Source of the DNA: an uncultured Bacilli bacterium
GTDB taxonomy: Bacteria; Bacillota_I; Bacilli_A; RF39; UBA660
Length of the DNA: 64,000 bases
Direction: 5' to 3'
Assembly: GCA_949425635.1 (NCBI GenBank)
Contig: CASPWD010000010.1
Span: 6,194 to 70,193, forward strand
Part shown: one piece after another, positions 1-64,000 of the stretch
Position numbering within the stretch: the first letter of the stretch is position 1
Layout: every line of letters begins with the position of its first letter
Notes under the pieces: model-generated
What the model was told of the DNA's origin: nothing
The model's database searches: none
What the model saw: only the letters and a program-made list of their open reading frames with translations
Translations under genes and position numbers: made by a program

Positions 1-1257
1 ATCCGTTATTTTTACATTTTCATATATAAAATAATTCTTAGTTTCTTCTACTTTAATATTACATCCTTCAGGGGCATTTGTTTGATAAACTACATCAAAG
101 TTATTTTTCAACACTGGAGTATCATCATAATGTTTATCAATTACCATGCTTTCCAATTTTAATTTTAAGTCTTCACCATCATTTGTAGGATATAAGTCTT
201 TTATTGAGTTATAAGGCTCCTTTAAATTAACATCAATAACCATCTGAGCTTTATTACCACTTACCAAAATATTACTCAAATCCCACTCTACTTTTTGAGA
301 TGATAAATCGACATTCACATTTCCTAAATTTACTTCAATATCATCTTCACTAGATAATTCAAAATATTTATCATTAATATAATCTGTTATTTTAAACTCT
401 TCATAAATACCAGGTCTTAATGTCGCTTCCATTAAAATGTTTTTCAAATTATCTTTATAGGCAATATACTGGTTATCACTTATTTCTTCTATTTGGTCAA
501 TTACCTTTTTTGTATTCATTTCATATTGGACGCCATTTATTTCCATAAATGGATAATTTTCTTTTAACAAAAGATATTCTTTAATTTGTGCTGGAGATTC
601 CTCTGCTGGATATCCATCAGTTAAAAACATTACGACTAAATCTCTATTCGGATTTTCTACATATCCATCAACAACTCTACTAACATTTCTCAAAGCAGCA
701 GCATAATTAGTTCCACCTTTAGCTTCTAAATTTGCTAGAATATCTAAAACTTCTGCACTATCATTTGTAAAATAATTACCTTCTTCACCAGTTAGGATTT
801 GTGATTTAGTTGAAAATGAAATAACTGACATAGTATTTTCACTATCTTGCAATATATATTCAGCTAGTTCACTAGCATCTTGTTGCAACTTAGAAAGTTT
901 TTCTCCTCTCATACTACCAGATAAATCAAGTACAAAAATTACATCTTTTTTGTGCTCGCTTAATTTAATTGCCGTTGTAACATCAAACGTTATTTTAGCA
1001 CTCTTAACGCTAGTCCATTCAGCACTTTTTACTACCTTCCAGCTTCCTTGAACTAAATCCTCAGGTTTTTCTGCTTCTTGCCAATTGTCTGAAACAAATT
1101 CAACACTTTTAAGTTCTTCAATACCTATTAAATTAGCGCTTAATGTAAAAGCAACTAATAAACCAAATATTAAAATAGGAATAAAAATTAATAAAAGTTT
1201 TTTCTTTTTATCACAAAAAAAAGTATTAAAAAAACTAGCACAATTAAATTTCTTCAT
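1..1257 (-). CDS. vWA-domain surface protein, C-terminal part cut by window edge; paralogue of 29381..32074
   Basis: My own translation from ATG at 1255-1257 gives MKKFNCASFFNTFFCDKKKKLLLIFIPILIFGLLVAFTLSAN... It has a MIDAS motif DVIFVLDLSGSM (the 897-aa paralogue has DVILILDVSGSM). The frame stays open to nt 1. It is absent from the ORF track because it runs off the window. Confidence 0.8.
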   Translation of the reverse strand, partial: MKKFNCASFFNTFFCDKKKKLLLIFIPILIFGLLVAFTLSANLIGIEELKSVEFVSDNWQEAEKPEDLVQGSWKVVKSAEWTSVKSAKITFDVTTAIKLSEHKKDVIFVLDLSGSMRGEKLSKLQQDASELAEYILQDSENTMSVISFSTKSQILTGEEGNYFTNDSAEVLDILANLEAKGGTNYAAALRNVSRVVDGYVENPNRDLVVMFLTDGYPAEESPAQIKEYLLLKENYPFMEINGVQYEMNTKKVIDQIEEISDNQYIAYKDNLKNILMEATLRPGIYEEFKITDYINDKYFELSSEDDIEVNLGNVNVDLSSQKVEWDLSNILVSGNKAQMVIDVNLKEPYNSIKDLYPTNDGEDLKLKLESMVIDKHYDDTPVLKNNFDVVYQTNAPEGCNIKVEETKNYFIYENVKITD

Positions 1258-1504
1258 ATACTACTCAACTTTCTATCAAACAAAAATTATAAAATAAAAA
1301 GTCTCAATAATATACTAATCATCTAATCTCTAATTTTTTAATACTTAAATTATTATTTTTAAAAATCTTATAAAAAATACAATACTCAAACCTACATCAC
1401 AAAGTAGTTAACTTTATGATGACTACTTTTACTTTATACCCAAAGTATACTATACATATATGGATATATCAAGAATATTTTTCAAAAAATGTTCTACATA
1501 AATG

Positions 1505-1538
1505 AAAAAAATACAATGTTTTTTCATTGTATTTTTTA
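1505..1538 (-). terminator. Rho-independent terminator after the 1199-aa gene
   Basis: Stem atacaatg/cattgtat with a T6 loop. A/T runs flank it, directly after the stop at 1536. Confidence 0.6.
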
Positions 1539-4500
1539 TTCTGTAATTGGTTCCCAAATAGCTACTAAAGTCATTGAAGAGTTTATTATTGTTTCTGGAG
1601 TTATAAATTCTCCTTCAAGATCTTCCTTATTTTTCCATCCCATGAAATTGTATCCTTCTACAGGTGTAACACTTGGTAGTTGTGTAATTGTTCCACCTTC
1701 TTTTACTGATGTCGTAGCATTTTCCAATTCAACTTCACCATATCCTGATTCGTAATCAATATTATAAACATTAGATACTACTTCAGACCACTTTGCTTTT
1801 AAAACAATGCTTGATGTAATTGTTGTTCCTTCTACAAATGGTTCATCATTGTCTGCATAGAACCATCCAGCAAATTCAAAACCTTCTTTAGTAGCTGTAG
1901 GCAATTTATCTAATTGTTTACCTGCGACAACACTAGTTATTGCATCTTCGGCCATTTCTCCGCCATCTAACTCATAAGTGATGGTATATCTTGTTACCAA
2001 CTCTCTAGTAACAGCATATAAAGTTATTTCTTCTGCTTCTGTAGTTAAATTTCTTATTGTAATATTATCACCATAATATAGAGGTCCTTTTTCTTCTAAA
2101 GCCCAACCTATTAATTCTACATCTTCGTCATCAATAGTGTGTTCTCCTAATTCACATGGTGTATCATAAGAGCATTCTTTCTTACCAATTTCAGTTCCAT
2201 TGTAGTTGAACGAAATTGTATATTTATTTTCTTCCCATTCAGCTACTAAATTAATATCTCCTGTACTATTAGTAATTTCTGTATTTCCTTCTGCATTTAA
2301 TTCTAATGTAGTATTATTCATCTTCCAACCTTTGAACGTATATCCTACTTTTGTAACACCTGGAATAACTATTGTTTCATTATCTACGTATGAAGTTGGA
2401 AGATTTCCTTCTTGGATATTTCCACCAGCTAAGTCATAGCTTATTGTATTCCTGTATTCTTTTGTCCATTTTGCATATAGGTTAATTACATATGTTTCAT
2501 CAGAAGTTATTGAAGAACCACCTTGGTAAACAAGACCATTTTCTGTTCTCCATCCATCGAAGATATATCCTTCTTTTTCAGGATGTTCAGTTATAATAGT
2601 ACATTCATTGTATGCACAAGTATTTGCACTACCATATACAACATCGTTTTCTTCATAATAATTAATTGTAACATTTACAGGTGTCCATTCAGCTACTAAT
2701 TTAATTTCACCGATAGCTGTAACAGTCATTTTATTTCCTGCTATTTCAACATTAGATTCATCACTCTTTGCCCAACCTTTGAATGTATAACCAAGTTTTG
2801 TTGGATTTACTAGAGTGTAGATGTTTTCTTTGTCACTATCGTATTCAACATATAGAGTGTTTTCAACATCATTTGGCATTACTCCACCATCTAAGTCGTA
2901 TTTTACTCTATATTTATTTAAAGTATATGATGCCTTAACTTCGATTTCCTCTTCGTTAGAAGTTAAATTTGTTACATAATTTGATATTATCTTAGCTGAT
3001 GCACCTTCACCAATATACCAATGACTGAAAGTCTTACCTGCTATATCATCTGCTGTAAATTCAATTTGACATTCTGTATCATATGTACATGTTTGTGTTT
3101 TATCGTTATGTTTTAAAGTATATTGAATTGGTTCCCAAATTGCTTCAAGTGTAACATTTCCAGATGTTTTGATTACAAGATTGTTATCTGTAATTTCAGC
3201 ATTCTCAGATGTTTTCCATTCAACAAATTTATAACCTTTTTTAGTTGGTTCCGTTAATGGAATAGTCGTTTCTGTTACTGTATACTCAACTTTATTTGGT
3301 GTAGATACTACCCCACCATTATAGTTATATGAGATATTATATGTAATATCGCCCATCTCAGCTTCAATATTATATGTTGCTGGTACGCTTGTGTAATTTG
3401 TAACATTATTATCAATTCTTACTTTATTTCCTAAACCACCATTTTCAATATAATACCAATACTTAAATTCTTTACCTTCTACAACTGGTTCTTTGAATTC
3501 CAAAGTACATTTTTGGTCATATTGACAAGTTTTAGTTTCGCCATTATATGTGAAACTAAATTCGATTGCTGTCCACTTAGCTGTTACTTTTATAGAACCA
3601 GCTTCATTTATCGTAAGAGTTTTCTTGTCTTCGCCTATAGTTGCTGGGCCTTCAATTTCATAGCCAGCAAAATTATATCCTTCTCTTTCAGGTGAGAATA
3701 ATTGAATATTGTTTACACCATTTTCTCTAAACTCAAACTCTGTTGGATTATTTATGCTAACACTACCGCCACGATAATCGTAGCTTATTGTATATTTTAT
3801 AGTGGCATATTTATCTTCTACCACATAATTTTTACCATCTTCTGTAGTGAAGTTAATTACATAACTTGGTAATTTACTTCCGTCTTCTAAGTATAAACCT
3901 AAGAAGTCTTGTCCAGCTTTTTCGGTTGTAGTAAAGTCTAATTCACATCTTTCATCATATGTACATTTCTTTTCTTGATTGTTGTATGTAAATGAATATG
4001 TTATTTTCTCCCAATTTGCTTTTACTAGTAAATCTTGTCTTGGGAAGTCTGTTCCATCGAATGCCTTTCCATTTAGAGTCCAACCAGTAAATTTGTAACC
4101 AACTCTTGTTGGTGTAAATAGAACAATTTTTTCTGTTTCTGAGTCAAATCCATTTGTTACTTCATCATTCACATTGAATGTTCCACCATTTAAATCATAT
4201 TTGATTTGATAATCTCTTGCACTCCATATTGCATATAAAGTTATCTCTTCTTCGTTACCTAGAATAATACTCATTTCTGTTTCTGGTTGATATATTGTTT
4301 TTCCATCTGGTGTTAATGCCCATCCTAAGAAACGATATCCAGAATTTTCAGATATATTTAAACTATCGTATAATGCAAATTTACAATTATTAGGATTGGT
4401 CTCATCATAATAATGACATTCATCTAAAGTTGTTGATGAACCACCTTGGAAGTTACTATCATAAGTTACTTTGTAACCAATTTGTTCCCATTTTATTTCT

Positions 4501-5135
4501 AATGTAAGTTCTCTTCCACCTTCTGGAATTCTTGTTCCATCATCAGTTATTGAAATATTAAAGTCAAAGCATTCATACTCTCCTTTAATAGTCCAACATA
4601 CGAATTTATAACCTGGACGATTATTCAATGTTGGTTGTTGAGCTGATGTTATTTTGTCTCCATATCCAAGATATATTTCTTTTGTTTGAAAAACATCTTT
4701 TTCATATTCTTGAGCCTCAAATGTTATCTTAAATTCATCGCCCATACATGAAGAATCCATACAAACTCCATTAACATGAGTTATTTCGAAGTTGTCTCCT
4801 ACTTCTATTGCTTCTCCTGTTGTTCCGTTTCTCCAAGCACCTCTATAATTTTTGTAATAAATAATCATGTTACTAAAATTAGGATTTTTTATAGACGATG
4901 CAGCTAACATTATTGTTTGGTCGTTAAGACCTTCATATTCATCATATATTTTATTTGGATTGTCACTCATGTTTTCAGTGTTGTATATTTCGTTATCATC
5001 TCGAGTTAATAAATATGAACCAATAACATAGGATTCATTTGGAATTTCATCTATGCTTACTGCTTTTGCATCAGCAACATTTGTGTATACAAATATTGAT
5101 ATTAATATAAATAGTATCTTCTTAATTTTTTTCAT
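1536..5135 (-). CDS. Secreted 1199-aa surface protein with about 14 Listeria-Bacteroides (Flg_new / InlB B-repeat-like) modules
   Basis: Sec signal MKKIKKILFILISIFVYTNVADA. There are 14 recurrences of the G(Y/F)xFxGW module signature. RBS GGAAGGTGA lies 7 nt upstream of the ATG. Confidence 0.75.
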   Translation of the reverse strand: MKKIKKILFILISIFVYTNVADAKAVSIDEIPNESYVIGSYLLTRDDNEIYNTENMSDNPNKIYDEYEGLNDQTIMLAASSIKNPNFSNMIIYYKNYRGAWRNGTTGEAIEVGDNFEITHVNGVCMDSSCMGDEFKITFEAQEYEKDVFQTKEIYLGYGDKITSAQQPTLNNRPGYKFVCWTIKGEYECFDFNISITDDGTRIPEGGRELTLEIKWEQIGYKVTYDSNFQGGSSTTLDECHYYDETNPNNCKFALYDSLNISENSGYRFLGWALTPDGKTIYQPETEMSIILGNEEEITLYAIWSARDYQIKYDLNGGTFNVNDEVTNGFDSETEKIVLFTPTRVGYKFTGWTLNGKAFDGTDFPRQDLLVKANWEKITYSFTYNNQEKKCTYDERCELDFTTTEKAGQDFLGLYLEDGSKLPSYVINFTTEDGKNYVVEDKYATIKYTISYDYRGGSVSINNPTEFEFRENGVNNIQLFSPEREGYNFAGYEIEGPATIGEDKKTLTINEAGSIKVTAKWTAIEFSFTYNGETKTCQYDQKCTLEFKEPVVEGKEFKYWYYIENGGLGNKVRIDNNVTNYTSVPATYNIEAEMGDITYNISYNYNGGVVSTPNKVEYTVTETTIPLTEPTKKGYKFVEWKTSENAEITDNNLVIKTSGNVTLEAIWEPIQYTLKHNDKTQTCTYDTECQIEFTADDIAGKTFSHWYIGEGASAKIISNYVTNLTSNEEEIEVKASYTLNKYRVKYDLDGGVMPNDVENTLYVEYDSDKENIYTLVNPTKLGYTFKGWAKSDESNVEIAGNKMTVTAIGEIKLVAEWTPVNVTINYYEENDVVYGSANTCAYNECTIITEHPEKEGYIFDGWRTENGLVYQGGSSITSDETYVINLYAKWTKEYRNTISYDLAGGNIQEGNLPTSYVDNETIVIPGVTKVGYTFKGWKMNNTTLELNAEGNTEITNSTGDINLVAEWEENKYTISFNYNGTEIGKKECSYDTPCELGEHTIDDEDVELIGWALEEKGPLYYGDNITIRNLTTEAEEITLYAVTRELVTRYTITYELDGGEMAEDAITSVVAGKQLDKLPTATKEGFEFAGWFYADNDEPFVEGTTITSSIVLKAKWSEVVSNVYNIDYESGYGEVELENATTSVKEGGTITQLPSVTPVEGYNFMGWKNKEDLEGEFITPETIINSSMTLVAIWEPITE

Positions 5136-5138
5136 ATT

Positions 5139-6425
5139 CTAACTCACCTTCCTTGCTGATGTTCTTATTCCATCTACTTCTATTTCGATTTCTGAAGCAG
5201 TTACTTCATCCCAACCACCTTTGACATTCATCGAAGGTCTTGCACTTGAACCGCCTAAATAAACTTTTATCTCACTATTTCTAGTACCATTTTCTGTTGC
5301 GTAAGGCTTACATGTTCTTGGAGTACCATCTTGATAATATGTTAGTGGCTCACAGCCTACAGCAAATGTATTCATACGCCATCCAGCTTGATATTGACCA
5401 GTTGCGATAGCTGTTGTTGTAGTTCTACCATTAATTGTCCAACCTGTGAATGTGTAATGTGCTCTTGTAACTGTACAGACACTACTTAGGGCTGTTCCTT
5501 CATTAACAGTTCTTTGACTACCATATCCTGGACAATTGCTTCCTAAGTCTCCACCATTTGGATTGAATGATAATTGATATGTAGTAACTTTTGGAGGTTC
5601 AGGATTAACTGGATTTGTCGTTTGGTTTCGACGCCAGATTGCATAATATGTAGTATTTGATGTAATTCTTCTAGTTGTTATGTTAGATACAGTAGCATTG
5701 GAATTATTATTAAATCCAACTAATGTATAACCATTTCTTGTAGCTGTACAAGTGTTTTTAGCTAAGTCACCAGTTTTTACTGTTTGAATACTACAACCAC
5801 TGCCTAGTGTACCGCCATTACCATTAAATCTAATTGTATAAGTTGTCTCAGCTGGTTTATCTGGATCTTGTGGTTCTTCTTGTTTATTTTCTTCCCAAGT
5901 AGCAACTATTGTAATATCAGATGTTACTGGACTATTAAAGTCATATTCTGTTCCATTTAAAGTCCATCCGATAAATGTATAGCCTTCTTTTACAGGATAT
6001 ACTGGAGGACGTGATGCTGGTTGTCCTTCTTCAATAACTTGGCTACTAATATTATTACCACCATCTGTATCAAAAGTAACAGTATAATATGTTTTATCAG
6101 GTTCTACTTCTTTCCATACAGCTCTAAGAGTAATGTCTCCATTTACACTTTCACTAAAGTCATAATATTCATCGTCTAGCATCCAACCCACAAAAATATA
6201 CCCTTCTCTAGTTGGAGTTTCTGGCTGATCTGGATATGAACCTTCTTCAATAGTTATAGCAGCAATTGCTGTTCCACCTGCACTATCGAAATTGATTGAA
6301 TAAGTTTCTAAAGGGTCTTGTATTAATTCTTGTTTAGGAGTTATACAATATAATGCAATTACTGCTACTCCTACTATTAACAATAATGTATTCTTGATTA
6401 AAGTTTTCTTATTTTTATCAGTCAT
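5139..6425 (-). CDS. Membrane-anchored or secreted protein with 4 Flg_new-type repeats
   Basis: N-terminal TM segment LLLIVGVAVIALYCI. Modules: EGYIFVGWML, EGYTFIGWTL, NGYTLVGFNN, AHYTFTGWTI. I prefer the ATG at 6425 to the track's GVG start at 6437. It ends 3 nt before the next gene, suggesting an operon. Confidence 0.7.
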   Translation of the reverse strand: MTDKNKKTLIKNTLLLIVGVAVIALYCITPKQELIQDPLETYSINFDSAGGTAIAAITIEEGSYPDQPETPTREGYIFVGWMLDDEYYDFSESVNGDITLRAVWKEVEPDKTYYTVTFDTDGGNNISSQVIEEGQPASRPPVYPVKEGYTFIGWTLNGTEYDFNSPVTSDITIVATWEENKQEEPQDPDKPAETTYTIRFNGNGGTLGSGCSIQTVKTGDLAKNTCTATRNGYTLVGFNNNSNATVSNITTRRITSNTTYYAIWRRNQTTNPVNPEPPKVTTYQLSFNPNGGDLGSNCPGYGSQRTVNEGTALSSVCTVTRAHYTFTGWTINGRTTTTAIATGQYQAGWRMNTFAVGCEPLTYYQDGTPRTCKPYATENGTRNSEIKVYLGGSSARPSMNVKGGWDEVTASEIEIEVDGIRTSARKVS

Positions 6426-6583
6426 GTTAAACCACACATCCTATACTAATAATAAAATTATATCATTAGGTTCTTTAAATGTAAATCAAATAATTTATGT
6501 AATTTTGTAAATTTTTCTATATAATTATTTTAATAAAAAATATACAATTTATTCTTTATATCTTTAAATGGTATAAAAAGGCA

Positions 6584-6619
6584 AAAGAAAATGAATCATA
6601 TTGCAGATTCATTTTCTTT
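6584..6619 (-). terminator. Rho-independent terminator after the FAD oxidoreductase gene
   Basis: 14-bp stem aaagaaaatgaatc/gattcattttcttt, followed by a T-rich tract on the minus strand. Confidence 0.65.
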
Positions 6620-8012
6620 ATTTTCTTGTTAAAATGTCTCTTGCTGCTACAAGTCCTGTAGCCGCAGCTGTTACGATGTTGCCTGCTTTACCTGCTCCAT
6701 CACCTACAAAATAAATATTTGTGTTCTTTAATTTGAAATTATTATCTGTTTCTATTTCATTACTGAAAAATTTTATTTCTGGGCCATAAAGAAGTGTGTC
6801 ATCGTTCGCTACTCCTGGAATTATTTTATCTAATTTATCTAAACCTTCTATAATATTAGTTATAATACGATGTGGCATTACTAAGGCTAAATCACCTGCT
6901 ACACAATCTTTAAGTGTTGGTTCAATAAACCCTTTATTAATTCTATGCCATTCGCTACGACGGCCGTTTCTTAAGTCTTTTAAAGATTGAATTATTGGTT
7001 TTCCGTCACCTAGGACATTAGCGATACGAGCAATTGATTCACCATAAAGTCTTGTATTTGTTACTGGTTCTGTCAAATTGACTTTAGAAATAAAAGCAAA
7101 GTTTGTATTATTTGATTTAATTTCTTTTAAAGCATGGCCATTAACACAGATATAACCATAATAGTTTTCTTTAGCTACAAATCCACCTGGATTAGTACAG
7201 AAAGTTCTTATCTCATCACCGTATGTATCAGTTTTAATAAATATAGTTGGATCATAAATTACATTAGTTATGCTTTCCATTATTTCTTTTCTTACCTCAA
7301 CTCTGACACCTATTTCAATGCTTTGAGATAGATAAGGAATGTCATATTTATCAGCTAATTCTTGAATCCATTTAGCCCCTGTTCTACCTGGAGCGACTAT
7401 AACATTCTTAGCACTCAATGTAGTGCTTTTTTTACCTGTTAGATAAGTTACTTCATGTTCGTCTTCTTTTAATGATTTGATATCTGTTACATCAGCACGA
7501 TCTATTAAAGTTACTCCTTTTTCTATTAAATAATCACAAATGCCATCTATATATTCTGGTAAGTGATCACTTCCTAGATGCTTTTGTTTAATTAATAGTA
7601 ATTTGGCACCTGAAATAGCAACTTGTTTTTTTATTTCATTGGCTTCATCCATATTACTTGGATATACTTCAGCATCCATTTTAAATTTATTAAATATTTC
7701 TTCTGTTTCATCTATTAATTTATATGCAACGCTTTCTGGCATATATTTAGTTAAATCACTTTTACCTAGACGTGGTATAAAATTTAATTTACCATCACTA
7801 AATGTTCCAGCTCCACCATAGCCTGCTAAGATAGCACAAGGATTACAATTTTGACAAGGAATGCCATTTTTATTCATTGGACATACCCTATTTTTTACTC
7901 TAAATCCTTTATCTAAAACAGCAACCTTAAGTTTATCATTTTTGCTTATAAGCTCATAAGCACTAAATAAACCAGCTGGTCCTGCTCCTATTATTAAACA
8001 ATCATATTTCAT
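6618..8012 (-). CDS. FAD-dependent oxidoreductase (COG2509-like uncharacterised dehydrogenase)
   Basis: Rossmann motif DCLIIGAGPAGLFSA and C-terminal FVGDGAGKAGNIVTAAATG. RBS GGAGGG precedes the ATG at 8012 (MKYDCLIIG). Confidence 0.75.
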   Translation of the reverse strand: MKYDCLIIGAGPAGLFSAYELISKNDKLKVAVLDKGFRVKNRVCPMNKNGIPCQNCNPCAILAGYGGAGTFSDGKLNFIPRLGKSDLTKYMPESVAYKLIDETEEIFNKFKMDAEVYPSNMDEANEIKKQVAISGAKLLLIKQKHLGSDHLPEYIDGICDYLIEKGVTLIDRADVTDIKSLKEDEHEVTYLTGKKSTTLSAKNVIVAPGRTGAKWIQELADKYDIPYLSQSIEIGVRVEVRKEIMESITNVIYDPTIFIKTDTYGDEIRTFCTNPGGFVAKENYYGYICVNGHALKEIKSNNTNFAFISKVNLTEPVTNTRLYGESIARIANVLGDGKPIIQSLKDLRNGRRSEWHRINKGFIEPTLKDCVAGDLALVMPHRIITNIIEGLDKLDKIIPGVANDDTLLYGPEIKFFSNEIETDNNFKLKNTNIYFVGDGAGKAGNIVTAAATGLVAARDILTRK

Positions 8013-8151
8013 TTTCTCTACCCTCCAATAAAATTTTAACAAAAATAGTAATCAGTTACTAGTGTTTTTGTGTTCTTTCTAAATTTAATCAATTTAAATT
8101 AATATTTATATAGTTATAATATATAGTTATATCTATATAATTTAAAGTTAA

Positions 8152-11100
8152 CTATACTTTTCTTAAGATTGATTCTTGTGGTGTGATGTTAATTATGTTT
8201 TGTTTGATTAAATAATTCATTAATTTATAAAAATGATTTAGTTCTTTGCCACTCATTATGTCTTTTCCTGTTATACCAAAGTAGGCCATTAAGCCTTCTC
8301 TAACAGATTTACATAATTTATATTCATTACTTTTTAGTATTTTTAAAGCCTCATTAGAGTCCATGCTTTCTAATCTAAGACATTCATCTTGATGAAATTC
8401 TTTTAGTAAATCATATATTATATAATCACTCATTAGGGATTTTATACCATTTATAATACGTGGATTATTCATTCTTTTAAAATATCTTTGATAATATACC
8501 TTGTGGGTTGAAGGCATTGAATCTTTATGAGCTTCATAATAAGATAAAATTGTTTCGTAAGATGGTTCTTTATCTTTATAAATTCCACTTCTTAATTTGC
8601 AAACACTCAACATTAGACAATATATACTATTGTTTATAGCAGAAGCTTTTGTCTTAAGATTTAATGTTTTTATTATTTCTATAGCACTTTTTCTTTCGAT
8701 ACTTTCCATACCGAAGAATAAATCAAAGATTTTAGTAGCAATATTTAAGTTACCATAAAATGGAAGTCTTTCGTCTTTAATTGCTTCTTTATAATAATCA
8801 AAATCAAATTTTTTAGTATTTGGATCTTCTAATATAATGAAGATATTGCGACGTATACGGTTTGTAATGCTACGCATTTTATCGATTGTTATTTTATATT
8901 TTTTAGCTAATTGTTCAACAGGAAGATTATCTTTAAATAATAATTCAATAACCTCTCTATCACTATCACTGAAATATTTTAGAATAGGAACTAAATCTTC
9001 TTCGTAGTCTATTTTTCCTTCAATTTCACCTTTTTGATATTTTCTTATTGATAGAATTGCTCTTTGATATCTTCTTCGTAGACTCGTTGTATTTTCTTTA
9101 TATATGATACTTAATTCGTCTAATGTTTTTAGAGGATGATTATTTAACTCAAATAAATAACAAATAATATCTCGTTCTTTATCACTAATTGGAAGATGAC
9201 GATCTTTTAGAATTTCTGCCATTTCACTTCTTTGGATATAATTTAAATCTGGTTTTTGAACATTTGCTTTACGTGACTTAATTAATTTAATGGCTCCTTT
9301 ATAATGGCGATAGAATGCATTAATATCTATATTAAGTTTTTCACAGATATCTGCTGATGATAATTTTTCGCCACATTCATTATATTGATTTTGAAGTCCA
9401 TGATATAAACTAAGGATATTTTTTTGTAACTCACTAAGTAAAGATTCGCTTTTATGACGGGCTATTTCTACTGCGATATCCTCATTATTAATTGTTATAT
9501 TTCTTATTTTATAATCGATGTCTATTTTATAGAAACGACTTATTACTTTATTTACATCAGATAATGCTAAACCTAAAATACTAGCTATTTCTTTATTTTC
9601 TTTGTATTCTAAAAAACGAATAGTAAGAATTTCTTTATCAAGTTTTGTAAACTTTTTAGGAAAGAACTCGAAAATGTTATCTAATTCTTCTTTTGTATAC
9701 GTTTTTGCTTCAGTTATACCAAAACGATAGAAATCTATTTTTCTGATTGATTCCGTTATGATATTAGATATTCTTGTTTTATTAAGACCTGTTGCTTCAG
9801 ATATCTTGTCATAACTGGCATCTTCAACTAAGAACATTGTTAATATTGTTCTTGCTTCTTCAGTAAAATCATATCTAGGGTGAAGATAAGGAGTATAAAG
9901 AGATTTAACTATATCTAAACGATTTGTCATATTATTATATAAATTAATACAATATTCTCTAGCATCACTAATGATATCATGGCATCTTATATAGTCCATG
10001 TTATACATATCTGCTATTTCTCTAATTGTGTATTTTTTGTCTGGAACACCATAAAATAAATCTAAGAACTTTATTCGCTCAGGGGTTAAACGATTTCTAT
10101 AATTCTTTTTTACTTCTAAATATTTTTCTTTGTTAAAAGTATTTTCTAAGATGTTAAAGACACCAAATGTAAGTTTCTCTAAACGATCAATTAAGTAGTA
10201 ATAACGATAATATAAAACACTATTCGGGAATTTATCAGCAAATTCTTTTTTATCTTTCTTTTTAAAATAAATACATTCTAAGAAAAGGATTTGTTCTTCA
10301 TTAAACCAAGCTTTATATTTTAAAAATGTTTCGTATAAAGCTTTATTGCTTATTCGATAATTTTTCTTCTTATAACCAAATTTTTGTAAATTTAATTCTC
10401 TTTCAATCGCTTCTGCTCTAACATGTGATTCAGGAGTTGTAAAATATTTTCTTATTAAAGCTATTTCGTCTGGATTTAAAAGCTCTTGATTTTCTAATGA
10501 AGCCTCAACATCTTCTAGTTTTAAGGTATCACAGGCTGCTTTTACAGCTTGGTAATTTATAATATTTTCTTGTTCTTCAATTAAACGATATAAATATTCA
10601 CCATATTTCAAAGTCATTTCTTCTTTAAATGATAAGTATTCTGGGTCTTGTTCAATACGACTTAGTTTTGTTATTAGTGATTTGTTTATCATTGTGTATT
10701 TTAAACGGCTTATCTTTAAGATATGACATAGTTCATCAGTATTATACTGACGAGTTTTTAAAGTACGATATTTGAATAATAATAATTCTTCATCGGTTAA
10801 GTCATCTTTGATAAACAAATATTTTATTATGTCAATAATACTTAGAGGACGTGTATTAAAGTTAGAATTTTGTTTAGGATGAGATAGAGTTAATCTTTTT
10901 AAAGCTATTATGTATTTAGGACTTTTCTTGTCACTATAAATTTTAAAAATTTCAAACGCTTGTTTTTGGACTCTTAGTATTTCATTAGGACTTAAGCATA
11001 ATGCTTCAGCCATCGTTTCTATTTTTATGTTATTTAGTGTACAATATAAGCAATAATATTGTTCTCCTTCCATAACACTTTTTAAAACTGCTAAAGTTTC

Positions 11101-11499
11101 TTCGTCTATATTATAAGGTGGTAGTGGTATTTCTACTTCTTTATTTAAAGAAGAAACTTGTGAAGAAAGATAGTTCGCAACAGCCGTTCTTATTTCTTTT
11201 AGTAAAGTTATTTCAAAATTATTTTTATTACCATTATAATTAATAATTGCATTACGTAAACCAACGTTACCTACTCTAATAGCTTCTAATACGTTTTCAT
11301 TATCTATTTTATTTCCAAATTTTAAAACAATATCTATTACAAGACGTAAGTAGTTATTAACAATTTTTTCTAAGGAAGAAAGGTTTCCTGCTTTATAATC
11401 TTTGTACAGATATTCTACTTCTATGGAAGATAATATTTTAAATTCACCTATTTTAGAGTGATATTCTTTTAACTTTGTTAATTCTTCGATTTTTGTCAT
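8152..11499 (-). CDS. Giant (1115 aa) sigma-70-like protein: region-2-like head plus about 10-12 tandem region-4-like HTH units
   Basis: Residues about 45-115 (NYLRLVIDIVLKF...EAIRVGNVGLRNAIINYNGNKNNFEITLLKEIRTAVANYL) align by eye to sigma-70 region 2. After that come recurrent units of the form L(S/T)xxExxIxxLxF...(EIA/ELC/QLA)xxxxIxxxxVxxxxxRxxxKI. The gene has its own promoter and RBS GGTGA. Confidence 0.6.
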   Translation of the reverse strand: MTKIEELTKLKEYHSKIGEFKILSSIEVEYLYKDYKAGNLSSLEKIVNNYLRLVIDIVLKFGNKIDNENVLEAIRVGNVGLRNAIINYNGNKNNFEITLLKEIRTAVANYLSSQVSSLNKEVEIPLPPYNIDEETLAVLKSVMEGEQYYCLYCTLNNIKIETMAEALCLSPNEILRVQKQAFEIFKIYSDKKSPKYIIALKRLTLSHPKQNSNFNTRPLSIIDIIKYLFIKDDLTDEELLLFKYRTLKTRQYNTDELCHILKISRLKYTMINKSLITKLSRIEQDPEYLSFKEEMTLKYGEYLYRLIEEQENIINYQAVKAACDTLKLEDVEASLENQELLNPDEIALIRKYFTTPESHVRAEAIERELNLQKFGYKKKNYRISNKALYETFLKYKAWFNEEQILFLECIYFKKKDKKEFADKFPNSVLYYRYYYLIDRLEKLTFGVFNILENTFNKEKYLEVKKNYRNRLTPERIKFLDLFYGVPDKKYTIREIADMYNMDYIRCHDIISDAREYCINLYNNMTNRLDIVKSLYTPYLHPRYDFTEEARTILTMFLVEDASYDKISEATGLNKTRISNIITESIRKIDFYRFGITEAKTYTKEELDNIFEFFPKKFTKLDKEILTIRFLEYKENKEIASILGLALSDVNKVISRFYKIDIDYKIRNITINNEDIAVEIARHKSESLLSELQKNILSLYHGLQNQYNECGEKLSSADICEKLNIDINAFYRHYKGAIKLIKSRKANVQKPDLNYIQRSEMAEILKDRHLPISDKERDIICYLFELNNHPLKTLDELSIIYKENTTSLRRRYQRAILSIRKYQKGEIEGKIDYEEDLVPILKYFSDSDREVIELLFKDNLPVEQLAKKYKITIDKMRSITNRIRRNIFIILEDPNTKKFDFDYYKEAIKDERLPFYGNLNIATKIFDLFFGMESIERKSAIEIIKTLNLKTKASAINNSIYCLMLSVCKLRSGIYKDKEPSYETILSYYEAHKDSMPSTHKVYYQRYFKRMNNPRIINGIKSLMSDYIIYDLLKEFHQDECLRLESMDSNEALKILKSNEYKLCKSVREGLMAYFGITGKDIMSGKELNHFYKLMNYLIKQNIINITPQESILRKV

Positions 11500-11517
11500 A
11501 CTATCACCTGAGTATTT

Positions 11518-11546
11518 ATTATAAAGGAATATGGAATTTACGACAA
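11518..11546 (-). promoter_or_regulatory. Sigma-A-type promoter of the giant sigma-like gene
   Basis: Minus strand reads TTGTCG - 17 nt - TATAAT. The -35 abuts the obg terminator. Confidence 0.55.
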
Positions 11547-11573
11547 GAAAAAAACGAGATTATTTTCTCGTTT
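11544..11573 (-). terminator. Rho-independent terminator after obg
   Basis: Stem aaacgaga/tctcgttt, then TTTTTCTT on the minus strand. Confidence 0.65.
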
Positions 11574-11582
11574 ATATTGGTT

Positions 11583-12860
11583 TTATTCTTTGAAAGTAAA
11601 CATGAAATCAAGTATTTGAACATCGTCACCTTTTTCTGCGCCAAGGCTTTCTAGTTCATCATCAACACCCATTCCACGAAGTTTACGAGCAAATCTTCTT
11701 ACTGAATCATCTTCTTGAAATTTAGTCATTTTTAATAATTTTTCAATTTCGTCGCCTTTTATTATCCATACGCCAGCATCATCACGAGTGATAGTATATG
11801 GTTTTTCATTTTTAAATTTATAAATTACATGACTTTCATATTTAGTTTCTTCATATAATGGTTCTGCTTCTGTTTTGTCTAAGATATCCGCTAGTTTGAT
11901 AATCATTTCATCGATTCCAACTCTTTCCATTGCAGATATTTCTATTACTTCTAAATCTGGATAAGCCTCTTTAAACTTAGCTAGATTCTCTTTAGCTTCA
12001 GTCAAATCCATTTTATTGGCTATAATAAGCTCAGGTTTACGAGCTAGTTTTTCGTCATAATTTTCAATTTCTTTTCTGATAACTTTATAATCTTCAATTG
12101 GATCGCGGCCTTCAAATGAACCCATATCAATAACATGACCAACTACTTTAGTACGCATTGCATGTTTTAAAAATCTCTCACCTAGACCAGCACCTTCTGA
12201 AGCACCTTCGATTAAACCTGGTAAGTCAGCCATTACAAATACTCTCTCATCACGTAATTTTACAACTCCTAAGTTAGGACTTAATGTTGTAAAATGATAT
12301 GCTGCTATTTTAGGGTTTGCTCCACTTATTAAAGAAAGAATAGTACTTTTACCAACAGATGGAAGACCAACTAAACCAACGTCAGCTAATACTTTTAACT
12401 CACATTTTACAACTCTTTCTTCACCTGGTTCACCATATTCGCTCATTTTAGGAGCAGGATCTTCTTGAGTGGCAAAAGCTTTATTCCCTCTTCCACCACG
12501 ACCACCATGACATACAACAAAAGAATCTCCTTCGTGAACTAAATCACATATAACAAGACCAGTTTCTTCATCAATTAGAGTCGTTCCTTCTGGCACTTTT
12601 ACAATAACATCTTCCGCTTTTGCTCCATGTTTATTTGAGCCTTTGCCGTTCACACCTTTATCACCTTTAATTACTTTAGCGTATTTCAAATCTACTAGGG
12701 TTTTTAGGCCTTTTTCTACGGTAAAAATTATATCAGCACCTTTGCCTCCATTCCCACCATTTGGTCCTCCTAGTGGAATAAATTTTTCTCTTCTAAAAGA
12801 TGTACAACCATCTCCACCTTTACCAGCAACAAGTTTAATTATAACCTCATCTACGAACAT
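11583..12860 (-). CDS. obg: GTPase Obg/CgtA
   Basis: MFVDEVIIKLVAGKGGDGCTSFRREKF, G1 motif GLPSVGKST, and a C-terminal OCT/TGS-like tail. RBS GGGAGGG precedes the ATG at 12860, so the track's longer N-terminus is rejected. Confidence 0.95.
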   Translation of the reverse strand: MFVDEVIIKLVAGKGGDGCTSFRREKFIPLGGPNGGNGGKGADIIFTVEKGLKTLVDLKYAKVIKGDKGVNGKGSNKHGAKAEDVIVKVPEGTTLIDEETGLVICDLVHEGDSFVVCHGGRGGRGNKAFATQEDPAPKMSEYGEPGEERVVKCELKVLADVGLVGLPSVGKSTILSLISGANPKIAAYHFTTLSPNLGVVKLRDERVFVMADLPGLIEGASEGAGLGERFLKHAMRTKVVGHVIDMGSFEGRDPIEDYKVIRKEIENYDEKLARKPELIIANKMDLTEAKENLAKFKEAYPDLEVIEISAMERVGIDEMIIKLADILDKTEAEPLYEETKYESHVIYKFKNEKPYTITRDDAGVWIIKGDEIEKLLKMTKFQEDDSVRRFARKLRGMGVDDELESLGAEKGDDVQILDFMFTFKE

Positions 12861-13001
12861 TATAATCCCTCCCTTTTTTTCGTTCCTATTGTAACATAGA
12901 AAATAAAAAAAGTACAATTTGACAAGTTTTACTCTATGTTTTATTAGGAATGAAATATATTTAATACATATTAAAAGACCTTTTATAAGGCCTTCTAACT
13001 A

Positions 13002-13289
13002 CTAAGCTTCGTAAACACTAACTTTTTTCTTGTCTCTTCCTAGTCTTTCATATTTAACTACACCAGAAACTTTAGCGAATAAAGTATGATCTTTACCCAT
13101 TCCAACATTTACGCCTGGATAAATCTTAGTTCCTCTTTGACGGTATAAAATACTACCTGCAGAAACAGTTTGTCCATCAGCTGCTTTAGCACCTAATCTA
13201 CGACCTCTAGAATCTCTACCGTTTTGAGTAGAACCTTGAGCTTTAACGTGAGCGAATAATTGGATATTTAAACTTAAAAATTTCATCAT
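13002..13289 (-). CDS. rpmA: 50S ribosomal protein L27 with a cleavable N-terminal extension
   Basis: ...LNIQLFA|[20 protein letters not shown] matches the Firmicutes pro-L27 with its F-A cleavage motif. The start could be the second ATG, at 13286. Confidence 0.95.
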
Positions 13290-13598
13290 TTAATCCTCAT
13301 TTCTAATCTCAATATTTTTTGGATACTGACTTTCAAGCTCTTCGAGCATTCTAACTAAATTATCTAATAATTTATTATTTATATCAGTATTCTCTTCTAC
13401 TCTGATTTTTAAAAAACCAGAATTTACTTCGTAACTTATAGAATCATCTAAGGCAATGATGTTGTTTATAGTAGTAGTTATCATTGTACTGACAGCAGCA
13501 CATACAATATCTTTACCATAATCATCAAAACCAGCATGACCCTTAGTAACAATTTCATAAACTTTGTTATTACTTTTTTTAACTTTAATGTTAATCAT
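13290..13598 (-). CDS. prp: Ribosomal-processing cysteine protease Prp
   Basis: 102 aa with GHAG...DIVCAAVS. It lies between rplU and rpmA, as in Bacillus ysxB. Confidence 0.9.
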   Translation of the reverse strand: MINIKVKKSNNKVYEIVTKGHAGFDDYGKDIVCAAVSTMITTTINNIIALDDSISYEVNSGFLKIRVEENTDINNKLLDNLVRMLEELESQYPKNIEIRNED

Positions 13599-13600
13599 AA

Positions 13601-13900
13601 TTATTTAACAATTTTCTTAACAGTTAATTTAGTATATGGTTGTCTATGACCTTGTTTATTACGGAATTTTTTCTTAGGTCTGTATTTGAAAACAACAACT
13701 TTCTTTTGTTTTCCTTGTTTTTCTACAGAACAAACAACTTTTGCACCGTCAACAACTGGAGTACCAGCTACACCATCAACGTATAATACTTCAGTAAATT
13801 CAACTTCTGAACCTACTTCGTTATCTAATTTTTCAACGTAGATAGTTTCACCTTCAGAAACATAATATTGTTTTCCACCAGTAACAAATATAGCTTTCAT
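13601..13900 (-). CDS. rplU: 50S ribosomal protein L21
   Basis: [18 protein letters not shown]...[32 protein letters not shown] lies 7 nt before the ATG at 13900. Confidence 0.95.
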
Positions 13901-13906
13901 CTTCAT

Positions 13907-14000
13907 ACCTCCTTATATATTTTTAAGACGCGCCCTTGAGGTGACTTTTCAAAAGTACTTATAACCTTTTTAGTGCGGTTTTGAATGAAGCTTTCAAAAC
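13907..14000 (-). promoter_or_regulatory. Structured 5' leader of rplU-prp-rpmA (candidate L21 leader)
   Basis: Roughly 100-nt UTR between promoter and RBS with a hairpin GTTTTGAA-AGCTTCA-TTCAAAAC. Bacillota carry a ribosomal-protein leader at this position. No covariance model was run. Confidence 0.4.
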
Positions 14001-14007
14001 ATCTAAG

Positions 14008-14036
14008 ATTATAACAGAGAAGCTAGGTAAAGTCAA
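14008..14036 (-). promoter_or_regulatory. Sigma-A-type promoter of the rplU operon
   Basis: Minus strand reads TTGACT - 17 nt - TATAAT. Confidence 0.75.
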
Positions 14037-14073
14037 ATAATATCGTTAATTTTACCCGATATCTCCTATAAAG

Positions 14074-15288
14074 TTATTGATTATCTGAATTCTTTTTTTT
14101 CTTAAATAATAATTTAGTAGCTCCACTATTTTCTATTGGCTGTGGTTTGTCTACAAATGCACTTTCAAAACTATCTTGAATACAGGTTGAACCTAAATCA
14201 GAAGATTCTTCTAATATTAGCTCTTCCTCTGATAAACCAGTCATAGTTCTTAATTCTTCTAAAATATCATCGCTTGTCTTTTTCTGATTATTTTCATATA
14301 TAGCTTGCTCAACACTTCGTTCAATTGTAATTAAAGTGTTCATCAAACTATCATTAGATAAAAACAACTCATATGGAGATTTATCACTATTTGCTTTTTT
14401 AATTTTCAAATAATATTCAGCTAATCTATAAAGTACTCTTAAATGTTCTTTATATCCATCATATTTATTTTCGTTAATTTTATTAATACATTTTCTTATA
14501 TCATCTATAAAAGTATCTTGACGTTCTTCTAAGCATTTAATCTGTTCCCCTTGTGGTAGAGAAATTTTCTGTTCACATTCTTTTATTACATTCTCAACAA
14601 ATTGGTCAAAACGTTTATTTATTAAAGACTCAAAAATATGTTCCGTTCTATTATATGTTACTAACCAACTAACAAATCCGCAAATTACTCCTCCTATTGG
14701 GGTAATAACAAAAGAAAGAGGAACTCCTACTGCACAACAAGCTAAAGTGGAAATAGTAATAAATTGTTTTTTAGATGTTGACATAAACTTACTCTTTATA
14801 GAAGAACGTGTTATATAGTCTGTACTGCGAAGGAAATGTTTAAATTCCACTAATTCATTTGCATCATTAATTAAAATTTCTCCTTGATTATATAATACAT
14901 TCGCCCAATCTCTTGCAAATCTTTCACCAAGATTTTGCAATTCAAAATTATAGTTTTTTTCAATTTTCCTAAAATGACTCACTATTTCTTTATCAGCTAA
15001 TGCTTTTTTTGTTAAATGACAACGATGAACTTCATAATAGCCATTTTTCTCAACTTTTATAATTAGTGTTCCATCATTATAATTAATCCAAAAAATGCCA
15101 ACCCTACTTTTTTTGATTTCATTTTCGAATTCTGATAGATATGTAATTGATGAGTCTTCGGCTTCATTTGTGCTACTTTTTATTTCAATTCTTTTACCAC
15201 ATAACCATGGTGCTACATCTACTATATAATCATAATAAATCGTATCAGGTTCTTTTCCTTGTAATATTTTTGTATAATATCCTCTCAT
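14074..15288 (-). CDS. Hypothetical membrane protein (404 aa), paralogue B of a tandem pair
   Basis: Central hydrophobic hairpin ITISTLACCAVGVPLSFVITPIGGVICGFVSWLV. Shares NDGTLIIKV and YDGYKEHLRVLYRLAEYYLKIKK with the upstream gene. Confidence 0.6.
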   Translation of the reverse strand: MRGYYTKILQGKEPDTIYYDYIVDVAPWLCGKRIEIKSSTNEAEDSSITYLSEFENEIKKSRVGIFWINYNDGTLIIKVEKNGYYEVHRCHLTKKALADKEIVSHFRKIEKNYNFELQNLGERFARDWANVLYNQGEILINDANELVEFKHFLRSTDYITRSSIKSKFMSTSKKQFITISTLACCAVGVPLSFVITPIGGVICGFVSWLVTYNRTEHIFESLINKRFDQFVENVIKECEQKISLPQGEQIKCLEERQDTFIDDIRKCINKINENKYDGYKEHLRVLYRLAEYYLKIKKANSDKSPYELFLSNDSLMNTLITIERSVEQAIYENNQKKTSDDILEELRTMTGLSEEELILEESSDLGSTCIQDSFESAFVDKPQPIENSGATKLLFKKKKNSDNQ

Positions 15289-15315
15289 AGTTAAATCAAC
15301 CTTTCACAAATTAAA

Positions 15316-16515
15316 TTATATTTTTAAAACAAGTCCGCTACCAGGTAAAGTATTATTATCATTTTTATTAGTCTCTTCTATTTGTTTTTCACTTTCTTCA
15401 TCGTGTAATGCTAATTCAGATAATATTGTCTCATCTAACATATCGATGCTTTGATCATTTATACAGGCTTCGATTTCACTTTCTACTGCAGCTAAAGAAG
15501 TTAAAAACTCTTCATTCTCTCCAAATAAGATTGTAGTAGTCTCACCAATATTATTTTTTTTAGCAGTTAAATAAAGTTTTGCTAGACCGTACAAAATTTT
15601 CAAGTGCTTTTGATATCCGTCATATTGAGCCACTTCTATTTTTCTTATATAGTCTTCAATTTCAATAATGATTTCATCTTTTTCTTTAGTATCTTCTAAA
15701 CATTCTTCATCAAGTTCTTTTTCTACACTCTTTTCTAATGATTGTGAATCGATAATACTTTGGTTATCAGAGACAGCATGTTTTAGTTCTCTGTTAACTT
15801 TACTTATTGATACTAACTTAAAAACTTCATCTGTTAAAAATTCTTTAGCAATTAAGAAACCTACTTTAGTTACTATTTGCCATCCTAAGCCATATGGATA
15901 CCATCCTATCGTACACATGATAATTCCATCTAAAAGAAAGAGTGATAGAAGATTTGGTAGATATCTAGATAATTTTTTTCTTATATTGTCATAATTCTTA
16001 TATTTATTTTTAGCTAATATAGAAAGTTTGCTTTTATAGAAGTTAATAAATTCATCTAAGCTTGGTTGTTCTTTAAAAGATAATGGTGTTTTATTATAAT
16101 ATGTTGAATATAAAGTTTTGGTATGTTTTTCTTCAATAAGTAATTCATTATAGTTTGGTTGGAGAGATGGAAGTTCATTTAAGAAACTCATAAAGTCATT
16201 ATTTTCTTTAGCACTTTTGGTTAAAGTGAAGATGTCTTTATGGAATGTTTTTCCTACTCTATATTTAACAATTAGACTGGTTCCATCATAATAAGCAAAA
16301 TGCACTTTGCCATCCGTTAAAGCTGTAATAAGTTTTTGGCAGAAACTTTTAATTGATTCAACATAGGCATCTATACTATTTTGTTCTTTTTCTGGTTTTA
16401 GATAATGCTTTATAATATCATTTTTACAATCTAATAAGTATTCTCTTTCTTCTTGATAGGGATAATAATTTCCTTGTAAGAGTGTATCATTATATGTTTT
16501 GATTTTCTTTTTCAT
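15316..16515 (-). CDS. Hypothetical membrane protein (about 399 aa), paralogue A of a tandem pair
   Basis: Central hydrophobic hairpin LLSLFLLDGIIMCTIGWYPYGLGWQIVTKVGFLI. Contains YDGTSLIVKY and YDGYQKHLKILYGLAKLYLTAKK. I chose the start at MKKKIKTY (16515). Confidence 0.6.
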   Translation of the reverse strand: MKKKIKTYNDTLLQGNYYPYQEEREYLLDCKNDIIKHYLKPEKEQNSIDAYVESIKSFCQKLITALTDGKVHFAYYDGTSLIVKYRVGKTFHKDIFTLTKSAKENNDFMSFLNELPSLQPNYNELLIEEKHTKTLYSTYYNKTPLSFKEQPSLDEFINFYKSKLSILAKNKYKNYDNIRKKLSRYLPNLLSLFLLDGIIMCTIGWYPYGLGWQIVTKVGFLIAKEFLTDEVFKLVSISKVNRELKHAVSDNQSIIDSQSLEKSVEKELDEECLEDTKEKDEIIIEIEDYIRKIEVAQYDGYQKHLKILYGLAKLYLTAKKNNIGETTTILFGENEEFLTSLAAVESEIEACINDQSIDMLDETILSELALHDEESEKQIEETNKNDNNTLPGSGLVLKI

Positions 16516-16984
16516 AAATACCACCTTTATATTTAGGGACTTTCTCTAATTTATAATGATTATTTTTGTAGTAGGAATTTGGCTTTGAATATACATAATG
16601 CTCTGGCATTTCGTCATGTATCATATCTTTGAAATCCCAGTCCTCACAATTCATTATATACCCGCTTTTTAGAGCAACCTTCATTGAAGGTATATTCTTG
16701 CGATAAATTAGAAGATAAACAGTATCGTAGCTTGGATTTTCTGAACTTATCCAATCTGTTATTATACTGACAAATTGAGAACCATACCCCTTATGTTGAT
16801 ATTCTGCAAAGAGATAATACTCAATTGTTAAACGACCACATATAAAGATAGTAACGGCAAATCCTATTTCAATACCATTAACACGAACAATACAAACTTT
16901 TTCACGACTAAAAGACTGATTTCTTTCTTTTTTTATTTTAGCTAATTGTTCATCTGTTATATTTTTTATTACTTCATATTCCAT
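16490..16984 (-). CDS. GNAT-family N-acetyltransferase
   Basis: Acetyl-CoA motif QHKGYGSQFVSIITDW. RBS TAGGTGG. Its 3' end overlaps the next gene by 26 nt. Confidence 0.7.
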   Translation of the reverse strand: MEYEVIKNITDEQLAKIKKERNQSFSREKVCIVRVNGIEIGFAVTIFICGRLTIEYYLFAEYQHKGYGSQFVSIITDWISSENPSYDTVYLLIYRKNIPSMKVALKSGYIMNCEDWDFKDMIHDEMPEHYVYSKPNSYYKNNHYKLEKVPKYKGGIYEKENQNI

Positions 16985-17045
16985 AAAACCACCTAAAAAA
17001 TGTACTATTTATAATAGCACATTATTTTAATTAAGAGAATTATTT

Positions 17046-17825
17046 TTAATATCTTGTTTTCTTTATATAATCTTTCTCATTTATGTAACGATTGTTTTCT
17101 TTAAAATAGTAATATTTATCTATTCTTATTTTTTCGATGTCTGTAATATTATTTATTATTTTATTATAATAATTATTGTACATTATTCTTTCTAGGTAGA
17201 ATTTATTCATAACTAAATTAAATTCTTTTATTATTTCTAATAATTTTATAATAAGAAATATATATAAAATTATATCATTTAGTTTATAGATAAAATTATA
17301 TATTATAAAAATGATAAGACTTATTATTCCAGTTATAATCATTAAATAGTAACTTTTTTTGTAGGAAAAGAATTTACTATAAATACTAAATAGTAATTTA
17401 CTACCATCTAGGGGGATTATTGGTATTAAGTTAAAGATAATAATATTTTTATTATAGAGACTAAATATTTGATATGTAGTTGAAACAATTATATTTTTCT
17501 TGTATAAGAAAAAAAAGATTGATAAAAGGATCAGTTGGAAAATAATTCCACCAAGACTTATTAAAATATCTTTGTATATTCGTTCATGCAATTTTTTATT
17601 GACAGTGGTCATTCCACCATATGGATAAATCTTAACACTCTCAATTTCTATGTTAAAAATCGAAAAGAAAAAAACATGACCTAATTCATGAATGATGACA
17701 ATTAGAAGAATGATAAAAACATTTTTTATATAACCGGCTAATAATGCCAGAAGTATAAGAATATATGTACTTAAATCAATACTTATTTTCTTAAAAATAT
17801 TCATCATATGAGAGTTTTTTTCCAT
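17046..17825 (-). CDS. Site-2 (M50) intramembrane metalloprotease, SpoIVFB-like
   Basis: HELGHVFF (HExxH) lies within a TM segment, and NLIPIIPLDGSKL provides the LDG motif. Same genomic position as Bacillus spoIVFB. The start is uncertain (alternatives at 17807 and 17804). Confidence 0.75.
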   Translation of the reverse strand: MEKNSHMMNIFKKISIDLSTYILILLALLAGYIKNVFIILLIVIIHELGHVFFFSIFNIEIESVKIYPYGGMTTVNKKLHERIYKDILISLGGIIFQLILLSIFFFLYKKNIIVSTTYQIFSLYNKNIIIFNLIPIIPLDGSKLLFSIYSKFFSYKKSYYLMIITGIISLIIFIIYNFIYKLNDIILYIFLIIKLLEIIKEFNLVMNKFYLERIMYNNYYNKIINNITDIEKIRIDKYYYFKENNRYINEKDYIKKTRY

Positions 17826-18384
17826 CTTTTAGAATTGATAGTAATAACTTGTCATTATTGGTAGTTCCTAGAATATTACCTTTACTTACATAGTCATAAA
17901 GACTATAGTCATTATTTATGATGTTACTATACCATATATCAACACCATCATTACCTTGAACTATTATGGTATTTTTTAAATCGCCTTTATCTCCTATATA
18001 GACTATTATTCCAGATGCTAAAAAAGTGACTGGATAATCAAGACCAACTTCTATTTCGTATGAACCATTCATTTCTGTTCTTGGCATTGAACTTAAATCA
18101 TTAGATGTATTTGAAACTTTAATTGTGTTCTCTTCTTTTGGCTCGCTATTATTAAAATTACCAATATATTTTTGATATACTTTATTAATACTATTAAAGC
18201 TTATATTATGTTCTAGGAAGTTTTTCGTGTAATATTCACGAGCATTACTATTAAAGTTGGTAATTATTAATGTGCTTAGGACAATTATAGTCGATATTAA
18301 TAGCTTACTAATGGCAATACTATAGGAAGGATTTATTTTTTTATTTTCTTTGAGTTTCTTTTTATAATATTTACTCTCTTTCAT
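17791..18384 (-). CDS. Membrane-anchored degenerate LytM/M23-domain protein, SpoIVFA-like
   Basis: N-terminal TM segment. The C-terminal region GIIVYIGDKGDLKNTIIVQGNDGVDIWYSN...SKGNILGT has an M23-like fold signature, but Q and N replace the usual His ligands. Confidence 0.5.
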   Translation of the reverse strand: MKESKYYKKKLKENKKINPSYSIAISKLLISTIIVLSTLIITNFNSNAREYYTKNFLEHNISFNSINKVYQKYIGNFNNSEPKEENTIKVSNTSNDLSSMPRTEMNGSYEIEVGLDYPVTFLASGIIVYIGDKGDLKNTIIVQGNDGVDIWYSNIINNDYSLYDYVSKGNILGTTNNDKLLLSILKDGKKLSYDEYF

Positions 18385-18415
18385 ATTATCACCATTTAAT
18401 AATATGATAATTTAA

Positions 18416-18781
18416 TTAATTTAATAACACATCTGATAATTTTAAGTAAATAATTTGAAGTATCATACTAATAAAAAAACTTGTTAAATAGTTAATAGAA
18501 TGGCCGAATAGAAAATATGTTAAATTGAAATAAATTAGATATACAACAATATTCTTAAAAAATATATATTTTTTAGAAATTTTTAGTATTTTTAAAACTA
18601 TATAAATACTCAAAAAAATTAAAACATTAAAAAATGGAGCTTTGAATATTAGATCAAGTATTAAACCGATTAATATTACTCTAAGTACGTTATTCTTATC
18701 AAGCTCAGCAATAACAAAGTAAGTGTTTATAGGTAAAAAGGAAACAATTAAAAAGTCTAAGACAAATCCGATGTATATCAT
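18416..18781 (-). CDS. mreD: Rod shape-determining protein MreD
   Basis: 121-aa polytopic membrane protein that overlaps the mreC stop by 4 nt. Confidence 0.65.
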   Translation of the reverse strand: MIYIGFVLDFLIVSFLPINTYFVIAELDKNNVLRVILIGLILDLIFKAPFFNVLIFLSIYIVLKILKISKKYIFFKNIVVYLIYFNLTYFLFGHSINYLTSFFISMILQIIYLKLSDVLLN

Positions 18782-19428
18782 TTTGCACCTACTATAACAG
18801 CTACGTAATTTAAATTATGATTATCTATTAATTTTATTTTAGCTGTTTGACCTAAATTCTCGTTATCAAAGCTAATACTTTCTATCTCTCCTATATAAAT
18901 ATTTTCTGGAAGACCACTATAGTTAGAAGTATATACTTTGTCTCCTTCTTTTAAATCACTATATTTATTTAACATAGTAATTTTACCAGCACTTAAGTTA
19001 CCATATGTGTCATTTATCTTAACCGAAATGTTATAGTCACTACTTGAGAGCTTTATATAAGATTTATTACGTTCTACTTTATATACAATGCCAATTAGAC
19101 CTTCACTATTTAAGACAGCATCTCCTTCTTTTATTTGATTATCAGATCCTAAATCTATAACTATTTCATTATAGAATTCATGAATATTTCTTATTATTAC
19201 TTTCCCTATTATATAATCTTCTTTGATAGTTTTTAAATTTTCAATACTATCCAATTCATCTTGAAGTAGTTTATTTTGTACTTTAAGTGTCTCTAATTCT
19301 ACTAAGTCATAATCGTTATATTTTAAATAACTAATAATATAACCACTGCCTATTATTAGACCGACAATAGAAATAAAAATAATTAAATTAATGAGTAATT
19401 TGTTTTTACGATGCAAATAGATCACCAT
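18778..19428 (-). CDS. mreC: Rod shape-determining protein MreC
   Basis: N-terminal TM, coiled coil LKVQNKLLQDELDSIENL, then a beta-rich domain (GDAVLNSEGLIGIVYKV, GDKVYTS). Start taken at MVIYLHRKNK. Confidence 0.8.
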   Translation of the reverse strand: MVIYLHRKNKLLINLIIFISIVGLIIGSGYIISYLKYNDYDLVELETLKVQNKLLQDELDSIENLKTIKEDYIIGKVIIRNIHEFYNEIVIDLGSDNQIKEGDAVLNSEGLIGIVYKVERNKSYIKLSSSDYNISVKINDTYGNLSAGKITMLNKYSDLKEGDKVYTSNYSGLPENIYIGEIESISFDNENLGQTAKIKLIDNHNLNYVAVIVGAK

Positions 19429-20083
19429 ATCTTTCTTTAATACTATAATAATTATTATTACCAATTATGATGTGATCTAGTACTTTTATTTCTAACATTT
19501 CTCCTAATTTTACAAGTTCTTGAGTTAAATATATGTCTGATGTGCTAGGATTTACAGAACCAGCAGGATGATTGTGAACAAGGATTATTTTGGTAGCATT
19601 ACACTTTACTGCTTCTCTAAATATATCACGTGGTGTTATTGAACTTTTGTTGACTGTTCCAATGAAAAGTATTTTTTTCATTATTACATTATTTAAAGTG
19701 TCTAAATATATGGTCATAAATTGTTCTTGGAGTTTATTGCTCATTTCATAAGAGGCAATATTATAAGCATCATTGGCATTTCTAATTTTGGACTTATCAT
19801 TTTTCTCGCTTAGAATTCTTTTTCCTAATTCAATAGATGCAAGTAAAGTAATTGCTTTTACTTCACCTATTCCTTTTATACATTTTAGTGTGTTATAGTT
19901 GGTATCTTTTAAATCTTTTAATGAAATTTCTTTTAATAGATTTAAGCTAACTTCTTTAACTGATTTGCTTTTTGTACCTGTTCTTAAGAGAATGCTTATT
20001 AATTCTTCATCGCTTAAGGCTTCGGCTCCATATTTTTTAAATCGTTCACGAGGACGTGATGTTTCTGGTAGTTCTTTTATCAT
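19406..20083 (-). CDS. radC: RadC-family (JAMM-motif) protein
   Basis: MIKELPETSRPRERF, an HhH segment IKGIGEVKA, and the JAMM motif ILVHNHPAGSVNPSTSD. Confidence 0.9.
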   Translation of the reverse strand: MIKELPETSRPRERFKKYGAEALSDEELISILLRTGTKSKSVKEVSLNLLKEISLKDLKDTNYNTLKCIKGIGEVKAITLLASIELGKRILSEKNDKSKIRNANDAYNIASYEMSNKLQEQFMTIYLDTLNNVIMKKILFIGTVNKSSITPRDIFREAVKCNATKIILVHNHPAGSVNPSTSDIYLTQELVKLGEMLEIKVLDHIIIGNNNYYSIKERYGDLFAS

Positions 20084-20096
20084 GTAACTCATTATT

Positions 20097-20525
20097 TTAA
20101 TGCAACTCCTTAAATTTTTCTAGGATTTCACTATTTAAAACCACATAAGTATCACTGCTACTTTTATTTAATAACTCTTCGATTGATGAAGTTTGTTCAA
20201 TAAATTCTTTCTTCGCAGGTATTTGCTTTAAGTAATAATTGAGTCCTATTTCAGAATAGTGTTTTTTTAACTTGCTTATTACTTCTTGATTGTGAATTAT
20301 AGCTATGTAAACTCTAAATATGTCTTCGTCTTTGATGACTATACCATTATTACGGTCAGCCACTTTAAGAGCATTATCATAATTAGTGAAAGCTCCAATT
20401 TGAAAGGCACTTACAATCGTAGTATCACTTGGACTAGCTTTTACGACTATTTTATTAAATAAATAATAAGCTATTCCACCACCTAAAGAAATCGCACATA
20501 AAATAACTATTAAAGTTTTTTTCAT
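20097..20525 (-). CDS. Membrane-anchored SPOR-like domain protein
   Basis: N-terminal TM. FQIGAFTNYDNALKVA...FRVYIAIIHNQEVISKLK resembles a SPOR peptidoglycan-binding repeat. Confidence 0.4.
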   Translation of the reverse strand: MKKTLIVILCAISLGGGIAYYLFNKIVVKASPSDTTIVSAFQIGAFTNYDNALKVADRNNGIVIKDEDIFRVYIAIIHNQEVISKLKKHYSEIGLNYYLKQIPAKKEFIEQTSSIEELLNKSSSDTYVVLNSEILEKFKELH

Positions 20526-20678
20526 ATCATCACCAAATAGATATTATCATTTTGAAAAGTTATATAATGTCGATTTTATATAAAATTGTAATCCCTCTAC
20601 TTATAATTATTATCTATTGACTCCCAATTTCCTTTATTTTTTGCTAAAAAAAGAAGACTTTTTTGTCTTCTTGAAAAC

Positions 20679-21194
20679 TTAATTATTTTTAAATTGAAAT
20701 AGGATACCTAAAACAGCAATAATTACAACTATAATTAATACAACATTTGATGATAACGAAATTAAAGCTGGTAGATATGACTTTATAATAGATGCTCCTG
20801 CAATACTACTTACAACTATTAAAATAGGTTTTATGAAGAAAGTTGATAAAGCTCCTATTAGTAGTGAAATACCACCTTGTACTATTAAAGCAACACCACT
20901 TTCTAAGCCTGTAATGTAAGGACCTATTGTCTTAAAAGTCAAATAAGATACTGCAATAAATAAAGCTAATTTTTCTAATTTAAAGCCAATACTTCCTACA
21001 ATAAAGCCAACTATAATTTCGACTATAATTAGCATTTGATTATTATCAATAAAATAACTACCTAGGTATTTAGCTAAAGCAGCACCTATGACAAACCATA
21101 CTAAGGTAATAAGGATTTTTTGAATCTTAAATCCTCCAAAACACATAACTAAACCGATTAGAATTGCTATGATAGCTGATATTTCTGGGCTCAT
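20679..21194 (-). CDS. Polytopic membrane protein (about 5 TM), function unknown
   Basis: Hydrophobic throughout. It starts 2 nt after the ATPase stop, suggesting co-transcription. Confidence 0.55.
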   Translation of the reverse strand: MSPEISAIIAILIGLVMCFGGFKIQKILITLVWFVIGAALAKYLGSYFIDNNQMLIIVEIIVGFIVGSIGFKLEKLALFIAVSYLTFKTIGPYITGLESGVALIVQGGISLLIGALSTFFIKPILIVVSSIAGASIIKSYLPALISLSSNVVLIIVVIIAVLGILFQFKNN

Positions 21195-21195
21195 A

Positions 21196-23799
21196 CTAAA
21201 CCTTCTTTCTTAACTTATAAATTAGTTTATAAATTTCATAAACAACAATTATAATAAATGATAATAATAATATTTTAGCAACGGTTACCATTGGTAATGG
21301 TGTTACCTTTAAGAACATAGCTGTAACTGGAATTTCAGCTAATATTATTTGAAGCAATATTGATCCTATTACTGTTACAATAACAAATGGATTATCAAGT
21401 AATGATTCTTTGAAAACAGTTCTTTTTTCGCTTCGACAATTTAGAACATTAATATTTTGAATGAATACCATAAGCATCATAATTACAGCTCTTGCAGTAA
21501 CAATATCAGTTCCTTTATCCATCATAAATTTCCATGTTCCAAATACTACTGCACTTATAGCAATTCCTAAGATACTAACTTCTATCATTAAGTCTTTAGA
21601 GAATAATGATTCTTTTGTATCTCGTGGTTTTTCTTTCATAATATTATCTTCGGCTTTTTCAAACGATAATGCTACATCTTGTAAGCCGTCTGTTACAATG
21701 TTTAGCCATAATAATTGAATTGCAACTAATGGGATATCGTATCCAAAGGCAATTGATAGTAAGAAGAAGCAAACCTCTGCAAATCCACATCCTAGTAAGA
21801 AAAGCGTAATTTTACGAATATTACTATAAGCTGTACGACCTTCTTTAACACCTGAAACAATTGATGTGAAATTATCATCTGTAACTATCATGGAAGCAGT
21901 TTCTTTAGCAACGTCTGTTCCGCTACCCATAGCTATACCAATGTTAGCAGCACGAATAGCTGGAGCATCATTTACACCATCTCCTGTTACAGCAACAAAC
22001 TCACCTTGTCTTTTAAAGGATTCGACAATATCTAATTTATCCATTGGAGTTACACGTGAAAATACTCTAATACAACTAACGAATTTATCGAATTCTTTTT
22101 CACCTAAATTACGATATTTTTCTATATCTTTACCAGTAGCAACTTCATTTTTATTAGCACATAAACCTAAATCTTTAGCAATTGCGAAGGCAGTTAGAGG
22201 GTGATCGCCTGTTACCATAACTACTTTAATTCCAGCATTGCTACACTCTTTTAAAGAATCTTTAACTTCTTTTCTTATTGGGTCAATAAATGCTACCATT
22301 CCAATGAAATCTAGGTTCTTAATATCTGTTTTATTTGTTCCTTTTACTTTACCATCAGCTATAGCAATTACTCTGTAGCCACGACTTGTTAAGTCTTCAT
22401 TTTGTTCGAAATATAATTTGTTTTCTTCTGAGAATTCCATTACTTTTTCTAAAGAGCCTTTTACAGTACAATAAGTTTCTCCATCACGCTCATAGAAAAC
22501 AGCTGAGTATTGGTTTTCTGATTCATAAGGAATACTTTCAATAACTTTTGGTTTATTTTTAATTTTTAATTTTTCTGCTAAACTAAGGAATGCAATATCG
22601 ATTGAATCACCAAATGATTCCCATTTATCTTTTTTCTTTTCTAAATGTGCTTCATTATTTATTGCCCCTAGCATCGCAATATATTCAGCATTTTTTATAT
22701 CTGCTCCATTTGATGGAACTACTTTTCCATCCCCATTATAGCCAGTTCCTGTTATTTCATAAATGCTACCATCTTTTAAAATAATTTCTTTGGCTGTTTG
22801 CTCATTTACTGTTAATGTTCCTGTTTTATCTGAAGCAATTACTGTGCAACTACCAAGAGACTCTACTGCATTTAATTTTTTTACAATAACATTTTTCTTT
22901 GCCATTCTTTTTGATGCAATAGTTAAAGCCATTGTTAATGCTAAAGGTAGGCCTTCTGGCATAGCTGAAACAGAAAGAGCTATAACACATAAGAATATTT
23001 CGCTTATAGGATATCCTTTTACTAATAATACTATTGTTGTTATTATGGCAACAATTACAATAATAATACTTATTTGTTTTGAAAATTTTTCTATTCTAAT
23101 AGTTAGTGGAGATTTTTCTTCTTTAGTATTAGTAACCTTATCAGCAATACGACCTATTTCAGTATTTATTGCTGTTGCAACAACAACTGCTTTGGCACGA
23201 CCAGTTGTAACTGAAGTTCCAGCATAAATCATATTTTTGCGATCTGCTAAAGAGATGTCTTCTTCTAATGTATTGCTATTTTTATAGACATTTAAACTCT
23301 CCCCTGTTAATGCGGATTCGTCAACTTGGAAGTTATGACATTCGATAATACGTGCGTCGGCACTTATTTTGTCACCACTTTCAAGAACTAGTATGTCTCC
23401 TACAACAACATCACTAGAATCGATAATTATTTCTTTACCATCTCTAATAACTTTAGACGTTGCTTTTATCATATTTACTAATGCATCCGCATCACGTCTT
23501 GCTTTCCACTCTTCATATGTACCCATTACTACATCTACTAATATAATAAATATTAAAGCTATGGCGTCTATTACTTCTCCAGCAATAAAGGATAAAATAA
23601 CAGTTACTACTAAGATAATTTCAATAGGATTTTCGAATTGCGAAATAAAAAGTTTTAGAATACTATCTTGTTTCTTTTTAGGTAGTTCGTTTTTTCCATA
23701 TTTTTCTAAATTATTTTTTGCTTGCTCTGTACTTAATCCTTTTGTAGTAGATTCAAAATATTTTAAGACATCGTCTATGTCTTTGTTATAAAATTTCAT
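21196..23799 (-). CDS. P-type cation-transporting ATPase (P2, Ca2+/PMCA-SERCA-like)
   Basis: DKTGTLT, TGES, PEGLP, MVTGDH and TGDGVNDAPA motifs are all present. Start taken at MKFYNKDIDDV. Confidence 0.9.
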   Translation of the reverse strand: MKFYNKDIDDVLKYFESTTKGLSTEQAKNNLEKYGKNELPKKKQDSILKLFISQFENPIEIILVVTVILSFIAGEVIDAIALIFIILVDVVMGTYEEWKARRDADALVNMIKATSKVIRDGKEIIIDSSDVVVGDILVLESGDKISADARIIECHNFQVDESALTGESLNVYKNSNTLEEDISLADRKNMIYAGTSVTTGRAKAVVVATAINTEIGRIADKVTNTKEEKSPLTIRIEKFSKQISIIIVIVAIITTIVLLVKGYPISEIFLCVIALSVSAMPEGLPLALTMALTIASKRMAKKNVIVKKLNAVESLGSCTVIASDKTGTLTVNEQTAKEIILKDGSIYEITGTGYNGDGKVVPSNGADIKNAEYIAMLGAINNEAHLEKKKDKWESFGDSIDIAFLSLAEKLKIKNKPKVIESIPYESENQYSAVFYERDGETYCTVKGSLEKVMEFSEENKLYFEQNEDLTSRGYRVIAIADGKVKGTNKTDIKNLDFIGMVAFIDPIRKEVKDSLKECSNAGIKVVMVTGDHPLTAFAIAKDLGLCANKNEVATGKDIEKYRNLGEKEFDKFVSCIRVFSRVTPMDKLDIVESFKRQGEFVAVTGDGVNDAPAIRAANIGIAMGSGTDVAKETASMIVTDDNFTSIVSGVKEGRTAYSNIRKITLFLLGCGFAEVCFFLLSIAFGYDIPLVAIQLLWLNIVTDGLQDVALSFEKAEDNIMKEKPRDTKESLFSKDLMIEVSILGIAISAVVFGTWKFMMDKGTDIVTARAVIMMLMVFIQNINVLNCRSEKRTVFKESLLDNPFVIVTVIGSILLQIILAEIPVTAMFLKVTPLPMVTVAKILLLSFIIIVVYEIYKLIYKLRKKV

Positions 23800-23889
23800 A
23801 AAATCACGCACTTTCTATAATGTATTACTCTTGTATGTATTTTATCATATATAATTATTTGTTTCTATAATTTTTTGTATATATACCTT

Positions 23890-23923
23890 TTTTACAAAGA
23901 AAAAAGCCTTATTATATGGCTTT
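23890..23923 (-). terminator. Rho-independent terminator ending the surface-protein operon
   Basis: Stem aaagcc/ggcttt, then TTTTTTCTTTG on the minus strand. Confidence 0.55.
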
Positions 23924-23930
23924 CTTAAAT

Positions 23931-24018
23931 AAGTAATGTGGAATATATAACGAATTTAGTAGTAAAGTATTTGTAGTTTGATAGTTTTATTTCATGTTTA
24001 TATATTCCACGTTTACTT
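23931..24018. repeat. 20-nt inverted repeat pair about 47 nt apart, directly downstream of the 217-aa gene
   Basis: aagtaatgtggaatatataa (23931-23950) versus the reverse complement of ttatatattccacgtttactt (23998-24018). They differ only by T versus AC. Confidence 0.6.
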
Positions 24019-24025
24019 AAATTGA

Positions 24026-24679
24026 TTAAATAACTTTTCTTTTTTTATTAACAGATAGATAAAATAGTATCAGTACAAATACAATAGTTAAACTTATTAG
24101 AAGTATTTTGATGTACTCACTTTGACTATCTCCTGTATCAGGATTTATTGGTATAACTAGGTCGTTATATTCTGCAACAAATTCCCAATCTACATAAGAA
24201 TATTCATCATTCTCTGTTACATCGTATTTTTCAATTAACTTTGTATTTACGACTATCTCGCCATTCATTTTTGATTTGTATTCACCTATATAAATCGTGT
24301 TTGTTAAATCTAAATTATCATGGCTGTAATCTAATCCATCCGCAAATCCACTATATAGAAGTTCACCATTCATTGTTATTTCCATCTTTATATTCTTTAG
24401 TAAATCTGCAGCAAGTTCACTTTGTTCTCTATTCTTAACTCTCATGTATAATTTGTAATCATAGTTGCTATCATTTTCAATAGTTAATCGATCTTCATAT
24501 GATGAACCAGGTACCATATCTACATGTTTCATAAAGTATTCGTCGTCATACTTAGAGCTATCATAGTATAATCTATCTCCACTACCTGTGAAGTACAGTT
24601 TATTTTCTCTAGCACTAACTATATTCAAACTAGTAAACATTATTAGTACTAGTAATAAAGATTTTAATATTTTCTTCAT
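24026..24679 (-). CDS. TasA/camelysin-like beta-rich secreted protein with C-terminal NPDTG sortase-type sorting signal
   Basis: Sec signal ...LNIVSA|RENK. VPGSSYEDRLTIENDSNYDYKLYMRV resembles the TasA PGD...N.G strand pattern. The C-terminus is NPDTG-DSQSEYIK-(19 hydrophobic residues)-NKKRKVI. Confidence 0.6.
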   Translation of the reverse strand: MKKILKSLLLVLIMFTSLNIVSARENKLYFTGSGDRLYYDSSKYDDEYFMKHVDMVPGSSYEDRLTIENDSNYDYKLYMRVKNREQSELAADLLKNIKMEITMNGELLYSGFADGLDYSHDNLDLTNTIYIGEYKSKMNGEIVVNTKLIEKYDVTENDEYSYVDWEFVAEYNDLVIPINPDTGDSQSEYIKILLISLTIVFVLILFYLSVNKKRKVI

Positions 24680-24710
24680 AGTAAACCTCCTTTATTAGGA
24701 ATTTTCATTA

Positions 24711-25445
24711 TTAAGCAACTGGATCTATTTCAACATCTGTTACTTTGAAGAAATCTTTATAAGCATCATATTGAACAGTAGAAACTGTAATCTTTAATTC
24801 GTATTCTAATCCAGAATATCCATTGCTATCAGAACTACAAACTTCTTTTTCAGATACTTTAGTTGCTCCTGCTGGGATTTCTTCTAATGAATCAACATAA
24901 GTTACTTTTCCGTCTTCACTTGTCTTATAAGAATAAGTAGTTTTACAAAGATTATTAGTGTTAGCTAATTCATTGTTTAATGTTACTGATTCTAAGTGTT
25001 GAATTGATTCTCCTTTTGCTAAAGCTTTATTGTAGTAGTAAACATTGTCTTTAATAATCCAATTAGCAGCATATTCCTTGTTTAAATTTTTAATTACAAC
25101 ATCTTCGTCTTTACCATCAACTTTTATTTTACCAGTTTTTTCAACTTTTGCGCCTCTTGAACCATCAGCATTGATTTCATACCAAGATTCTTCCATTTCA
25201 ATACGTACTGCAACAGGTACATTACCAGTGTTTGTTACATGTATTGCTTTATCAACTGTTGATCCAGGTTTCCAATCTTCTCCATCTTCTGGATTAAAGA
25301 ACTCTTCAATTTCAGTTTTGTAAACATCTGTTTTGAAAATATTTGGGAATTCTTTAACACTAGTGAAGTATGCAATTGTTCCTCCTACTACTCCTACAAT
25401 AGCAAGTAAAGCTATTGCAACTATTGGCATTTTTTTGTTTTTCAT
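24711..25445 (-). CDS. TasA/CalY/BsaA-like exported protein with SipW-cognate-type signal peptide
   Basis: The N-terminus MKNKKMPIVAIALLAIVGVVGGTIAYFTSVKEFPNIF resembles TasA ...GGGTWAAFND. It also has KPGSTVDKAIHVTNTGNVPVAVRIEMEESW. Confidence 0.65.
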   Translation of the reverse strand: MKNKKMPIVAIALLAIVGVVGGTIAYFTSVKEFPNIFKTDVYKTEIEEFFNPEDGEDWKPGSTVDKAIHVTNTGNVPVAVRIEMEESWYEINADGSRGAKVEKTGKIKVDGKDEDVVIKNLNKEYAANWIIKDNVYYYNKALAKGESIQHLESVTLNNELANTNNLCKTTYSYKTSEDGKVTYVDSLEEIPAGATKVSEKEVCSSDSNGYSGLEYELKITVSTVQYDAYKDFFKVTDVEIDPVA

Positions 25446-25546
25446 TATTCTCTACTTCCTTCCTTTTTCTATCTATATCAAAATCTAACACTACCATATG
25501 CTAAACTTTAATATCAAAATTAATATCAACCAAAACCCTTATACTT

Positions 25547-26194
25547 TTATTTTAAAGTCCATTCTACGTTGTTATCTTTATCTATACTTACAGATTCCAC
25601 AGAGTCTCCCCACAATGATTTTATTGCTTTTGGAGTAGCTTGAACTGCTTCAAAATTAAAATCTAATTCATACATTGCTTGTAAATAATCATCAAACTTA
25701 GGAGATGTCTTAACATCATCATTTAAATAAATTGATTCTAATATTTGAACACGTTCATTAGAACTACCTGCTTCTGTTAGTACTCTTTTATAGTAATACC
25801 AACCATCGTTACCTAATTCGAACTCTTTTAGCCATGCTTCTGTCCAACCTTTATCAACAACATCAATGTATTCATCATTGATTTTTAATCTATTACTTAA
25901 GAAAATAATTGATTCATCTTCCTGTATTAGCTTCCACATCTCATTGTAAGAAACTCTTAATACAACAGGTGTTTCATCTTTATTAACAATACTAACTTGT
26001 TTTACTCCCCAAGTTCCATTAAACACTTCTTCTATTTGAACATCGTAGTTAGCAACATTAAACTTATTATTAAAAGCATAACTATTACTAAAGAATGCCC
26101 AAGTAAAACCAATTACAAAAACAAGAGAAAGAGCAATTATAAGTAATATTTTTTTGCTTTTTATTTTACGTAATAAATTATCATATTTATTCAT
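25547..26194 (-). CDS. TasA/CalY/BsaA-like exported protein with SipW-cognate-type signal peptide (paralogue)
   Basis: N-terminus ...LSLVFVIGFTWAFFSNSYAFNNKF, plus KQVSIVNKDETPVVLRVSYNEMW. Confidence 0.65.
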   Translation of the reverse strand: MNKYDNLLRKIKSKKILLIIALSLVFVIGFTWAFFSNSYAFNNKFNVANYDVQIEEVFNGTWGVKQVSIVNKDETPVVLRVSYNEMWKLIQEDESIIFLSNRLKINDEYIDVVDKGWTEAWLKEFELGNDGWYYYKRVLTEAGSSNERVQILESIYLNDDVKTSPKFDDYLQAMYELDFNFEAVQATPKAIKSLWGDSVESVSIDKDNNVEWTLK

Positions 26195-26265
26195 GAAATT
26201 CTCCTTTTACGAATTTTATTTTAAAAAACATTTATCTATCTTAAAGACTTTTATTAAAATACTAT

Positions 26266-29200
26266 TTATTCATTAGGTGGAGGTGGAATTGGATCAGAAT
26301 TCGTAATATAAGTCATTACTAGTATAATGGTATTATTGTCAGTTTTAATAACAGAACAATTATAGTTTGTATAATTTAATGGCGTAATCGTCCAACTATA
26401 ATCAGTATCTAACCCCTCCCAGTTATATGACCATTTATTTTCAGCACTTAAATCTACTGTGTCATAAATTTCTTCATTTTTCAACAAAACTATGGTAAAA
26501 ATCGCTGGCCTTTTACTTTCATTTCCTTTATCATCCCATAAAACTTTTACATTTATTTTATCATTTTGTGTTTGTTCACAGCTATCACCTGTGGAAGGTA
26601 AACATTCACCAGGCAAAAATTCAATAACAAATATATCTCCATCATGTACTTCTAATCCTGGAACTGGTGTTATGGTATCCCACTCCTTTTTGAAATTGTA
26701 ACCAATTAAAGGTGCAACTTTTGGAATTCTATCTTCTGTCAGATACGCTTTACCACTTTTATTTAAATTTCCTTCTTCATCATATAATGGTATATCTATT
26801 GATATTTCATAAGACTCCTGATAGTCGCTTGGATATACATTCTCTCCAAAAAAGAAATATCCATTTATTACTTTAAAATAAATTCTTACGGTTTCTGCTG
26901 ATGGCTCATCAGGATCTGGTATGTCTTCACCATAAGTATTAGTTATTGTAACAGTAGTACCTGATTGGGTAATAGATGAAGTATAACCATCAGGGACATC
27001 TATCTCACCAACTACCCAAGTATTTCTATTGTTAAGATTTTTCCATGTATAAGACCACTTATTATCGTTATTTAATGTAATTGGAGAACCATAAGGCTCA
27101 TCATCTCTATAAAGCTGAACACTAACACTAGCAGGTCTTTCAGCCTCAGAATCACCAATCCACACTTTTTGTATTGTTAATGAAGTATAAGATGGACCTC
27201 CTCCTGGATTATCTGGTCTTCCATTAGTAACATCTTTCACCTCATTAGAAACTCTTCCATCAGAATGATAATAACCTTTTCTATGATGTTTATTAGTAAA
27301 TTCTACAGAATATTTTTCACCTAGCTTAACTTCAATACCCTCTCCATTATCACTAATATCTCCAGTAACGCTTTCTAAAGTATATTCCTGAGGTACTACC
27401 TCTTTAATGTAATAAGTATCATCTGGTTCTAAATATAATACTTGCTCTTCATTGTTAGTTAAATTTAACCAACTATCATAACCATTATCACTTGTTATAT
27501 GAAATTGGAAAACTTTATCAGTACTATCTTCGTTTAATACCTTTTTACTAATTTTTAATTCTGGCCATATATCAAATGAAGCGGTTGCTTTATATTTTTC
27601 TTTAGCTTCTTCGCTAGTATCTAAATCATTATTATCAGCAGTAGCACCTAATATTTCAACCATATTAACAATGGTTCCTATATCATTTTCTGCTACTTCA
27701 TAAGTAGCTTTAACAATAACACTACCTTTAGCAGGAATGCTTGGTATTTCTACTACATGAGTAGACCTAATATTATAAGTATCATTATTATTTATGAATT
27801 GAGCATTAACATTGTGTTCCTTGACAATAACATTTTTTATTTCATAATTTTCGGAATTTGTAACAATAATATTATACTCAACAATGTCACCTTTTTTATA
27901 GTAATCTTTTTTGTTGATAATTTCTTTACTGATAGATGGAGCAAATATTTTTCTTACTATTTTCCATTCTCCATAAACAATTACATTTTCTTCTGGCATT
28001 ACAAAATTATCTTCTTTATACCATCCTTGGAAATGATATCCATTACTATATTCAGTAGCTGGAATATCTTCTACTATAGGTAATTTTACTTTTTCACCTG
28101 GAGCATATGTATTATCTTTATTATTTAATTCATTTAGTATTTCTCTGTAATTAGGAGGTCTTACACCATCTTGGAAGGCGTAGGTAACTTTATATTTGAT
28201 TTTTTCCCATCTTCCTACTATTTCAACATTTTTGGATGGCATTATAAAGTCTTTATCACTAGAAATATTTACATCAGTTGTTTCCCATCCTAGGAACGTA
28301 TATCCTTTAAATACATCACCAGCATTCATACTATCCACTTTTACAGTTTCATTAGCGTAATAGCTACTTGTAAGAGGTAAAACATATCCACTAGGCTTAT
28401 CATCACCATCTATCCTATATGCCACTTCATATTTAGGTAATTCAGTAAAATAGCCTTCTAGTACGACTTCATCAGATTCATTTTCAAATGAAGGCATCGT
28501 AAATTTACCATTAGTTATTTGTAGACTTAGTGGGTCAACTATTTTCCAACCACTAAAGGTATAACCCTCTACCTTTGGCTCGAAGGCGACGTTAACTACG
28601 CTATTAGGAGCATATTCTTGAGTATCAGGAGCACTAACATTTGGAGGAACTATGGTACCATCAACTGGATTGTTTACTAATCTATATCTAACTTTATTAA
28701 CAGATGTTTTCTTTGTTTGAATCCAAGCGTGAGTCATATTAGATTTAGCCATCTGAGTACCTTCCCAAGCTGTTGCGGTATTATAAAAGTCTTTTTTATA
28801 CCCTTCAATAGTCTTTGGAGTCTTAGTTATAATTCCAACATCTAACTTACAGCCTGCTGTTAGATTTTTGATTTTAAAAGTTATTTTTCTTGTTTCTTCA
28901 TCATAATGTAGGCCATGATTATTTTTAGGGTCTGTTGAACTTCCAGAATCATTAACAACATAACCATTACACTTACCTGCAACACTGCTATCTCGTTTTG
29001 TGGCTCCAAGTACTTGGTCATCATCACCTACAAAATTAAATTTTTGAAATTCTAAGCCGTCTGGCAGAATATCTTCAACATAAATGTAACCACTCTCTAC
29101 TTTAATAATTTTTGGTTTACCATCTGTATTTAATAATTCGCTAGACTTATCACTATTTCTATCTACACCATCATAAGAAACTGATAAAGTATAAGCTAGT

Positions 29201-29346
29201 TCGGAATCCAAATCTACTTGTAAATCAAAAATATTTTCTAATTTTTCCATTTTTGTAAACTGTAATAAGATAAATGTTGTTAAAGCAACTAAGACAAGAC
29301 AAATAGCTAATACAGATTTATTTGTTTTTCTTTTATGTTTTTTCAA
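26266..29346 (-). CDS. Large adhesin: Flg_new repeats, DUF11-like and SpaA-like modules, two Cna-B-type modules
   Basis: N-terminal TM. Flg_new modules EGYTFSGWKI, KGYTFLGWET, NGYHFQGWYK. DUF11-like KKGDIVEYNIIVTNSENYEIKNVIVKEH. Cna-B-like QKVWIGDSEAERPASVSVQLY and VKVLWDDKGNESKRPAIFTIVLL. No C-terminal LPXTG. Confidence 0.7.
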   Translation of the reverse strand: MKKHKRKTNKSVLAICLVLVALTTFILLQFTKMEKLENIFDLQVDLDSELAYTLSVSYDGVDRNSDKSSELLNTDGKPKIIKVESGYIYVEDILPDGLEFQKFNFVGDDDQVLGATKRDSSVAGKCNGYVVNDSGSSTDPKNNHGLHYDEETRKITFKIKNLTAGCKLDVGIITKTPKTIEGYKKDFYNTATAWEGTQMAKSNMTHAWIQTKKTSVNKVRYRLVNNPVDGTIVPPNVSAPDTQEYAPNSVVNVAFEPKVEGYTFSGWKIVDPLSLQITNGKFTMPSFENESDEVVLEGYFTELPKYEVAYRIDGDDKPSGYVLPLTSSYYANETVKVDSMNAGDVFKGYTFLGWETTDVNISSDKDFIMPSKNVEIVGRWEKIKYKVTYAFQDGVRPPNYREILNELNNKDNTYAPGEKVKLPIVEDIPATEYSNGYHFQGWYKEDNFVMPEENVIVYGEWKIVRKIFAPSISKEIINKKDYYKKGDIVEYNIIVTNSENYEIKNVIVKEHNVNAQFINNNDTYNIRSTHVVEIPSIPAKGSVIVKATYEVAENDIGTIVNMVEILGATADNNDLDTSEEAKEKYKATASFDIWPELKISKKVLNEDSTDKVFQFHITSDNGYDSWLNLTNNEEQVLYLEPDDTYYIKEVVPQEYTLESVTGDISDNGEGIEVKLGEKYSVEFTNKHHRKGYYHSDGRVSNEVKDVTNGRPDNPGGGPSYTSLTIQKVWIGDSEAERPASVSVQLYRDDEPYGSPITLNNDNKWSYTWKNLNNRNTWVVGEIDVPDGYTSSITQSGTTVTITNTYGEDIPDPDEPSAETVRIYFKVINGYFFFGENVYPSDYQESYEISIDIPLYDEEGNLNKSGKAYLTEDRIPKVAPLIGYNFKKEWDTITPVPGLEVHDGDIFVIEFLPGECLPSTGDSCEQTQNDKINVKVLWDDKGNESKRPAIFTIVLLKNEEIYDTVDLSAENKWSYNWEGLDTDYSWTITPLNYTNYNCSVIKTDNNTIILVMTYITNSDPIPPPPNE

Positions 29347-29380
29347 TTACAGTTCACCTCCTTAAATATTTATATAACTA

Positions 29381-32074
29381 TTAACTAATTCTATATGGAT
29401 TGATTTGACTACCGTCACCACTTGATGCAACTATACCTGGTTTTAGCGATATAACTGGACGAACTCCATTTTTACTAGTGTCTGTTGTGTTTATCGAAGG
29501 ATAGCTGAAATGTGGACCATTGTAATCTGTTTTTACATTAATGTAATGCACATCTTCACTCGTAAAGTGAGAAGGTGACATAAGCCAAAACATATTTTCA
29601 TATCCTAAATATGACTCAGTAGAGTTATATTTATAAGCTCCCGCTAGCCATGCCTCATCTATAGTTAATAGACCAACTTTATATTTTGACTTACCATTTC
29701 CATTTTCACTGCTTACAGTAAACCTATCATTTGGATTTTCACATATTAAAGAAGGTCTTTTTGTTGTAATATCGGACCAACCTTTATAATAAGGACTAAA
29801 ACGTAAATATCTTGATGAATAGTTTGCACCTCTTAAATCAGCTGTAGTAGTTCCACCATTTGGATTCCATCCACCTAAATCAAAGATAGCTCTATCATTA
29901 CACCATACCGTATCTTCTAGGTAGTCATCATAACTAAGCATTCCATCTGGACCAGCAAACCATGTATTTTCTATATAATCTTTTATTGTTGAGTCAGTCT
30001 TGTTTTCAAACATTTCTTCTAGAGCCTTTTCTATTGTTTTTCCATCTTTTAGCTCTATATAGTGATAACTTCCAACAGTATCGTAAACATAATTAACTAT
30101 TGTACAAGTATTAGAACTAGAAAAGCATGTATAGTGTGTATATGATTTATCGTCTGATGAAGAAAGTTCTCGGGCATCATTCAATGTATATTTGCCATTA
30201 GAATACGTCACAGATGTTCCGTATAAGAACTTTTCACTTGAATTTATTTCTTTTGTTTTGAATTCATATCTTGTACCATACATATAACCAACATCTGCTG
30301 GAGAATTGTAGTTATTATTATATACTGAAGATAGTTCATTAGAATAACCATAGCATGTACCATCATCAAACGGAAGACCATTATATATTAATTTTGTTCC
30401 ACCTGTTTCAGTAGTTCTCACTATCTGCCAACATTTATTTGCAAATAAGACATTATTGTTATCAACAGCACCACGATAATAGAATATTGGCTCTCCTTGA
30501 TATGTTTCTGTTTTTTCTTCCGTTCCAGCCATTATATATAAACCTTTTCCATTTGTAGCAGATGCTCCAGAATTAAATTTAATTCCAGCTGAATTATCTA
30601 CATAATCACTTGCTTCATTATCCAGATATCCTCTTTCGCCATTAAATGGCATTACATCTGCAGGTGTATATTCTTCAGCTGTCATTGTTTTAGAAATTGA
30701 AACTTGAGTCCAAATTGCTTTGATTGTTACGTTATGACTAGGCATTATAAAAGTGTCATCTGTTACTTTAGTTATTCCAGTAGCTGATTCGTCTGATATT
30801 TCCCATCCTTTAAATAAATAACCAGAACACTTATTGCTTAAATCATAATCTTTCATTGTTACTGTATCAAAAACAAGATAATTTTCACTATTAGGATTTG
30901 TGATACTACAACCATTTGGAGTGTTAGTATCATAGATTACTTTATATGCACCTTTTAATTTTGGTGTTTTAGGTGACTCAACTGGATCTTTTTCTGGTTC
31001 ATCAGGTAGTTTTGTAGTTACATCTTCTTTTCTATTTGTTGGGAAAAGTGATGTATCAGTTATTTCGACACCATCTTTTAACTTAAGATCTATCGTCATA
31101 GTCGCACTAGCTCCTGTACGATAGTTAATTCCTAAGTCCCATGTAACTTTTTCCATTCCATCTTCAATACTAAGACTTGCGCTACCAATTGAAACGTTGA
31201 CATTTTCAATTGTTCCAAGTTCGAAATATCTTTCATCTATAAAATCATTAATAACAAATTTATCGTAGCTTTGAGTTAATACTACTGCATCAAATAGGAC
31301 ATTACCTAAATTGTCAACATATGCTGAATATTGGTTATCACTTATTTCTTTTAATTCATTTATTATGTCACTACCCATTTCGTATTGAATAGCATTGATA
31401 GTTAAATAAGGATAATTATCCTTTAAGACGGCATGTTCTACAACTTGATATGGTGTTTCTTCACAAGGATAACCATCTGATAAGAATAGTGCTAATAAAT
31501 CCGTATTATCTCTAGGACTATAATTTTCTAGAATGGTTCCAGTTTTTCTTAAAGCATCCGCGTAATTAGTTGTTCCGTTAGCACCTAATTGATTAATTTT
31601 GCTAGCGACTTCTATGAAATCATCCGTAAATTCAGACAAAATTGTAGCATTTGTATCAAAAGAAATTAAGGCAACTCTGTTTTGTTTGTTTGATAAAATA
31701 TTGTAAGCAAGTTCTTTCGCATCTGACTTTACTTTTTCAATTTTATCGCCTACCATACTACCAGAAACATCTAATATTAAAATAACATCTTTATTGGCAT
31801 TCACTTCTTTTTCTATTGTACTTACATCAAACTGAACTCTAGCTGTTCTCTCTCCTGTCCAATCGGCACTTTTGTCGATGTGCCAACTACCAGGTTCTTG
31901 GTTTTTCCAACCACTTGATTCAAAATCAACTTGTTTAATTTCTTCGTCAATATTGGCACTAAATGTAAAAGTTAATAGTACACAAAATATAATCGTGATT
32001 ATTCCTAAAATTATTTTGTTTCTTCTTGGCTTTAAAAGACACTCAAAAAAGTTATAAACTTTGTTATTTCTCAT
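29381..32074 (-). CDS. vWA-domain surface protein (897 aa)
   Basis: N-terminal TM ILGIITIIFCVLLTFTFSAN. MIDAS DVILILDVSGSM...TNYADAL...LSDG. One Flg_new repeat (SGYLFKGWEI). C-terminal FWLMSP...GVRPVISLKPG domain. Confidence 0.8.
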   Translation of the reverse strand: MRNNKVYNFFECLLKPRRNKIILGIITIIFCVLLTFTFSANIDEEIKQVDFESSGWKNQEPGSWHIDKSADWTGERTARVQFDVSTIEKEVNANKDVILILDVSGSMVGDKIEKVKSDAKELAYNILSNKQNRVALISFDTNATILSEFTDDFIEVASKINQLGANGTTNYADALRKTGTILENYSPRDNTDLLALFLSDGYPCEETPYQVVEHAVLKDNYPYLTINAIQYEMGSDIINELKEISDNQYSAYVDNLGNVLFDAVVLTQSYDKFVINDFIDERYFELGTIENVNVSIGSASLSIEDGMEKVTWDLGINYRTGASATMTIDLKLKDGVEITDTSLFPTNRKEDVTTKLPDEPEKDPVESPKTPKLKGAYKVIYDTNTPNGCSITNPNSENYLVFDTVTMKDYDLSNKCSGYLFKGWEISDESATGITKVTDDTFIMPSHNVTIKAIWTQVSISKTMTAEEYTPADVMPFNGERGYLDNEASDYVDNSAGIKFNSGASATNGKGLYIMAGTEEKTETYQGEPIFYYRGAVDNNNVLFANKCWQIVRTTETGGTKLIYNGLPFDDGTCYGYSNELSSVYNNNYNSPADVGYMYGTRYEFKTKEINSSEKFLYGTSVTYSNGKYTLNDARELSSSDDKSYTHYTCFSSSNTCTIVNYVYDTVGSYHYIELKDGKTIEKALEEMFENKTDSTIKDYIENTWFAGPDGMLSYDDYLEDTVWCNDRAIFDLGGWNPNGGTTTADLRGANYSSRYLRFSPYYKGWSDITTKRPSLICENPNDRFTVSSENGNGKSKYKVGLLTIDEAWLAGAYKYNSTESYLGYENMFWLMSPSHFTSEDVHYINVKTDYNGPHFSYPSINTTDTSKNGVRPVISLKPGIVASSGDGSQINPYRIS

Positions 32075-32124
32075 ACTACCACTACCCTATTTTATTTTCT
32101 GCATTATGCGAAACTCTATTTTAT

Positions 32125-32187
<63 letters not shown>

Positions 32188-32214
32188 TTTTTATTAATTT
32201 TATATAAAAATATT

Positions 32215-32247
32215 TAAAAAAACGACAAATATTTTTGTCGTTTTTTA
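32215..32247 (-). terminator. Rho-independent terminator after the 282-aa membrane protein gene
   Basis: Stem acgacaaa/tttgtcgt flanked by A and T runs, 4 nt after the stop. Confidence 0.7.
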
Positions 32248-32250
32248 CAC

Positions 32251-33099
32251 TTAAATTATCATAGTAATTAGTTCTATTATAATACCTACTATTATTCCGA
32301 TAATATATACTAAAGTTAAAATACTTAGGTTTTCTTTAATACTTTTATTTGATTTAAATAATACTAGAATAGCTACTCCACTACCAGTAAGTAATCCTGA
32401 TATCATAGCTCCAAAATTTAAAGCACCATTTAAATATAATTCTGTAATCATAATACTTGAACCACATGTTGGAATAAGACCAATTAAACTTGTAATAAAT
32501 GGTGATAATAAGCTATCTTTCAAAAATAAGTTAGATAAATAATGTTCACCTAAATATTCAAAAGCTATATTTAAAATAAAAATAACTATAATTAAATATA
32601 CTAAAGTCTTTAATGTATGAATTATGCTTGATTTAATAAGACTACGTTCGTGATCACAACCGCAATGTTCATCATCACAGATATCATATATTGCTTGATT
32701 TTGTTGCTTTTTACGATATATAAAGTCAATTATATAACCAGCCATTAAACCTACTATAAATTTAATTGCCAATGTACTTATAATCAGTTTCAAAGGTGCT
32801 TGTTCTGATAATAGAATTGGTAGCATTTCATCACTAGTAGATAAATATATAGCAATTAAAGTTCCCAGTGAAATTATTCTAGTTATATATAGATTAGTAG
32901 CGACTACACCAAAACCACATTGAGGAATTAAGCCAAGTCCACTTCCTAATAAAGGTCCTAATTTTCCAGACTTACTAACTATTGAGGCTGTTTTATCTTG
33001 AAATTTATGTTCTATAAGTTCAATAATTAGGAATGCAACAAATAAGAATGGAATAAGTTTTATACTATCTAATAATGTATCAATTATAATGTCTACCAT
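32251..33099 (-). CDS. Polytopic membrane protein, putative 10-TM heavy-metal exporter family (ArsP_2/DUF2899-like)
   Basis: GLIPQCGFGVVATNLY...LSTSDEMLPILL, plus a second half with LIPTCGSS. A Cys/His-rich loop ICDDEHCGCDHE sits between them. Family name recalled from memory, not searched. Confidence 0.45.
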   Translation of the reverse strand: MVDIIIDTLLDSIKLIPFLFVAFLIIELIEHKFQDKTASIVSKSGKLGPLLGSGLGLIPQCGFGVVATNLYITRIISLGTLIAIYLSTSDEMLPILLSEQAPLKLIISTLAIKFIVGLMAGYIIDFIYRKKQQNQAIYDICDDEHCGCDHERSLIKSSIIHTLKTLVYLIIVIFILNIAFEYLGEHYLSNLFLKDSLLSPFITSLIGLIPTCGSSIMITELYLNGALNFGAMISGLLTGSGVAILVLFKSNKSIKENLSILTLVYIIGIIVGIIIELITMII

Positions 33100-33169
33100 A
33101 TTGTGCCTCCTTTAACTAGAGTTAATTTTATATTATCAAGAAATAATAGTCAATCAATTTTTAAATATA

Positions 33170-33808
33170 TTATTTTCTATTCCAGCGATTATTAAACATA
33201 TTATTTAAATATTCAACGCCAAAGTATTTATCTAAAACTTCTTCTACTTTATTATTTGGTGGTAATCCTTCTTCATATGCTTTACCACGAGCTATTGCTC
33301 CAAATGTTAAAAGAGTATCAAAAGCCAAGAAGATAAGAGTTATTTTCATAAACTTTATACTCTCTTTTTTATCTAGTCTATCGATTAATTTCTTTACTTT
33401 AGGATAGATTATTTTAATCCATAGTATACCTAGAAAGCCCCAAAATAAAGAGTATGGTAAACAAACTCGTCCGTTTATATTAAATGGTTTCATAGAATAA
33501 TTCCAAGCAACAAATCCTAATGTGTGTTCCATAATAAAACTAACTATATATTCTAAGATTGTTCCTGTAAAGAAGGACAAAACAAAAATTTCAAAGTTGC
33601 GCTTTTGTTTAACTCTAAATAAAACAAGGGTTAGGACTACTGCTCCTATACCATATATAATATTAAATGGACCAATTACTAATGCTGAATGATTAAGAAA
33701 TAAACCTTTTTTTAATAAAGTCCAAATTCCTTCGACAATCCAACCCATAAAACATCCAAATAAAAATGTGTAAAACATATCATGAAAAGATATTTTTTCT
33801 TTTATCAC
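33170..33808 (-). CDS. Membrane protein, putative ABC-transporter type IV (CmpB/DUF1113-like)
   Basis: FLFGCFMGWIVEGIWTLLKKG and about 6 TM segments. Motif recognition only. Confidence 0.4.
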   Translation of the reverse strand: MIKEKISFHDMFYTFLFGCFMGWIVEGIWTLLKKGLFLNHSALVIGPFNIIYGIGAVVLTLVLFRVKQKRNFEIFVLSFFTGTILEYIVSFIMEHTLGFVAWNYSMKPFNINGRVCLPYSLFWGFLGILWIKIIYPKVKKLIDRLDKKESIKFMKITLIFLAFDTLLTFGAIARGKAYEEGLPPNNKVEEVLDKYFGVEYLNNMFNNRWNRK

Positions 33809-33902
33809 ACAAATCCCCTACCTAATTTGAATTATAGCATTTTGTTGTTTAGAAGACAAATTTTGCTTCGTTTTACTATAACTATTTATTATATGCGTAT
33901 AA

Positions 33903-34835
33903 CTATAGATTAGATGTGTTTTCACTATAATTTATTGCTATATTAGCTAATTTTATGGCATCTTCTAGGGTTTCAGTACTAGCTAAGAATCCTGTTGCGT
34001 GCATAAAGAAGGCTGTTTTAACGCCGCTAAGTTGAGCCAATTCTTTATCATGTTTCCCTAAAAATTCTTTTGGCCAATTGACTATCAAATCTTTATTATC
34101 TTTAGAGATAGTTAAAGGTTTAATGTTATATCCTCCTCTATTGGAAGGAAGTATCACTACCTTAATATTCTTAACTTTTTCTAATTTCGAATTAAAAATA
34201 GCTTCAGTATATGGCATATATTCATCTAGTATTAAGATATTTCCCTCAACATTTTCTAGTTTCTTTTCAACACATTTTATTGCTGTTATAGTACTATTTT
34301 CTTTTTTTAATAAATTATCAAAGATAATTTCAGCAAAAGATACAGCTTTTAGGAAGTTTTCATTATTATCCGTTTTCTCTTTCCACGTGTTATTAAAGCT
34401 ATCAATTATTTTATCTAAATCAAGAATTGAGTATGGACTTTCTATTTTATAAAATAAGCCATTGTCTATACCATCAATCTGTTTTACTAACTTATCTTCG
34501 ATTGCTTTATATAACATTTCTTTATCTTCAGTTTCTATCTTATCTAAATATTGACGACCATATTCTTCCCACAGAAGCCCGAAAGAACAATATTTTATAT
34601 TAGAATTTTCACGATACCTTGCATCTGCTCCATGATGATCAAATTTACCAAAACCAATATCATAAATTATAGCATCTTTGATTTCAGGAATATTTCTAAC
34701 AGAAGCACGATAAACTACTGGATTTTCAATGAATTTAGATAAAAACATTGTTGAAAAGACATCATCTGGATGAAATTTAGCATCATGTGTTATTAAAGTT
34801 GCTTCATTGGGATTATTTGTTATTTTTACGTTCAT
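33903..34835 (-). CDS. MYG1-family (UPF0160) metal-dependent hydrolase
   Basis: ITHDAKFHPDDVFSTMFL and FDHHGADARY motifs. About 310 aa, typical for the family. Confidence 0.7.
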   Translation of the reverse strand: MNVKITNNPNEATLITHDAKFHPDDVFSTMFLSKFIENPVVYRASVRNIPEIKDAIIYDIGFGKFDHHGADARYRENSNIKYCSFGLLWEEYGRQYLDKIETEDKEMLYKAIEDKLVKQIDGIDNGLFYKIESPYSILDLDKIIDSFNNTWKEKTDNNENFLKAVSFAEIIFDNLLKKENSTITAIKCVEKKLENVEGNILILDEYMPYTEAIFNSKLEKVKNIKVVILPSNRGGYNIKPLTISKDNKDLIVNWPKEFLGKHDKELAQLSGVKTAFFMHATGFLASTETLEDAIKLANIAINYSENTSNL

Positions 34836-36063
34836 TTTTTTTCTTTCCTTTCTTAGTCATATATCTTGCAAATTTGGTATATTCATTAAATAATATCGGA
34901 AGAAAACCAAATAAAATACAAGATAAGTAATTATGTAACTCAATATTACGAGTATTGAAATAACTATTAAAGTTTATAAATATAGTAAATGATATACACA
35001 TTATAATATATAATATAACTTTTTTACTTTTAAAAATTTTAAGAATATTTTTTAAGATGTTTTCTTCACTTAAATACGAAATTGTCATAAAGATATTTTC
35101 GTAAATAAAAACTATAAAGAATAAAGTATTGGCAAATTCTTTTGTTCCTCCATAAGCTAATACTAACATATAAGGAACACATAATGTAAATGTATTAAAG
35201 AAACTTTGGATAAGTATAAACATGATATCTTGTTTATTAAATGTTGCTCCTCGTTCAATTGGTTTTCTTTCCATGATGTCAACATCAAATTGAATATCCT
35301 TATATAGTAAGCGACTTACAATAATAGTAAACATTTTTAAAATTATAATTAGGATTAAACTATAAATAGGTGGAAATTTTAAAATACAAAGAATAAAGTA
35401 ACTAATAAGTATTGGTAAGTAAGTATTTGTAAGATATTTAATGGTTCTTAAGTAGTTATCATATTTGCCACGACTATTTTTAATTTCTTGATAGAGAGAT
35501 TCTAAGTCTTTAAATTCGAAACATGTTGTTTCTTTACTTAATAGTTTATTTAATAATTTTAAATTATCTGTCTTAATTATGATATTTTTATTTAATTGTT
35601 TGGAATATTTTCTTGTTTCCTCCTCTTTAAAAGATGGTAGCTTTAAGTCAGTATTTTCTTCTGTTAAAATTATTGTATTCATACCTGCAATTTTAAATTT
35701 ATTAATCATTTTCTTATCTATAATATTAGTGACAATAGTTTTAGTATATATAAGTTTTTCGCTATTTTTTTGAGGTAAAGAGTACAAATCTGTAAAGGTA
35801 ATTGGTAATGCTATTATAGCAATGCTCAAAGCATTTATAATATATTCAAGTGTTTTAGAAGTATTATTACCATCAAAAGTTATATTTATAATTAAAGCAA
35901 TGAAAAAAAGTACTAAACTAATAATAAATAAGATAATTGAAGTTAGTTTGTTTTTCTTAGATAAAGAGGTACTAGCTCTGTTATGTTTGTGTTCAAATAT
36001 TTTATATATGGCAATTATTATGAATAAAATAATTGAAATAATTAAGTCGATATTTGTAGTCAT
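34813..36063 (-). CDS. P-type-ATPase-derived membrane protein lacking the catalytic A/P/N domains
   Basis: The TM4-like segment ALSIAIIALPITF has lost PEGLP. SRGKYDNYLRTIKYL parallels EGRTAYSNIRKITLF of the neighbouring ATPase, and DVDIMERKPIERGATFNKQ parallels EDNIMEKPRD. No DKTGT or TGDGVND. Confidence 0.55.
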   Translation of the reverse strand: MTTNIDLIISIILFIIIAIYKIFEHKHNRASTSLSKKNKLTSIILFIISLVLFFIALIINITFDGNNTSKTLEYIINALSIAIIALPITFTDLYSLPQKNSEKLIYTKTIVTNIIDKKMINKFKIAGMNTIILTEENTDLKLPSFKEEETRKYSKQLNKNIIIKTDNLKLLNKLLSKETTCFEFKDLESLYQEIKNSRGKYDNYLRTIKYLTNTYLPILISYFILCILKFPPIYSLILIIILKMFTIIVSRLLYKDIQFDVDIMERKPIERGATFNKQDIMFILIQSFFNTFTLCVPYMLVLAYGGTKEFANTLFFIVFIYENIFMTISYLSEENILKNILKIFKSKKVILYIIMCISFTIFINFNSYFNTRNIELHNYLSCILFGFLPILFNEYTKFARYMTKKGKKKNERKNNK

Positions 36064-36126
36064 TTTAACACCTCTAGATTTTATTATATCATGTATTTAA
36101 ATATTTACATAAATTAAAAAGTGCTT

Positions 36127-36639
36127 TTATAAAGCACTTATTTGTTGATATTTCTTTTTTAAAATGTAATCTTCACTATCTTCTTTAGATATCTCAGAAT
36201 AGCTAATCTTTTCTTCTGTAGAATCTGTTGAAGCATAGGTTGTTATTACTTCTATTTTGTTTTCTGAATCTTTGATTACTTCACTAGTTCTAATCATACG
36301 AGGTTCATCATTGACACATAATCTTGTGATGTCCATATATATACGAACATGTCCTTCTTCTTTGTCCTCAATTATATAAGCTTCAAATGTTCTGTTCTCA
36401 TTTACTCCATCACACAATGATAATGAACCATTAATATATATTAGATCTTTTTCTTTACGGGCGATAAATTCAACTAGTTCTAATTCTGTAACTTTAGAAC
36501 CTTTCATTGGATATGCTGTATCTCTTATTTCTTTACAATAACTTAAAAGATTTAAAATTCTAGATTGTTTCTTTTTACTTGAAATACCTATAAATTTATA
36601 GTATTGTTCAACAAGAATTTGCATATCCTTTTGTTTCAT
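36127..36639 (-). CDS. Hypothetical cytoplasmic protein
   Basis: Intact ORF 16 nt downstream of the CDP-alcohol phosphatidyltransferase gene. I recognised no motifs. Confidence 0.5.
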   Translation of the reverse strand: MKQKDMQILVEQYYKFIGISSKKKQSRILNLLSYCKEIRDTAYPMKGSKVTELELVEFIARKEKDLIYINGSLSLCDGVNENRTFEAYIIEDKEEGHVRIYMDITRLCVNDEPRMIRTSEVIKDSENKIEVITTYASTDSTEEKISYSEISKEDSEDYILKKKYQQISAL

Positions 36640-36655
36640 AATACCCATACTCCTT

Positions 36656-37534
36656 TTATTTATATAACAATTTTTTTATATCATCATTTTTATGTTCAAG
36701 GTAAAAGTCGGTATCGAATAAATCATGGAATATTTCTGATTTTGATTTTAATTCTTTTGCCTTCTTTATTTCTTCTTTTTGATGATTTAACTCTGCTCTT
36801 TGTTTGGCAATCTCATCTAAAGATGGTCTAGTAGATTCTGGAACTTCGTCTACTTTTGAATGCTCAACAGCTGATGAAGTAGCTAATTCTTTAGATTTTG
36901 TTTGTTCTTTAGCTTTTTTACTATAATCTTTAGCAACATATAAACTAGCTCCAATAGTTGGGATAGCTAAAATGGTAGATAATAGTGTTGGATTTAATTC
37001 TAATAATGTATTAAAAGAAGAAACATTTACATAATTTAAGATTTCTTTTACTGTTGGTGCTGCATGACAGAAAAAACCACCAACGATAGTTCCGGCTAGT
37101 AAAAATGTTTTGGCTTTACCAACTAGGCTTGAATGAACGTTATTTCCATCTTGAAGACTCTTATAGTTTATAGCAAATATTCCTAATTCAAGACCAATTA
37201 CAGCTAAAAAAATAGGATTAACTGTTGATAGTAATAATAAACATATAACACCGAAAGCTTTATCTGATAAAGCATCTAATAGACAGCCAAAAAATGATTC
37301 AACATGTAATCTTCTAGCTAGTTGACCATCAATAAAATCAGTTGCAAAAAAGCCAATAGTAGCTAAACCAGCTGCAAATGATCCACATAATGCATAAATT
37401 GGAATAATAGCTACCGCTCCTAAAGAACGAGCAAATGTTATTAAGTTTACTAATATTTTATTTCTTATATGATTTTTTCCATACTTTTTAGTTGTCTCTT
37501 CTTTTTCTATTTTAAAAAAGTTATTTTTCTTCAT
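36656..37534 (-). CDS. CDP-alcohol phosphatidyltransferase (PgsA-like) with about 90-aa charged C-terminal extension
   Basis: Motif DFIDGQLARRLHVESFFGCLLDALSDK fits D-x2-DG-x2-AR-x8-G-x3-D-x3-D. Start taken at MKKNNFF. Confidence 0.8.
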   Translation of the reverse strand: MKKNNFFKIEKEETTKKYGKNHIRNKILVNLITFARSLGAVAIIPIYALCGSFAAGLATIGFFATDFIDGQLARRLHVESFFGCLLDALSDKAFGVICLLLLSTVNPIFLAVIGLELGIFAINYKSLQDGNNVHSSLVGKAKTFLLAGTIVGGFFCHAAPTVKEILNYVNVSSFNTLLELNPTLLSTILAIPTIGASLYVAKDYSKKAKEQTKSKELATSSAVEHSKVDEVPESTRPSLDEIAKQRAELNHQKEEIKKAKELKSKSEIFHDLFDTDFYLEHKNDDIKKLLYK

Positions 37535-37666
37535 AATATATACCCCCAATTAAACGAAAATAATTATTGAAACTTATAATAACAACTAGCTTTTTCTTTG
37601 TCAACTTTAATGATATTTATTAATAATTATTTACATTTAATTTTATGAGGAAAGCGAGAAATTATA

Positions 37667-38239
37667 CTAAGACATCCTGGTATATTTTAAAACATATACC
37701 ATATATCCATTACTTATTTCTATTTTATTTATATCGTATAAATCTGTATATATGATAATTTCTGTATCTAGGTCTTCTATTTTTACATTATATAAATATT
37801 CTCTTGATTCTGTTTCACTTGTTAACTCTGGCTCAACATTATTTATTAAATTAAATATATTATTTAAATCTAAATATGTTGGATTTATTTTAAAACTACT
37901 ATTTATCGTTTCTTCAGTAAAGGTAATTGATTCTGCTCCAGTACAGGCTCCTGAATATTTAGTACCTTCTTTTGTTCCTTGGCATTTATATTCATACGTT
38001 TTGTCACTCATGCTATCAAGAATATTATATTCGAAATTATAATTATTATTTACTAAATTATCTTTTTGTTCTTCATAATCGAGGAATTCTTTTTTTATGG
38101 TCTCATTATTTGGTATGGAAGGTATATCTAAGTTGTCGTATTTTTTTAAAAAGAAATCATCTGGTAGAATAAACATTATTATAACTAGGATTACTGCAAT
38201 TATAATAAAGTAAATAGCTAAATAGTTTTTTTTCTTCAT
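37667..38239 (-). CDS. Membrane-anchored extracytoplasmic protein, unknown function
   Basis: N-terminal TM YLAIYFIIIAVILVIIMFIL. Ends 3 nt before... fmt lies immediately upstream. Confidence 0.55.
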   Translation of the reverse strand: MKKKNYLAIYFIIIAVILVIIMFILPDDFFLKKYDNLDIPSIPNNETIKKEFLDYEEQKDNLVNNNYNFEYNILDSMSDKTYEYKCQGTKEGTKYSGACTGAESITFTEETINSSFKINPTYLDLNNIFNLINNVEPELTSETESREYLYNVKIEDLDTEIIIYTDLYDINKIEISNGYMVYVLKYTRMS

Positions 38240-38242
38240 ATA

Positions 38243-39178
38243 CTACTCCACTATTGTATGAATTATTTTGTCCTTGTTTAAACCATTTATATAATCTCTG
38301 GCACTCATTTCTTTTTTTCCAAATGGTTTTACTTTAGTTATATAGATTATTTTATCTTTAGTGCAAATACCTATATTATCTTTATTTATTTCGCAGATTG
38401 TTCCTGATGATAAGTTGCTGTCTTTTTCACCGATAAAACATTCAAGTACTTTTACTTCGACACCATTTATTATGGTATTCGCTTTTGGCCAAGGATTTAG
38501 TCCTCTTACCTTGTTATATACTTCTTTTGCCGATACATTAAAGTCAAGGTGTTCTTCTTCTCTTTTTATATTCCAAGCATATGTAGCTTCCTCTTCATTT
38601 TGTTTCATTCTGTTATTCGTTCCATCAATAATGCTTGGTAATGTTTTAATTAGAAGGTTGCTTCCTATTTCACTTAAAATATCGTGTAATGTACCAACAT
38701 TATCGGTGCTTTTTATTGTATATTCTTCTTTAGATATAATGTCTCCAGTATCCATTTTTTTATCCATATACATTATTGTAATACCAGTTTTTTCTTCACC
38801 ATCAATGATGGCATGATGAATTGGAGCTCCACCACGCAATTTAGGTAATAATGAGGCATGAACATTAATGCAACCTAAACGAGGATTAGTTAAAATGGCT
38901 TCAGGAATAATTTGGCCATAAGCACATGTAATAATAATATCAGCATTTAAACTAGTAATAGGTTCGTAATCTTCTCTTATCTTAGTTGGTTGAAAAACTT
39001 CTATACCATGATTCATAGCAACTTTTTTTATTGGAGTTGGTTGAAGTTCGTGATTTCTTCCTACTTCTTTATCAGGTTGAGTAACAACCATAATAACATT
39101 TGTGTTTTCAATTAATTTTTCTAAAACTGGAACAGCAAAATCAGGTGTTCCCATAAATATTACTTTTGTATTTTTCAT
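38243..39178 (-). CDS. fmt: Methionyl-tRNA formyltransferase
   Basis: VIFMGTPDFAVPVL and HASLLPKLRGGAPIHHAI. ATG at 39178 preferred over the track's GTG start. Confidence 0.92.
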   Translation of the reverse strand: MKNTKVIFMGTPDFAVPVLEKLIENTNVIMVVTQPDKEVGRNHELQPTPIKKVAMNHGIEVFQPTKIREDYEPITSLNADIIITCAYGQIIPEAILTNPRLGCINVHASLLPKLRGGAPIHHAIIDGEEKTGITIMYMDKKMDTGDIISKEEYTIKSTDNVGTLHDILSEIGSNLLIKTLPSIIDGTNNRMKQNEEEATYAWNIKREEEHLDFNVSAKEVYNKVRGLNPWPKANTIINGVEVKVLECFIGEKDSNLSSGTICEINKDNIGICTKDKIIYITKVKPFGKKEMSARDYINGLNKDKIIHTIVE

Positions 39179-39279
39179 GTTAATCACTCTCTTTAAATAG
39201 TCATTCTTTAATATTATAACGAAAAAAAGTTAATATGTCCTCCTTTTTTAACTCTTTTCACAATTTTTTGACTTTTTTT

Positions 39280-39314
39280 CAAAATAAAACCTAGATGATC
39301 GTTCATTCTAGGTT
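39280..39314 (-). terminator. Rho-independent terminator after the 498-aa gene
   Basis: Stem aacctaga/tctaggtt, then TTTATTTTG on the minus strand. Confidence 0.65.
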
Positions 39315-39319
39315 CATTG

Positions 39320-40813
39320 CTATTTTATTAATTTCTTTTCTTCACGCTTTTGTTCACATATATTTTTTAATGTTCTTGCTAATTTTATTCTTTCAATATC
39401 AATATCTAAGCCATTATTGGAAAGGTATTCATTTACTGTACTAGTTGCTTCTTGACGACTTATCGGTCTTTTTATTCCGAATAAGGCTGCTAATAAGTTT
39501 TTTTCACCAACAATTTGATTACTTGCAATCTTAGAGTTAACAAGTATATCTATTAATGCTTTCATGTCAAAAGCATATTTTATTGGATTTTCATAATACT
39601 CATTTCTTCTTACTCTATATAGTGCTTGTAAAAATACTTCAGCATCTATAGGTCTATTAGCAAAATCAGATATTTCACATAAAATTTCCATTATTTCATC
39701 ACGTGTATATTGATTCTCACCAATTTCTAATGTTTCTTTTCCTAAAAGTCTTAACATTCTATTAACACGTGAGACTTTTACTTTTCTGATTAAATCTTCA
39801 AAAGATAAAATTTCATTCTCCAAATCGTCCTCTAAGTCACCAACTTCATCAAAGCCAAACAAACTATATGTTTCATAAATGAAGTCATAGCCACTTAAAA
39901 GGTCCATTTCTTCTTTTGTCTTACCAAAGAAGCGATAGCTTAATAAAAAATCGTTACTGTCATTTTTCTTACAATCAAAAGTTGGATCAAAAAAATATAA
40001 TCCTTCTATATTATATTTTTCATCATTTACATATGATAAAACACGAGCATGACCTGGTTCATCATTTGGTAATGATAAAGAAAAAACAATTGAATTAATA
40101 TTGAGACCTTTTAAGACTGCGTTAAAAATGTTAGAAAATCCTAAGCATACAATTTTATCTCCTAATAATGCATGGGAAAGATCTCTGGATATAGCATAAC
40201 TTTCTGTTTCATCTTCCATGTTATAAAATTTATCTCTTACTAAGTCATACGTATGAATTAGGGCTTCATATGGTGAATAATTATAGCTTTTTATTTTATT
40301 AACGATTTCTTCAATAGCTTTGATTGTTTTTTCATAAACATCTAAAGTTATCCCCTTCGTATTCCCTTCTATTTTAACCATAATATTGGCATTTTCGCCA
40401 AAAATTGTTTTTAATTTTGTTAGATTTGAACGTTTTAATGATACAGGAGTACCAATACATATTCTTTTACTTTTTAATAAAGGATTTCTTTCGAGATATT
40501 CTTTAATATTTCCAGCTGTTCCAAATATGACAACTTCTTCGATATCTTCTAACAGTTCATTCCTTGCAATTTTTCTTGAGACGTAATCAGATATATCTGT
40601 ATCATCAAAGATATACTTATACTCTTCTAACATTTGACTTGTATAATTTTTTGATTTTAAAATGCTTAATAAATCTTCATCTAATGAAGTCTTAACATTA
40701 ATGCTATATTCATTGTCATCTATTCCTTGATAAAGTTCAAGTTTAGATGACAATGCAGCTAAGTTATTTTCTTCCCTTTCTGGTTCTAAGTCTATTATTA
40801 AACTTCCTATCAT
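39320..40813 (-). CDS. Hypothetical protein with a transglutaminase-like Cys-His-Asp core
   Basis: GDKIVCLGFSNIFNAVL (Cys), EPGHARVLSYV (His) and LYFFDPTFD (Asp) occur in canonical order and spacing. RBS GGGGGA precedes the ATG at 40813. Confidence 0.45.
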   Translation of the reverse strand: MIGSLIIDLEPEREENNLAALSSKLELYQGIDDNEYSINVKTSLDEDLLSILKSKNYTSQMLEEYKYIFDDTDISDYVSRKIARNELLEDIEEVVIFGTAGNIKEYLERNPLLKSKRICIGTPVSLKRSNLTKLKTIFGENANIMVKIEGNTKGITLDVYEKTIKAIEEIVNKIKSYNYSPYEALIHTYDLVRDKFYNMEDETESYAISRDLSHALLGDKIVCLGFSNIFNAVLKGLNINSIVFSLSLPNDEPGHARVLSYVNDEKYNIEGLYFFDPTFDCKKNDSNDFLLSYRFFGKTKEEMDLLSGYDFIYETYSLFGFDEVGDLEDDLENEILSFEDLIRKVKVSRVNRMLRLLGKETLEIGENQYTRDEIMEILCEISDFANRPIDAEVFLQALYRVRRNEYYENPIKYAFDMKALIDILVNSKIASNQIVGEKNLLAALFGIKRPISRQEATSTVNEYLSNNGLDIDIERIKLARTLKNICEQKREEKKLIK

Positions 40814-40915
40814 CAATAATTCCCCCAAATTCGCCAATATTATAACATTGAGATATGAATGTGACAATTTTTTGTTGTAAAAACGATTAAAAAAGCTGGA
40901 ATATCCAAGAAATAA

Positions 40916-40944
40916 TTGACTTTCCCCTTTTCTTATGGTAAAGT
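40916..40944 (+). promoter_or_regulatory. Promoter of rpmB
   Basis: TTGACT - 17 nt - TAAAGT, 35 nt upstream of the ATG. Confidence 0.55.
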
Positions 40945-40978
40945 TGGTAATGAAATGATTTTTTAAGGAGGCGTAATT

Positions 40979-41155
40979 ATGGCAAAAAAAGTAAGTACAA
41001 AAAAACCTTTAAGTGGTAATAGAAGAAGTCATGCTTTAAATGCAACTAAACATGCTCAAAAGCCAAACTTTCAAAAAGTAACTATCAACGGTACAAAAGT
41101 TGTTTTAACTGCTAGAGAAGCAAGAACAATGAAAAAAGAAGAAGAAAATGCTTAA
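40979..41155 (+). CDS. rpmB: 50S ribosomal protein L28 (58 aa, below the ORF-track cutoff)
   Basis: My own translation gives MAKKVSTKKPLSGNRRSHALNATKHAQKPNFQKVTINGTKVVLTAREARTMKKEEENA. The L28 signature GN.RSHA.NA.K is present. RBS AAGGAGG. Confidence 0.9.
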   Translation: MAKKVSTKKPLSGNRRSHALNATKHAQKPNFQKVTINGTKVVLTAREARTMKKEEENA

Positions 41156-41157
41156 TT

Positions 41158-41180
41158 AACCACAATGTGGTTTTTTATTT
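41158..41180 (+). terminator. Rho-independent terminator of rpmB
   Basis: aaccac-aat-gtggtt followed by TTTTTATTT. Confidence 0.6.
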
Positions 41181-41192
41181 GTAAAAATAATT

Positions 41193-41231
41193 AAAAGGGA
41201 GATTGTGCGTTTGCACAATCTCCCTTTTTTA
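41193..41231. terminator. Bidirectional terminator (ends the folA-to-ATP-grasp operon on the minus strand)
   Basis: 12-bp stem gggagattgtgc/gcacaatctccc flanked by AAAA and TTTTTT. Confidence 0.75.
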
Positions 41232-41247
41232 TTCGTTATTTGATTTA

Positions 41248-42378
41248 TTAATTATCTTTTTTGTCTAGTTCTAATCTTAATTTTTTATTAGTGTCACTCT
41301 TGCTAAGGTCTAAATCACTTTGAAGAGCTGAGTCACTTGTTATACTCTCAAATGAGAATGATCCGAAAATTGGTTCATGACTAGTCCAGGCTTTTGAAGT
41401 TATGGGAAGGTCTGTAAAAGTTATACCAGTTTTTCCCGTTAGAATAATACTCCTTAAATCTCCTGCAAAAGAAAATGGAACTTTGTATAGTGGTTCTCTT
41501 TGATTAATCATAGAACCTTTTTTTACACATTCATTTAATTTACTGATTGTTTCGTAAGGCAATGACGATAAAGATGAATGCAGTATATCACTACTTTCAG
41601 TTATTGCTGAATTATATAAATATATTCCAGATGCTTGAATTGGATTAAATTCAACTACATCTATTTTTCTTGAGCCATTACTTTGATATTCAAATAAATC
41701 AACTACATATGATATTGGCATTATATCTTTAACAATATCTGCTATCTCTTGTGCTCTTTTTAAAATTATAGGCTCAATTTGATGTAAGATATGATCTGTA
41801 AAGCGTGATATATTCGCCACTTTACCATTAATAACAAAACAACGATATTCTTTTTTTCCAAACTCATCTTCTATTATGTCTACTTTGCCACTAACAATAA
41901 AATCGTCTTTCGAATGTTCCTGAAGAGCTTTGTAAAAGGCACACTTAGAATCACGAAGTAATGATATAGGTATAATTCCACTAAAGTTCTTATCTTTCGT
42001 TTTTATAAATATTTCACTACCAAATGTTTTTTCTAGTGCTGTAATGTTATCCTCTTCTATTAAATCTCCACCAGTTAAAATGATAGCTTTTCTTTCTGGT
42101 TGGTAATATTTTGGCCAATCTATAATAACTTGGGTATTTTCATCGTCAATAAGAGGTATTCCGCCGAATCTAATTATTTCCTCATTTATTTCACTAATTT
42201 GAGCTGCCCATGTTCGAGTCATTAAGACTAGTCCTCGAATATCAACTATCTTTCCTTCTAAGTCGACGAATTCATCTATTGTTTCATCATATAGGACAAC
42301 TTTACCTGTTCTATTTGCTATTTCTATTTCTCTTTCAAAGCTATTTAATGGATGTCTTTTATCATAACAATAAATCAT
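41248..42378 (-). CDS. ATP-grasp-fold enzyme (R2K/DUF4343-like)
   Basis: EIFIKTKDKNFSG (Lys strand), KEYRCFVINGKV, and VVDLFEY...IDVVEFNPIQASGIYLY (the Mg/ATP E-x-N region). Assigned by eye. Confidence 0.5.
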   Translation of the reverse strand: MIYCYDKRHPLNSFEREIEIANRTGKVVLYDETIDEFVDLEGKIVDIRGLVLMTRTWAAQISEINEEIIRFGGIPLIDDENTQVIIDWPKYYQPERKAIILTGGDLIEEDNITALEKTFGSEIFIKTKDKNFSGIIPISLLRDSKCAFYKALQEHSKDDFIVSGKVDIIEDEFGKKEYRCFVINGKVANISRFTDHILHQIEPIILKRAQEIADIVKDIMPISYVVDLFEYQSNGSRKIDVVEFNPIQASGIYLYNSAITESSDILHSSLSSLPYETISKLNECVKKGSMINQREPLYKVPFSFAGDLRSIILTGKTGITFTDLPITSKAWTSHEPIFGSFSFESITSDSALQSDLDLSKSDTNKKLRLELDKKDN

Positions 42379-42393
42379 TATAAAAATTCCTCC

Positions 42394-43305
42394 CTATTGT
42401 TTAAATTTTAAATATTTAGGATTATCTTTAATAGAGTTGGCATTTTCTAAATGAATTCTATTCCCTACTCCTTGAAGACTATATAAATTTATTTCACCGC
42501 TATTTACTTTTTCTATTAGGTAATTTATAAATCTAAGATATTCATCTTCATTTAGTATCTCTTTTAAATCACCTAAACTGTCTTTATTAAAGAATCTTAT
42601 TTTAGAACTATATAGAATTGTATTTAAGAATGCTCTTTTTAATTCTGGAGAAATTAATGCTCCTCTAGTAGTTTTAATTAATGACATAATTTTATCATCC
42701 TGGTTATCTGAAGTGGCTTGCATAATGTTCTCTGTATTTTCTGGTGCTTCTATATCGATATTATCTTCTGTAAATAGTATATAATTTGAAGATTCAAATA
42801 ATTTTATAGATTCAGCAATTCTTCCTGCAACAATATTCATATGAACTGTATCTGTAAATAAATCATAATTAGGATTACTAAAAGTCTTAACATCTTCAGC
42901 TTTTAGAATATCTAAAAATTTAGCCATCAATTTAGGGTTAGATATTCCTAGAGCTAGTGAGTCTTTTAAAACTGCTGGTGTTCCATGCATATCTTCTCCT
43001 TGATAATCTAAATCGATATCTTGACTTAGCAAGAAGTTAAAGGTATCTTCAGACAAAGAAAAGAATCCTACAAAACTTAATAAAGCTTTCTCATATACAT
43101 TGTTTATATGGTTTAAGTTATTTTTATATTTCAAATAGTAAACATATAAACGACAAGCTAGTTCACGTTGTTCATTGTATTCTTCGCTATATTTTGTGAC
43201 AAAATCTTGTAAAAGTTTAAAGAATACTTCACTTAAGTTATCGCTTTCTATAATTCTGTTAAATTCTTTACTTTCTATGATTTCATCAATATTTATTTTT
43301 TTCAT
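42394..43305 (-). CDS. Hypothetical all-alpha protein
   Basis: RBS GGGGGA precedes the ATG at 43305 (the track start is TTG). No motif recognised. Confidence 0.5.
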   Translation of the reverse strand: MKKINIDEIIESKEFNRIIESDNLSEVFFKLLQDFVTKYSEEYNEQRELACRLYVYYLKYKNNLNHINNVYEKALLSFVGFFSLSEDTFNFLLSQDIDLDYQGEDMHGTPAVLKDSLALGISNPKLMAKFLDILKAEDVKTFSNPNYDLFTDTVHMNIVAGRIAESIKLFESSNYILFTEDNIDIEAPENTENIMQATSDNQDDKIMSLIKTTRGALISPELKRAFLNTILYSSKIRFFNKDSLGDLKEILNEDEYLRFINYLIEKVNSGEINLYSLQGVGNRIHLENANSIKDNPKYLKFKQ

Positions 43306-43350
43306 AGTTGATTCCCCCAATAATTTTTTATTATAAACTATATATTAATA

Positions 43351-44025
43351 TTAATCCTCTTTTTTCTTTGTTAATTTTTTTACTGGACCTCCATAAATAT
43401 AGTCATCTGTACTTTTTTTATCTATACTATTAATTAATCTTATTGAACAATTCTCCATATTTGGTTCTTCGTTAAACCACTCAGGAGAATGGTGAAACCA
43501 ATTCATAACGATTGTTCTAATTGTTGTACCATGACTAACTATTATTAATGGGTCTGCATTATCTCTAAATATAGTTTCTAGAAATTGTTTGGTTCTTAAA
43601 GCTACATCATAAGGACTTTCTCCTTGAGGCATTTTGGCATAGAATTTGCCATCATTTTGATAATATTTGTCATAGAAAGCAAATTCTTCTGGATACAATT
43701 TTTTTATAAATTCTATTTCTTTATCACTAAATAGACCATAACGTTGTTCTATTAATGTAATATCTTCTTTCACATCTGCAACTTCTAAGTGACTATTAAT
43801 AATCTGAGCCGTCTGTCTTGTTCTGGTATATGGACTTACCCATAATGTTGCTTTGCTTAAATCTATTTGGTGTGATTCTAGGTACCTTTTTAAGAATTGA
43901 CCTGCCTTATCAGCTTGTTCTTTACCTAGTTCAGATAAGTAAACTTTGTGGTCTGGTAAACCAAGAGAATAATTTTCTTTCGTATTTTGTATGGATTCCC
44001 CATGTCTTATTAAAAATAATTTCAT
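43351..44025 (-). CDS. Histidine phosphatase (phosphoglycerate-mutase-like) family protein
   Basis: LFLIRHGESIQN (the RHG motif) and a distal IVSHGTTIRT His. Confidence 0.8.
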   Translation of the reverse strand: MKLFLIRHGESIQNTKENYSLGLPDHKVYLSELGKEQADKAGQFLKRYLESHQIDLSKATLWVSPYTRTRQTAQIINSHLEVADVKEDITLIEQRYGLFSDKEIEFIKKLYPEEFAFYDKYYQNDGKFYAKMPQGESPYDVALRTKQFLETIFRDNADPLIIVSHGTTIRTIVMNWFHHSPEWFNEEPNMENCSIRLINSIDKKSTDDYIYGGPVKKLTKKKED

Positions 44026-44040
44026 TTTTCACCTCTTTAA

Positions 44041-44811
44041 CTACTTAATTAATAGATAAAGACATCTATTAAATTCACCATCACAAGAAATGATAGCTTC
44101 TCTTAAAACTTCTTCAGTATAAGTGATATTTATTACTATATCTTTCATAAATCTTCTACATAGATCTTTAAGTATATATTCCATTATTTCTTTGTTATCA
44201 GCTAGAAGTGATCTTATGCAAAGCTTATTATTATAATTATAAATGTCGTGAATTGCTTTAGATGAAGATTCTTCAAAAATTTTATAATCTACTATCCCTA
44301 CTACCTTATTGTTATATTTATAAGTTAAATATGAATATTCATCGTTCTCAAATATTTTATAACTATATAAAGATATTTTTTCACTTGGATTATAATACTC
44401 GTGGTTTATTTTAATTGCTTTATTTATCTTATTTAAGTAATATTCTTTTGAAGTTGAATTTAAATCATCAATGACCTCATATTGATTAAAATATTCTATA
44501 CTATCTTTACATCTGATTAAATATTGATAATTAGAAACCTTTAATCCTTCTTTTTCTAGTCTACGTTCTAATTCTTTTGAATCATATAGCACGTCTAAGC
44601 ATAGGATGTCGTTTGACTTCTTAAGAGTTTTTACAATATATAGAATAAAATCTAGTTCGTAGCTGTTGTCTAAGATTATTGTATCACTTATGTATTCTTC
44701 GTCGTAATGTGTTACTATAAGTTCTTTATTTGTTTCGTTGTTTTTAAATATTATTTTATTATCTAAAATAGAATGCTGGTACTTAGATAAATTCTTTTTA
44801 TTACTTTTCAT
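44041..44811 (-). CDS. Hypothetical protein (possibly a degenerate GNAT-like fold)
   Basis: Intact ORF overlapping its upstream neighbour by 11 nt. Only weak GNAT-like strand patterns (KVVGIVDYKIFE). Confidence 0.4.
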   Translation of the reverse strand: MKSNKKNLSKYQHSILDNKIIFKNNETNKELIVTHYDEEYISDTIILDNSYELDFILYIVKTLKKSNDILCLDVLYDSKELERRLEKEGLKVSNYQYLIRCKDSIEYFNQYEVIDDLNSTSKEYYLNKINKAIKINHEYYNPSEKISLYSYKIFENDEYSYLTYKYNNKVVGIVDYKIFEESSSKAIHDIYNYNNKLCIRSLLADNKEIMEYILKDLCRRFMKDIVINITYTEEVLREAIISCDGEFNRCLYLLIK

Positions 44812-45406
44812 TATCTAAAAGAATTCTCCTAACTTCATTCCACCCATTACGCCAGTCATTACCAGCTTTTATAACATTATTATTTTGTAATTCTGCTTCA
44901 CCAATATTTTTATTATGGTAAGAAGGAAATAAGATTTTTGTTTCGACATCGCTGATTAAGTTTTGCATTCTATCGTCGATTTGGACATCGGCTTTAAATA
45001 AGTTTTTAACTCCCGTAAAAATGAATTTCTCTGGTTTTAAGAATGGTAATGTTTTTATTAAGTAATTATATTTATCAACAAATAATCGCCCTGAGTTTTC
45101 AATGTCTAATGGATTAATACAAGACGAACAAACATGAATATCGTAAATTTCATTTAAATCCTTTAAAGTCTCAACCGCTTCTGGAAGTAGTCTTGCATAC
45201 TCATACATATTTTTTTCTCTTATAAATTCATTAAATTCAGAGAATCTTTCTTTAGGAATTGCTGTATTATCAATGTAGTACTCTGTAAAATCATCAATTA
45301 CATAATCCGTTCCCATAAATTCATTTATTAGAGGTAGGAAACCAGTAAAACATACTACTTCATCAACGTCCAATAGCAGAATTTTCTTTTTATTTTTCAT
45401 TCTCAT
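44801..45406 (-). CDS. HAD-superfamily 5'(3')-deoxyribonucleotidase (NT5C-like)
   Basis: Motif I LLLDVDEVV (DxDxV). Distal VQIDDRMQN. About 200 aa, typical for the family. Confidence 0.6.
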   Translation of the reverse strand: MRMKNKKKILLLDVDEVVCFTGFLPLINEFMGTDYVIDDFTEYYIDNTAIPKERFSEFNEFIREKNMYEYARLLPEAVETLKDLNEIYDIHVCSSCINPLDIENSGRLFVDKYNYLIKTLPFLKPEKFIFTGVKNLFKADVQIDDRMQNLISDVETKILFPSYHNKNIGEAELQNNNVIKAGNDWRNGWNEVRRILLDNEK

Positions 45407-46007
45407 GACTCCTTTTTTCTAGGTATTTTATATATGCTTCTATTAAATCTGGATCATGTTGATTGATTGGAAGATTATCTAAAGAGAAGAATTTTAGTTC
45501 TTTTGATTCTTCATCAATCTTTATTTCGCCTGAATAATTTTCAACTAAATACAAAACCGTGTTATTTATAACAACATCTCCATTAGGATACTCACTTCTT
45601 CTTGAATTACCTGAAATAATATCAATAATTTTTAAATCTTTATAATTGACATCTAAATTTGTTTCTTCTTTGACCTCTCTAATAACAGTTTCTTCAAAAG
45701 TTTCACCTAAATCTTGACATCCACCAGGAAGTCCCCATTTATCTCGGTCAGCTCTACTTTGTAATAGTATTTCTCCTTCTTTATTCACAATAATAGCGGC
45801 TGCTCCATCTTGAAGAAGGACAAATTTGTGTTTTAATTCATTCATACAAAGTCTTGTAAAAACTGGATAGCCAATAATATTTGATAATTCTATTATTTCA
45901 TTTGAACTTAATTTTTCCATAATAGTTACTAGCTCTTGATATGATAAGTTTCTTTTTTCTTTATTCGTTAAATTTCTTATTTTATTTAATATTTCTTGAT
46001 TTGTCAT
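45390..46007 (-). CDS. NUDIX hydrolase with N-terminal helical extension
   Basis: Nudix box GGCQDLGETFEETVIREVKEETNL. RBS GGAG precedes the ATG at 46007. Confidence 0.8.
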   Translation of the reverse strand: MTNQEILNKIRNLTNKEKRNLSYQELVTIMEKLSSNEIIELSNIIGYPVFTRLCMNELKHKFVLLQDGAAAIIVNKEGEILLQSRADRDKWGLPGGCQDLGETFEETVIREVKEETNLDVNYKDLKIIDIISGNSRRSEYPNGDVVINNTVLYLVENYSGEIKIDEESKELKFFSLDNLPINQHDPDLIEAYIKYLEKRSHENEK

Positions 46008-46051
46008 ATGTACTCCTTTTTTAATACTTAATGTTTTATAATTCAAGAAGA

Positions 46052-46564
46052 TTACTTTCTTGTTAGAACAAGACGTTTATAATTTAGAGAGTTTTCTGTT
46101 TTTTTCTCAATGCTATCTTGTTGCCAGTCTTCTTGATGATAATCTGGGAAATATGTGTCAGCTTTTTTGAATGTATCTTCAATCTCTGTTATATGCATAG
46201 TTGAAACGTATGGAAGGAAAAGATTGTAAATAGAACTTCCACCAGTGATAAAGAAAATACTATCCGAAAGCGAAGATACAATAGCTAGTGTTTCACTAAC
46301 ACTTCTTGTTACTATTTTTGGTGGTTCTAAAGTAAAGCTTGGATTAGTTGATAGAACAATGTAATTTCGTCCTTTTAAGTTTTTAGGCATTGATTCGTAT
46401 GTGTTACGTCCCATTATAAGGTATGAATTCATTGTTGTTTCTTTAAAATATTGTAAGTCTTCCTTAATACGCCAGATAAGACTATTTTGATAACCAATTT
46501 CGTTTTGCATCCCAATAGCAACAATAAGATTTAGATTTTCGTATATTTTACTTTCTTGTTCCAT
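46052..46564 (-). CDS. folA: Dihydrofolate reductase
   Basis: LIVAIGMQNEIGYQNSLIWRIKEDLQYFKETTMNSYLIMGRNTYESMP. RBS AGGAGG precedes the ATG at 46564. Confidence 0.88.
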   Translation of the reverse strand: MEQESKIYENLNLIVAIGMQNEIGYQNSLIWRIKEDLQYFKETTMNSYLIMGRNTYESMPKNLKGRNYIVLSTNPSFTLEPPKIVTRSVSETLAIVSSLSDSIFFITGGSSIYNLFLPYVSTMHITEIEDTFKKADTYFPDYHQEDWQQDSIEKKTENSLNYKRLVLTRK

Positions 46565-46634
46565 AAAACCTCCTATATACAATAAAATTCGCCCTTAATA
46601 TCTAATTATATATTAACATATTTCAAGGTATATT

Positions 46635-46662
46635 AAAACTCGGAACGTATAATCCGAGTTTT
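46635..46662 (-). terminator. Rho-independent terminator after the 160-aa NUDIX gene
   Basis: 10-bp stem aaaactcgga/tccgagtttt. It separates the 184-aa + NUDIX unit from the folA operon. Confidence 0.6.
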
Positions 46663-46704
46663 ATCTTGATTTATTTACTTAGTGCTTTTTAAATAATTGA
46701 TTAA

Positions 46705-47187
46705 CTAGACAAATTGTTCTTTTGAATCATAGGTGAATTCATATAACTCATTAGCTAATTTAATAGCATCATCAATCAATTCTGTTCCTGCAATATCAGG
46801 ATAATTGAGATATTTTTTTACATTATTTTGAGTGGACATAAATCTTTGATACAATTTTCCACTATCTGTATCAGGCAATGATTCTTTAACATTTTTTATT
46901 TTAGCAATCATTCTAACTTGAGCATATGTTTCTTGATTTTCAGTTACTAGTAAATAACCTAAATAATGAATATTTTCTAGTTCAACATTTAGTTCTTCTA
47001 AAAATTCCCTTTTTAAAGTATGCTCATAATTCAAATCTATTTCTTCTGGTTTACCACCTGTTAGTTTATAAATACCATTGTCTACTCTTAGTAAAACTCT
47101 TCCGTTTTTATCAAAGACAATACCATATACTTGTTTTACTTTTAAGTTTGATGGGACTTGATTTTTATACCATTTATATTCGGTCAT
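46705..47187 (-). CDS. NUDIX hydrolase (160 aa)
   Basis: Nudix box GGKPEEIDLNYEHTLKREFLEELNV. Confidence 0.8.
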   Translation of the reverse strand: MTEYKWYKNQVPSNLKVKQVYGIVFDKNGRVLLRVDNGIYKLTGGKPEEIDLNYEHTLKREFLEELNVELENIHYLGYLLVTENQETYAQVRMIAKIKNVKESLPDTDSGKLYQRFMSTQNNVKKYLNYPDIAGTELIDDAIKLANELYEFTYDSKEQFV

Positions 47188-47216
47188 TTTTTCACTTCCT
47201 TAATGTTTTTGTTATT

Positions 47217-47771
47217 TTAATAATCTGTTCTTAATTCATAGATGACTATTGGTTCATTAAATATACCGACTTTTTTATTAAATAAAGAGAATTCTATAAT
47301 AACATCTTTTAGATTTTTGGTAGTGATGTAGTTATATAGAAAATCGAAACCTGGTATTTGGTTTAATTGAGAATCAAATATATCAGTTTTTAAATTGAAT
47401 GTTGGTTTTTTAAGAGCGTCTCTAACTGATGCTGTAGAATCAACAGATAAAGTTGCATAGACTTCATTATTAGATAAAAGCTCTATCTCACCTACAAGTA
47501 TTTGATTATCTACATAATTAGCTGAACTAACATTAATAGAAAAAAGATCATAACATTTCATTTCATCTAAAACTTTATCACTTTCGACTTTAAGTTTAAA
47601 TATTCCACTTGAGGATGATTTGTCTCTTATGGCGTAATATTTAGCGGTGTTTTCTTTTAAAAATTGTCTTACTTTTTCTGTTTCATTTCTTCTAAAGATA
47701 GCTTCTGGAAATCTATTTAATCTTAATTCATTTATTTTAGCTACACTTTCTAATTTATTTTTTATTTCCAT
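47217..47771 (-). CDS. Hypothetical protein (184 aa)
   Basis: RBS TTGGAGA. No motif recognised. Confidence 0.5.
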   Translation of the reverse strand: MEIKNKLESVAKINELRLNRFPEAIFRRNETEKVRQFLKENTAKYYAIRDKSSSSGIFKLKVESDKVLDEMKCYDLFSINVSSANYVDNQILVGEIELLSNNEVYATLSVDSTASVRDALKKPTFNLKTDIFDSQLNQIPGFDFLYNYITTKNLKDVIIEFSLFNKKVGIFNEPIVIYELRTDY

Positions 47772-47840
47772 AATATTTCTCCAATAATTTATTTTAATTG
47801 TTTTTATTTTTGACTTTAAATAGTCCAGAGTGATTTTTAG

Positions 47841-47874
47841 ATAAAAAAGTAAAAAGCTAGATAACTTCTAGCTT
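47841..47874 (-). terminator. Rho-independent terminator after the tRNA
   Basis: Stem aagctaga/tctagctt, then TTTTTACTTTTTT on the minus strand. Confidence 0.65.
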
Positions 47875-47886
47875 CAAATCTACCTA

Positions 47887-47960
47887 TGGTGCCCCAAGTA
47901 AGAATCGGACTTACGACTAATCATTACCATTGATTTGTTATACCACTTAACTAAAGGGGC
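47887..47960 (-). tRNA. tRNA-Thr(GGU)-like gene with encoded CCA and atypical acceptor stem and T-loop
   Basis: Hand fold: GCCCCUU-UA-GUUA-AGUGGUA-UAAC-A-AAUCA-AUGGUAA-UGAUU-AGUC-GUAAG-UCCGAUU-CUUAC-UUGGGGC-A-CCA. The D, anticodon and T stems pair perfectly. Pairs 6:67 and 7:66 are U-U, and position 55 is C. Confidence 0.6.
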
Positions 47961-47972
47961 TTTGATATATTT

Positions 47973-47981
47973 ATTATATCA
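47973..47981 (-). promoter_or_regulatory. Extended -10 promoter (TGaTATAAT) of the stand-alone tRNA
   Basis: Minus strand TGATATAAT ends 12 nt upstream of the tRNA 5' end. Confidence 0.5.
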
Positions 47982-48002
47982 TAATTGTTTCGTTTCTTTA
48001 TA

Positions 48003-48551
48003 TTATTTTTGTACTTCTCTTTGAACAGCATCAACATATGTTATTTTTTCACAACTTACTTCTTTTTGGTTTACATTATATCCTTCTGGGCATGTTATTT
48101 CTGGTTTCTTTTCATCCGCAAATTCACATAGTTTACCATTAAGTGTTCCTGTAGGACAATGGTATTCGTAACTACGATATTTTATTTCTTTACATTCACC
48201 ATTGTATGTGCTTGTGCCTTCAGGACATTTACCATTTTCTTTTTCGTAAGTTTTTTCACTAACACATTTACCACTAGTTAATTTATAGCCTTCTTTACAA
48301 ACATATTTACCTGGAGCTGATACGGAAATTATATTAGCACATGTCTTTAGATTCTCATTATAAGGGAATCCTTCTGGACATGTTACTTCAGGTTCTGCAT
48401 TTTCTACTATTTTGCATCTACTTCCATAAACTTCTCCTTTTTCGCAGTAAAGTTCCATTTCGATTTCGACTACTGCATTACTTGGACTTGCACAACTACA
48501 TAATATTAAACTTAATAAACATAATATACTTATTTTCTTCATTTTAGACAC
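48003..48551 (-). CDS. Cys-rich lipoprotein with five C-P-E-G-type repeats
   Basis: Lipobox LILCSC. Repeats TCPEGFPYNENLKTC, YVCKEGYKLTSGKC, GKCPEGTSTYNGEC, HCPTGTLNGKLC, TCPEGYNVNQKEVSC. Confidence 0.65.
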   Translation of the reverse strand: MSKMKKISILCLLSLILCSCASPSNAVVEIEMELYCEKGEVYGSRCKIVENAEPEVTCPEGFPYNENLKTCANIISVSAPGKYVCKEGYKLTSGKCVSEKTYEKENGKCPEGTSTYNGECKEIKYRSYEYHCPTGTLNGKLCEFADEKKPEITCPEGYNVNQKEVSCEKITYVDAVQREVQK

Positions 48552-48624
48552 CTCTACTATCTATAAGTATATTAATATATTGATATAAAATCAACTAATT
48601 ATACTTTTACTTTACTAATTTAGG

Positions 48625-48650
48625 GCAAAAAAAAACTACTAAAAGTAGTT
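48625..48650 (-). terminator. Rho-independent terminator after rpmF
   Basis: Stem aactact/agtagtt followed by T8 on the minus strand. Confidence 0.7.
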
Positions 48651-48658
48651 AGTTAAAA

Positions 48659-48853
48659 CTATTCTTCAGTAGCGTCTGTTGCAACAGTTATTACTTCTTT
48701 ACCTTTGTAATAACCACATTTCATACATGCACGATGAGGTTGGATTGTTGCACCACATTTTGGACATTTAGTTAAAGTTCCAACTTCTTTTTTTAAGTGA
48801 GTACGACGCATTCTTTTTTTAGTTTTACTTGTTCTTCTAAAAGGAACTGCCAT
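48659..48853 (-). CDS. rpmF: 50S ribosomal protein L32 (zinc-ribbon form)
   Basis: [19 protein letters not shown], and CPKCG...CMKCG. Start at 48853; the track's N-terminal extension is rejected. Confidence 0.92.
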
Positions 48854-48857
48854 GATT

Positions 48858-49337
48858 TCACTCCTTCCCTTCTTTTTCAAGTAGCTCTAACAAAGGAGCT
48901 AATCTTGGATCTAACTTATTTCTTTCTTCATCAACTAGTTCCCAACCGTCACCTTCAAGATTATATTTTTTATTAGGATCTTTACGAACACTAATTGGGA
49001 CCTCTAGTACAATATTTTGCCATAAAATATCGATAATATCAAGTGTTTTTAGTTGATTTTGGTCTTTTTCATCATCATTTTCGCTTAAAATTTCAGAAAT
49101 TTCGAAATTAAAAGGATATTCGACCTCGCTTAAGTCCATTGCGTCAAGCAAAATCATAGTCCCTTCTACGTGACAATCAAAGACGATTTCATTAGTAATA
49201 CTATAATATGCTTTGCCTTGAACCTTAACATTATCTAATTTTTTTATAGGTGTATTTTTAATATATTCTTCATCAAAAGAAATAGTATCATCAATTACAA
49301 TACCTTTTTCGTCTACTTTTGCTAAATCTATATACAT
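48858..49337 (-). CDS. yceD: YceD/DUF177-family protein (large-subunit rRNA accumulation protein)
   Basis: 159-aa acidic protein immediately upstream of rpmF, which is the conserved pairing. C-terminal DPRLAPL motif. Confidence 0.75.
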
Positions 49338-49428
49338 AAAATCACCTACTAGCTAATCAATTATATCAACTTTTCTTGAATATTACAACTTCTTATAATA
49401 AAATTAGTTATATAAAGAAGGCGATAAA

Positions 49429-50547
49429 ATGAAGGTAATTGGAGTAATTGCAGAATATAATCCTTTACATAATGGACATTTATATCATTTGAGTCAAATT
49501 AAGGAGATGTATCCTGACTTGCTAGTTGTTTTGGTCGTAAATGGTTATTTTACACAAAGAGGAGATATTTCTGTACTGAGCAAGGAAGATAAGACAAGAT
49601 TATCTTTAGATGCTGGAGTTGATATTGTACTAGAGTTGCCATTTGTATATGGAACACAAGCTAGTGATATTTTTGGTTATGTAAGTGTTAAGATTCTTAA
49701 TGAATTAAATGTCGACTCAATTGTATTTGGTAGTGAATCAAATAATATAGAATTGCTTAATAAAGTTGTTGATATACAACTTAATGACCAAATGTATGAA
49801 GAAAATGTAAAAAAATATTTAAGTTTAGGTGATAATTATCCTACAGCTATGCGTAAGGCTTTAAATATTGATGACGATATAAGTAAACCAAATGATTTAC
49901 TTGGTATTTCTTATATTAAGGCGATTAGAAAGATAAATCCAAATATTAAAGCTGAAACTATTCAAAGAACTAGCGATTACCATGATATTTTATCTAATGA
50001 TTCAGTAATTAGTGCTAGTAATATTAGAGGGAAATTAAAAATTGGTGAAGATATTAGTAATTATGTACCTGAAAATGTTTTACCTTCTATAAGAAATATA
50101 AGTAATGATAGTTTATTTAACTTGCTTAAGTTTAAAATATTAACTGATAAGGATTTAAGTATCTACTTAGATGTTGACGAAGGTATTGAATATCGTATTT
50201 TAAAATATGTAAATAACTCTAAAACACTTGATGAATTAATTAGTAATATTAAAACTAAAAGGTATACTTATAATAAAATAAGTCGTATGTTACTTCATAT
50301 ATTGATTGGTTTAACTAAGGAAGATAATAGAAAACTAAAGTTAGACTATATTAAGATACTAGGTTTTAATGAACGTGGTAAAGAATACCTAAATGGAATA
50401 AAGAAAGATATATCTTTACCTACTACACCAGTTAAGGATTCCCTACTTTATAGTTATGAGCTTAAGAGTGCTTATTTATATGAACAAGCGTTAAAAGAAA
50501 GTTTAAATAATTTTGATTTAAAGAATATTCCAGTACAAATAAAATAG
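49429..50547 (+). CDS. tmcAL: tRNA(Met) cytidine acetate ligase (UPF0348/YlbM family)
   Basis: MKVIGVIAEYNPLHNGHLYHL (HxGH nucleotidyltransferase motif). About 370 aa. Confidence 0.8.
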   Translation: MKVIGVIAEYNPLHNGHLYHLSQIKEMYPDLLVVLVVNGYFTQRGDISVLSKEDKTRLSLDAGVDIVLELPFVYGTQASDIFGYVSVKILNELNVDSIVFGSESNNIELLNKVVDIQLNDQMYEENVKKYLSLGDNYPTAMRKALNIDDDISKPNDLLGISYIKAIRKINPNIKAETIQRTSDYHDILSNDSVISASNIRGKLKIGEDISNYVPENVLPSIRNISNDSLFNLLKFKILTDKDLSIYLDVDEGIEYRILKYVNNSKTLDELISNIKTKRYTYNKISRMLLHILIGLTKEDNRKLKLDYIKILGFNERGKEYLNGIKKDISLPTTPVKDSLLYSYELKSAYLYEQALKESLNNFDLKNIPVQIK

Positions 50548-50570
50548 AGACAATTTGATTATATTTGTCC

Positions 50571-50885
50571 CTATTTTTTTATGTTTTTAGAATCATAAAT
50601 CATATTGTTTTCTTTTAGAAAGTTAAAAAAGTTTATGTTAGATTTTTTTAGTAAATGTATTGTAATTATCATTAATATTACTGTAACTATGAGTATAATA
50701 AGACTTATTATGAAATTAATATAAGCCATTCCTACCATGCTTAAGATAGATATTATTCCTAAGATTACATAGATAATGTAAAGATGAATCGAATATTTAT
50801 AGTAAGTACTACACTCATTTTTATATTTTCTTCTAATAGCATTTTGTTCTTTTTCACTTAAATCATGAAATATTTTTTTAGACAT
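50571..50885 (-). CDS. Small two-TM membrane protein
   Basis: Two hydrophobic helices (IIYVILGIISILSMVGMAY, IISLIILIVTVILMIITI). Confidence 0.45.
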   Translation of the reverse strand: MSKKIFHDLSEKEQNAIRRKYKNECSTYYKYSIHLYIIYVILGIISILSMVGMAYINFIISLIILIVTVILMIITIHLLKKSNINFFNFLKENNMIYDSKNIKK

Positions 50886-50887
50886 TC

Positions 50888-51229
50888 TTAAAAGTTAGCT
50901 CCATTCCAACCCCAGTTATCATATTCACTATAACTAATATAAATACGATTAGGTTGTATATCTAATTCTTCACTAATTATTTTAGTTACTTCATTAGTCA
51001 TATTATTAAAAGATTCACTTGTTCCATGACCATAGATTTTTATATCTATATAAGCGATTTTTTCCTCATTATTGCCAGCAAAATATAGGTGACATTTTTC
51101 ATTAAAGTCTAGCATGAGCCAGTCTTCACTTTTACCAAGAACTTTAATAGCTTCTCCTAGTCTTTCTTTTATTCTAAGTTCTTTTTCTTCATTTATTTCT
51201 GTGTTTGTTCTTGTATGTATATATGGCAT
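50888..51229 (-). CDS. Tautomerase-superfamily protein, MIF/phenylpyruvate tautomerase-like
   Basis: MPYIHTRTN provides the catalytic Pro1. 113 aa. C-terminal NWGWNGANF is typical of MIF-like proteins. Confidence 0.55.
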   Translation of the reverse strand: MPYIHTRTNTEINEEKELRIKERLGEAIKVLGKSEDWLMLDFNEKCHLYFAGNNEEKIAYIDIKIYGHGTSESFNNMTNEVTKIISEELDIQPNRIYISYSEYDNWGWNGANF

Positions 51230-51277
51230 TTTATCACTCTCCTAAAAGTATTATAGCACAATAAAAGATAAGAAATA

Positions 51278-51871
51278 TTACTTCTTACCCTTATGCTTAA
51301 ATAAAATTATATGTTCAATAATAACTAAGATTAATAAAATAGCTATAGCAACGTATAGAAAATTATTTTTAGACATTGTTTCATATTCTAATAATTCTAC
51401 TTTGTATCCATTAATTAATTCACAAACTGATTCATCATCACTAATTTTTATAGTGTTACCTAGAATATAAATTGATGCAGGGATTTCTTCATTAAATTGA
51501 ACTTCTATGTTTATATTAGCAAGAGATTCTCCTTTTTTTAATTCAATATCATTATTAATTGTATATTTTACATTACTATAGTTATTGCTGTCTTTTAGTT
51601 TATCAATTGTTACATTATTAAGGTTTTTATTTTCAATATTTTTAATAGTTATAGTAAAGTTATCTTGGTTTTCAATCTTACCTAGAGTATATTCACTAAT
51701 TAATTTAGACATTCCACCATCATTTGTACTAACTATATTTATAGGGACTATTAAGGTATTGTCTTTAATAACGCCACATTTATTAGTTAGAGCAATTAAA
51801 TTGGCTGGTTCTTTAGCATTAACAGGAATAATTAGGAAAAACAAAATAATGATATAAATAATTTTTTTCAT
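51278..51871 (-). CDS. Secreted protein with C-terminal TM anchor, unknown function
   Basis: Signal peptide ...FFLIIPVNA|KEP. C-terminal hydrophobic helix plus KHKGKK. No LPXTG-like motif. Confidence 0.5.
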   Translation of the reverse strand: MKKIIYIIILFFLIIPVNAKEPANLIALTNKCGVIKDNTLIVPINIVSTNDGGMSKLISEYTLGKIENQDNFTITIKNIENKNLNNVTIDKLKDSNNYSNVKYTINNDIELKKGESLANINIEVQFNEEIPASIYILGNTIKISDDESVCELINGYKVELLEYETMSKNNFLYVAIAILLILVIIEHIILFKHKGKK

Positions 51872-51926
51872 AAAATCACCAATATTTATTATAATACATA
51901 TTAATTATATTTAAAGAAAAAAACTC

Positions 51927-52349
51927 TCATATTTCTTTGCCAGTAGTTTTGATATATTCATTTATATAATCTTCATATGTCTGATGATTTTCTTCTTTTG
52001 GGTAGTTTGATGACTTTAATAGCTTATTAGCAATTTTTCTATTATTTTCTTTATATTGATTATTTAAATGAACACGATAGATTTCGTAAGTAGTATAGTC
52101 AATATATTCACCATCTTTAGTCAGAAACATATCCTCTATATCAAAATAACTATACCAATTCGTTATGATATCTAGTTGCTTTTGATCATTCAAATTTATC
52201 TTCTTATCTATAATCAAATTATATATTTCATTTTTGGTAAAATCGTCATTTAAAGTATCACTTTTTATACTATTAGATATATTATTAGATACCAAGATTG
52301 ATATAAATAAGATACTCATTCCTATTATAAGTATATTTCGTTTTTTCAT
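51927..52349 (-). CDS. Membrane-anchored or secreted small protein, unknown function
   Basis: N-terminal MKKRNILIIGMSILFISILV. The start among three ATGs is uncertain. Confidence 0.45.
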   Translation of the reverse strand: MKKRNILIIGMSILFISILVSNNISNSIKSDTLNDDFTKNEIYNLIIDKKINLNDQKQLDIITNWYSYFDIEDMFLTKDGEYIDYTTYEIYRVHLNNQYKENNRKIANKLLKSSNYPKEENHQTYEDYINEYIKTTGKEI

Positions 52350-52440
52350 ATTCATCACTTTTATAAATATATAATATAAGTAAATCGATTTAAGTCGAAA
52401 AAAATACTCTTACAAAAGTAAAAGTATTTTTAAGTTTTAT

Positions 52441-53259
52441 TTATTTTTGACATTTTTCGCAGTAGTAAGTACTTCTACCACCTACTACGATTCTTTTAAT
52501 GATAGTACCACAGACTTTACATTCTTCATTTTCTCTTTTATGAACCATTAAGTTTTGTTGAAAACGACCTGTAACTCCTAAACTTGAAGTATAACTACGA
52601 ATAGTTGTTCCACCACATTTAATAGCTTCTTTAATTATGCTATTTGAACTTTCAACAATTCTATCGCATTCGTCCATAGATATTTCTGTTCCTAATTTTA
52701 CTGGATTAATGCCTGCAGCAAATAAAACTTCATCAGCGTAGATATTACCAAGTCCTGATATTATGGTTTGGTCTAGTAATAAAGTTTTCATAGGTAATTT
52801 ACGTGATTTAAAGTTTTCGTACAGATATTCTTTAGATAAACTTGGATCAATTGGTTCTATTCCCTGTTTTCTAACACCTTCAACTGTATCAAGTTTATCT
52901 TTTAATACGAGATTCATACGTCCAAATTTACGGGTGTCATGGTACCTTAAATCTGTACCGTCTTCAAAAGTAAAAATAATATGTTCATGCTTAGCTATCT
53001 CTTCTGTATCATCTTTAATAAAGTATTTGCCTTCCATTCTTAAATGACTACATAAATAGTAATCACCTATTTCGAAAATAAGCCATTTGCCTTTTCTTAA
53101 AATATCAGTGAATTCTAAACCGATTAAGTTTTTCTTGAATTCTTCTAAATCAGATTCAACAATTCTATCATATAAAACATTAACGTTTTTTATTTTTTTT
53201 CTTAGTATTCTTTTTCTTAGGGTCTGTCTTACTGTTTCCACTTCTGCTATTTCTGGCAT
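52441..53259 (-). CDS. mutM: Formamidopyrimidine-DNA glycosylase
   Basis: MPEIAEVETV (Pro2/Glu3), H2TH segment, and C-terminal zinc finger CKVCG...YYCEKCQ. Confidence 0.92.
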   Translation of the reverse strand: MPEIAEVETVRQTLRKRILRKKIKNVNVLYDRIVESDLEEFKKNLIGLEFTDILRKGKWLIFEIGDYYLCSHLRMEGKYFIKDDTEEIAKHEHIIFTFEDGTDLRYHDTRKFGRMNLVLKDKLDTVEGVRKQGIEPIDPSLSKEYLYENFKSRKLPMKTLLLDQTIISGLGNIYADEVLFAAGINPVKLGTEISMDECDRIVESSNSIIKEAIKCGGTTIRSYTSSLGVTGRFQQNLMVHKRENEECKVCGTIIKRIVVGGRSTYYCEKCQK

Positions 53260-54088
53260 CTTGTTTCAAGCTCCTTACTTTTTGTTTTACTTTAGTTGTT
53301 TTTCCACTAACTAGATTTATTTTTACTACATCAGCTATTTTTAATAAATAATCTTGTAATGTTACAATAAATGTATTTATATCAATCATACTTATTCCGT
53401 CTTTTAAAGCAATATTACAAGTTGCCTTTTTAATTCCACCGAATGCTGTAATTTCTAAACTTTCTAATTTTTTGATTTCTTCTCTATTGGTAATTTCACT
53501 TTTGTATTCATCAGTTATTGGAGAATCCTTTTCTTCTAAATATTTAATGCTATTAATAATAACTTTTACACCTTTTATTATAACTAATAAAGATAAAATT
53601 ATAACTCCTAAATTGTCAGCATATTTTAAGATTTCAATCCATCTGCTTAATTTGCTTAAAACTAAAGCTCCTAAGATTACTCCATAACTTATAAAATCTA
53701 CGTTACTTCCAATACGTCCTAATGTAAGTAAACCTTTTTTCTTTTGATAACTAACATTTGTATAGAAGCAACTTATAATATATCTGATTACTAGTGATAG
53801 TAAAACAAATAATATTATAAAAAATGATGTTTTATTATAGCCGTTTAAGAAACTCAAAAATATTATACCAATTCCTAGAAGAACCATAATTAATCCTAGA
53901 AATGAGCTGATAATTCCTTTTAGTTTGCTATTTTCTTTTGTTTTTAATGTTACTAAGGTTGCTACAATTAATGCTACATCATAAACTGCACTTGCTATCA
54001 TAGTATATGAATTACATAGTAATCCTCCAAGTACCTTAACTAATAAAATAATAAAGTCTGCTATTATAAATGCTTTTACTTCTTTCAT
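53180..54088 (-). CDS. Cation diffusion facilitator (CDF)-like membrane protein with a poly-basic tail overlapping mutM
   Basis: Six TM segments plus a cytoplasmic alpha/beta domain. The TM2 (AVYDV) and TM5 (NVDFIS) metal-site positions are partly degenerate. RBS AGGAGGG precedes the ATG at 54088. The last 80 nt overlap mutM. Confidence 0.5.
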   Translation of the reverse strand: MKEVKAFIIADFIILLVKVLGGLLCNSYTMIASAVYDVALIVATLVTLKTKENSKLKGIISSFLGLIMVLLGIGIIFLSFLNGYNKTSFFIILFVLLSLVIRYIISCFYTNVSYQKKKGLLTLGRIGSNVDFISYGVILGALVLSKLSRWIEILKYADNLGVIILSLLVIIKGVKVIINSIKYLEEKDSPITDEYKSEITNREEIKKLESLEITAFGGIKKATCNIALKDGISMIDINTFIVTLQDYLLKIADVVKINLVSGKTTKVKQKVRSLKQDARNSRSGNSKTDPKKKNTKKKNKKR

Positions 54089-54098
54089 TTTAACCCTC

Positions 54099-56663
54099 CT
54101 ACTTTGCTTCGTACCAATCAGTACCATAGTCACTACTTACTTTGAATGGAACACTTAACTTAACACAAGTTTCCATATTTCTTTTTACTAGTTCTTCTAG
54201 TGTTTCTTTTTCACTATTTACAACGTCGAATATCAATTCATCGTGAACTTGAAGTAACATTTTACTTTTTAAATTTTTAGATTTCATTTCTTCAAAAATT
54301 TTAACCATAGCTATCTTCATTATATCCGCTGACGTTCCTTGAATTGGTGTATTAAGAGCTATTCTTTCACCACTTTGTCTTACCATGAAGTTTTTATTTT
54401 GTAATTCATCAATAACTCTTTTTCTATTAAATAATGTTTTTACATAACCATCACGATAAGCTTCAAATACTATGTTATCCATATAATTTTTAACACCAGG
54501 ATATAACTCATAGTATTTATTTATGAATTCTTTCGCTTCTTTAGCGCTTATTTCCAAGTTTTCTCCTAGTCCGAAGCCACTGATTCCATAAACAATACCA
54601 AATATAACAGCTTTAGCAGTTTTTCTTTGTAGTTTCGTTACTTCTTCCATTGGAACATTATAAATGTCACTAGCTACTCTAGTATGAATGTCTTCGTCGT
54701 TTATAAATGCTTGTTGAAGTTCTGGAGAACCACTTACATGAGCTAGAACTCTTAATTCCATTTGCGAATAATCAGCACTTAAGAAGACGTCGTTTACTGG
54801 TAAGAAAGCTTTTCTTATCTTACGTCCTTCTTCATCACGAGCTGGGATATTTTGAAGATTTGGTTCAACTGATGAAAGACGTCCTGTTCTTGTTAAGTTT
54901 TGTTTATATATCGTATGAATTTTTCCATCTTCTCTTATGAAATTAGTTAATCCTTCAAGATATGTACTTTTTATTTTAGCAAGTCCTCTATATTCAAGGA
55001 TTTTATTTATAATTGGATGCTTATCAACTAGCTTGTTTAAGATACTAACATCTGTTTTATAACCTGTTTTCGTTTTTTTGGCGAATGGGAGTTCTAACTT
55101 TTCAAATAGAATAACACCTAGTTGCTTAGGACTACTTATATTAAATTCTTCACCAGCTAAGTTATATACTTCTTGTTCTAATTCAGAAATTCTTGTAGAC
55201 ATGTCTGTTTCCATTGCTTTTAAGATATTAGCATCTACTCTTACGCCATCATATTCCATGTTGGCTAAAACAGTAACTAAAGGCATTTCAATACTTTCAA
55301 ATAAATCAAGCATTTCCTCTTTTTCTAGTGCATTTTTATATTCTGGACTTTTGTCATAAATAAAGCGAGCTTTTAAGACAATATCTTTTTTATCGAAACC
55401 ATTTTTTAAGCTATGTTGATAGAAGTTTACTTCACATCCTGAGTTATTCATTAAATATGCTATATCGTCTTTGATGTTCATGTTAAGTAAGTAAGCAGCA
55501 ATCATAGCATCGAAGGTAGAATCTATAATCATTCCTTCTTTTTTTAGTAAACAATAATTTTTTTTATGGTCAAATGTATAAATTTCTTTTTTAGCTATAA
55601 GAGGCATTATTTCTTCAATTAAGGTATTATTTATAAAATAATTGTTTTTACTATCACAAACGGCAATACCGACAATATCACCATCATGATAATTTTCTCT
55701 GTCGCATTCTATGTAAAGACTGATTTTATCTTCTAATTTATCTAAATCGCTAGCACTTTTGACATTATGGAATTTAATATCATTTTCAACAGTTGCACTA
55801 TTTGCCATATTTTTCTTTATAAATGAATAAAATTCTAATTCTTCATATATTTTATTAAGTTCTAATAAGTTTGGACCTTTATATACAACTTCGTCTAGAG
55901 TTACATTTAGAGGAACATCACGATAAATTGTTGCTATTTCTTTACTAATAAAAGCACTTTCTTTATCAGCAATAAGTTTTTCTTGTAATTTGCCTTTTAT
56001 ACAATCGATATTTTCATAAATATCTTCAATTGTGTCATATTGTTTCAAAAGATTTATAGCTGTCTTATCACCAACGCCTTTTACTCCTGGAATATTATCA
56101 GAAGCATCCCCTGCTAAAGCTTTATAATCTATCATTCTAATTGGTTCAAATCCCCAATCGTCTTTAAATGAAGTTGGATTATACCTTATATAGTCTTTTT
56201 GTTTTAGTAATTTAACATCTACTACATCGCTTATTAATTGTAAAAGGTCTTTATCTGAACTTATTATAGTTGCATCATATTCAGGATCTTCTTCACACAT
56301 TTTAGCGAATGTTCCAATAATATCATCAGCTTCATATGGTTCTAATTCAAAATATTGTATTCCCATAGCGTTAAGAATTTGCCTTGCAATTGGCATTTGC
56401 ATTTTTAGTTCATCTGGTGTTGCTTGACGACCATCTTTATAAGTTTCATATTTTTGTTTTCTAAAGTTTTTTCCTATATCAAAAGCTACTGCTACATAAA
56501 CAGGTTTCTCTTCTGATATTATTTTATTCATCATTCCTACAAAGCCATATAGAGCATTGGTTGGAAATCCTTTACTATTTTTCATTACATTTCCTGTGTA
56601 AGCTGTGGCATAATAACTTCTAAACATTAAGTTATTTCCATCGACAAGAATTACTTTTTTCAT
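54099..56663 (-). CDS. polA: DNA polymerase I
   Basis: 5'-nuclease region VILVDGNNLMFRSYYA. Pol motifs LSADYSQMELRVLAH, RKTAKAVIFGIVYG and LLQVHDELIF. RBS GGTGG precedes the ATG at 56663. Confidence 0.95.
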   Translation of the reverse strand: MKKVILVDGNNLMFRSYYATAYTGNVMKNSKGFPTNALYGFVGMMNKIISEEKPVYVAVAFDIGKNFRKQKYETYKDGRQATPDELKMQMPIARQILNAMGIQYFELEPYEADDIIGTFAKMCEEDPEYDATIISSDKDLLQLISDVVDVKLLKQKDYIRYNPTSFKDDWGFEPIRMIDYKALAGDASDNIPGVKGVGDKTAINLLKQYDTIEDIYENIDCIKGKLQEKLIADKESAFISKEIATIYRDVPLNVTLDEVVYKGPNLLELNKIYEELEFYSFIKKNMANSATVENDIKFHNVKSASDLDKLEDKISLYIECDRENYHDGDIVGIAVCDSKNNYFINNTLIEEIMPLIAKKEIYTFDHKKNYCLLKKEGMIIDSTFDAMIAAYLLNMNIKDDIAYLMNNSGCEVNFYQHSLKNGFDKKDIVLKARFIYDKSPEYKNALEKEEMLDLFESIEMPLVTVLANMEYDGVRVDANILKAMETDMSTRISELEQEVYNLAGEEFNISSPKQLGVILFEKLELPFAKKTKTGYKTDVSILNKLVDKHPIINKILEYRGLAKIKSTYLEGLTNFIREDGKIHTIYKQNLTRTGRLSSVEPNLQNIPARDEEGRKIRKAFLPVNDVFLSADYSQMELRVLAHVSGSPELQQAFINDEDIHTRVASDIYNVPMEEVTKLQRKTAKAVIFGIVYGISGFGLGENLEISAKEAKEFINKYYELYPGVKNYMDNIVFEAYRDGYVKTLFNRKRVIDELQNKNFMVRQSGERIALNTPIQGTSADIMKIAMVKIFEEMKSKNLKSKMLLQVHDELIFDVVNSEKETLEELVKRNMETCVKLSVPFKVSSDYGTDWYEAK

Positions 56664-56740
56664 TTTTACCACCTTGTTAAATATTATAACAGAAAATAGT
56701 TGTTTTAACTTCATTTTTATACGAAATTTCTTATTTTAGC

Positions 56741-56771
56741 AAGAAAAAAGAACAAAATTATTTTTGCTCTT
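56741..56771 (-). terminator. Rho-independent terminator after the amidotransferase-like gene
   Basis: 10-bp stem (one G-U pair) aagaacaaaa/ttttgctctt, then TTTTCTT on the minus strand. Confidence 0.6.
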
Positions 56772-56842
56772 TTAAACACTGGTTTAAATAGTAGATATTT
56801 AAGAAATATCTTTTTCATTTTATTGTGAGAAAATATGTTGAT

Positions 56843-57514
56843 TTACTTGGTGCATTCTTTAATAAACGTGTCAAAAACATTTTTAAATTGTGGTAATATT
56901 TCAGGATGAAATTGAACTCCTATTATAAATTTATCATTTTCTTTGTACTCTATACCTTCAATAAGTCCATCTTCTGATTTAGCTGATATTATAAATTCAC
57001 TTCCAACTTCTGTTATAGTACTTTTATGGACACTATTCACTATTACTTCTTTAGTACCAATAATATTGAATAGTTTGGTATTTTCTTTGATTAGCAATTT
57101 GTGAGCTAAGTCTTCATTATTTTCTCTTTGTAATTCTATAGGATGATGATCAACACCATTATCGATACGTTTCAAAATCTTTTTATCTTCATCTTTAACT
57201 GAATACATAGCAATTGTTTGCATACCTAAACAAATTCCCAAAATTGGTTTGTTGTTCTTGTAGAAGTAATCGATAATTTCGAAACTTACTGGTCTTACTC
57301 TATTACCTCCAGGTAATAATAATCCATCACAGATATCTAGAGTATCTGGTATAATTTCTTCATTCATTAAGGGAATAAAATATGGAATTCCACCACACTC
57401 AACTATCTTTTTTACATAGTTATTCCCATATCTATATGTATCTTGAAAAGTGTCGTTTGTTAACATATAATTACTAGTTGCAAATATTCCTATAATGGGT
57501 TTATTTTTTAACAT
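56843..57514 (-). CDS. Class-I glutamine amidotransferase-like, peptidase C26 / gamma-glutamyl hydrolase family
   Basis: Nucleophile elbow ILGICLGMQ and GVQFHPE His-Glu motif. RBS GGAG precedes the ATG at 57514. Confidence 0.8.
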   Translation of the reverse strand: MLKNKPIIGIFATSNYMLTNDTFQDTYRYGNNYVKKIVECGGIPYFIPLMNEEIIPDTLDICDGLLLPGGNRVRPVSFEIIDYFYKNNKPILGICLGMQTIAMYSVKDEDKKILKRIDNGVDHHPIELQRENNEDLAHKLLIKENTKLFNIIGTKEVIVNSVHKSTITEVGSEFIISAKSEDGLIEGIEYKENDKFIIGVQFHPEILPQFKNVFDTFIKECTK

Positions 57515-57666
57515 TTTTACGTCTCCTTTATTTCTTGTTTTTTTTATTATAAATAATTTTATATCTTTCATCAACAAATAAGTTTATCTTAAATAGATAA
57601 TATTAATAATATATAGATTATTTTAATCAAATATGCTATTATTTATAATAGGAAAGAGGTAAAGAA

Positions 57667-58473
57667 ATGAAAAATTTAGATTTTAAGAAGTTGTTAGTTT
57701 TTATTGCAATAATTGCTATTGTTATTGTTTTAATCTTTGCTGGAATGAAACTAGTTGGCAATGGTAGTGGCAATACAAATAAAGAAGAACAAGAGAAGTT
57801 AAATGATGTAATGGAAGATTATTTTTCAGTTATTACTGAAGGACACGTTAGTTCTTATAATGGCGTAGATGTTTTATATAGTAAAGATAAAACTACTTAT
57901 GACGATTTAAATAAAGCAGCAGTTTTAAATCTTGCTACTAAATATGCTTATGAAAATGGTTTAGATACTAGTGTTTTAAATACATATCTTGAACAATTGG
58001 ATGAATCTGGATTGTATGGAGATATTAGTGAATATACTGCGTATAGTGGAAAAGGATTGAGACAAGCTGTTCTTGAATTATTTGGCGAGGAATTTGAAGA
58101 TATTTCAATAATTAATGAAAGTGGTTTTATTTATGATTTCTTCTATGTTGCAGATTTTGACATTTATTTAGTAAAACGTAATTCTATAGAAAGCTATGCT
58201 TCAAAAGAGCAAAATGTTGAATACAAAATTATCGAAACATCTAAAGATAAGAAGACTAAAAAATATTTTGTAACTGTTGCTGTTGCTTATACATATCAAA
58301 AAGATAAAGATACAATTATCTATGCTAGTGATAGTAATGGTACAAATATTGTTTCTGACTCTGGAAATACTTTCCCAGAAGATAAGATTAATGAATTTGA
58401 TAAATTTAAATTTACTTTAGCTTTAGATGATGATGGTCATTATACATTTGAAAATGTTGAAAAAGTTAGTTAA
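57667..58473 (+). CDS. Membrane-anchored extracytoplasmic protein, unknown function
   Basis: N-terminal TM LLVFIAIIAIVIVLIFAGM. RBS AAGAGG. Terminator at the stop. Confidence 0.6.
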   Translation: MKNLDFKKLLVFIAIIAIVIVLIFAGMKLVGNGSGNTNKEEQEKLNDVMEDYFSVITEGHVSSYNGVDVLYSKDKTTYDDLNKAAVLNLATKYAYENGLDTSVLNTYLEQLDESGLYGDISEYTAYSGKGLRQAVLELFGEEFEDISIINESGFIYDFFYVADFDIYLVKRNSIESYASKEQNVEYKIIETSKDKKTKKYFVTVAVAYTYQKDKDTIIYASDSNGTNIVSDSGNTFPEDKINEFDKFKFTLALDDDGHYTFENVEKVS

Positions 58474-58492
58474 TGTTAACTAACTTTTTTAT
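58464..58492 (+). terminator. Rho-independent terminator of the 268-aa gene
   Basis: agttagttaa-tg-ttaactaact followed by T6. The stop codon lies in the stem. Confidence 0.7.
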
Positions 58493-58493
58493 T

Positions 58494-58539
58494 GGAAGAA
58501 AAAAGTAATCAATTAGAATAAACTTAATTGATTACTTTC
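58494..58539 (-). terminator. Rho-independent terminator of polC
   Basis: 13-bp stem aaagtaatcaatt/aattgattacttt, formed with the last polC codons. Followed by TTTTTCTT on the minus strand. Confidence 0.6.
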
Positions 58540-61500
58540 TGACATATTATCTAAGCATCCTAATGCTTTTAATTTTTCCATTGCACTAGTATTTACTTTT
58601 CCTCTATTTCGTAAATCTTCCATTGAAATGAATGGACCTCCTTGACGAGCTTTAACAATTGCTTCAGCTACGTTCTCTCCCAAGCCATCTAAGGCTCTAA
58701 ATGGAATTATTAAGCCTTTTTCATCTTCAGTAATAATAAATTTCTTACCATCACTCTTATCAACATCAATATTTTTAAAATAGAATCCCCTTTCGCACAT
58801 TTCTAAACATAAACATAATGTATCTCTTGTATCTATTTCTTTATTACTTGCGGCATTGCCTTTTGCATCGATTTCATCAATCTTCGCTCTTAGAGCATCA
58901 GCGCCTTTAATCATTGACTCGATGTCGAATTGATCACGACGAATTGAAAGATATGCGCAATAATATAAAATCGGATGATGAACTTTAAACCAAGCAATAC
59001 GGAATGCTGATGTAACATAAGCTGTTGCATGAGCTTTAGGGAACATGTATTTTATTTTACGACAAGATTCAATATACCACTCAGGTATATTAGCTTCCTT
59101 CATCGTTTCAGCATGTGTTGCCCAAGTTGCTGGATCTTTTGAAGCTTTACCTTTACGAACAAATTCCATTATTTTAAATGCTTTAGCTGGTTTCATTCCC
59201 CATTGAATTAAATTAACCATGATATCGTCACGACATCCGATAACATTTTTAAATGGTACTTGAATTGTTCCAGTTTCATCTGGTGTACATAGATCTCTCG
59301 CATTTCCTAACCATACATCTGTACCATGTGAAAGTCCTGATATTTTAATAAGTTCGGCGAATGTTGTTGGTTTAGTTTCTTCTAGCATTCCAAGTAAGAA
59401 TGATGTACCAAATTCTGGTACACCAAGTGTACCTGTTGGGCAATATTTTCTACCTTCTTTGTCAGTTAAACCACGTAATTTATATCTATCTACGCCAAGT
59501 ATTTCTGGACCCGTAAATATCTTCATAGTGTCTAGGTCACCCAAATCGATTTTTGTAACATCAAAATAATCGCCATGAGTTATATATTTTGAAGCTAGTT
59601 CTTGTAGCATACGTAATACTGTTGGGTCATCGTGACCTAGTATATCTAACTTAAGTAAGTCAGCATCGATAGCATGATAATCAAAGTGAGTTGTACGCCA
59701 TGCACTATTTGGATCATCAGCTGGATATTGAAAAGGTGTAAAATCCCAAATATCTTTATATCCTGGAACAACAACTATTCCACCTGGATGTTGCCCAGTT
59801 GTCCTTTTTACTCCTGTACAACCAACTGCTATACGCTCTATCTCTGGAGTTCGAATTCCAGATTTTATAATACCTTTTTTCTTCAAGTCATCTTTTCCCA
59901 TTACTGATAAGCCATAACTTTGTGCTTCTATTTTTAGAATGTCATATAGTCTTTCTTCGTAGAAACCTTGTACATAGCCATAAGCTGTTTTGTCGGCCAC
60001 TGTACCAATAGTACCAGCACGATAGACATTATCTGTACCAAATAACACTTTTGTATATTCGTGGGCAGATGCTTGGTTATCTCCTGAGAAGTTAAGGTCG
60101 ATATCTGGAACTTTTTCACCCGCAAATCCTAAGAAAGTTGCAAATGGCATGTCATTACCTTCATGAATCATTAATGTGCCACATTTTGGACAATCTTTAG
60201 CTGGCAAGTCAAAACCAGAAGGATAGTTTTCGGCATAGCTTGTACCATTTTCGTCTTTAAATTCACTATGACAGCATTTAGGGCAATAGTAATGCGCTGG
60301 TAAACCATTACATTCTGTAATTCCCATCATACTCGCAACAAATGATGAACCAACAGATCCACGCGATCCTACTAAATATCCGTCATCATTTGAATGTTTA
60401 ACTAGCTTTTGAGCGATAAGATAGATAACGTCGAATCCTCCACCAATAATTCCTGTTAATTGGGCTTTAGCTGTTTCTTCTGCTTCTTCGTCTGTCATTG
60501 GAGTTTCTGATAGTCTCTTAACTTGGTCTTTCTTTAATGCTACTACTCCATCGTATCCACTCATGATTACGTCATGAACAGTAGGAATAAATATTTTATC
60601 TTTTTCTTCTTCGCTCATCTCTGGATGATCTATATCAATCTTTTCTCTAATTAAGTCAGTTATCTTATCTCCATAAAACTCTTGGGCAATACGTTCTTCA
60701 ATATTTGGAGGAAGTGGATCACCATACATACTATGAGCTTTATTAAATACTAGGTCACGACATGTTTCTTGAGAATGTTCAATTATTGGTGAGTATGGTT
60801 TATCTGGATAAACTACTACTTCAATTTCTTCTAACATATCAATAATCTTGTTTGGATTTGTAATAACTATTTCTTTAATTAAATCTTTATCTTCTAAAAA
60901 TGAGAATTCGTCCATCATTTCTCTAGTAGTTCTAAAAAATTGATTAGGTATATGACCAGATACTGAAGTTATCGAATCATTATAGTTGCCTGTTAATTCA
61001 TAAACACCTTCTTTTTCTTTAACAATACCTGCTACGGTAAGTTTTCTTAAAGTAGATGATACAGCCTTTAATTTTTCTCCTTCGCTTTCTTTACCTCTAA
61101 ATAAGTCTTCTGGATTTTCTTTCTTAATGAATTTTGGAATAAATTTTGGCACATATATAGAAGCTATATTTAATGCAGTAATTGGAATTTTTTTAATTTT
61201 AGTTAATATATAAATATATTTTAAAACTTTTTCTTCTACAACACCTAGGTTAACACCTTGGGAAGCACACTTCTCTATTACATTTTTGATATTATCATTA
61301 TTGGTATTTCGTTTATTGTTACCATTTAAATAACGAGCAAGTGGATGACGACCTTTTCCTGGGACATTTTGATTAACGATTATCTCACGATATAGTCGAT
61401 CTTCTTTATTTATATTATGTACATCGCCTGTAGCAACAATTATTTTGTCTAGTTTTTTAGCACATCTAATAATTTTCTTTAAACAATAATATAAGTGTTC

Positions 61501-64000
61501 CATATTATTAATATCGTGTCCACGTAATAAATGTGAATAATTTTCTGGTGGTTGAACTTCAATATAATCGTAGAATTTCATTGCTTCCATTAAAGCTTCA
61601 TCACTACGTGTTTCAGCTAAATAGAATATTTCTCCATTTAAGCAAGCGCTACCTACTAGTAATCCTTCTCGATTTTCTTCGATTAATTTTCTTGGAATAC
61701 GAGCATTTCTTTGAATAAAATTGGTATTAGCAAAACTTACTATTCTAAATAAGTTTTTTAACCCGACTTTATTTTTTGCTATAAATGTAACATGTTTGCT
61801 ATTATCATACATATTAGCAATATGTTCTGTATATGTTTTACCTGGAATATTTTCATACATTTGTAAGTAATCTTCATGACACCAAGGATATTTCCATCTA
61901 TATTCTGTATTTCCATACTTTTCAAATGGATATCCGCATTCTTCTGGTACTTCTTCCCCTTCAGAGGGCTTAAAAACATAATTTCTAAAGGTGCTTGCTT
62001 CACCAAGATGTTCTAAAAATTTTGGATTATTTTTTATAGCTATTTCTTCAAGTAAGCCTAAGTTGTTTAAATCATTAAGACGTTCAATTCCTTTTATTTG
62101 ACTTAGCATCTTATTGAATATATATCCTGTGTTTTCAGAGTCGACATCGGCACCATGGTGTTGTCCAACATAAACAACAATAGTAATTGATTTTTCTCCG
62201 AAGTCATCATTAAATTTAATTTCTATATCATTTTCAGCTGGATGTAACTTGATGATTGGCTCAAACTCAATTAATTCGACACCATCTTTTGTCTTAACTT
62301 CTATTTGTACTTCTTCCGTTTTTGAAGCTTTATGTAATGTTGCTAAATGATAGATGTTTCGATATTTTTTTACTTTTTCTTCTGTACTAATGTCTATATC
62401 ATAATATTCTTGTTTTTCAACATTTAAAATTTCTTCACCATCTACTAAAATACTAGTAAAAGATTCACCGATTTCTGGATCTATTATTGCGCCTGTAACC
62501 CCTGATTCTGATACAGACTCTTCATCATCGTCAGCTTCTCCTGTATCAATGCCATAGAATTTTCCTAATGCTGCTAAACTATGTCTTTTTAAATCACGAT
62601 TTATAACACGAGATAACATTAATGTATCAATAATTGGATTTTCAAGTTTACCTAAATCATACTTATAATAAGCCATGTCAAGCATGTTTTTATCGAATCT
62701 CGCATTGTGAGCAACTAATGGGAGATTGCCAATCCAATCTTTAAATCTTTTGATAACATTTTCTTCATTATCCGCATCTTTAACATCATCATCTGAAATA
62801 TCTGTAACACGAGTAATTTGTTCATCAATATGATGCCCTGGGTTAATAAGTTCATCAAAACGATCTACTACTTCACCATTATGGATTTTTACTCCACCAA
62901 TTTCAATCATTGAATCTCCAAGGCCTGGATTAAAACCTGTTGTTTCTGTATCGAATATAACGAATGTATTGCCTTCAAGTAATTCATCATTAGCGTTAAA
63001 ACACACATTTAGAAAAGATTCACACATTTCTATTTCTGTTCCATATCCAGCTTTAAAAAATTGTAAGTTTTTCTTTTCTTCTTCAGCTTGGGCAATCATG
63101 CGTTCCATTTCCGCAATTCCTTCAGCATTGCCTGTCTCTTTAATTTCTTCCAAACTTTTCTTTAAGTCATCTATTTTAGCTTGAGCTTTTTTCTTTAGTC
63201 CTTTGTTATAAGAAGTAACTTCGCCAAACACATGTGGGAAAGATTGACAACAGTCATGATCCGTTATGGCTATTCCTCTGTGTCCCCATTCCATAGCTTG
63301 TTTAACCAGTTTTACTTCATCGCACACCCCATCCATTTGGCTCATCATTGTATGAGAATGCAACTCAACTCTTTTTTCTGGTTCGTTATCAAGTCTTTTA
63401 TATGTAGGAGTATTTTCTAGTGGTTCATAGCTTCTAAAATTAAATACTAAGTCATCAGCAAAGTTGTCATGTCTTACTTGTCCTTTGAAACTAAACCATG
63501 CACCATTTTTTAACTCTTTACTCTTGGCAATAAAGTCTTCTTCATCTTTTGCAAAGCATTTTGCAAGAATACTAGAAGTATTATCACTTATTTTTAATGT
63601 TATTAGATATAAGTCTCGCCCATCTTTAGTTTTTAATTGATTAAATTCAGAGCCAAAAATATAAGCTTCTAAATGAACGTTGTTTTCTTCTTGGTCAATA
63701 CTTTCAATAGTTACTAAGCCTTCTCTTGAATATTCAATCTTTTTTTTAGGAGTCCAACTACCTTTACTATAACTATTACCGCTATTAAACTCTGGTTCTG
63801 GAGTATAGTCAACCTCAATTGGACGATTTTTTAATTCTTCTATTTCTTCTTGGATTTTTCTTTCATTTTCTTTATTAATTGCGGTCGTAATTTCCATTTC
63901 ATAAAATCCTAGATCGACTAAGCCGTCAACTAATCCTTTAATTTCTTTTTGCAACATATCATATTCTTCACTTTTACTGTCTAACTCAATAATTATGAAG
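58513..64000 (-). CDS. polC: DNA polymerase III alpha subunit, PolC type, unusually long (more than 1814 aa), 5' end outside the window
   Basis: OB domain, PHP (VELHSHT), DnaQ-like exonuclease (FVIFDTETTGF, VAHNARFD, HHGADVD), zinc module (CPKCCH...CPKCG), and GVKRTTGQHPGG. The frame stays open upstream of the first ATG to nt 64000. Confidence 0.95.
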   Translation of the reverse strand, partial: FIIIELDSKSEEYDMLQKEIKGLVDGLVDLGFYEMEITTAINKENERKIQEEIEELKNRPIEVDYTPEPEFNSGNSYSKGSWTPKKKIEYSREGLVTIESIDQEENNVHLEAYIFGSEFNQLKTKDGRDLYLITLKISDNTSSILAKCFAKDEEDFIAKSKELKNGAWFSFKGQVRHDNFADDLVFNFRSYEPLENTPTYKRLDNEPEKRVELHSHTMMSQMDGVCDEVKLVKQAMEWGHRGIAITDHDCCQSFPHVFGEVTSYNKGLKKKAQAKIDDLKKSLEEIKETGNAEGIAEMERMIAQAEEEKKNLQFFKAGYGTEIEMCESFLNVCFNANDELLEGNTFVIFDTETTGFNPGLGDSMIEIGGVKIHNGEVVDRFDELINPGHHIDEQITRVTDISDDDVKDADNEENVIKRFKDWIGNLPLVAHNARFDKNMLDMAYYKYDLGKLENPIIDTLMLSRVINRDLKRHSLAALGKFYGIDTGEADDDEESVSESGVTGAIIDPEIGESFTSILVDGEEILNVEKQEYYDIDISTEEKVKKYRNIYHLATLHKASKTEEVQIEVKTKDGVELIEFEPIIKLHPAENDIEIKFNDDFGEKSITIVVYVGQHHGADVDSENTGYIFNKMLSQIKGIERLNDLNNLGLLEEIAIKNNPKFLEHLGEASTFRNYVFKPSEGEEVPEECGYPFEKYGNTEYRWKYPWCHEDYLQMYENIPGKTYTEHIANMYDNSKHVTFIAKNKVGLKNLFRIVSFANTNFIQRNARIPRKLIEENREGLLVGSACLNGEIFYLAETRSDEALMEAMKFYDYIEVQPPENYSHLLRGHDINNMEHLYYCLKKIIRCAKKLDKIIVATGDVHNINKEDRLYREIIVNQNVPGKGRHPLARYLNGNNKRNTNNDNIKNVIEKCASQGVNLGVVEEKVLKYIYILTKIKKIPITALNIASIYVPKFIPKFIKKENPEDLFRGKESEGEKLKAVSSTLRKLTVAGIVKEKEGVYELTGNYNDSITSVSGHIPNQFFRTTREMMDEFSFLEDKDLIKEIVITNPNKIIDMLEEIEVVVYPDKPYSPIIEHSQETCRDLVFNKAHSMYGDPLPPNIEERIAQEFYGDKITDLIREKIDIDHPEMSEEEKDKIFIPTVHDVIMSGYDGVVALKKDQVKRLSETPMTDEEAEETAKAQLTGIIGGGFDVIYLIAQKLVKHSNDDGYLVGSRGSVGSSFVASMMGITECNGLPAHYYCPKCCHSEFKDENGTSYAENYPSGFDLPAKDCPKCGTLMIHEGNDMPFATFLGFAGEKVPDIDLNFSGDNQASAHEYTKVLFGTDNVYRAGTIGTVADKTAYGYVQGFYEERLYDILKIEAQSYGLSVMGKDDLKKKGIIKSGIRTPEIERIAVGCTGVKRTTGQHPGGIVVVPGYKDIWDFTPFQYPADDPNSAWRTTHFDYHAIDADLLKLDILGHDDPTVLRMLQELASKYITHGDYFDVTKIDLGDLDTMKIFTGPEILGVDRYKLRGLTDKEGRKYCPTGTLGVPEFGTSFLLGMLEETKPTTFAELIKISGLSHGTDVWLGNARDLCTPDETGTIQVPFKNVIGCRDDIMVNLIQWGMKPAKAFKIMEFVRKGKASKDPATWATHAETMKEANIPEWYIESCRKIKYMFPKAHATAYVTSAFRIAWFKVHHPILYYCAYLSIRRDQFDIESMIKGADALRAKIDEIDAKGNAASNKEIDTRDTLCLCLEMCERGFYFKNIDVDKSDGKKFIITEDEKGLIIPFRALDGLGENVAEAIVKARQGGPFISMEDLRNRGKVNTSAMEKLKALGCLDNMSESNQLSLF

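Follow-up and report, generated by a model that had tools for sequence, protein, structure and literature searches.

A giant sigma-70-family protein with a degenerate head and an array of region-4-type modules from the uncultured gut lineage RF39

Few bacterial proteins have been studied as thoroughly as the sigma-70 proteins, whose domain plan, with one each of sigma-2, sigma-3 and sigma-4, is regarded as fixed. A gene in a 64,000-nucleotide stretch of DNA from an uncultured Bacilli bacterium of the order RF39 (contig CASPWD010000010.1; the whole stretch is hereafter called the window) was read from the sequence alone as a region-2-like head fused to about 10–12 tandem helix-turn-helix (HTH) units resembling sigma region 4, which raised the question of what such a protein is and whether it still works as a sigma factor. 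The gene consists of a single ATG-start open reading frame (ORF) of 1115 amino acids (aa) plus a stop codon, and all the peptides quoted in the sequence-only reading were found within its translation. The gene and its flanking signals are as follows:

8152..11499, minus strand: ORF of a giant sigma-70-family protein with a degenerate head (ORF, profile and family searches)
11504-11509, minus strand: ribosome-binding site AGGTGA, 5' of the gene
11518..11546, minus strand: promoter-like TTGTCG-17-TATAAT (pattern match only)
11552..11573, minus strand: terminator-like hairpin and T-run past the obg stop codon (pattern match)

The promoter-like site and the hairpin with its T-run, both noted previously, were present as pattern matches; promoter-like matches in this AT-rich region numbered 35 versus 27.6 ± 5.4 expected, i.e., they were not enriched. 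The description of the gene as monocistronic was not established, as no terminator-like site was found in the 109 nt between its stop codon and the next gene downstream. The neighbours are housekeeping genes and, as in the previous reading, no functional link to the obg neighbourhood was found. A tandem-repeat search of the window detected no repeated DNA array that might serve as a multi-site target.

The protein encoded by this ORF was dissected into a head remnant, a linker and 12–13 diverged four-helix units, nine of which are firmly homologous to sigma region 4, three probably and one doubtfully:

11158..11499, minus strand: remnant of sigma regions 1.2, 2.1 and 2.2 (IVNNYLRLV, GNVGLRNAI), residues 1-114 (alignment; pLDDT ~80-90)
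11104..11157, minus strand: low-confidence linker, residues 115-132; intact homologs have a further ~75-80 aa here (IRxPVH and the complete region 3)
10927..11103, minus strand: U1, remnant of the canonical region 4, reading helix TRERVRQIE replaced by SPNEILRVQ, residues 133-191 (alignment, profile comparison)
10642..10839, minus strand: U2, sigma-4-like, residues 221-286 (hhalign 98% to U1)
10372..10554, minus strand: U3, irregular helical, probably degenerate sigma-4-like, residues 316-376 (89-94% probability to U5, U9, U12, U13)
10138..10347, minus strand: U4, probably degenerate sigma-4-like, residues 385-454 (84-93% probability to U5, U6, U7)
9928..10131, minus strand: U5, sigma-4-like, residues 457-524 (UPF0122 E 0.006; r4 E 0.26; profile comparison)
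9715..9906, minus strand: U6, sigma-4-like, residues 532-595 (r4 E 1.3e-4; profile comparison)
9499..9693, minus strand: U7, sigma-4-like, residues 603-667 (r4_2 E 8e-4; profile comparison)
9259..9486, minus strand: U8, sigma-4-like with an inserted loop YGIKxxYNxxG, residues 672-747 (r4_2 E 0.03; profile comparison)
9025..9231, minus strand: U9, sigma-4-like, the most conserved unit (LPISDKEREII...RRYQRAI), residues 757-825 (profile comparison)
8818..9006, minus strand: U10, sigma-4-like, residues 832-894 (r4 E 2.9e-4; profile comparison)
8581..8802, minus strand: U11, sigma-4-like, residues 900-973 (91-96% probability to U5, U6, U8, U9)
8386..8559, minus strand: U12, helical segment of doubtful relation to the units, residues 981-1038 (profile comparison)
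8194..8358, minus strand: U13, probably degenerate unit with a conserved motif MNGKDINH, residues 1048-1102 (profile comparison)

The window protein matched Pfam Sigma70_r4 in three stretches (E 2.1e-14, 53 bits, cut-off 24.1) and Sigma70_r4_2 (E 2.4e-9, 37 bits, cut-off 25.7), with the significant r4 matches falling into the array units U6, U7 and U10. Self-BLASTP of the protein found no internal repeats; the units share only 4–24% identity and are too diverged for such a search, so that profile methods were needed. Alternative alignments of the family region 4 profile to the whole-family profile recovered only some of the units with weak significance, and this approach was therefore replaced by unit-by-unit profile-profile comparison, using unit alignments from 108 family members and reversed and shuffled controls. 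U1, U2 and U5–U10 were mutually related at a probability of at least 90% (scores 31–62), U11 was linked through four units, U3, U4 and U13 were partly related and U12 remained doubtful, while the sigma-2 control gave at most 4% and the reversed or shuffled profiles stayed within a score of 16.2 and 7% probability. In a non-circular check, a pooled profile made of the extension units only found region 4 of SigA in the PDB (E 7e-7). Each unit carries its own conserved signature. In every clear unit the recognition helix carries a net basic charge; invariant S/N/R residues occur as well (S578, N579 and R586 in U6), while the protein as a whole is only mildly basic (pI 8.7, net charge +15).

The AlphaFold2 model (mean pLDDT 83.5) was all-helical, with a recurring helix-helix-turn-long-helix unit. 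All of its best 50 fold matches in the PDB were sigma factors and none was TPR- or HEAT-like; the top 50 PDB matches of the array-only model were likewise all sigma factors, albeit weak (best E 0.027 in the PDB and 0.002 among viral structures), and no structure with the same overall arrangement was found with that model. Generic helical repeats of the TPR or HEAT type, which also gave no Pfam matches, were rejected on these grounds. With significant r4 matches and no such fold, the array of about 10–12 region-4-like HTH units proposed from sequence was confirmed, having withstood the refuting conditions set for it in the sequence-only reading. A six-unit fragment, U5–U10, was modelled confidently (pTM 0.71), which is taken to indicate that the array forms a packed helical body.

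The head turned out to be degenerate. Its sigma-like nature held in so far as residues 12–93 matched regions 1.2–2.2 of SigG, RpoS and RpoD (NCBIfam E 2e-8; PDB RpoS E 0.011), these being the only regions that aligned, but the Pfam Sigma70_r2 profile gave no match to the window protein at E up to 10. The helices resembling regions 2.1/2.2 persist and are confidently modelled by AlphaFold2. In the alignment, the region 2.3/2.4 motif FSTYAxxWIxQAI is absent; the loss of its aromatics had been recognized before, but the residues in their place are T, K and E and not L, L and K. Two features had gone unnoticed: region 3 is deleted, and the first unit of the series is what remains of the genuine region 4. 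This unit, U1, matched nothing in Pfam when scanned alone, and with its helix replaced the protein has no HTH with -35-reading residues at the canonical region 4.2 position. The sigma-70 determinants for -10 recognition and melting (2.3/2.4) are lacking as well, and the helices meant to read the -10 and -35 elements are unconserved even among the six sequences with a degenerate head.

Family searches placed the protein in a narrow, lineage-restricted family of giant relatives that forms 190 clusters at 50% identity among 1.84 billion representatives, hosted by gut metagenome-assembled genomes (MAGs) including Candidatus Coprovivens (order RF39). A typical member has ~1200 aa and combines a complete primary-like sigma core (regions 1.2, 2, 3 and 4) with the same colinear array, and almost all matches extended as one stretch over the whole array. 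This showed that the ancestral architecture is a complete primary-like core followed by a fixed, colinear and ancient array of ~12 diverged modules of the sigma-region-4 type. The architecture is unusual, as had been claimed; it is not, however, a one-off fusion of region 2 with HTH units but a degenerate-head member of a family with a complete core (regions 1.2–4.2). Of 19 members scanned with Pfam, 17 had Sigma70_r2, 13 had r3 and 10 had r1_2; none of these three was detected in the window protein. It aligns over its full length at 35–44% identity to proteins with r1_2, r2, r3 and r4. Longer members (1357–1503 aa) contained no extra recognizable domain hinting at function. The family proteins bear generic names, if any (one "RpoD/SigA", others "sigma-70 family RNA polymerase sigma factor"), and no curated family, solved structure or publication was found for the giant-sigma architecture.

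The gene is the positional ortholog of intact-core copies in the order rplU-prp-rpmA-obg-X-FAD gene, and its place directly after obg is conserved across the orthologous group. Homology, the same genomic position and the sigma-only top fold matches make the window protein a member of the sigma-70 family by descent. In the tree it forms, with L004 and L006 from related loci, a small clade that is sister to the obg-linked intact copies; these three score 57–66 bits on the core profile, where the full-length copies with an intact head from the loci reach 228–463 bits. The ratio of head to array identity is 0.55–0.70 in the degenerate clade versus 0.94–1.28 in the intact clades, the faster divergence of the head being measured as amino-acid identity and not as dN/dS, while the array of the degenerate clade is as conserved as in the intact relatives. 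Among the family clusters the head was intact in 53, weak in 23 and vestigial in 10, i.e., it was repeatedly lost or weakened while the array was kept. The MAG MGBC100111 carries the degenerate-clade L006 together with a second giant-sigma paralog with an intact head, L030; this co-occurrence was seen in that one MAG of the clade, which is not the window's own genome. An apparent natural split into a sigma gene and an array gene (L034/L035) was traced to a single in-frame TTA to TAA change, and so gives no proof of a two-gene arrangement.

Comparison with known systems points to group 1/2 sigma factors. The intact members align to RpoS, RpoD and SigA over regions 1.2–4.2 with about 160–190 bits (PDB: RpoS E 2e-41, SigA E 7e-38) and keep the group 1/2 sequences FSTYAxxWIxQAI, IRKPVH and TRERVRQIE, and the window protein descends from such factors (SigA/RpoD, RpoS). 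In contrast to them, every family member adds an array of ~850 aa, and the window protein has no regions 2.3/2.4 and 3 or functional 4.2. Even the intact heads stay far below the equivalog cut-offs (354–572 bits) of the housekeeping group 1 sigmas RpoD/SigA, with 164–174 bits on PRK09210 (cut-off 572) and 159–172 bits on RpoD_Cterm (cut-off 354), and the window protein, with 14 bits on PRK09210, does not reach the group 1 cut-offs either.

The degenerate head resembles extracytoplasmic function (ECF) sigmas in its layout of sigma-2, short linker and sigma-4. The window protein passed the TIGR02937 cut-off (51.3 versus 42.9 bits), but four stretches contribute to this score, the strongest being U10 (834-885) and not the head, and its closest full-length relatives are primary-like and not ECF; ECF membership is considered improbable. 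In ECF41, ECF42, ECF56 and other groups a C-terminal extra domain modulates sigma activity (PMC3426412, PMC8999054, PMC5766207). These known extensions are single SnoaL-like, TPR or zinc-binding domains of ~100–200 aa on true ECF cores. In the giant sigmas, by contrast, a core of primary-like origin is extended by ~12 repeats of the sigma-4 fold itself.

The pooled unit profile matched YlxM/UPF0122 (E 3e-7), SigA region 4 (E 7e-7, as above) and GerE of the LuxR type (E 2e-4), although such proteins have one module per polypeptide and the array has twelve in fixed order, each with its own signature. Tandem helical arrays that read nucleic acids are known in c-Myb R1R2R3, TALE and mTERF; the resemblance is conceptual, in that serial small helical modules could track along DNA, while the array is related to none of them in sequence or fold, the units of ~65–75 aa are very divergent instead of near-identical, and DNA binding by the array is putative. 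PhyR, which binds the anti-sigma NepR and consists of an ECF-like domain and a receiver domain, is similar in that it keeps a degenerate sigma-like domain for purposes other than recognizing promoters; the window protein showed neither a receiver domain nor a partner, and a response-regulator domain was found in none of the 19 family members. MzaA of the MZA anti-phage system is also a large sigma-70-family protein, and its model is matched by the intact family heads (PADLOC E 5e-33; NCBIfam 137–160 bits for giant heads), but only within the sigma domain and far below the 800-bit cut-off. A defence-system sigma was rejected, as PADLOC gave no match for the window protein and the locus has no defence context; the PHROGs matches were to generic sigma-factor families only.

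We consider it probable that the window protein is a head-decayed pseudo-sigma of the giant family which acts through its array, a putative DNA binder. Judged from its sequence, it probably no longer initiates transcription alone: the head has lost the 2.3/2.4 motif for -10 recognition and melting, region 3 in its entirety and the 4.2 helix that reads the -35 element, and the function under selection would then lie with the array. Multivalent DNA binding would be the array's most likely activity, as suggested by the basic recognition helices with invariant polar or basic residues at the base-reading positions of sigma region 4. In family members with an intact core, the array would emerge from the C-terminal end of region 4 and add contacts upstream of the -35 element. 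A protein with a decayed head would sit at these sites but start no transcription there, or would at most tether RNA polymerase through the region 2.1/2.2 helices that it still has, and would thus modulate the intact paralogs and not substitute for them. Two of the roles suggested previously, DNA organiser and RNA polymerase tether, are compatible with the evidence, while the third, a decoy, received no specific support.

A more speculative extension, to which we give a low probability, makes the array a modular reader of more than 100 bp of upstream DNA, so that giant sigmas would carry a built-in "activator" and define extended promoters, while decayed-head and headless paralogs would act as antagonists holding the same extended sites without initiating, a sigma/anti-sigma pair working through DNA competition and arisen by duplication and head decay. 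In a bolder variant, the giant sigmas would be the principal sigma factors of a reduced-genome lineage. No other sigma factor was found within the window or ~600 kb of related loci; the intact-head search did find P0232, a primary-type sigma of 401 aa that scores 324 bits on the RpoD model and adjoins the S10 operon. Its neighbourhood shares no genes with the giant-sigma loci examined, and it could not be tied to the lineage.

Against the pseudo-sigma reading stands, as an unlikely alternative, a working minimal factor of the ECF-like layout (sigma-2, short linker, sigma-4) with unusual promoters, for which the array would be an anchoring or regulatory extension. Region 3 is likewise missing from group 4 (ECF) sigma factors, and with the confident fold and the 2.1/2.2-like helices of its head the window protein may retain residual sigma activity. 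The sister protein L006 aligns with its residues 41-179 to positions 2-157 of a sigma70-ECF superfamily model (E 4e-10), the TIGR02937 cut-off is exceeded, and some ECFs, naturally devoid of region 3, have C-terminal extensions (PMC3426412, PMC8999054). That score, however, peaks in an array unit, neither Sigma70_r2 nor anything matching U1 alone was detected, the promoter-reading helices are unconserved and the head diverges faster than the array.

Still less probable is an array that does not bind DNA but serves as a protein-interaction scaffold, a decoy or hub following the logic of PhyR sigma mimicry, whose partners would be RNA polymerase surfaces (e.g., the beta-flap tip), anti-sigma-like partners or regulators. 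HTH modules of the sigma-4 class also serve as protein-binding surfaces, region 4 being an established binding module for the beta flap, anti-sigmas and activators; moreover, the fragment model suggests a packed body instead of independent DNA readers, and each unit has its own signature. This is opposed by the net basic recognition helices and by the lack of a receiver or anti-sigma-binding signature; no conserved partner gene was found beside the family loci: apart from obg and the FAD gene, the flanking genes differ from locus to locus, and the second paralog clade lies in unrelated contexts. Finally, the idea that the gene is a decaying pseudogene, or that an AT-rich genome produced an annotation artefact, is highly improbable and was rejected, despite the degenerate head and the presence in the family of a frameshift (L030) and an in-frame stop (L034): an open frame of 3.3 kb at ~26% G+C lies far outside what chance would produce, sequences diverged to 43–50% identity retain the degenerate type at full length, the array is as conserved as in intact relatives, and ribosome-binding and promoter-like sites precede the gene.

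To our knowledge, the additions known for sigma factors are short single domains on ECF sigmas. The giant family is set apart by a sigma-4 module multiplied ~12-fold behind a complete primary-like core, by the colinearity of this array across at least 190 sequence clusters and by the repeated shedding or degradation of the sigma head with retention of the array. The intact, decayed-head and headless forms make up a natural series for working out the function of the array. The hosts are abundant yet uncultured gut bacteria (RF39), and the architecture points to an unrecognised coupling of promoter recognition to extended DNA or protein contacts.

The giant gene (8152-11499, minus strand) proved to be a single reading frame that opens with ATG and runs for 1115 codons, and all peptide strings quoted in the sequence-only reading were present in its translation. 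The G+C content around it is about 25–27%, and in such DNA an open frame of 1115 codons cannot be due to chance. Three signals were located upstream, all of them by pattern match only:

11573..11552, minus strand: terminator-like hairpin with a T-run, after the obg stop codon
11546..11518, minus strand: promoter-like TTGTCG-17-TATAAT, past the obg hairpin
11504-11509, minus strand: AGGTGA ribosome-binding site

The promoter sequence claimed previously is present as a pattern match, but such sites are no commoner here than in shuffled sequence. The description of the gene as monocistronic could not be established, since the 109-nt spacer between its stop and the following FAD-dependent protein gene has no terminator-like site. 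The same spacer contains a small AT-rich tandem repeat (window 8102-8150, periods 13 and 21 nt), which is overlapped by a promoter-like site of the FAD-dependent protein gene. What separates obg from the giant sigma gene is variable: 83 nt without any ORF in the window, an unannotated 286-aa ORF in one related locus (L001:9100-9960), and a pair of ORFs (183 and 178 aa) in another (L034:6785-7948).

Profile searches of the window protein against Pfam gave matches above the gathering score to Sigma70_r4 (E 2.1e-14, three stretches) and Sigma70_r4_2 (E 2.4e-9) and none to Sigma70_r2, while residues 12-93 aligned weakly with regions 1.2-2.2 of SigG, RpoS and RpoD in NCBIfam and PDB sequence searches. 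The AlphaFold2 model, built on a 19-sequence family alignment, was all-helical and confident (mean pLDDT 83.5); the pattern helix(11)-helix(8)-turn-helix(19) recurs along it, and the best 50 PDB fold matches were sigma-factor chains without exception. The earlier proposal had named a lack of significant r2 or r4 matches, or generic helical repeats, as grounds for dropping it; the r4 profiles do match, and the fold is not TPR- or HEAT-like.

Full-length homologs were found in a search of 5.8 billion proteins. An exhaustive search of 1.84 billion representatives with the C-terminal 826 residues matched only 190 clusters (50% identity level), of which 137 fell below E 1e-30. The full-length matches were nearly all 1150–1235 aa long, and the array, i.e., the sigma-4-like units behind the N-terminal sigma core part (the head), was matched colinearly in one piece from about residue 380 onward. 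Most family members have a complete sigma core: among the 19 aligned, Sigma70_r2 was present in 17, r3 in 13 and r1_2 in 10, and FSTYAxxWIxQAI (2.3/2.4), IRKPVH, region 3 and LGxTRERVRQIExKAL (4.2) are visible in the family alignment. The intact cores are nearest to RpoS, RpoD and SigA (160–190 bits; PDB matches to RpoS at E 2e-41 and SigA at E 7e-38), yet far under the curated RpoD cut-offs of 354–572 bits, and are thus primary-like but divergent. One member carries the database name 'RpoD/SigA [Candidatus Coprovivens sp.]'; Candidatus Coprovivens has been assigned to the order RF39, family CAG-1000 (PMC8035907). The family loci belong to MAGs from rabbit, mouse, chicken and other gut samples. 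Some MAGs have two or more giant-sigma genes in tandem (L024:5674-12943; L026:7904-17496; L027:179-8702), and the heads of the L027 copies are vestigial (22–25 bits), suggesting a decay independent of the window's clade.

Helices of the AlphaFold2 model delimited 13 candidate units (U1-U13), whose profiles were cut from a 108-sequence family alignment and compared pairwise, all against all. U1, the canonical region 4 of the family, U2 and U5-U10 were mutually related (probability at least 90%, scores 31–62) and U11 was linked to this set via U5, U6, U8 and U9; U3, U4 and U13 were related to some units (84–96%), and the relation of U12 to the others was doubtful. A sigma-2 control profile gave at most 4% against every unit, and reversed and column-shuffled unit profiles reached a score of at most 16.2 and a probability of at most 7% in 216 comparisons. 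The resulting nine firm, three probable and one doubtful units agree with the previous estimate of about 10-12. Taken alone as single sequences, U6, U7 and U10 had E values of 1e-4 to 1e-3 with r4 or r4_2; the matches of U5 and U8 were weak. In a non-circular check, one pooled profile of the extension units, with U1 left out, matched region 4 of SigA chains in PDB (E 7e-7 to 3e-5), aligning to their C-terminal region 4.2, as well as YlxM, GerE and the sigma-4 domains of ECF sigmas. The top PDB match of this profile was 8vd6_A, a chain named 'CAP REPEAT' and probably a designed repeat protein, with five 33-residue repeats similar to helix 2-turn-helix 3 of the units.

Different units share only 4–24% identity, compared to about 30–65% between each unit and its own orthologs, and neither their number nor their order varies in the family, which makes the array old and specialized and not a recently expanding repeat. 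U5-U10 modeled alone (pLDDT 89.4, pTM 0.71) point to a defined packed assembly rather than beads on a string. The array-only PDB fold matches were all sigma factors and weak (best E 0.027, TM at most 0.24) and the viral structure library gave nothing significant, so the overall array shape has no known structural equal. Among the curated models of Pfam and NCBIfam, none extends over the array, fold searches found no solved structure with its arrangement, and no description of the architecture was found in full-text literature searches. The C-terminal extensions known for sigma factors each consist of one small domain on an ECF core, in contrast to the many-unit array on a primary-like core in the giant family. 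We classify the architecture as a variant within the sigma-70 family and the window gene as one of its decayed-head members.

The window gene shares the block rplU-prp-rpmA-obg-X-FAD-dependent protein-Flg_new proteins, where X is the giant sigma position, with P0002 (the protein of locus L004) and L006. Intact-core copies occupy the same block in L001, L008, L009, L012-L014 and L018; a second clade of intact copies is sited elsewhere, with dnaG not nearby. In the array tree, the window gene groups with L004 and L006 in a clade that is sister to obg-linked intact copies. The intact-core profile scored 57–66 bits on these three and 228–463 bits on full-length intact-head copies in the loci. Heads of the window type were found in only four representative clusters (P0001, P0003, P0020, P0021), while weak or vestigial heads recur in the family: the 86 clusters whose array is complete divide into 53 with an intact head, 23 with a weak one and 10 with a vestigial one or none. 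MAG MGBC100111 combines the degenerate obg-linked L006 with a second, intact-head copy (L030:9905-13563, core profile 389 bits). One frameshift in an A-run is all that interrupts L030, and it reflects either a fault of the assembly or a disruption of very recent origin. In two assemblies of a single study, the obg-linked giant sigma has an in-frame TAA in region 4.2 (L034:8001-11597, L035:808-4404; TTA to TAA, RERVRQIEAKA*KKVKPYM), which leaves two open ORFs, a 269-aa sigma and a 922-aa array. Because of this in-frame change, they are ambiguous as a natural split of sigma and array genes; the stop could have arisen recently by nonsense mutation, could mark a functional split, or could be read through.

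Elsewhere in the window, the interval from the M50/GNAT genes to rplU holds a pair of neighboring minus-strand ORFs (14074-16524; 404 and 402 aa). They are diverged tandem paralogs (24% identity, E 3e-12) without a Pfam match and are missing at the corresponding position in L001. Three successive ORFs of 217, 244 and 215 aa on the same strand (24026-26194) also have no Pfam match. Large proteins predicted to be surface proteins or adhesins are clustered at 1536-6437 and 26266-32074 (minus strand): Listeria-Bacteroides (Flg_new) repeat proteins (1199 and 432 aa), a Cna_B/SHIRT protein (1026 aa) and a VWA protein (897 aa). In most obg-linked relatives for which downstream sequence was available, the two Flg_new genes keep their synteny with the giant-sigma locus.

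An ordinary SigA was found neither in the 64-kb window nor in the related loci. The intact-head query did find a 401-aa primary-type sigma (324 bits with the RpoD model), which could not be tied to the giant-sigma lineage. Its gene lies together with that of a 370-aa sigma-like protein at L033:6880-9206, on a low-GC (30.5%) human gut contig; the two immediately precede the S10 ribosomal operon and are not beside dnaG. Indirect evidence favors an ordinary sigma repertoire in the giant-sigma genomes, since the giant heads score low on RpoD models and RF39 is reported to keep the sigma-E and sigma-G activation genes (PMC10868615).

In the alignment, the heads of the window, L004 and L006 are without the 2.3/2.4 motif, IRxPVH and some 75–80 residues comprising all of region 3, and their 4.2 reading helix is replaced; helices resembling regions 1.2, 2.1 and 2.2 are kept. 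With this remainder, the window protein might be a still-functional minimal sigma of ECF-like layout, which we consider unlikely; the head/array identity ratio is 0.94–1.28 in both intact clades, where the head is conserved like the array, against 0.55–0.70 in the degenerate clade, whose array is conserved as elsewhere. The window gene belongs to the giant sigma family as an intact and conserved ortholog with a degenerate head, and its being a pseudogene is hardly credible.

We infer that self-sufficient promoter recognition and opening have been lost and that the window protein acts through its array. In every clear unit, the recognition helix carries a net positive charge (family means +0.5 to +4.5), and in U6 and U9 the positions that read bases in region 4.2 hold invariant S, N and R; the whole window protein is only mildly basic (pI 8.7). 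A role as a protein-binding scaffold or decoy is also unlikely; no conserved partner gene was found beside the giant gene in the compared loci. The window protein had no match among the PADLOC defence-system models. Multivalent DNA binding is the likeliest activity of the array. In the intact members, the array exits the C-terminus of region 4 and so would project upstream, past the -35 element. The window protein would sit on upstream sites without initiating or, alternatively, may tether the polymerase by its remaining 2.1/2.2 helices.

Follow-up and report, generated by a model that had tools for sequence, protein, structure and literature searches.

Organization of the five-gene cluster

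The stretch of DNA that we analyzed (64,000 nucleotides, hereafter the window) contains five co-directional minus-strand open reading frames that agree exactly in coordinates and size with those given by an earlier reading of the same DNA (hereafter the sequence-only reading). From the 5' end of the operon, ORF calling recovered P1 (29381..32074; 897 aa), P2 (26266..29346; 1026 aa, with a TTG start), P3 (25547..26194; 215 aa), P4 (24711..25445; 244 aa), and P5 (24026..24679; 217 aa), with gaps of 34, 71, 101, and 31 nt between successive genes. The P3-P4 spacer (25446..25546, minus strand), which is the site of sipW in relatives, contains a 17-pair AU-rich hairpin (-15.4 kcal/mol, z -3.23) and a conserved stretch, TTTTGATATAGATAGAAAAAGGAAGGAAG, ahead of P4.

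The operon is separated from its upstream neighbor, an ArsP_2 permease gene, by a pair of strong terminator-like hairpins on the minus strand (32152..32246; stems of 13 and 16 pairs at 32246-32217 and 32187-32152, then T runs; -36.9 kcal/mol, z -9.05). A putative promoter-like element ahead of the operon, already pointed out in the sequence-only reading, can be matched by motif on the minus strand (32128..32158; TTGATA, a (TA)n microsatellite at 32130-32155, and TATTAT/TATAAT), but this match is at chance level because promoter-like matches in the region numbered 65 vs. 74.9 expected from shuffles. The terminator proposed behind P5 corresponds to a terminator-like minus-strand hairpin with a U run (23893..23926), though it is a weak one (-9.7 kcal/mol, z -1.67); sequence similarity to the contig of a relative (L001) stops at this hairpin.

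P3 and P4 are BsaA/TasA-family subunits

Both small proteins upstream of P5 belong to the BsaA/TasA family of fibre subunits, as had been proposed. The TIGR04090 model (BsaA family SipW-dependent biofilm matrix protein; NCBI cut-off 60 bits) was passed by P4 with 122.9 bits and by P3 with 64.7 bits and found no match in P1, P2, or P5, and the families of P3 and P4 are homologous to each other (hhalign probability 100%). The Peptidase_M73 model (PF12389; gathering cut-off 22.5 bits) matched P4 only marginally (23.7 bits, residues 8-96 only), scored P3 below the cut-off (18.4 bits), and gave no match for P5. SipW-class signals had been claimed for both subunits; with the respective model (TIGR04088, cut-off 19 bits), this holds for P4 (23.9 bits), while P3 itself stays below the cut-off (13.5 bits) and its orthologue in contig L004 reaches 23.6 bits.

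Fibres of the TasA family had been taken to polymerize non-covalently, which is out of date for BsaA: Its subunits assemble by donor-strand exchange and are then locked by an intermolecular isopeptide bond, with a donor strand formed by residues 28-38 (including V33, N35, and F37) and with E56 and K74 as further residues in the acceptor core (PMC11580942). P3 and P4 keep matching residues. For P4, the candidate donor strand reads F33-x-N35-x-F37 and is accompanied by E48 and K66, of which N35, F37, E48, and K66 are invariant in its family. The candidate strand of P3 is F41-x-N43-x-F45 with E56 and K65, and here N43, F45, and K65 are invariant while E56 is present in at least 90% of the family. 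As many as 125 of 127 wider relatives and 18 of 20 fusion proteins (see below) retain the set of Asn, Glu (or Asp), and Lys, and the spacing of 18 between Glu and Lys is common to P4 (E48, K66) and BsaA (E56, K74). By motif and spacing, as opposed to an alignment with BsaA, the Asn/Glu/Lys sets of P3 and P4 would fit the BsaA lock.

P5 carries a sorting signal, and its domain occurs fused to BsaA-like domains in other proteins

P5 begins with an ordinary signal peptide (...VSA|RENKLYF), continues with a beta-sandwich domain, and ends with the tripartite signal of a sortase substrate, composed of NPDTG, around 24 hydrophobic residues that would span the membrane, and KKRKVI. This part of the sequence-only reading is confirmed, and P180 and T182 of the sorting motif are invariant across 36 homologues. 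The family of P5 is large, comprising 1241 representative clusters, but has no name; its members are annotated as unnamed or "hypothetical protein", and xPxTG is the predominant motif among them.

For the description of P5 as TasA-like, by comparison, no significant match was obtained. When P5 was compared by hhalign with the P4 and P3 families, the probabilities were only 17% and 15%, respectively, and a profile search of the PDB with P5 returned no match. Although the structural models of P5 are good (pLDDT 80 and 85), Foldseek gave no match for them at E <= 1e-3, and the TM-scores of the best superpositions, obtained with 2 archaeal filaments (0.42 for 7UEG and 0.36 for 7PNB), are below significance, with 0.33 for B. 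subtilis TasA fibres (8AUR). The connection of P5 to the fibre subunits comes instead from domain fusions: In 21 of the best 150 among the 1241 family representatives, the P5 domain forms one protein with a BsaA-like domain ahead of it (7 proteins called by TIGR04090 with 122-182 bits and the other 14 by BsaA-like profiles built for this analysis), and most P5-domain fusions also carry a PxTG sorting signal. These proteins link fibre subunit and anchor, so that tethering of the fibre to the cell wall via P5 is the best reading of its role.

P1 and P2 as candidate accessory adhesins

The assignment of P1 as a vWA/MIDAS protein was borne out by profile search, which placed the vWA domain at residues 96-248 (VWA_2 50.6 bits, VWA 46.5 bits), and the MIDAS motif DxSxS is readable as DVSGS. 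P1 further contains a hydrophobic segment at the N-terminus, one Flg_new_2 repeat, and a C-terminal region (around 470-897) that has no family match and closes with a conserved ...RPVISLK...GDGS..NPY motif. P2 has a conserved core of around 700 aa consisting of an N-terminal domain, Flg_new repeats, SHIRT, and a DUF11/DUF7507-like domain. Among the modules originally listed for P2, the profile searches recovered Flg_new/Flg_new_2 and 2 Cna_B stretches (73.5 bits), besides SHIRT, whereas DUF11 scored 23.2 bits, short of the required 24.6, and SpaA models gave no match. Both Cna_B domains sit in a C-terminal extension of this P2 copy and are absent from 5 P2 homologues tested; they are peculiar to this copy and do not belong to the conserved system. 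The SipW-signal model did not match P2 N-termini, and none of P1, P2, P3, and P4 has a sorting signal. We suggest that P1 plays a BsaC-like role as an accessory protein or adhesin and that P2 may likewise be an accessory adhesin.

Gene order in relatives and the absence of nearby sipW and sortase genes

The order of the cluster is conserved in relatives, for which we sampled 16 related loci from gut metagenome-assembled genomes. The arrangement (vWA)-P2-P3-sipW-P4-P5 was found in 12 of these loci, and 14 have a SipW-type gene within the cluster or next to it. A P2 homologue immediately precedes P3 in 15 loci; P5 directly follows P4 in 12 and lies within the cluster in 15, while P1 homologues are found upstream of P2 in 8 and are missing from the other 8. 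In 4 of the 16 loci, a sortase gene directly follows P5 and overlaps its end. The enzymes of the relatives were verified for SipW with TIGR02228 (109 bits, cut-off 51.85) and for sortase with PF04203 (71.5 bits), although the sortase scores beneath every class-specific cut-off.

The window had been reported to contain neither sipW nor a sortase gene, and this also held when we searched all six frames of 72.5 kb (the window and a further 8.5 kb to its left) for a SipW-type peptidase and a sortase, with best E-values of 0.34 and 0.54 compared to 1e-75 and 1e-111 for the positive controls. The cluster has a second copy just left of the window. The start of a P1 paralogue is cut by the window edge (1..1257, minus strand), and the remainder, read from contig L021, encodes a vWA protein of 1075 aa followed by P2-like, P3-like, P4-like, and P5-like proteins of 921, 203, 222, and 221 aa, again with no sipW and no sortase. 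The cluster is therefore present at least twice in the genome of this uncultured low-GC gut bacterium. Between the copies, P5 is 95% identical while P1-P4 are only 37%-45% identical (i.e., differ by 55%-63%), which points to a conserved partner of P5 that both copies share.

Since no sipW or sortase gene accompanies either copy within the 72.5 kb, the system either depends on enzymes supplied in trans or is incomplete. The latter would make the cluster a decaying or silent remnant whose subunits are neither processed nor anchored, a scenario to which the presence of sipW at 14 of 16 related loci lends some weight but that we regard as quite improbable. Across both copies, each of the ten genes is intact. 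Purifying selection is indicated for P5 (dN/dS 0.17-0.27), P3 (0.36-0.37), and P4 (0.56-0.61), and the cluster has lost neither the SipW-type signal nor the Asn/Glu/Lys residues nor the sorting signal. Moreover, the sipW-less arrangement was seen again in contigs from other samples (L002 and L003), and supply of the sortase in trans is the usual state among relatives, 12 of the 16 loci having no sortase next to the cluster. We therefore favor that SipW and sortase are supplied in trans here.

An intact operon could still encode proteins that do not form a single structure, with P3 and P4 building a released matrix polymer of the BsaA type while P5, P1, and P2 are independent surface or secreted proteins. 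Such a division of labor has a parallel in C. perfringens strain 13, where most of the BsaA polymer is either released or bound to the membrane, without a need for BsaB, BsaC, or SrtB, and where BsaC is secreted free (PMC7395162, PMC11580942), and it would agree with the lack of P1 at half of the related loci and with sequence and fold comparisons that tie P5 directly to neither P3 nor P4. Nevertheless, we consider it unlikely given the fusions of P5 and BsaA-like domains, the position of P5 right behind P4 in most loci, and the near-identity of P5 between two copies that otherwise diverge.

Relationship to known surface fibre systems

The sequence-only reading had described a composition with no characterized precedent. 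This view cannot be maintained because the bsa operon of C. perfringens already joins sipW, bsaA, bsaB, and the vWA protein gene bsaC and has srtB next to it, with one bsaB homologue carrying LPXTG in most strains (PMC7395162; PMC11580942). A 2024-25 preprint further reports that BsaA/TasA genes widely share operons with genes for LPxTG proteins, SpaA domains, signal peptidases, and sortases. The cluster is thus an uncharacterized variant of the C. perfringens bsa system and not a new kind of machine. Both combine 2 BsaA-family paralogues and a vWA protein in a single operon, have a sortase-signal protein accompanying the fibre genes, encode subunits of the SipW-dependent type (TIGR04090), and share the candidate Asn/Glu/Lys isopeptide set that P3 and P4 retain. 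Unlike in bsa, the vWA gene comes first and is followed by the large Flg_new/DUF11-like (plus Cna-B) protein P2, which descriptions of the bsa operon do not include; anchoring would fall to a protein in its own right (217 aa, unnamed family) whose motif is NPxTG instead of LPXTG; the cluster occurs in at least 2 copies; and neither sipW nor a sortase is nearby, nor do the operon and its flanks contain a two-component system (BsaRS in the bsa type). It is therefore not a C. perfringens-type bsa operon in the strict sense.

The tapA-sipW-tasA operon of B. subtilis (TasA fibres, PDB 8AUR) is mirrored by the P3-sipW-P4 order of relatives, and common features are SipW-type signals, the marginal Peptidase_M73 match of P4, and, as proposed for P3 and P4, assembly by donor-strand exchange, which is known for TasA (PMC9674648). 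TasA differs in that it lacks the Asn-Glu-Lys set and polymerizes non-covalently (PMC11580942), that anchoring and nucleation depend on TapA with no sortase substrate, and that vWA or Cna-B partners are missing. Among archaea, Pyrobaculum bundling pili (7UEG) and Sulfolobus 0406 threads (7PNB) are likewise donor-strand filaments, the latter with inter-subunit isopeptide bonds (bioRxiv 10.1101/2022.04.26.489512), but these have neither a sortase anchor nor adhesin partners.

With the SpaA-type sortase pili of Gram-positive bacteria, the cluster would share wall anchoring by a C-terminal sorting signal, vWA and Cna_B adhesin domains, and isopeptide chemistry. One might picture a classical sortase-polymerized pilus in which the Cna-B protein forms the shaft or the tip and the vWA protein is the adhesin at the tip, since such domains are typical of pilus adhesins and P5 does carry a sorting signal. 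We view this possibility as highly improbable and already contradicted by the sorting signal being limited to one of 5 proteins; the lack of a sortase in the 72.5 kb and the inconstancy of Cna_B among P2 homologues also speak against it. SipW, the hallmark enzyme here, is the conserved partner in relatives, and subunits would be joined by insertion of an N-terminal strand and not by sortase transpeptidation, a type of polymerization that needs no pilin-specific sortase.

A possible route to a wall-anchored fibre

Our preferred and, on balance, probable interpretation is that the five genes encode a surface fibre of the BsaA/TasA type with P5 as its wall-anchored base and P1 and P2 as adhesins. 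This retains most of the working model of the sequence-only reading, now strengthened by the family membership of P3 and P4, the sipW and sortase synteny, and the P5 fusions, but treats a TasA-like fold of P5 as conjectural and drops the claim of novelty. Sec would export P3 and P4 via their SipW-type signals, and SipW, an ER/archaeal-type signal peptidase that would have to be encoded elsewhere in the genome, would cleave both proteins. The freed N-terminal strand (around residues 26-38 in P4 and 34-46 in P3) would then enter the neighboring subunit's beta-sandwich in a donor-strand exchange, where a Glu-catalyzed Asn-Lys isopeptide bond probably locks it in place (N35-K66 with E48 in P4, N43-K65 with E56 in P3), as modelled on N35-K74 with E56 of BsaA. 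P5, exported via its ordinary signal peptide, would be joined to peptidoglycan at the NPDTG signal by a sortase presumably encoded elsewhere and serve as the base that tethers the fibre. P1 with its vWA/MIDAS domain and P2 with its Flg_new/SHIRT/DUF11-like core, extended by a Cna-B stalk in this copy, may act as accessory adhesins, neither of them carrying a wall anchor itself. In this scheme, polymerization, the isopeptide lock, the contact between P5 and the fibre, the parts played by P1 and P2, and the provision of SipW and sortase in trans are what we infer.

More tentatively, and with less confidence than in the fibre itself, we see some chance, though less than even, that the cluster exemplifies a hybrid third route: an isopeptide-locked donor-strand polymer, processed by SipW, that is covalently tethered to peptidoglycan via the P5 domain as a base module (stand-alone or fused to a subunit) and capped or decorated by vWA and Flg_new/Cna-B adhesins. 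The genome would carry several such cassettes in which the exposed subunits diverge while the anchor stays homogeneous, and the (TA)n repeat at the promoter may switch their expression. If true, this hybrid would represent a further route to a Gram-positive surface fibre, with a dedicated sortase-substrate base module.

Genetic organization of a candidate fibre operon

Five co-directional minus-strand genes occupy 24026-32074 as open reading frames at the positions assigned in the sequence-only reading: the vWA protein P1 (29381-32074, 897 aa), the candidate adhesin P2 (26266-29346, 1026 aa, TTG start), the two fibre subunit candidates P3 (25547-26194, 215 aa) and P4 (24711-25445, 244 aa), and the proposed anchor P5 (24026-24679, 217 aa), with intergenic gaps of 34, 71, 101, and 31 nt in this order. 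A pair of strong hairpins, each followed by a T run (32246-32217 and 32187-32152; -36.9 kcal/mol, z -9), separates the upstream ArsP_2 permease gene from the operon. The terminator that had been proposed behind P5 is present as a hairpin with a U run (ca. 23926-23893), but it is weak (-9.7 kcal/mol, z -1.67). The single promoter-like element proposed in front of the operon (32158-32131) is on its own no evidence, because 12 kb contain 65 matches of this kind compared to 74.9 in shuffled sequence. The operon and its surroundings are uniform in GC content (24-33%), which therefore gives no hint of recent import.

The same upstream region contains a (TA)n microsatellite of ca. 13 units (32130-32155) between a -35-like TTGATA and a -10-like TATAAT, and the spacer between these elements is now 19 nt long and would shrink to 17 nt with one TA unit fewer. 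As judged from this arrangement, the repeat could be a slipped-strand, phase-variable promoter of the fibre operon. No length variation was seen, the sole other copy that we found (L035, a contig from the same sample) being identical, and no such repeat lies upstream of the second cluster described below.

P3 and P4 are related to BsaA-type fibre subunits

Both small proteins pass the 60-bit cut-off of TIGR04090 ("BsaA family SipW-dependent biofilm matrix protein"; P4 122.9 bits, P3 64.7 bits) and are homologous to each other (hhalign probability 100%). Their description as TasA/BsaA subunits with SipW-type signals thus stands for P4, which also exceeds the signal model TIGR04088 (23.9 versus 19 bits) and marginally Peptidase_M73 (23.7 versus 22.5 bits), but only in its family assignment for P3, which falls under the cut-offs of both latter models. 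A profile search of the P4 family against PDB sequences gave nothing meaningful, and C. perfringens BsaA was not recognizable among the best 120 of 232 matches.

Directly past the signal, P3 and P4 share an invariant hydrophobic-x-Asn-x-Phe motif (F33/N35/F37 in P4, F41/N43/F45 in P3), followed 13 residues after the Asn by a Glu (P4 E48, P3 E56) and by a shared Lys in the first core strand (P4 K66, P3 K65). This Asn/Glu/Lys set is retained in 125 of 127 wider relatives and in 18 of 20 fusion proteins. In C. perfringens, BsaA residues 28-38 enter the following monomer, whose core takes up V33 and F37, and an N35-K74 isopeptide bond is catalyzed by E56, with each mutation removing the heat- and SDS-resistant ladders (PMC11580942). 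Compared by motif and spacing with this published description, P4 agrees in motif, numbering, and Glu-to-Lys spacing (18), which is why we propose that P3 and P4 would likewise assemble by "donor-strand exchange and lock", possibly as a heteropolymer.

The gene set is a conserved module that usually includes sipW and in some loci a sortase gene

We compared 16 related loci gene by gene, one found by exact look-up (L004) and 15 by a scan of species-representative genomes (L005-L019). Every locus stems from a gut or rumen MAG whose label reads uncultured Bacilli, Erysipelotrichaceae, or Clostridium sp. The gene set picked out from sequence alone is a real conserved module in these relatives: The order P2-P3-sipW-P4-P5 is found in 12 of the 16 loci, a P1-type vWA gene precedes the cluster in half of them (8/16), a SipW-type gene lies within or next to it in 14, and a sortase gene overlaps the end of P5 in 4. 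TIGR02228 identifies the embedded peptidase as an ER/archaeal-type signal peptidase I (109 bits with a cut-off of 51.85), with the Bacillus SipW model as runner-up, and the last gene of the relatives' cluster is a sortase (PF04203, 71.5 bits) that stays under every class-specific cut-off. In its usual form, the module carries both enzymes that the proposed fibre model needs. Clusters of this type occur in mouse, human, rabbit, and rumen MAGs and are common in uncultured gut Bacilli.

The window itself had been described as devoid of both genes, and a search of all frames, run with positive controls, found neither a SipW-type peptidase nor a sortase in its 64 kb. The sipW-less order is not an accident of one assembly, since it recurs in L002 and L003, two contigs from sister samples. 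Because the signals of P3 and P4 look like those of sipW-containing loci, we infer that SipW and sortase would act in trans for this genome.

Elsewhere, a SipW-type gene is immediately followed by a gene for P0187, a 431-aa P4::P5 fusion with an INPDTGD signal (L025 9492-11296, L026 847-2651). Thirteen contigs from many samples carry this locus; one of these samples is JGI 3300006217, where near-identical copies of the window's operon are present as well. The locus could supply SipW in trans to this organism or to one closely related to it. An assignment to the window's genome is not possible, because the locus and the window have no identical DNA in common and the GC content of the locus is lower (25-26% versus 28%).

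The P3-P4 spacer (25446-25546), where relatives carry sipW, contains a 17-pair AU-rich hairpin (-15.4 kcal/mol, z -3.2) that is not followed by a U run, and its 3' part, TTTTGATATAGATAGAAAAAGGAAGGAAG, is kept in the equivalent spacers of L021 (the contig that extends the window leftward) and L003. Its possible roles are those of an internal promoter, a leader, or an element that tunes subunit ratios through mRNA stability.

P5 represents a widespread unnamed family with a sorting signal

The proposed sorting signal of P5 is borne out by a C-terminus composed of NPDTG, a hydrophobic stretch, and KKRKVI. The P-x-T of the motif is invariant among P5 homologues (58 at 90% clustering, all ca. 210-235 aa), which also share a conserved mature N-terminus (ENKLYFT...). 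No family matches P5 itself, its relatives are unnamed in their sources or called "hypothetical protein", and the family has no name in Pfam or NCBIfam. Exact look-ups of the window's own P5 and of P0001 returned no record, and tblastn of P4 and P5 against a plasmid collection gave no match. An exhaustive profile search recovered 1241 representative clusters at E <= 1e-3, 117 of them at <= 1e-30.

Members of this family either stand alone or are fused to a BsaA-like domain with a PxTG signal. Among the 150 best representatives, 21 are fusions of 430-670 aa in which a SipW-type leader is followed by an N-terminal BsaA-family domain and the P5 domain; 7 of them were scanned with TIGR04090 and scored 122-182 bits, while the other 14 were assigned with profiles that we made from P3- and P4-like alignments. 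By motif search, a PxTG signal, mostly PKTGD, closes 18 of the 21. No other finding argues as strongly as these fusions that P5 would work physically with a neighbouring fibre subunit. Since it is a P4-type domain to which P5 is fused, we speculate that P4 might act as a basal or adaptor subunit, with P3 forming the shaft. Two further P5-domain homologues, P0195 and P0226, combine a P5-like domain, a membrane-spanning stretch, and a sortase-like domain in a single ORF, which reflects either a genuine fusion or gene calling that ran overlapping P5 and sortase genes together.

The suggestion that P5 is itself TasA-like is not established. Models of the full-length protein and of the mature domain show a beta-sandwich (pLDDT 80 and 85, pTM 0.80) whose closest specific neighbours are the TasA-superfamily filament subunits 8AUR, 7UEG, and 7PNB, and we do not call P5 TasA-like because these Foldseek matches reach a TM score of only 0.33-0.42 at E > 1e-3. 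All other Foldseek matches of both models were generic beta-sandwiches, likewise at E > 1e-3, the P5 family aligned to the P3 and P4 families with an hhalign probability of 15-17%, and a profile search against PDB sequences found nothing meaningful.

P1 and P2 are candidate adhesins without sorting signals

P1 is a vWA/MIDAS protein as proposed, combining a vWA domain (VWA_2, 50.6 bits) and its MIDAS motif DVSGS with a single Flg_new_2 repeat. For the C-terminal ca. 430 residues (29381-30670), no Pfam, NCBIfam, or PDB sequence match was obtained. P1 homologues (including L002 3-1472) have in common a C-terminal module ending in ...G(V/L)RP(V/A)ISLK...GDGS..NPY, and its RPV motif by itself also ends the P2-like protein of the second cluster on L021.

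Of the modules proposed for P2, Flg_new and two Cna_B domains (73.5 bits) were recovered together with Flg_new_2 and SHIRT, but the DUF11/DUF7507-like domain scores just under cut-off. The Cna_B part, which has a match in the B region of the S. aureus collagen adhesin, lies outside the conserved module, because Cna_B domains are absent from five P2 homologues and the conserved P2 core stops near residue 700.

Both large proteins have N-terminal hydrophobic segments and no sorting signals. A classical sortase pilus was rejected, since P1-P4 all lack such signals. P2 was also considered as a SipW substrate and rejected, as TIGR04088 gave no matches in the N-termini of 10 P2 homologues. An L-x-N-x-V motif is conserved in P2 after the predicted cleavage site, and the idea that it might serve as a capping donor strand is only a lead.

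A second cluster copy and mosaic cassettes

By exact look-up of a neighbouring 1199-aa Flg_new protein, we found that contig Ga0081174_1000053 (JGI 3300006153) is 100% identical to window 1-15135 and reaches 8.5 kb past the left edge. A second complete copy of the cluster starts in the window (1-1257, minus strand) and runs on into L021 (13879-22047), with five genes for a vWA protein of 1075 aa (its start at window 1257-1) and P2-like, P3-like, P4-like, and P5-like proteins of 921, 203, 222, and 221 aa, respectively. This copy, too, lacks a sortase as well as a sipW gene between P3 and P4. The 1199-aa protein (1536-5135, minus strand) contains eight Flg_new (Listeria-Bacteroides) repeats (251 bits) and, judging from these, is probably another surface protein; its gene lies just upstream of the second cluster, with a terminator-like hairpin in between.

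While the two P5 copies are 95% identical (dS 0.11, dN/dS 0.17), P1-P4 share 37-45% identity between the copies (P4 dN/dS ca. 0.6), which suggests that the anchor underwent gene conversion or is strongly constrained and that the exposed parts diversified. Across three sister JGI samples, contigs (L001, L002, L003, L020, L026, L035) repeatedly start or end inside the P3-P5 region and carry near-identical P3-P4-P5 segments with differing neighbours, such as a P1-like C-terminus directly 5' of P3 in L002 or different genes after P5 in L001. This pattern is what several recombining copies would produce and points to multi-copy, mosaic cassettes. The exact P3-P5 joins in short-read assemblies, including the window, should be read with some caution.

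Two other genes of the window stood out. A PolC-type DNA polymerase III alpha subunit (58513-63957, minus strand) has 1814 aa, several hundred above the usual length, with ca. 340 residues without family match between its PHP and polymerase-core matches and no intein domain at E <= 0.01. A 1115-aa protein (8152-11499, minus strand) has an unusual architecture, with Sigma70_r4/r4_2 and other HTH matches at several places of its middle part (ca. residues 541-733) and no further family matches.

Comparison with known systems and implications

In B. subtilis, TapA holds TasA fibres on the cells, and the P3-sipW-P4 order of the relatives mirrors tapA-sipW-tasA. [quoted passage not shown] BsaA/TasA genes are moreover often found beside LPxTG proteins, SpaA and fibronectin domains, signal peptidases, and sortases (PMC11580942), so that the mixture of hallmarks seen here has precedent. 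The presence of several BsaA/TasA paralogues per operon has been taken as suggestive of heteropolymers, and SrtB-dependent anchoring of BsaA fibres via LPXTG-bearing BsaB is an idea that its authors call "speculative" (PMC11580942). Compared to bsa, the cluster described here has another gene order and a conserved P2 adhesin, and its anchor module P5, which carries an NPxTG-type signal, is separate, widespread, and unnamed. Neither of the two copies in this one genome comes with sipW, sortase, or a regulator, and a conserved anchor contrasts with divergent subunits.

How TasA/BsaA-type fibres are retained on the cell is unsettled, and this cluster together with the P5 family offers a testable anchoring hypothesis. 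Multiple copies that share a conserved anchor but differ in their subunits hint at surface variation, and clusters of this type may be a main adhesion or biofilm organelle of uncultured gut Bacilli.
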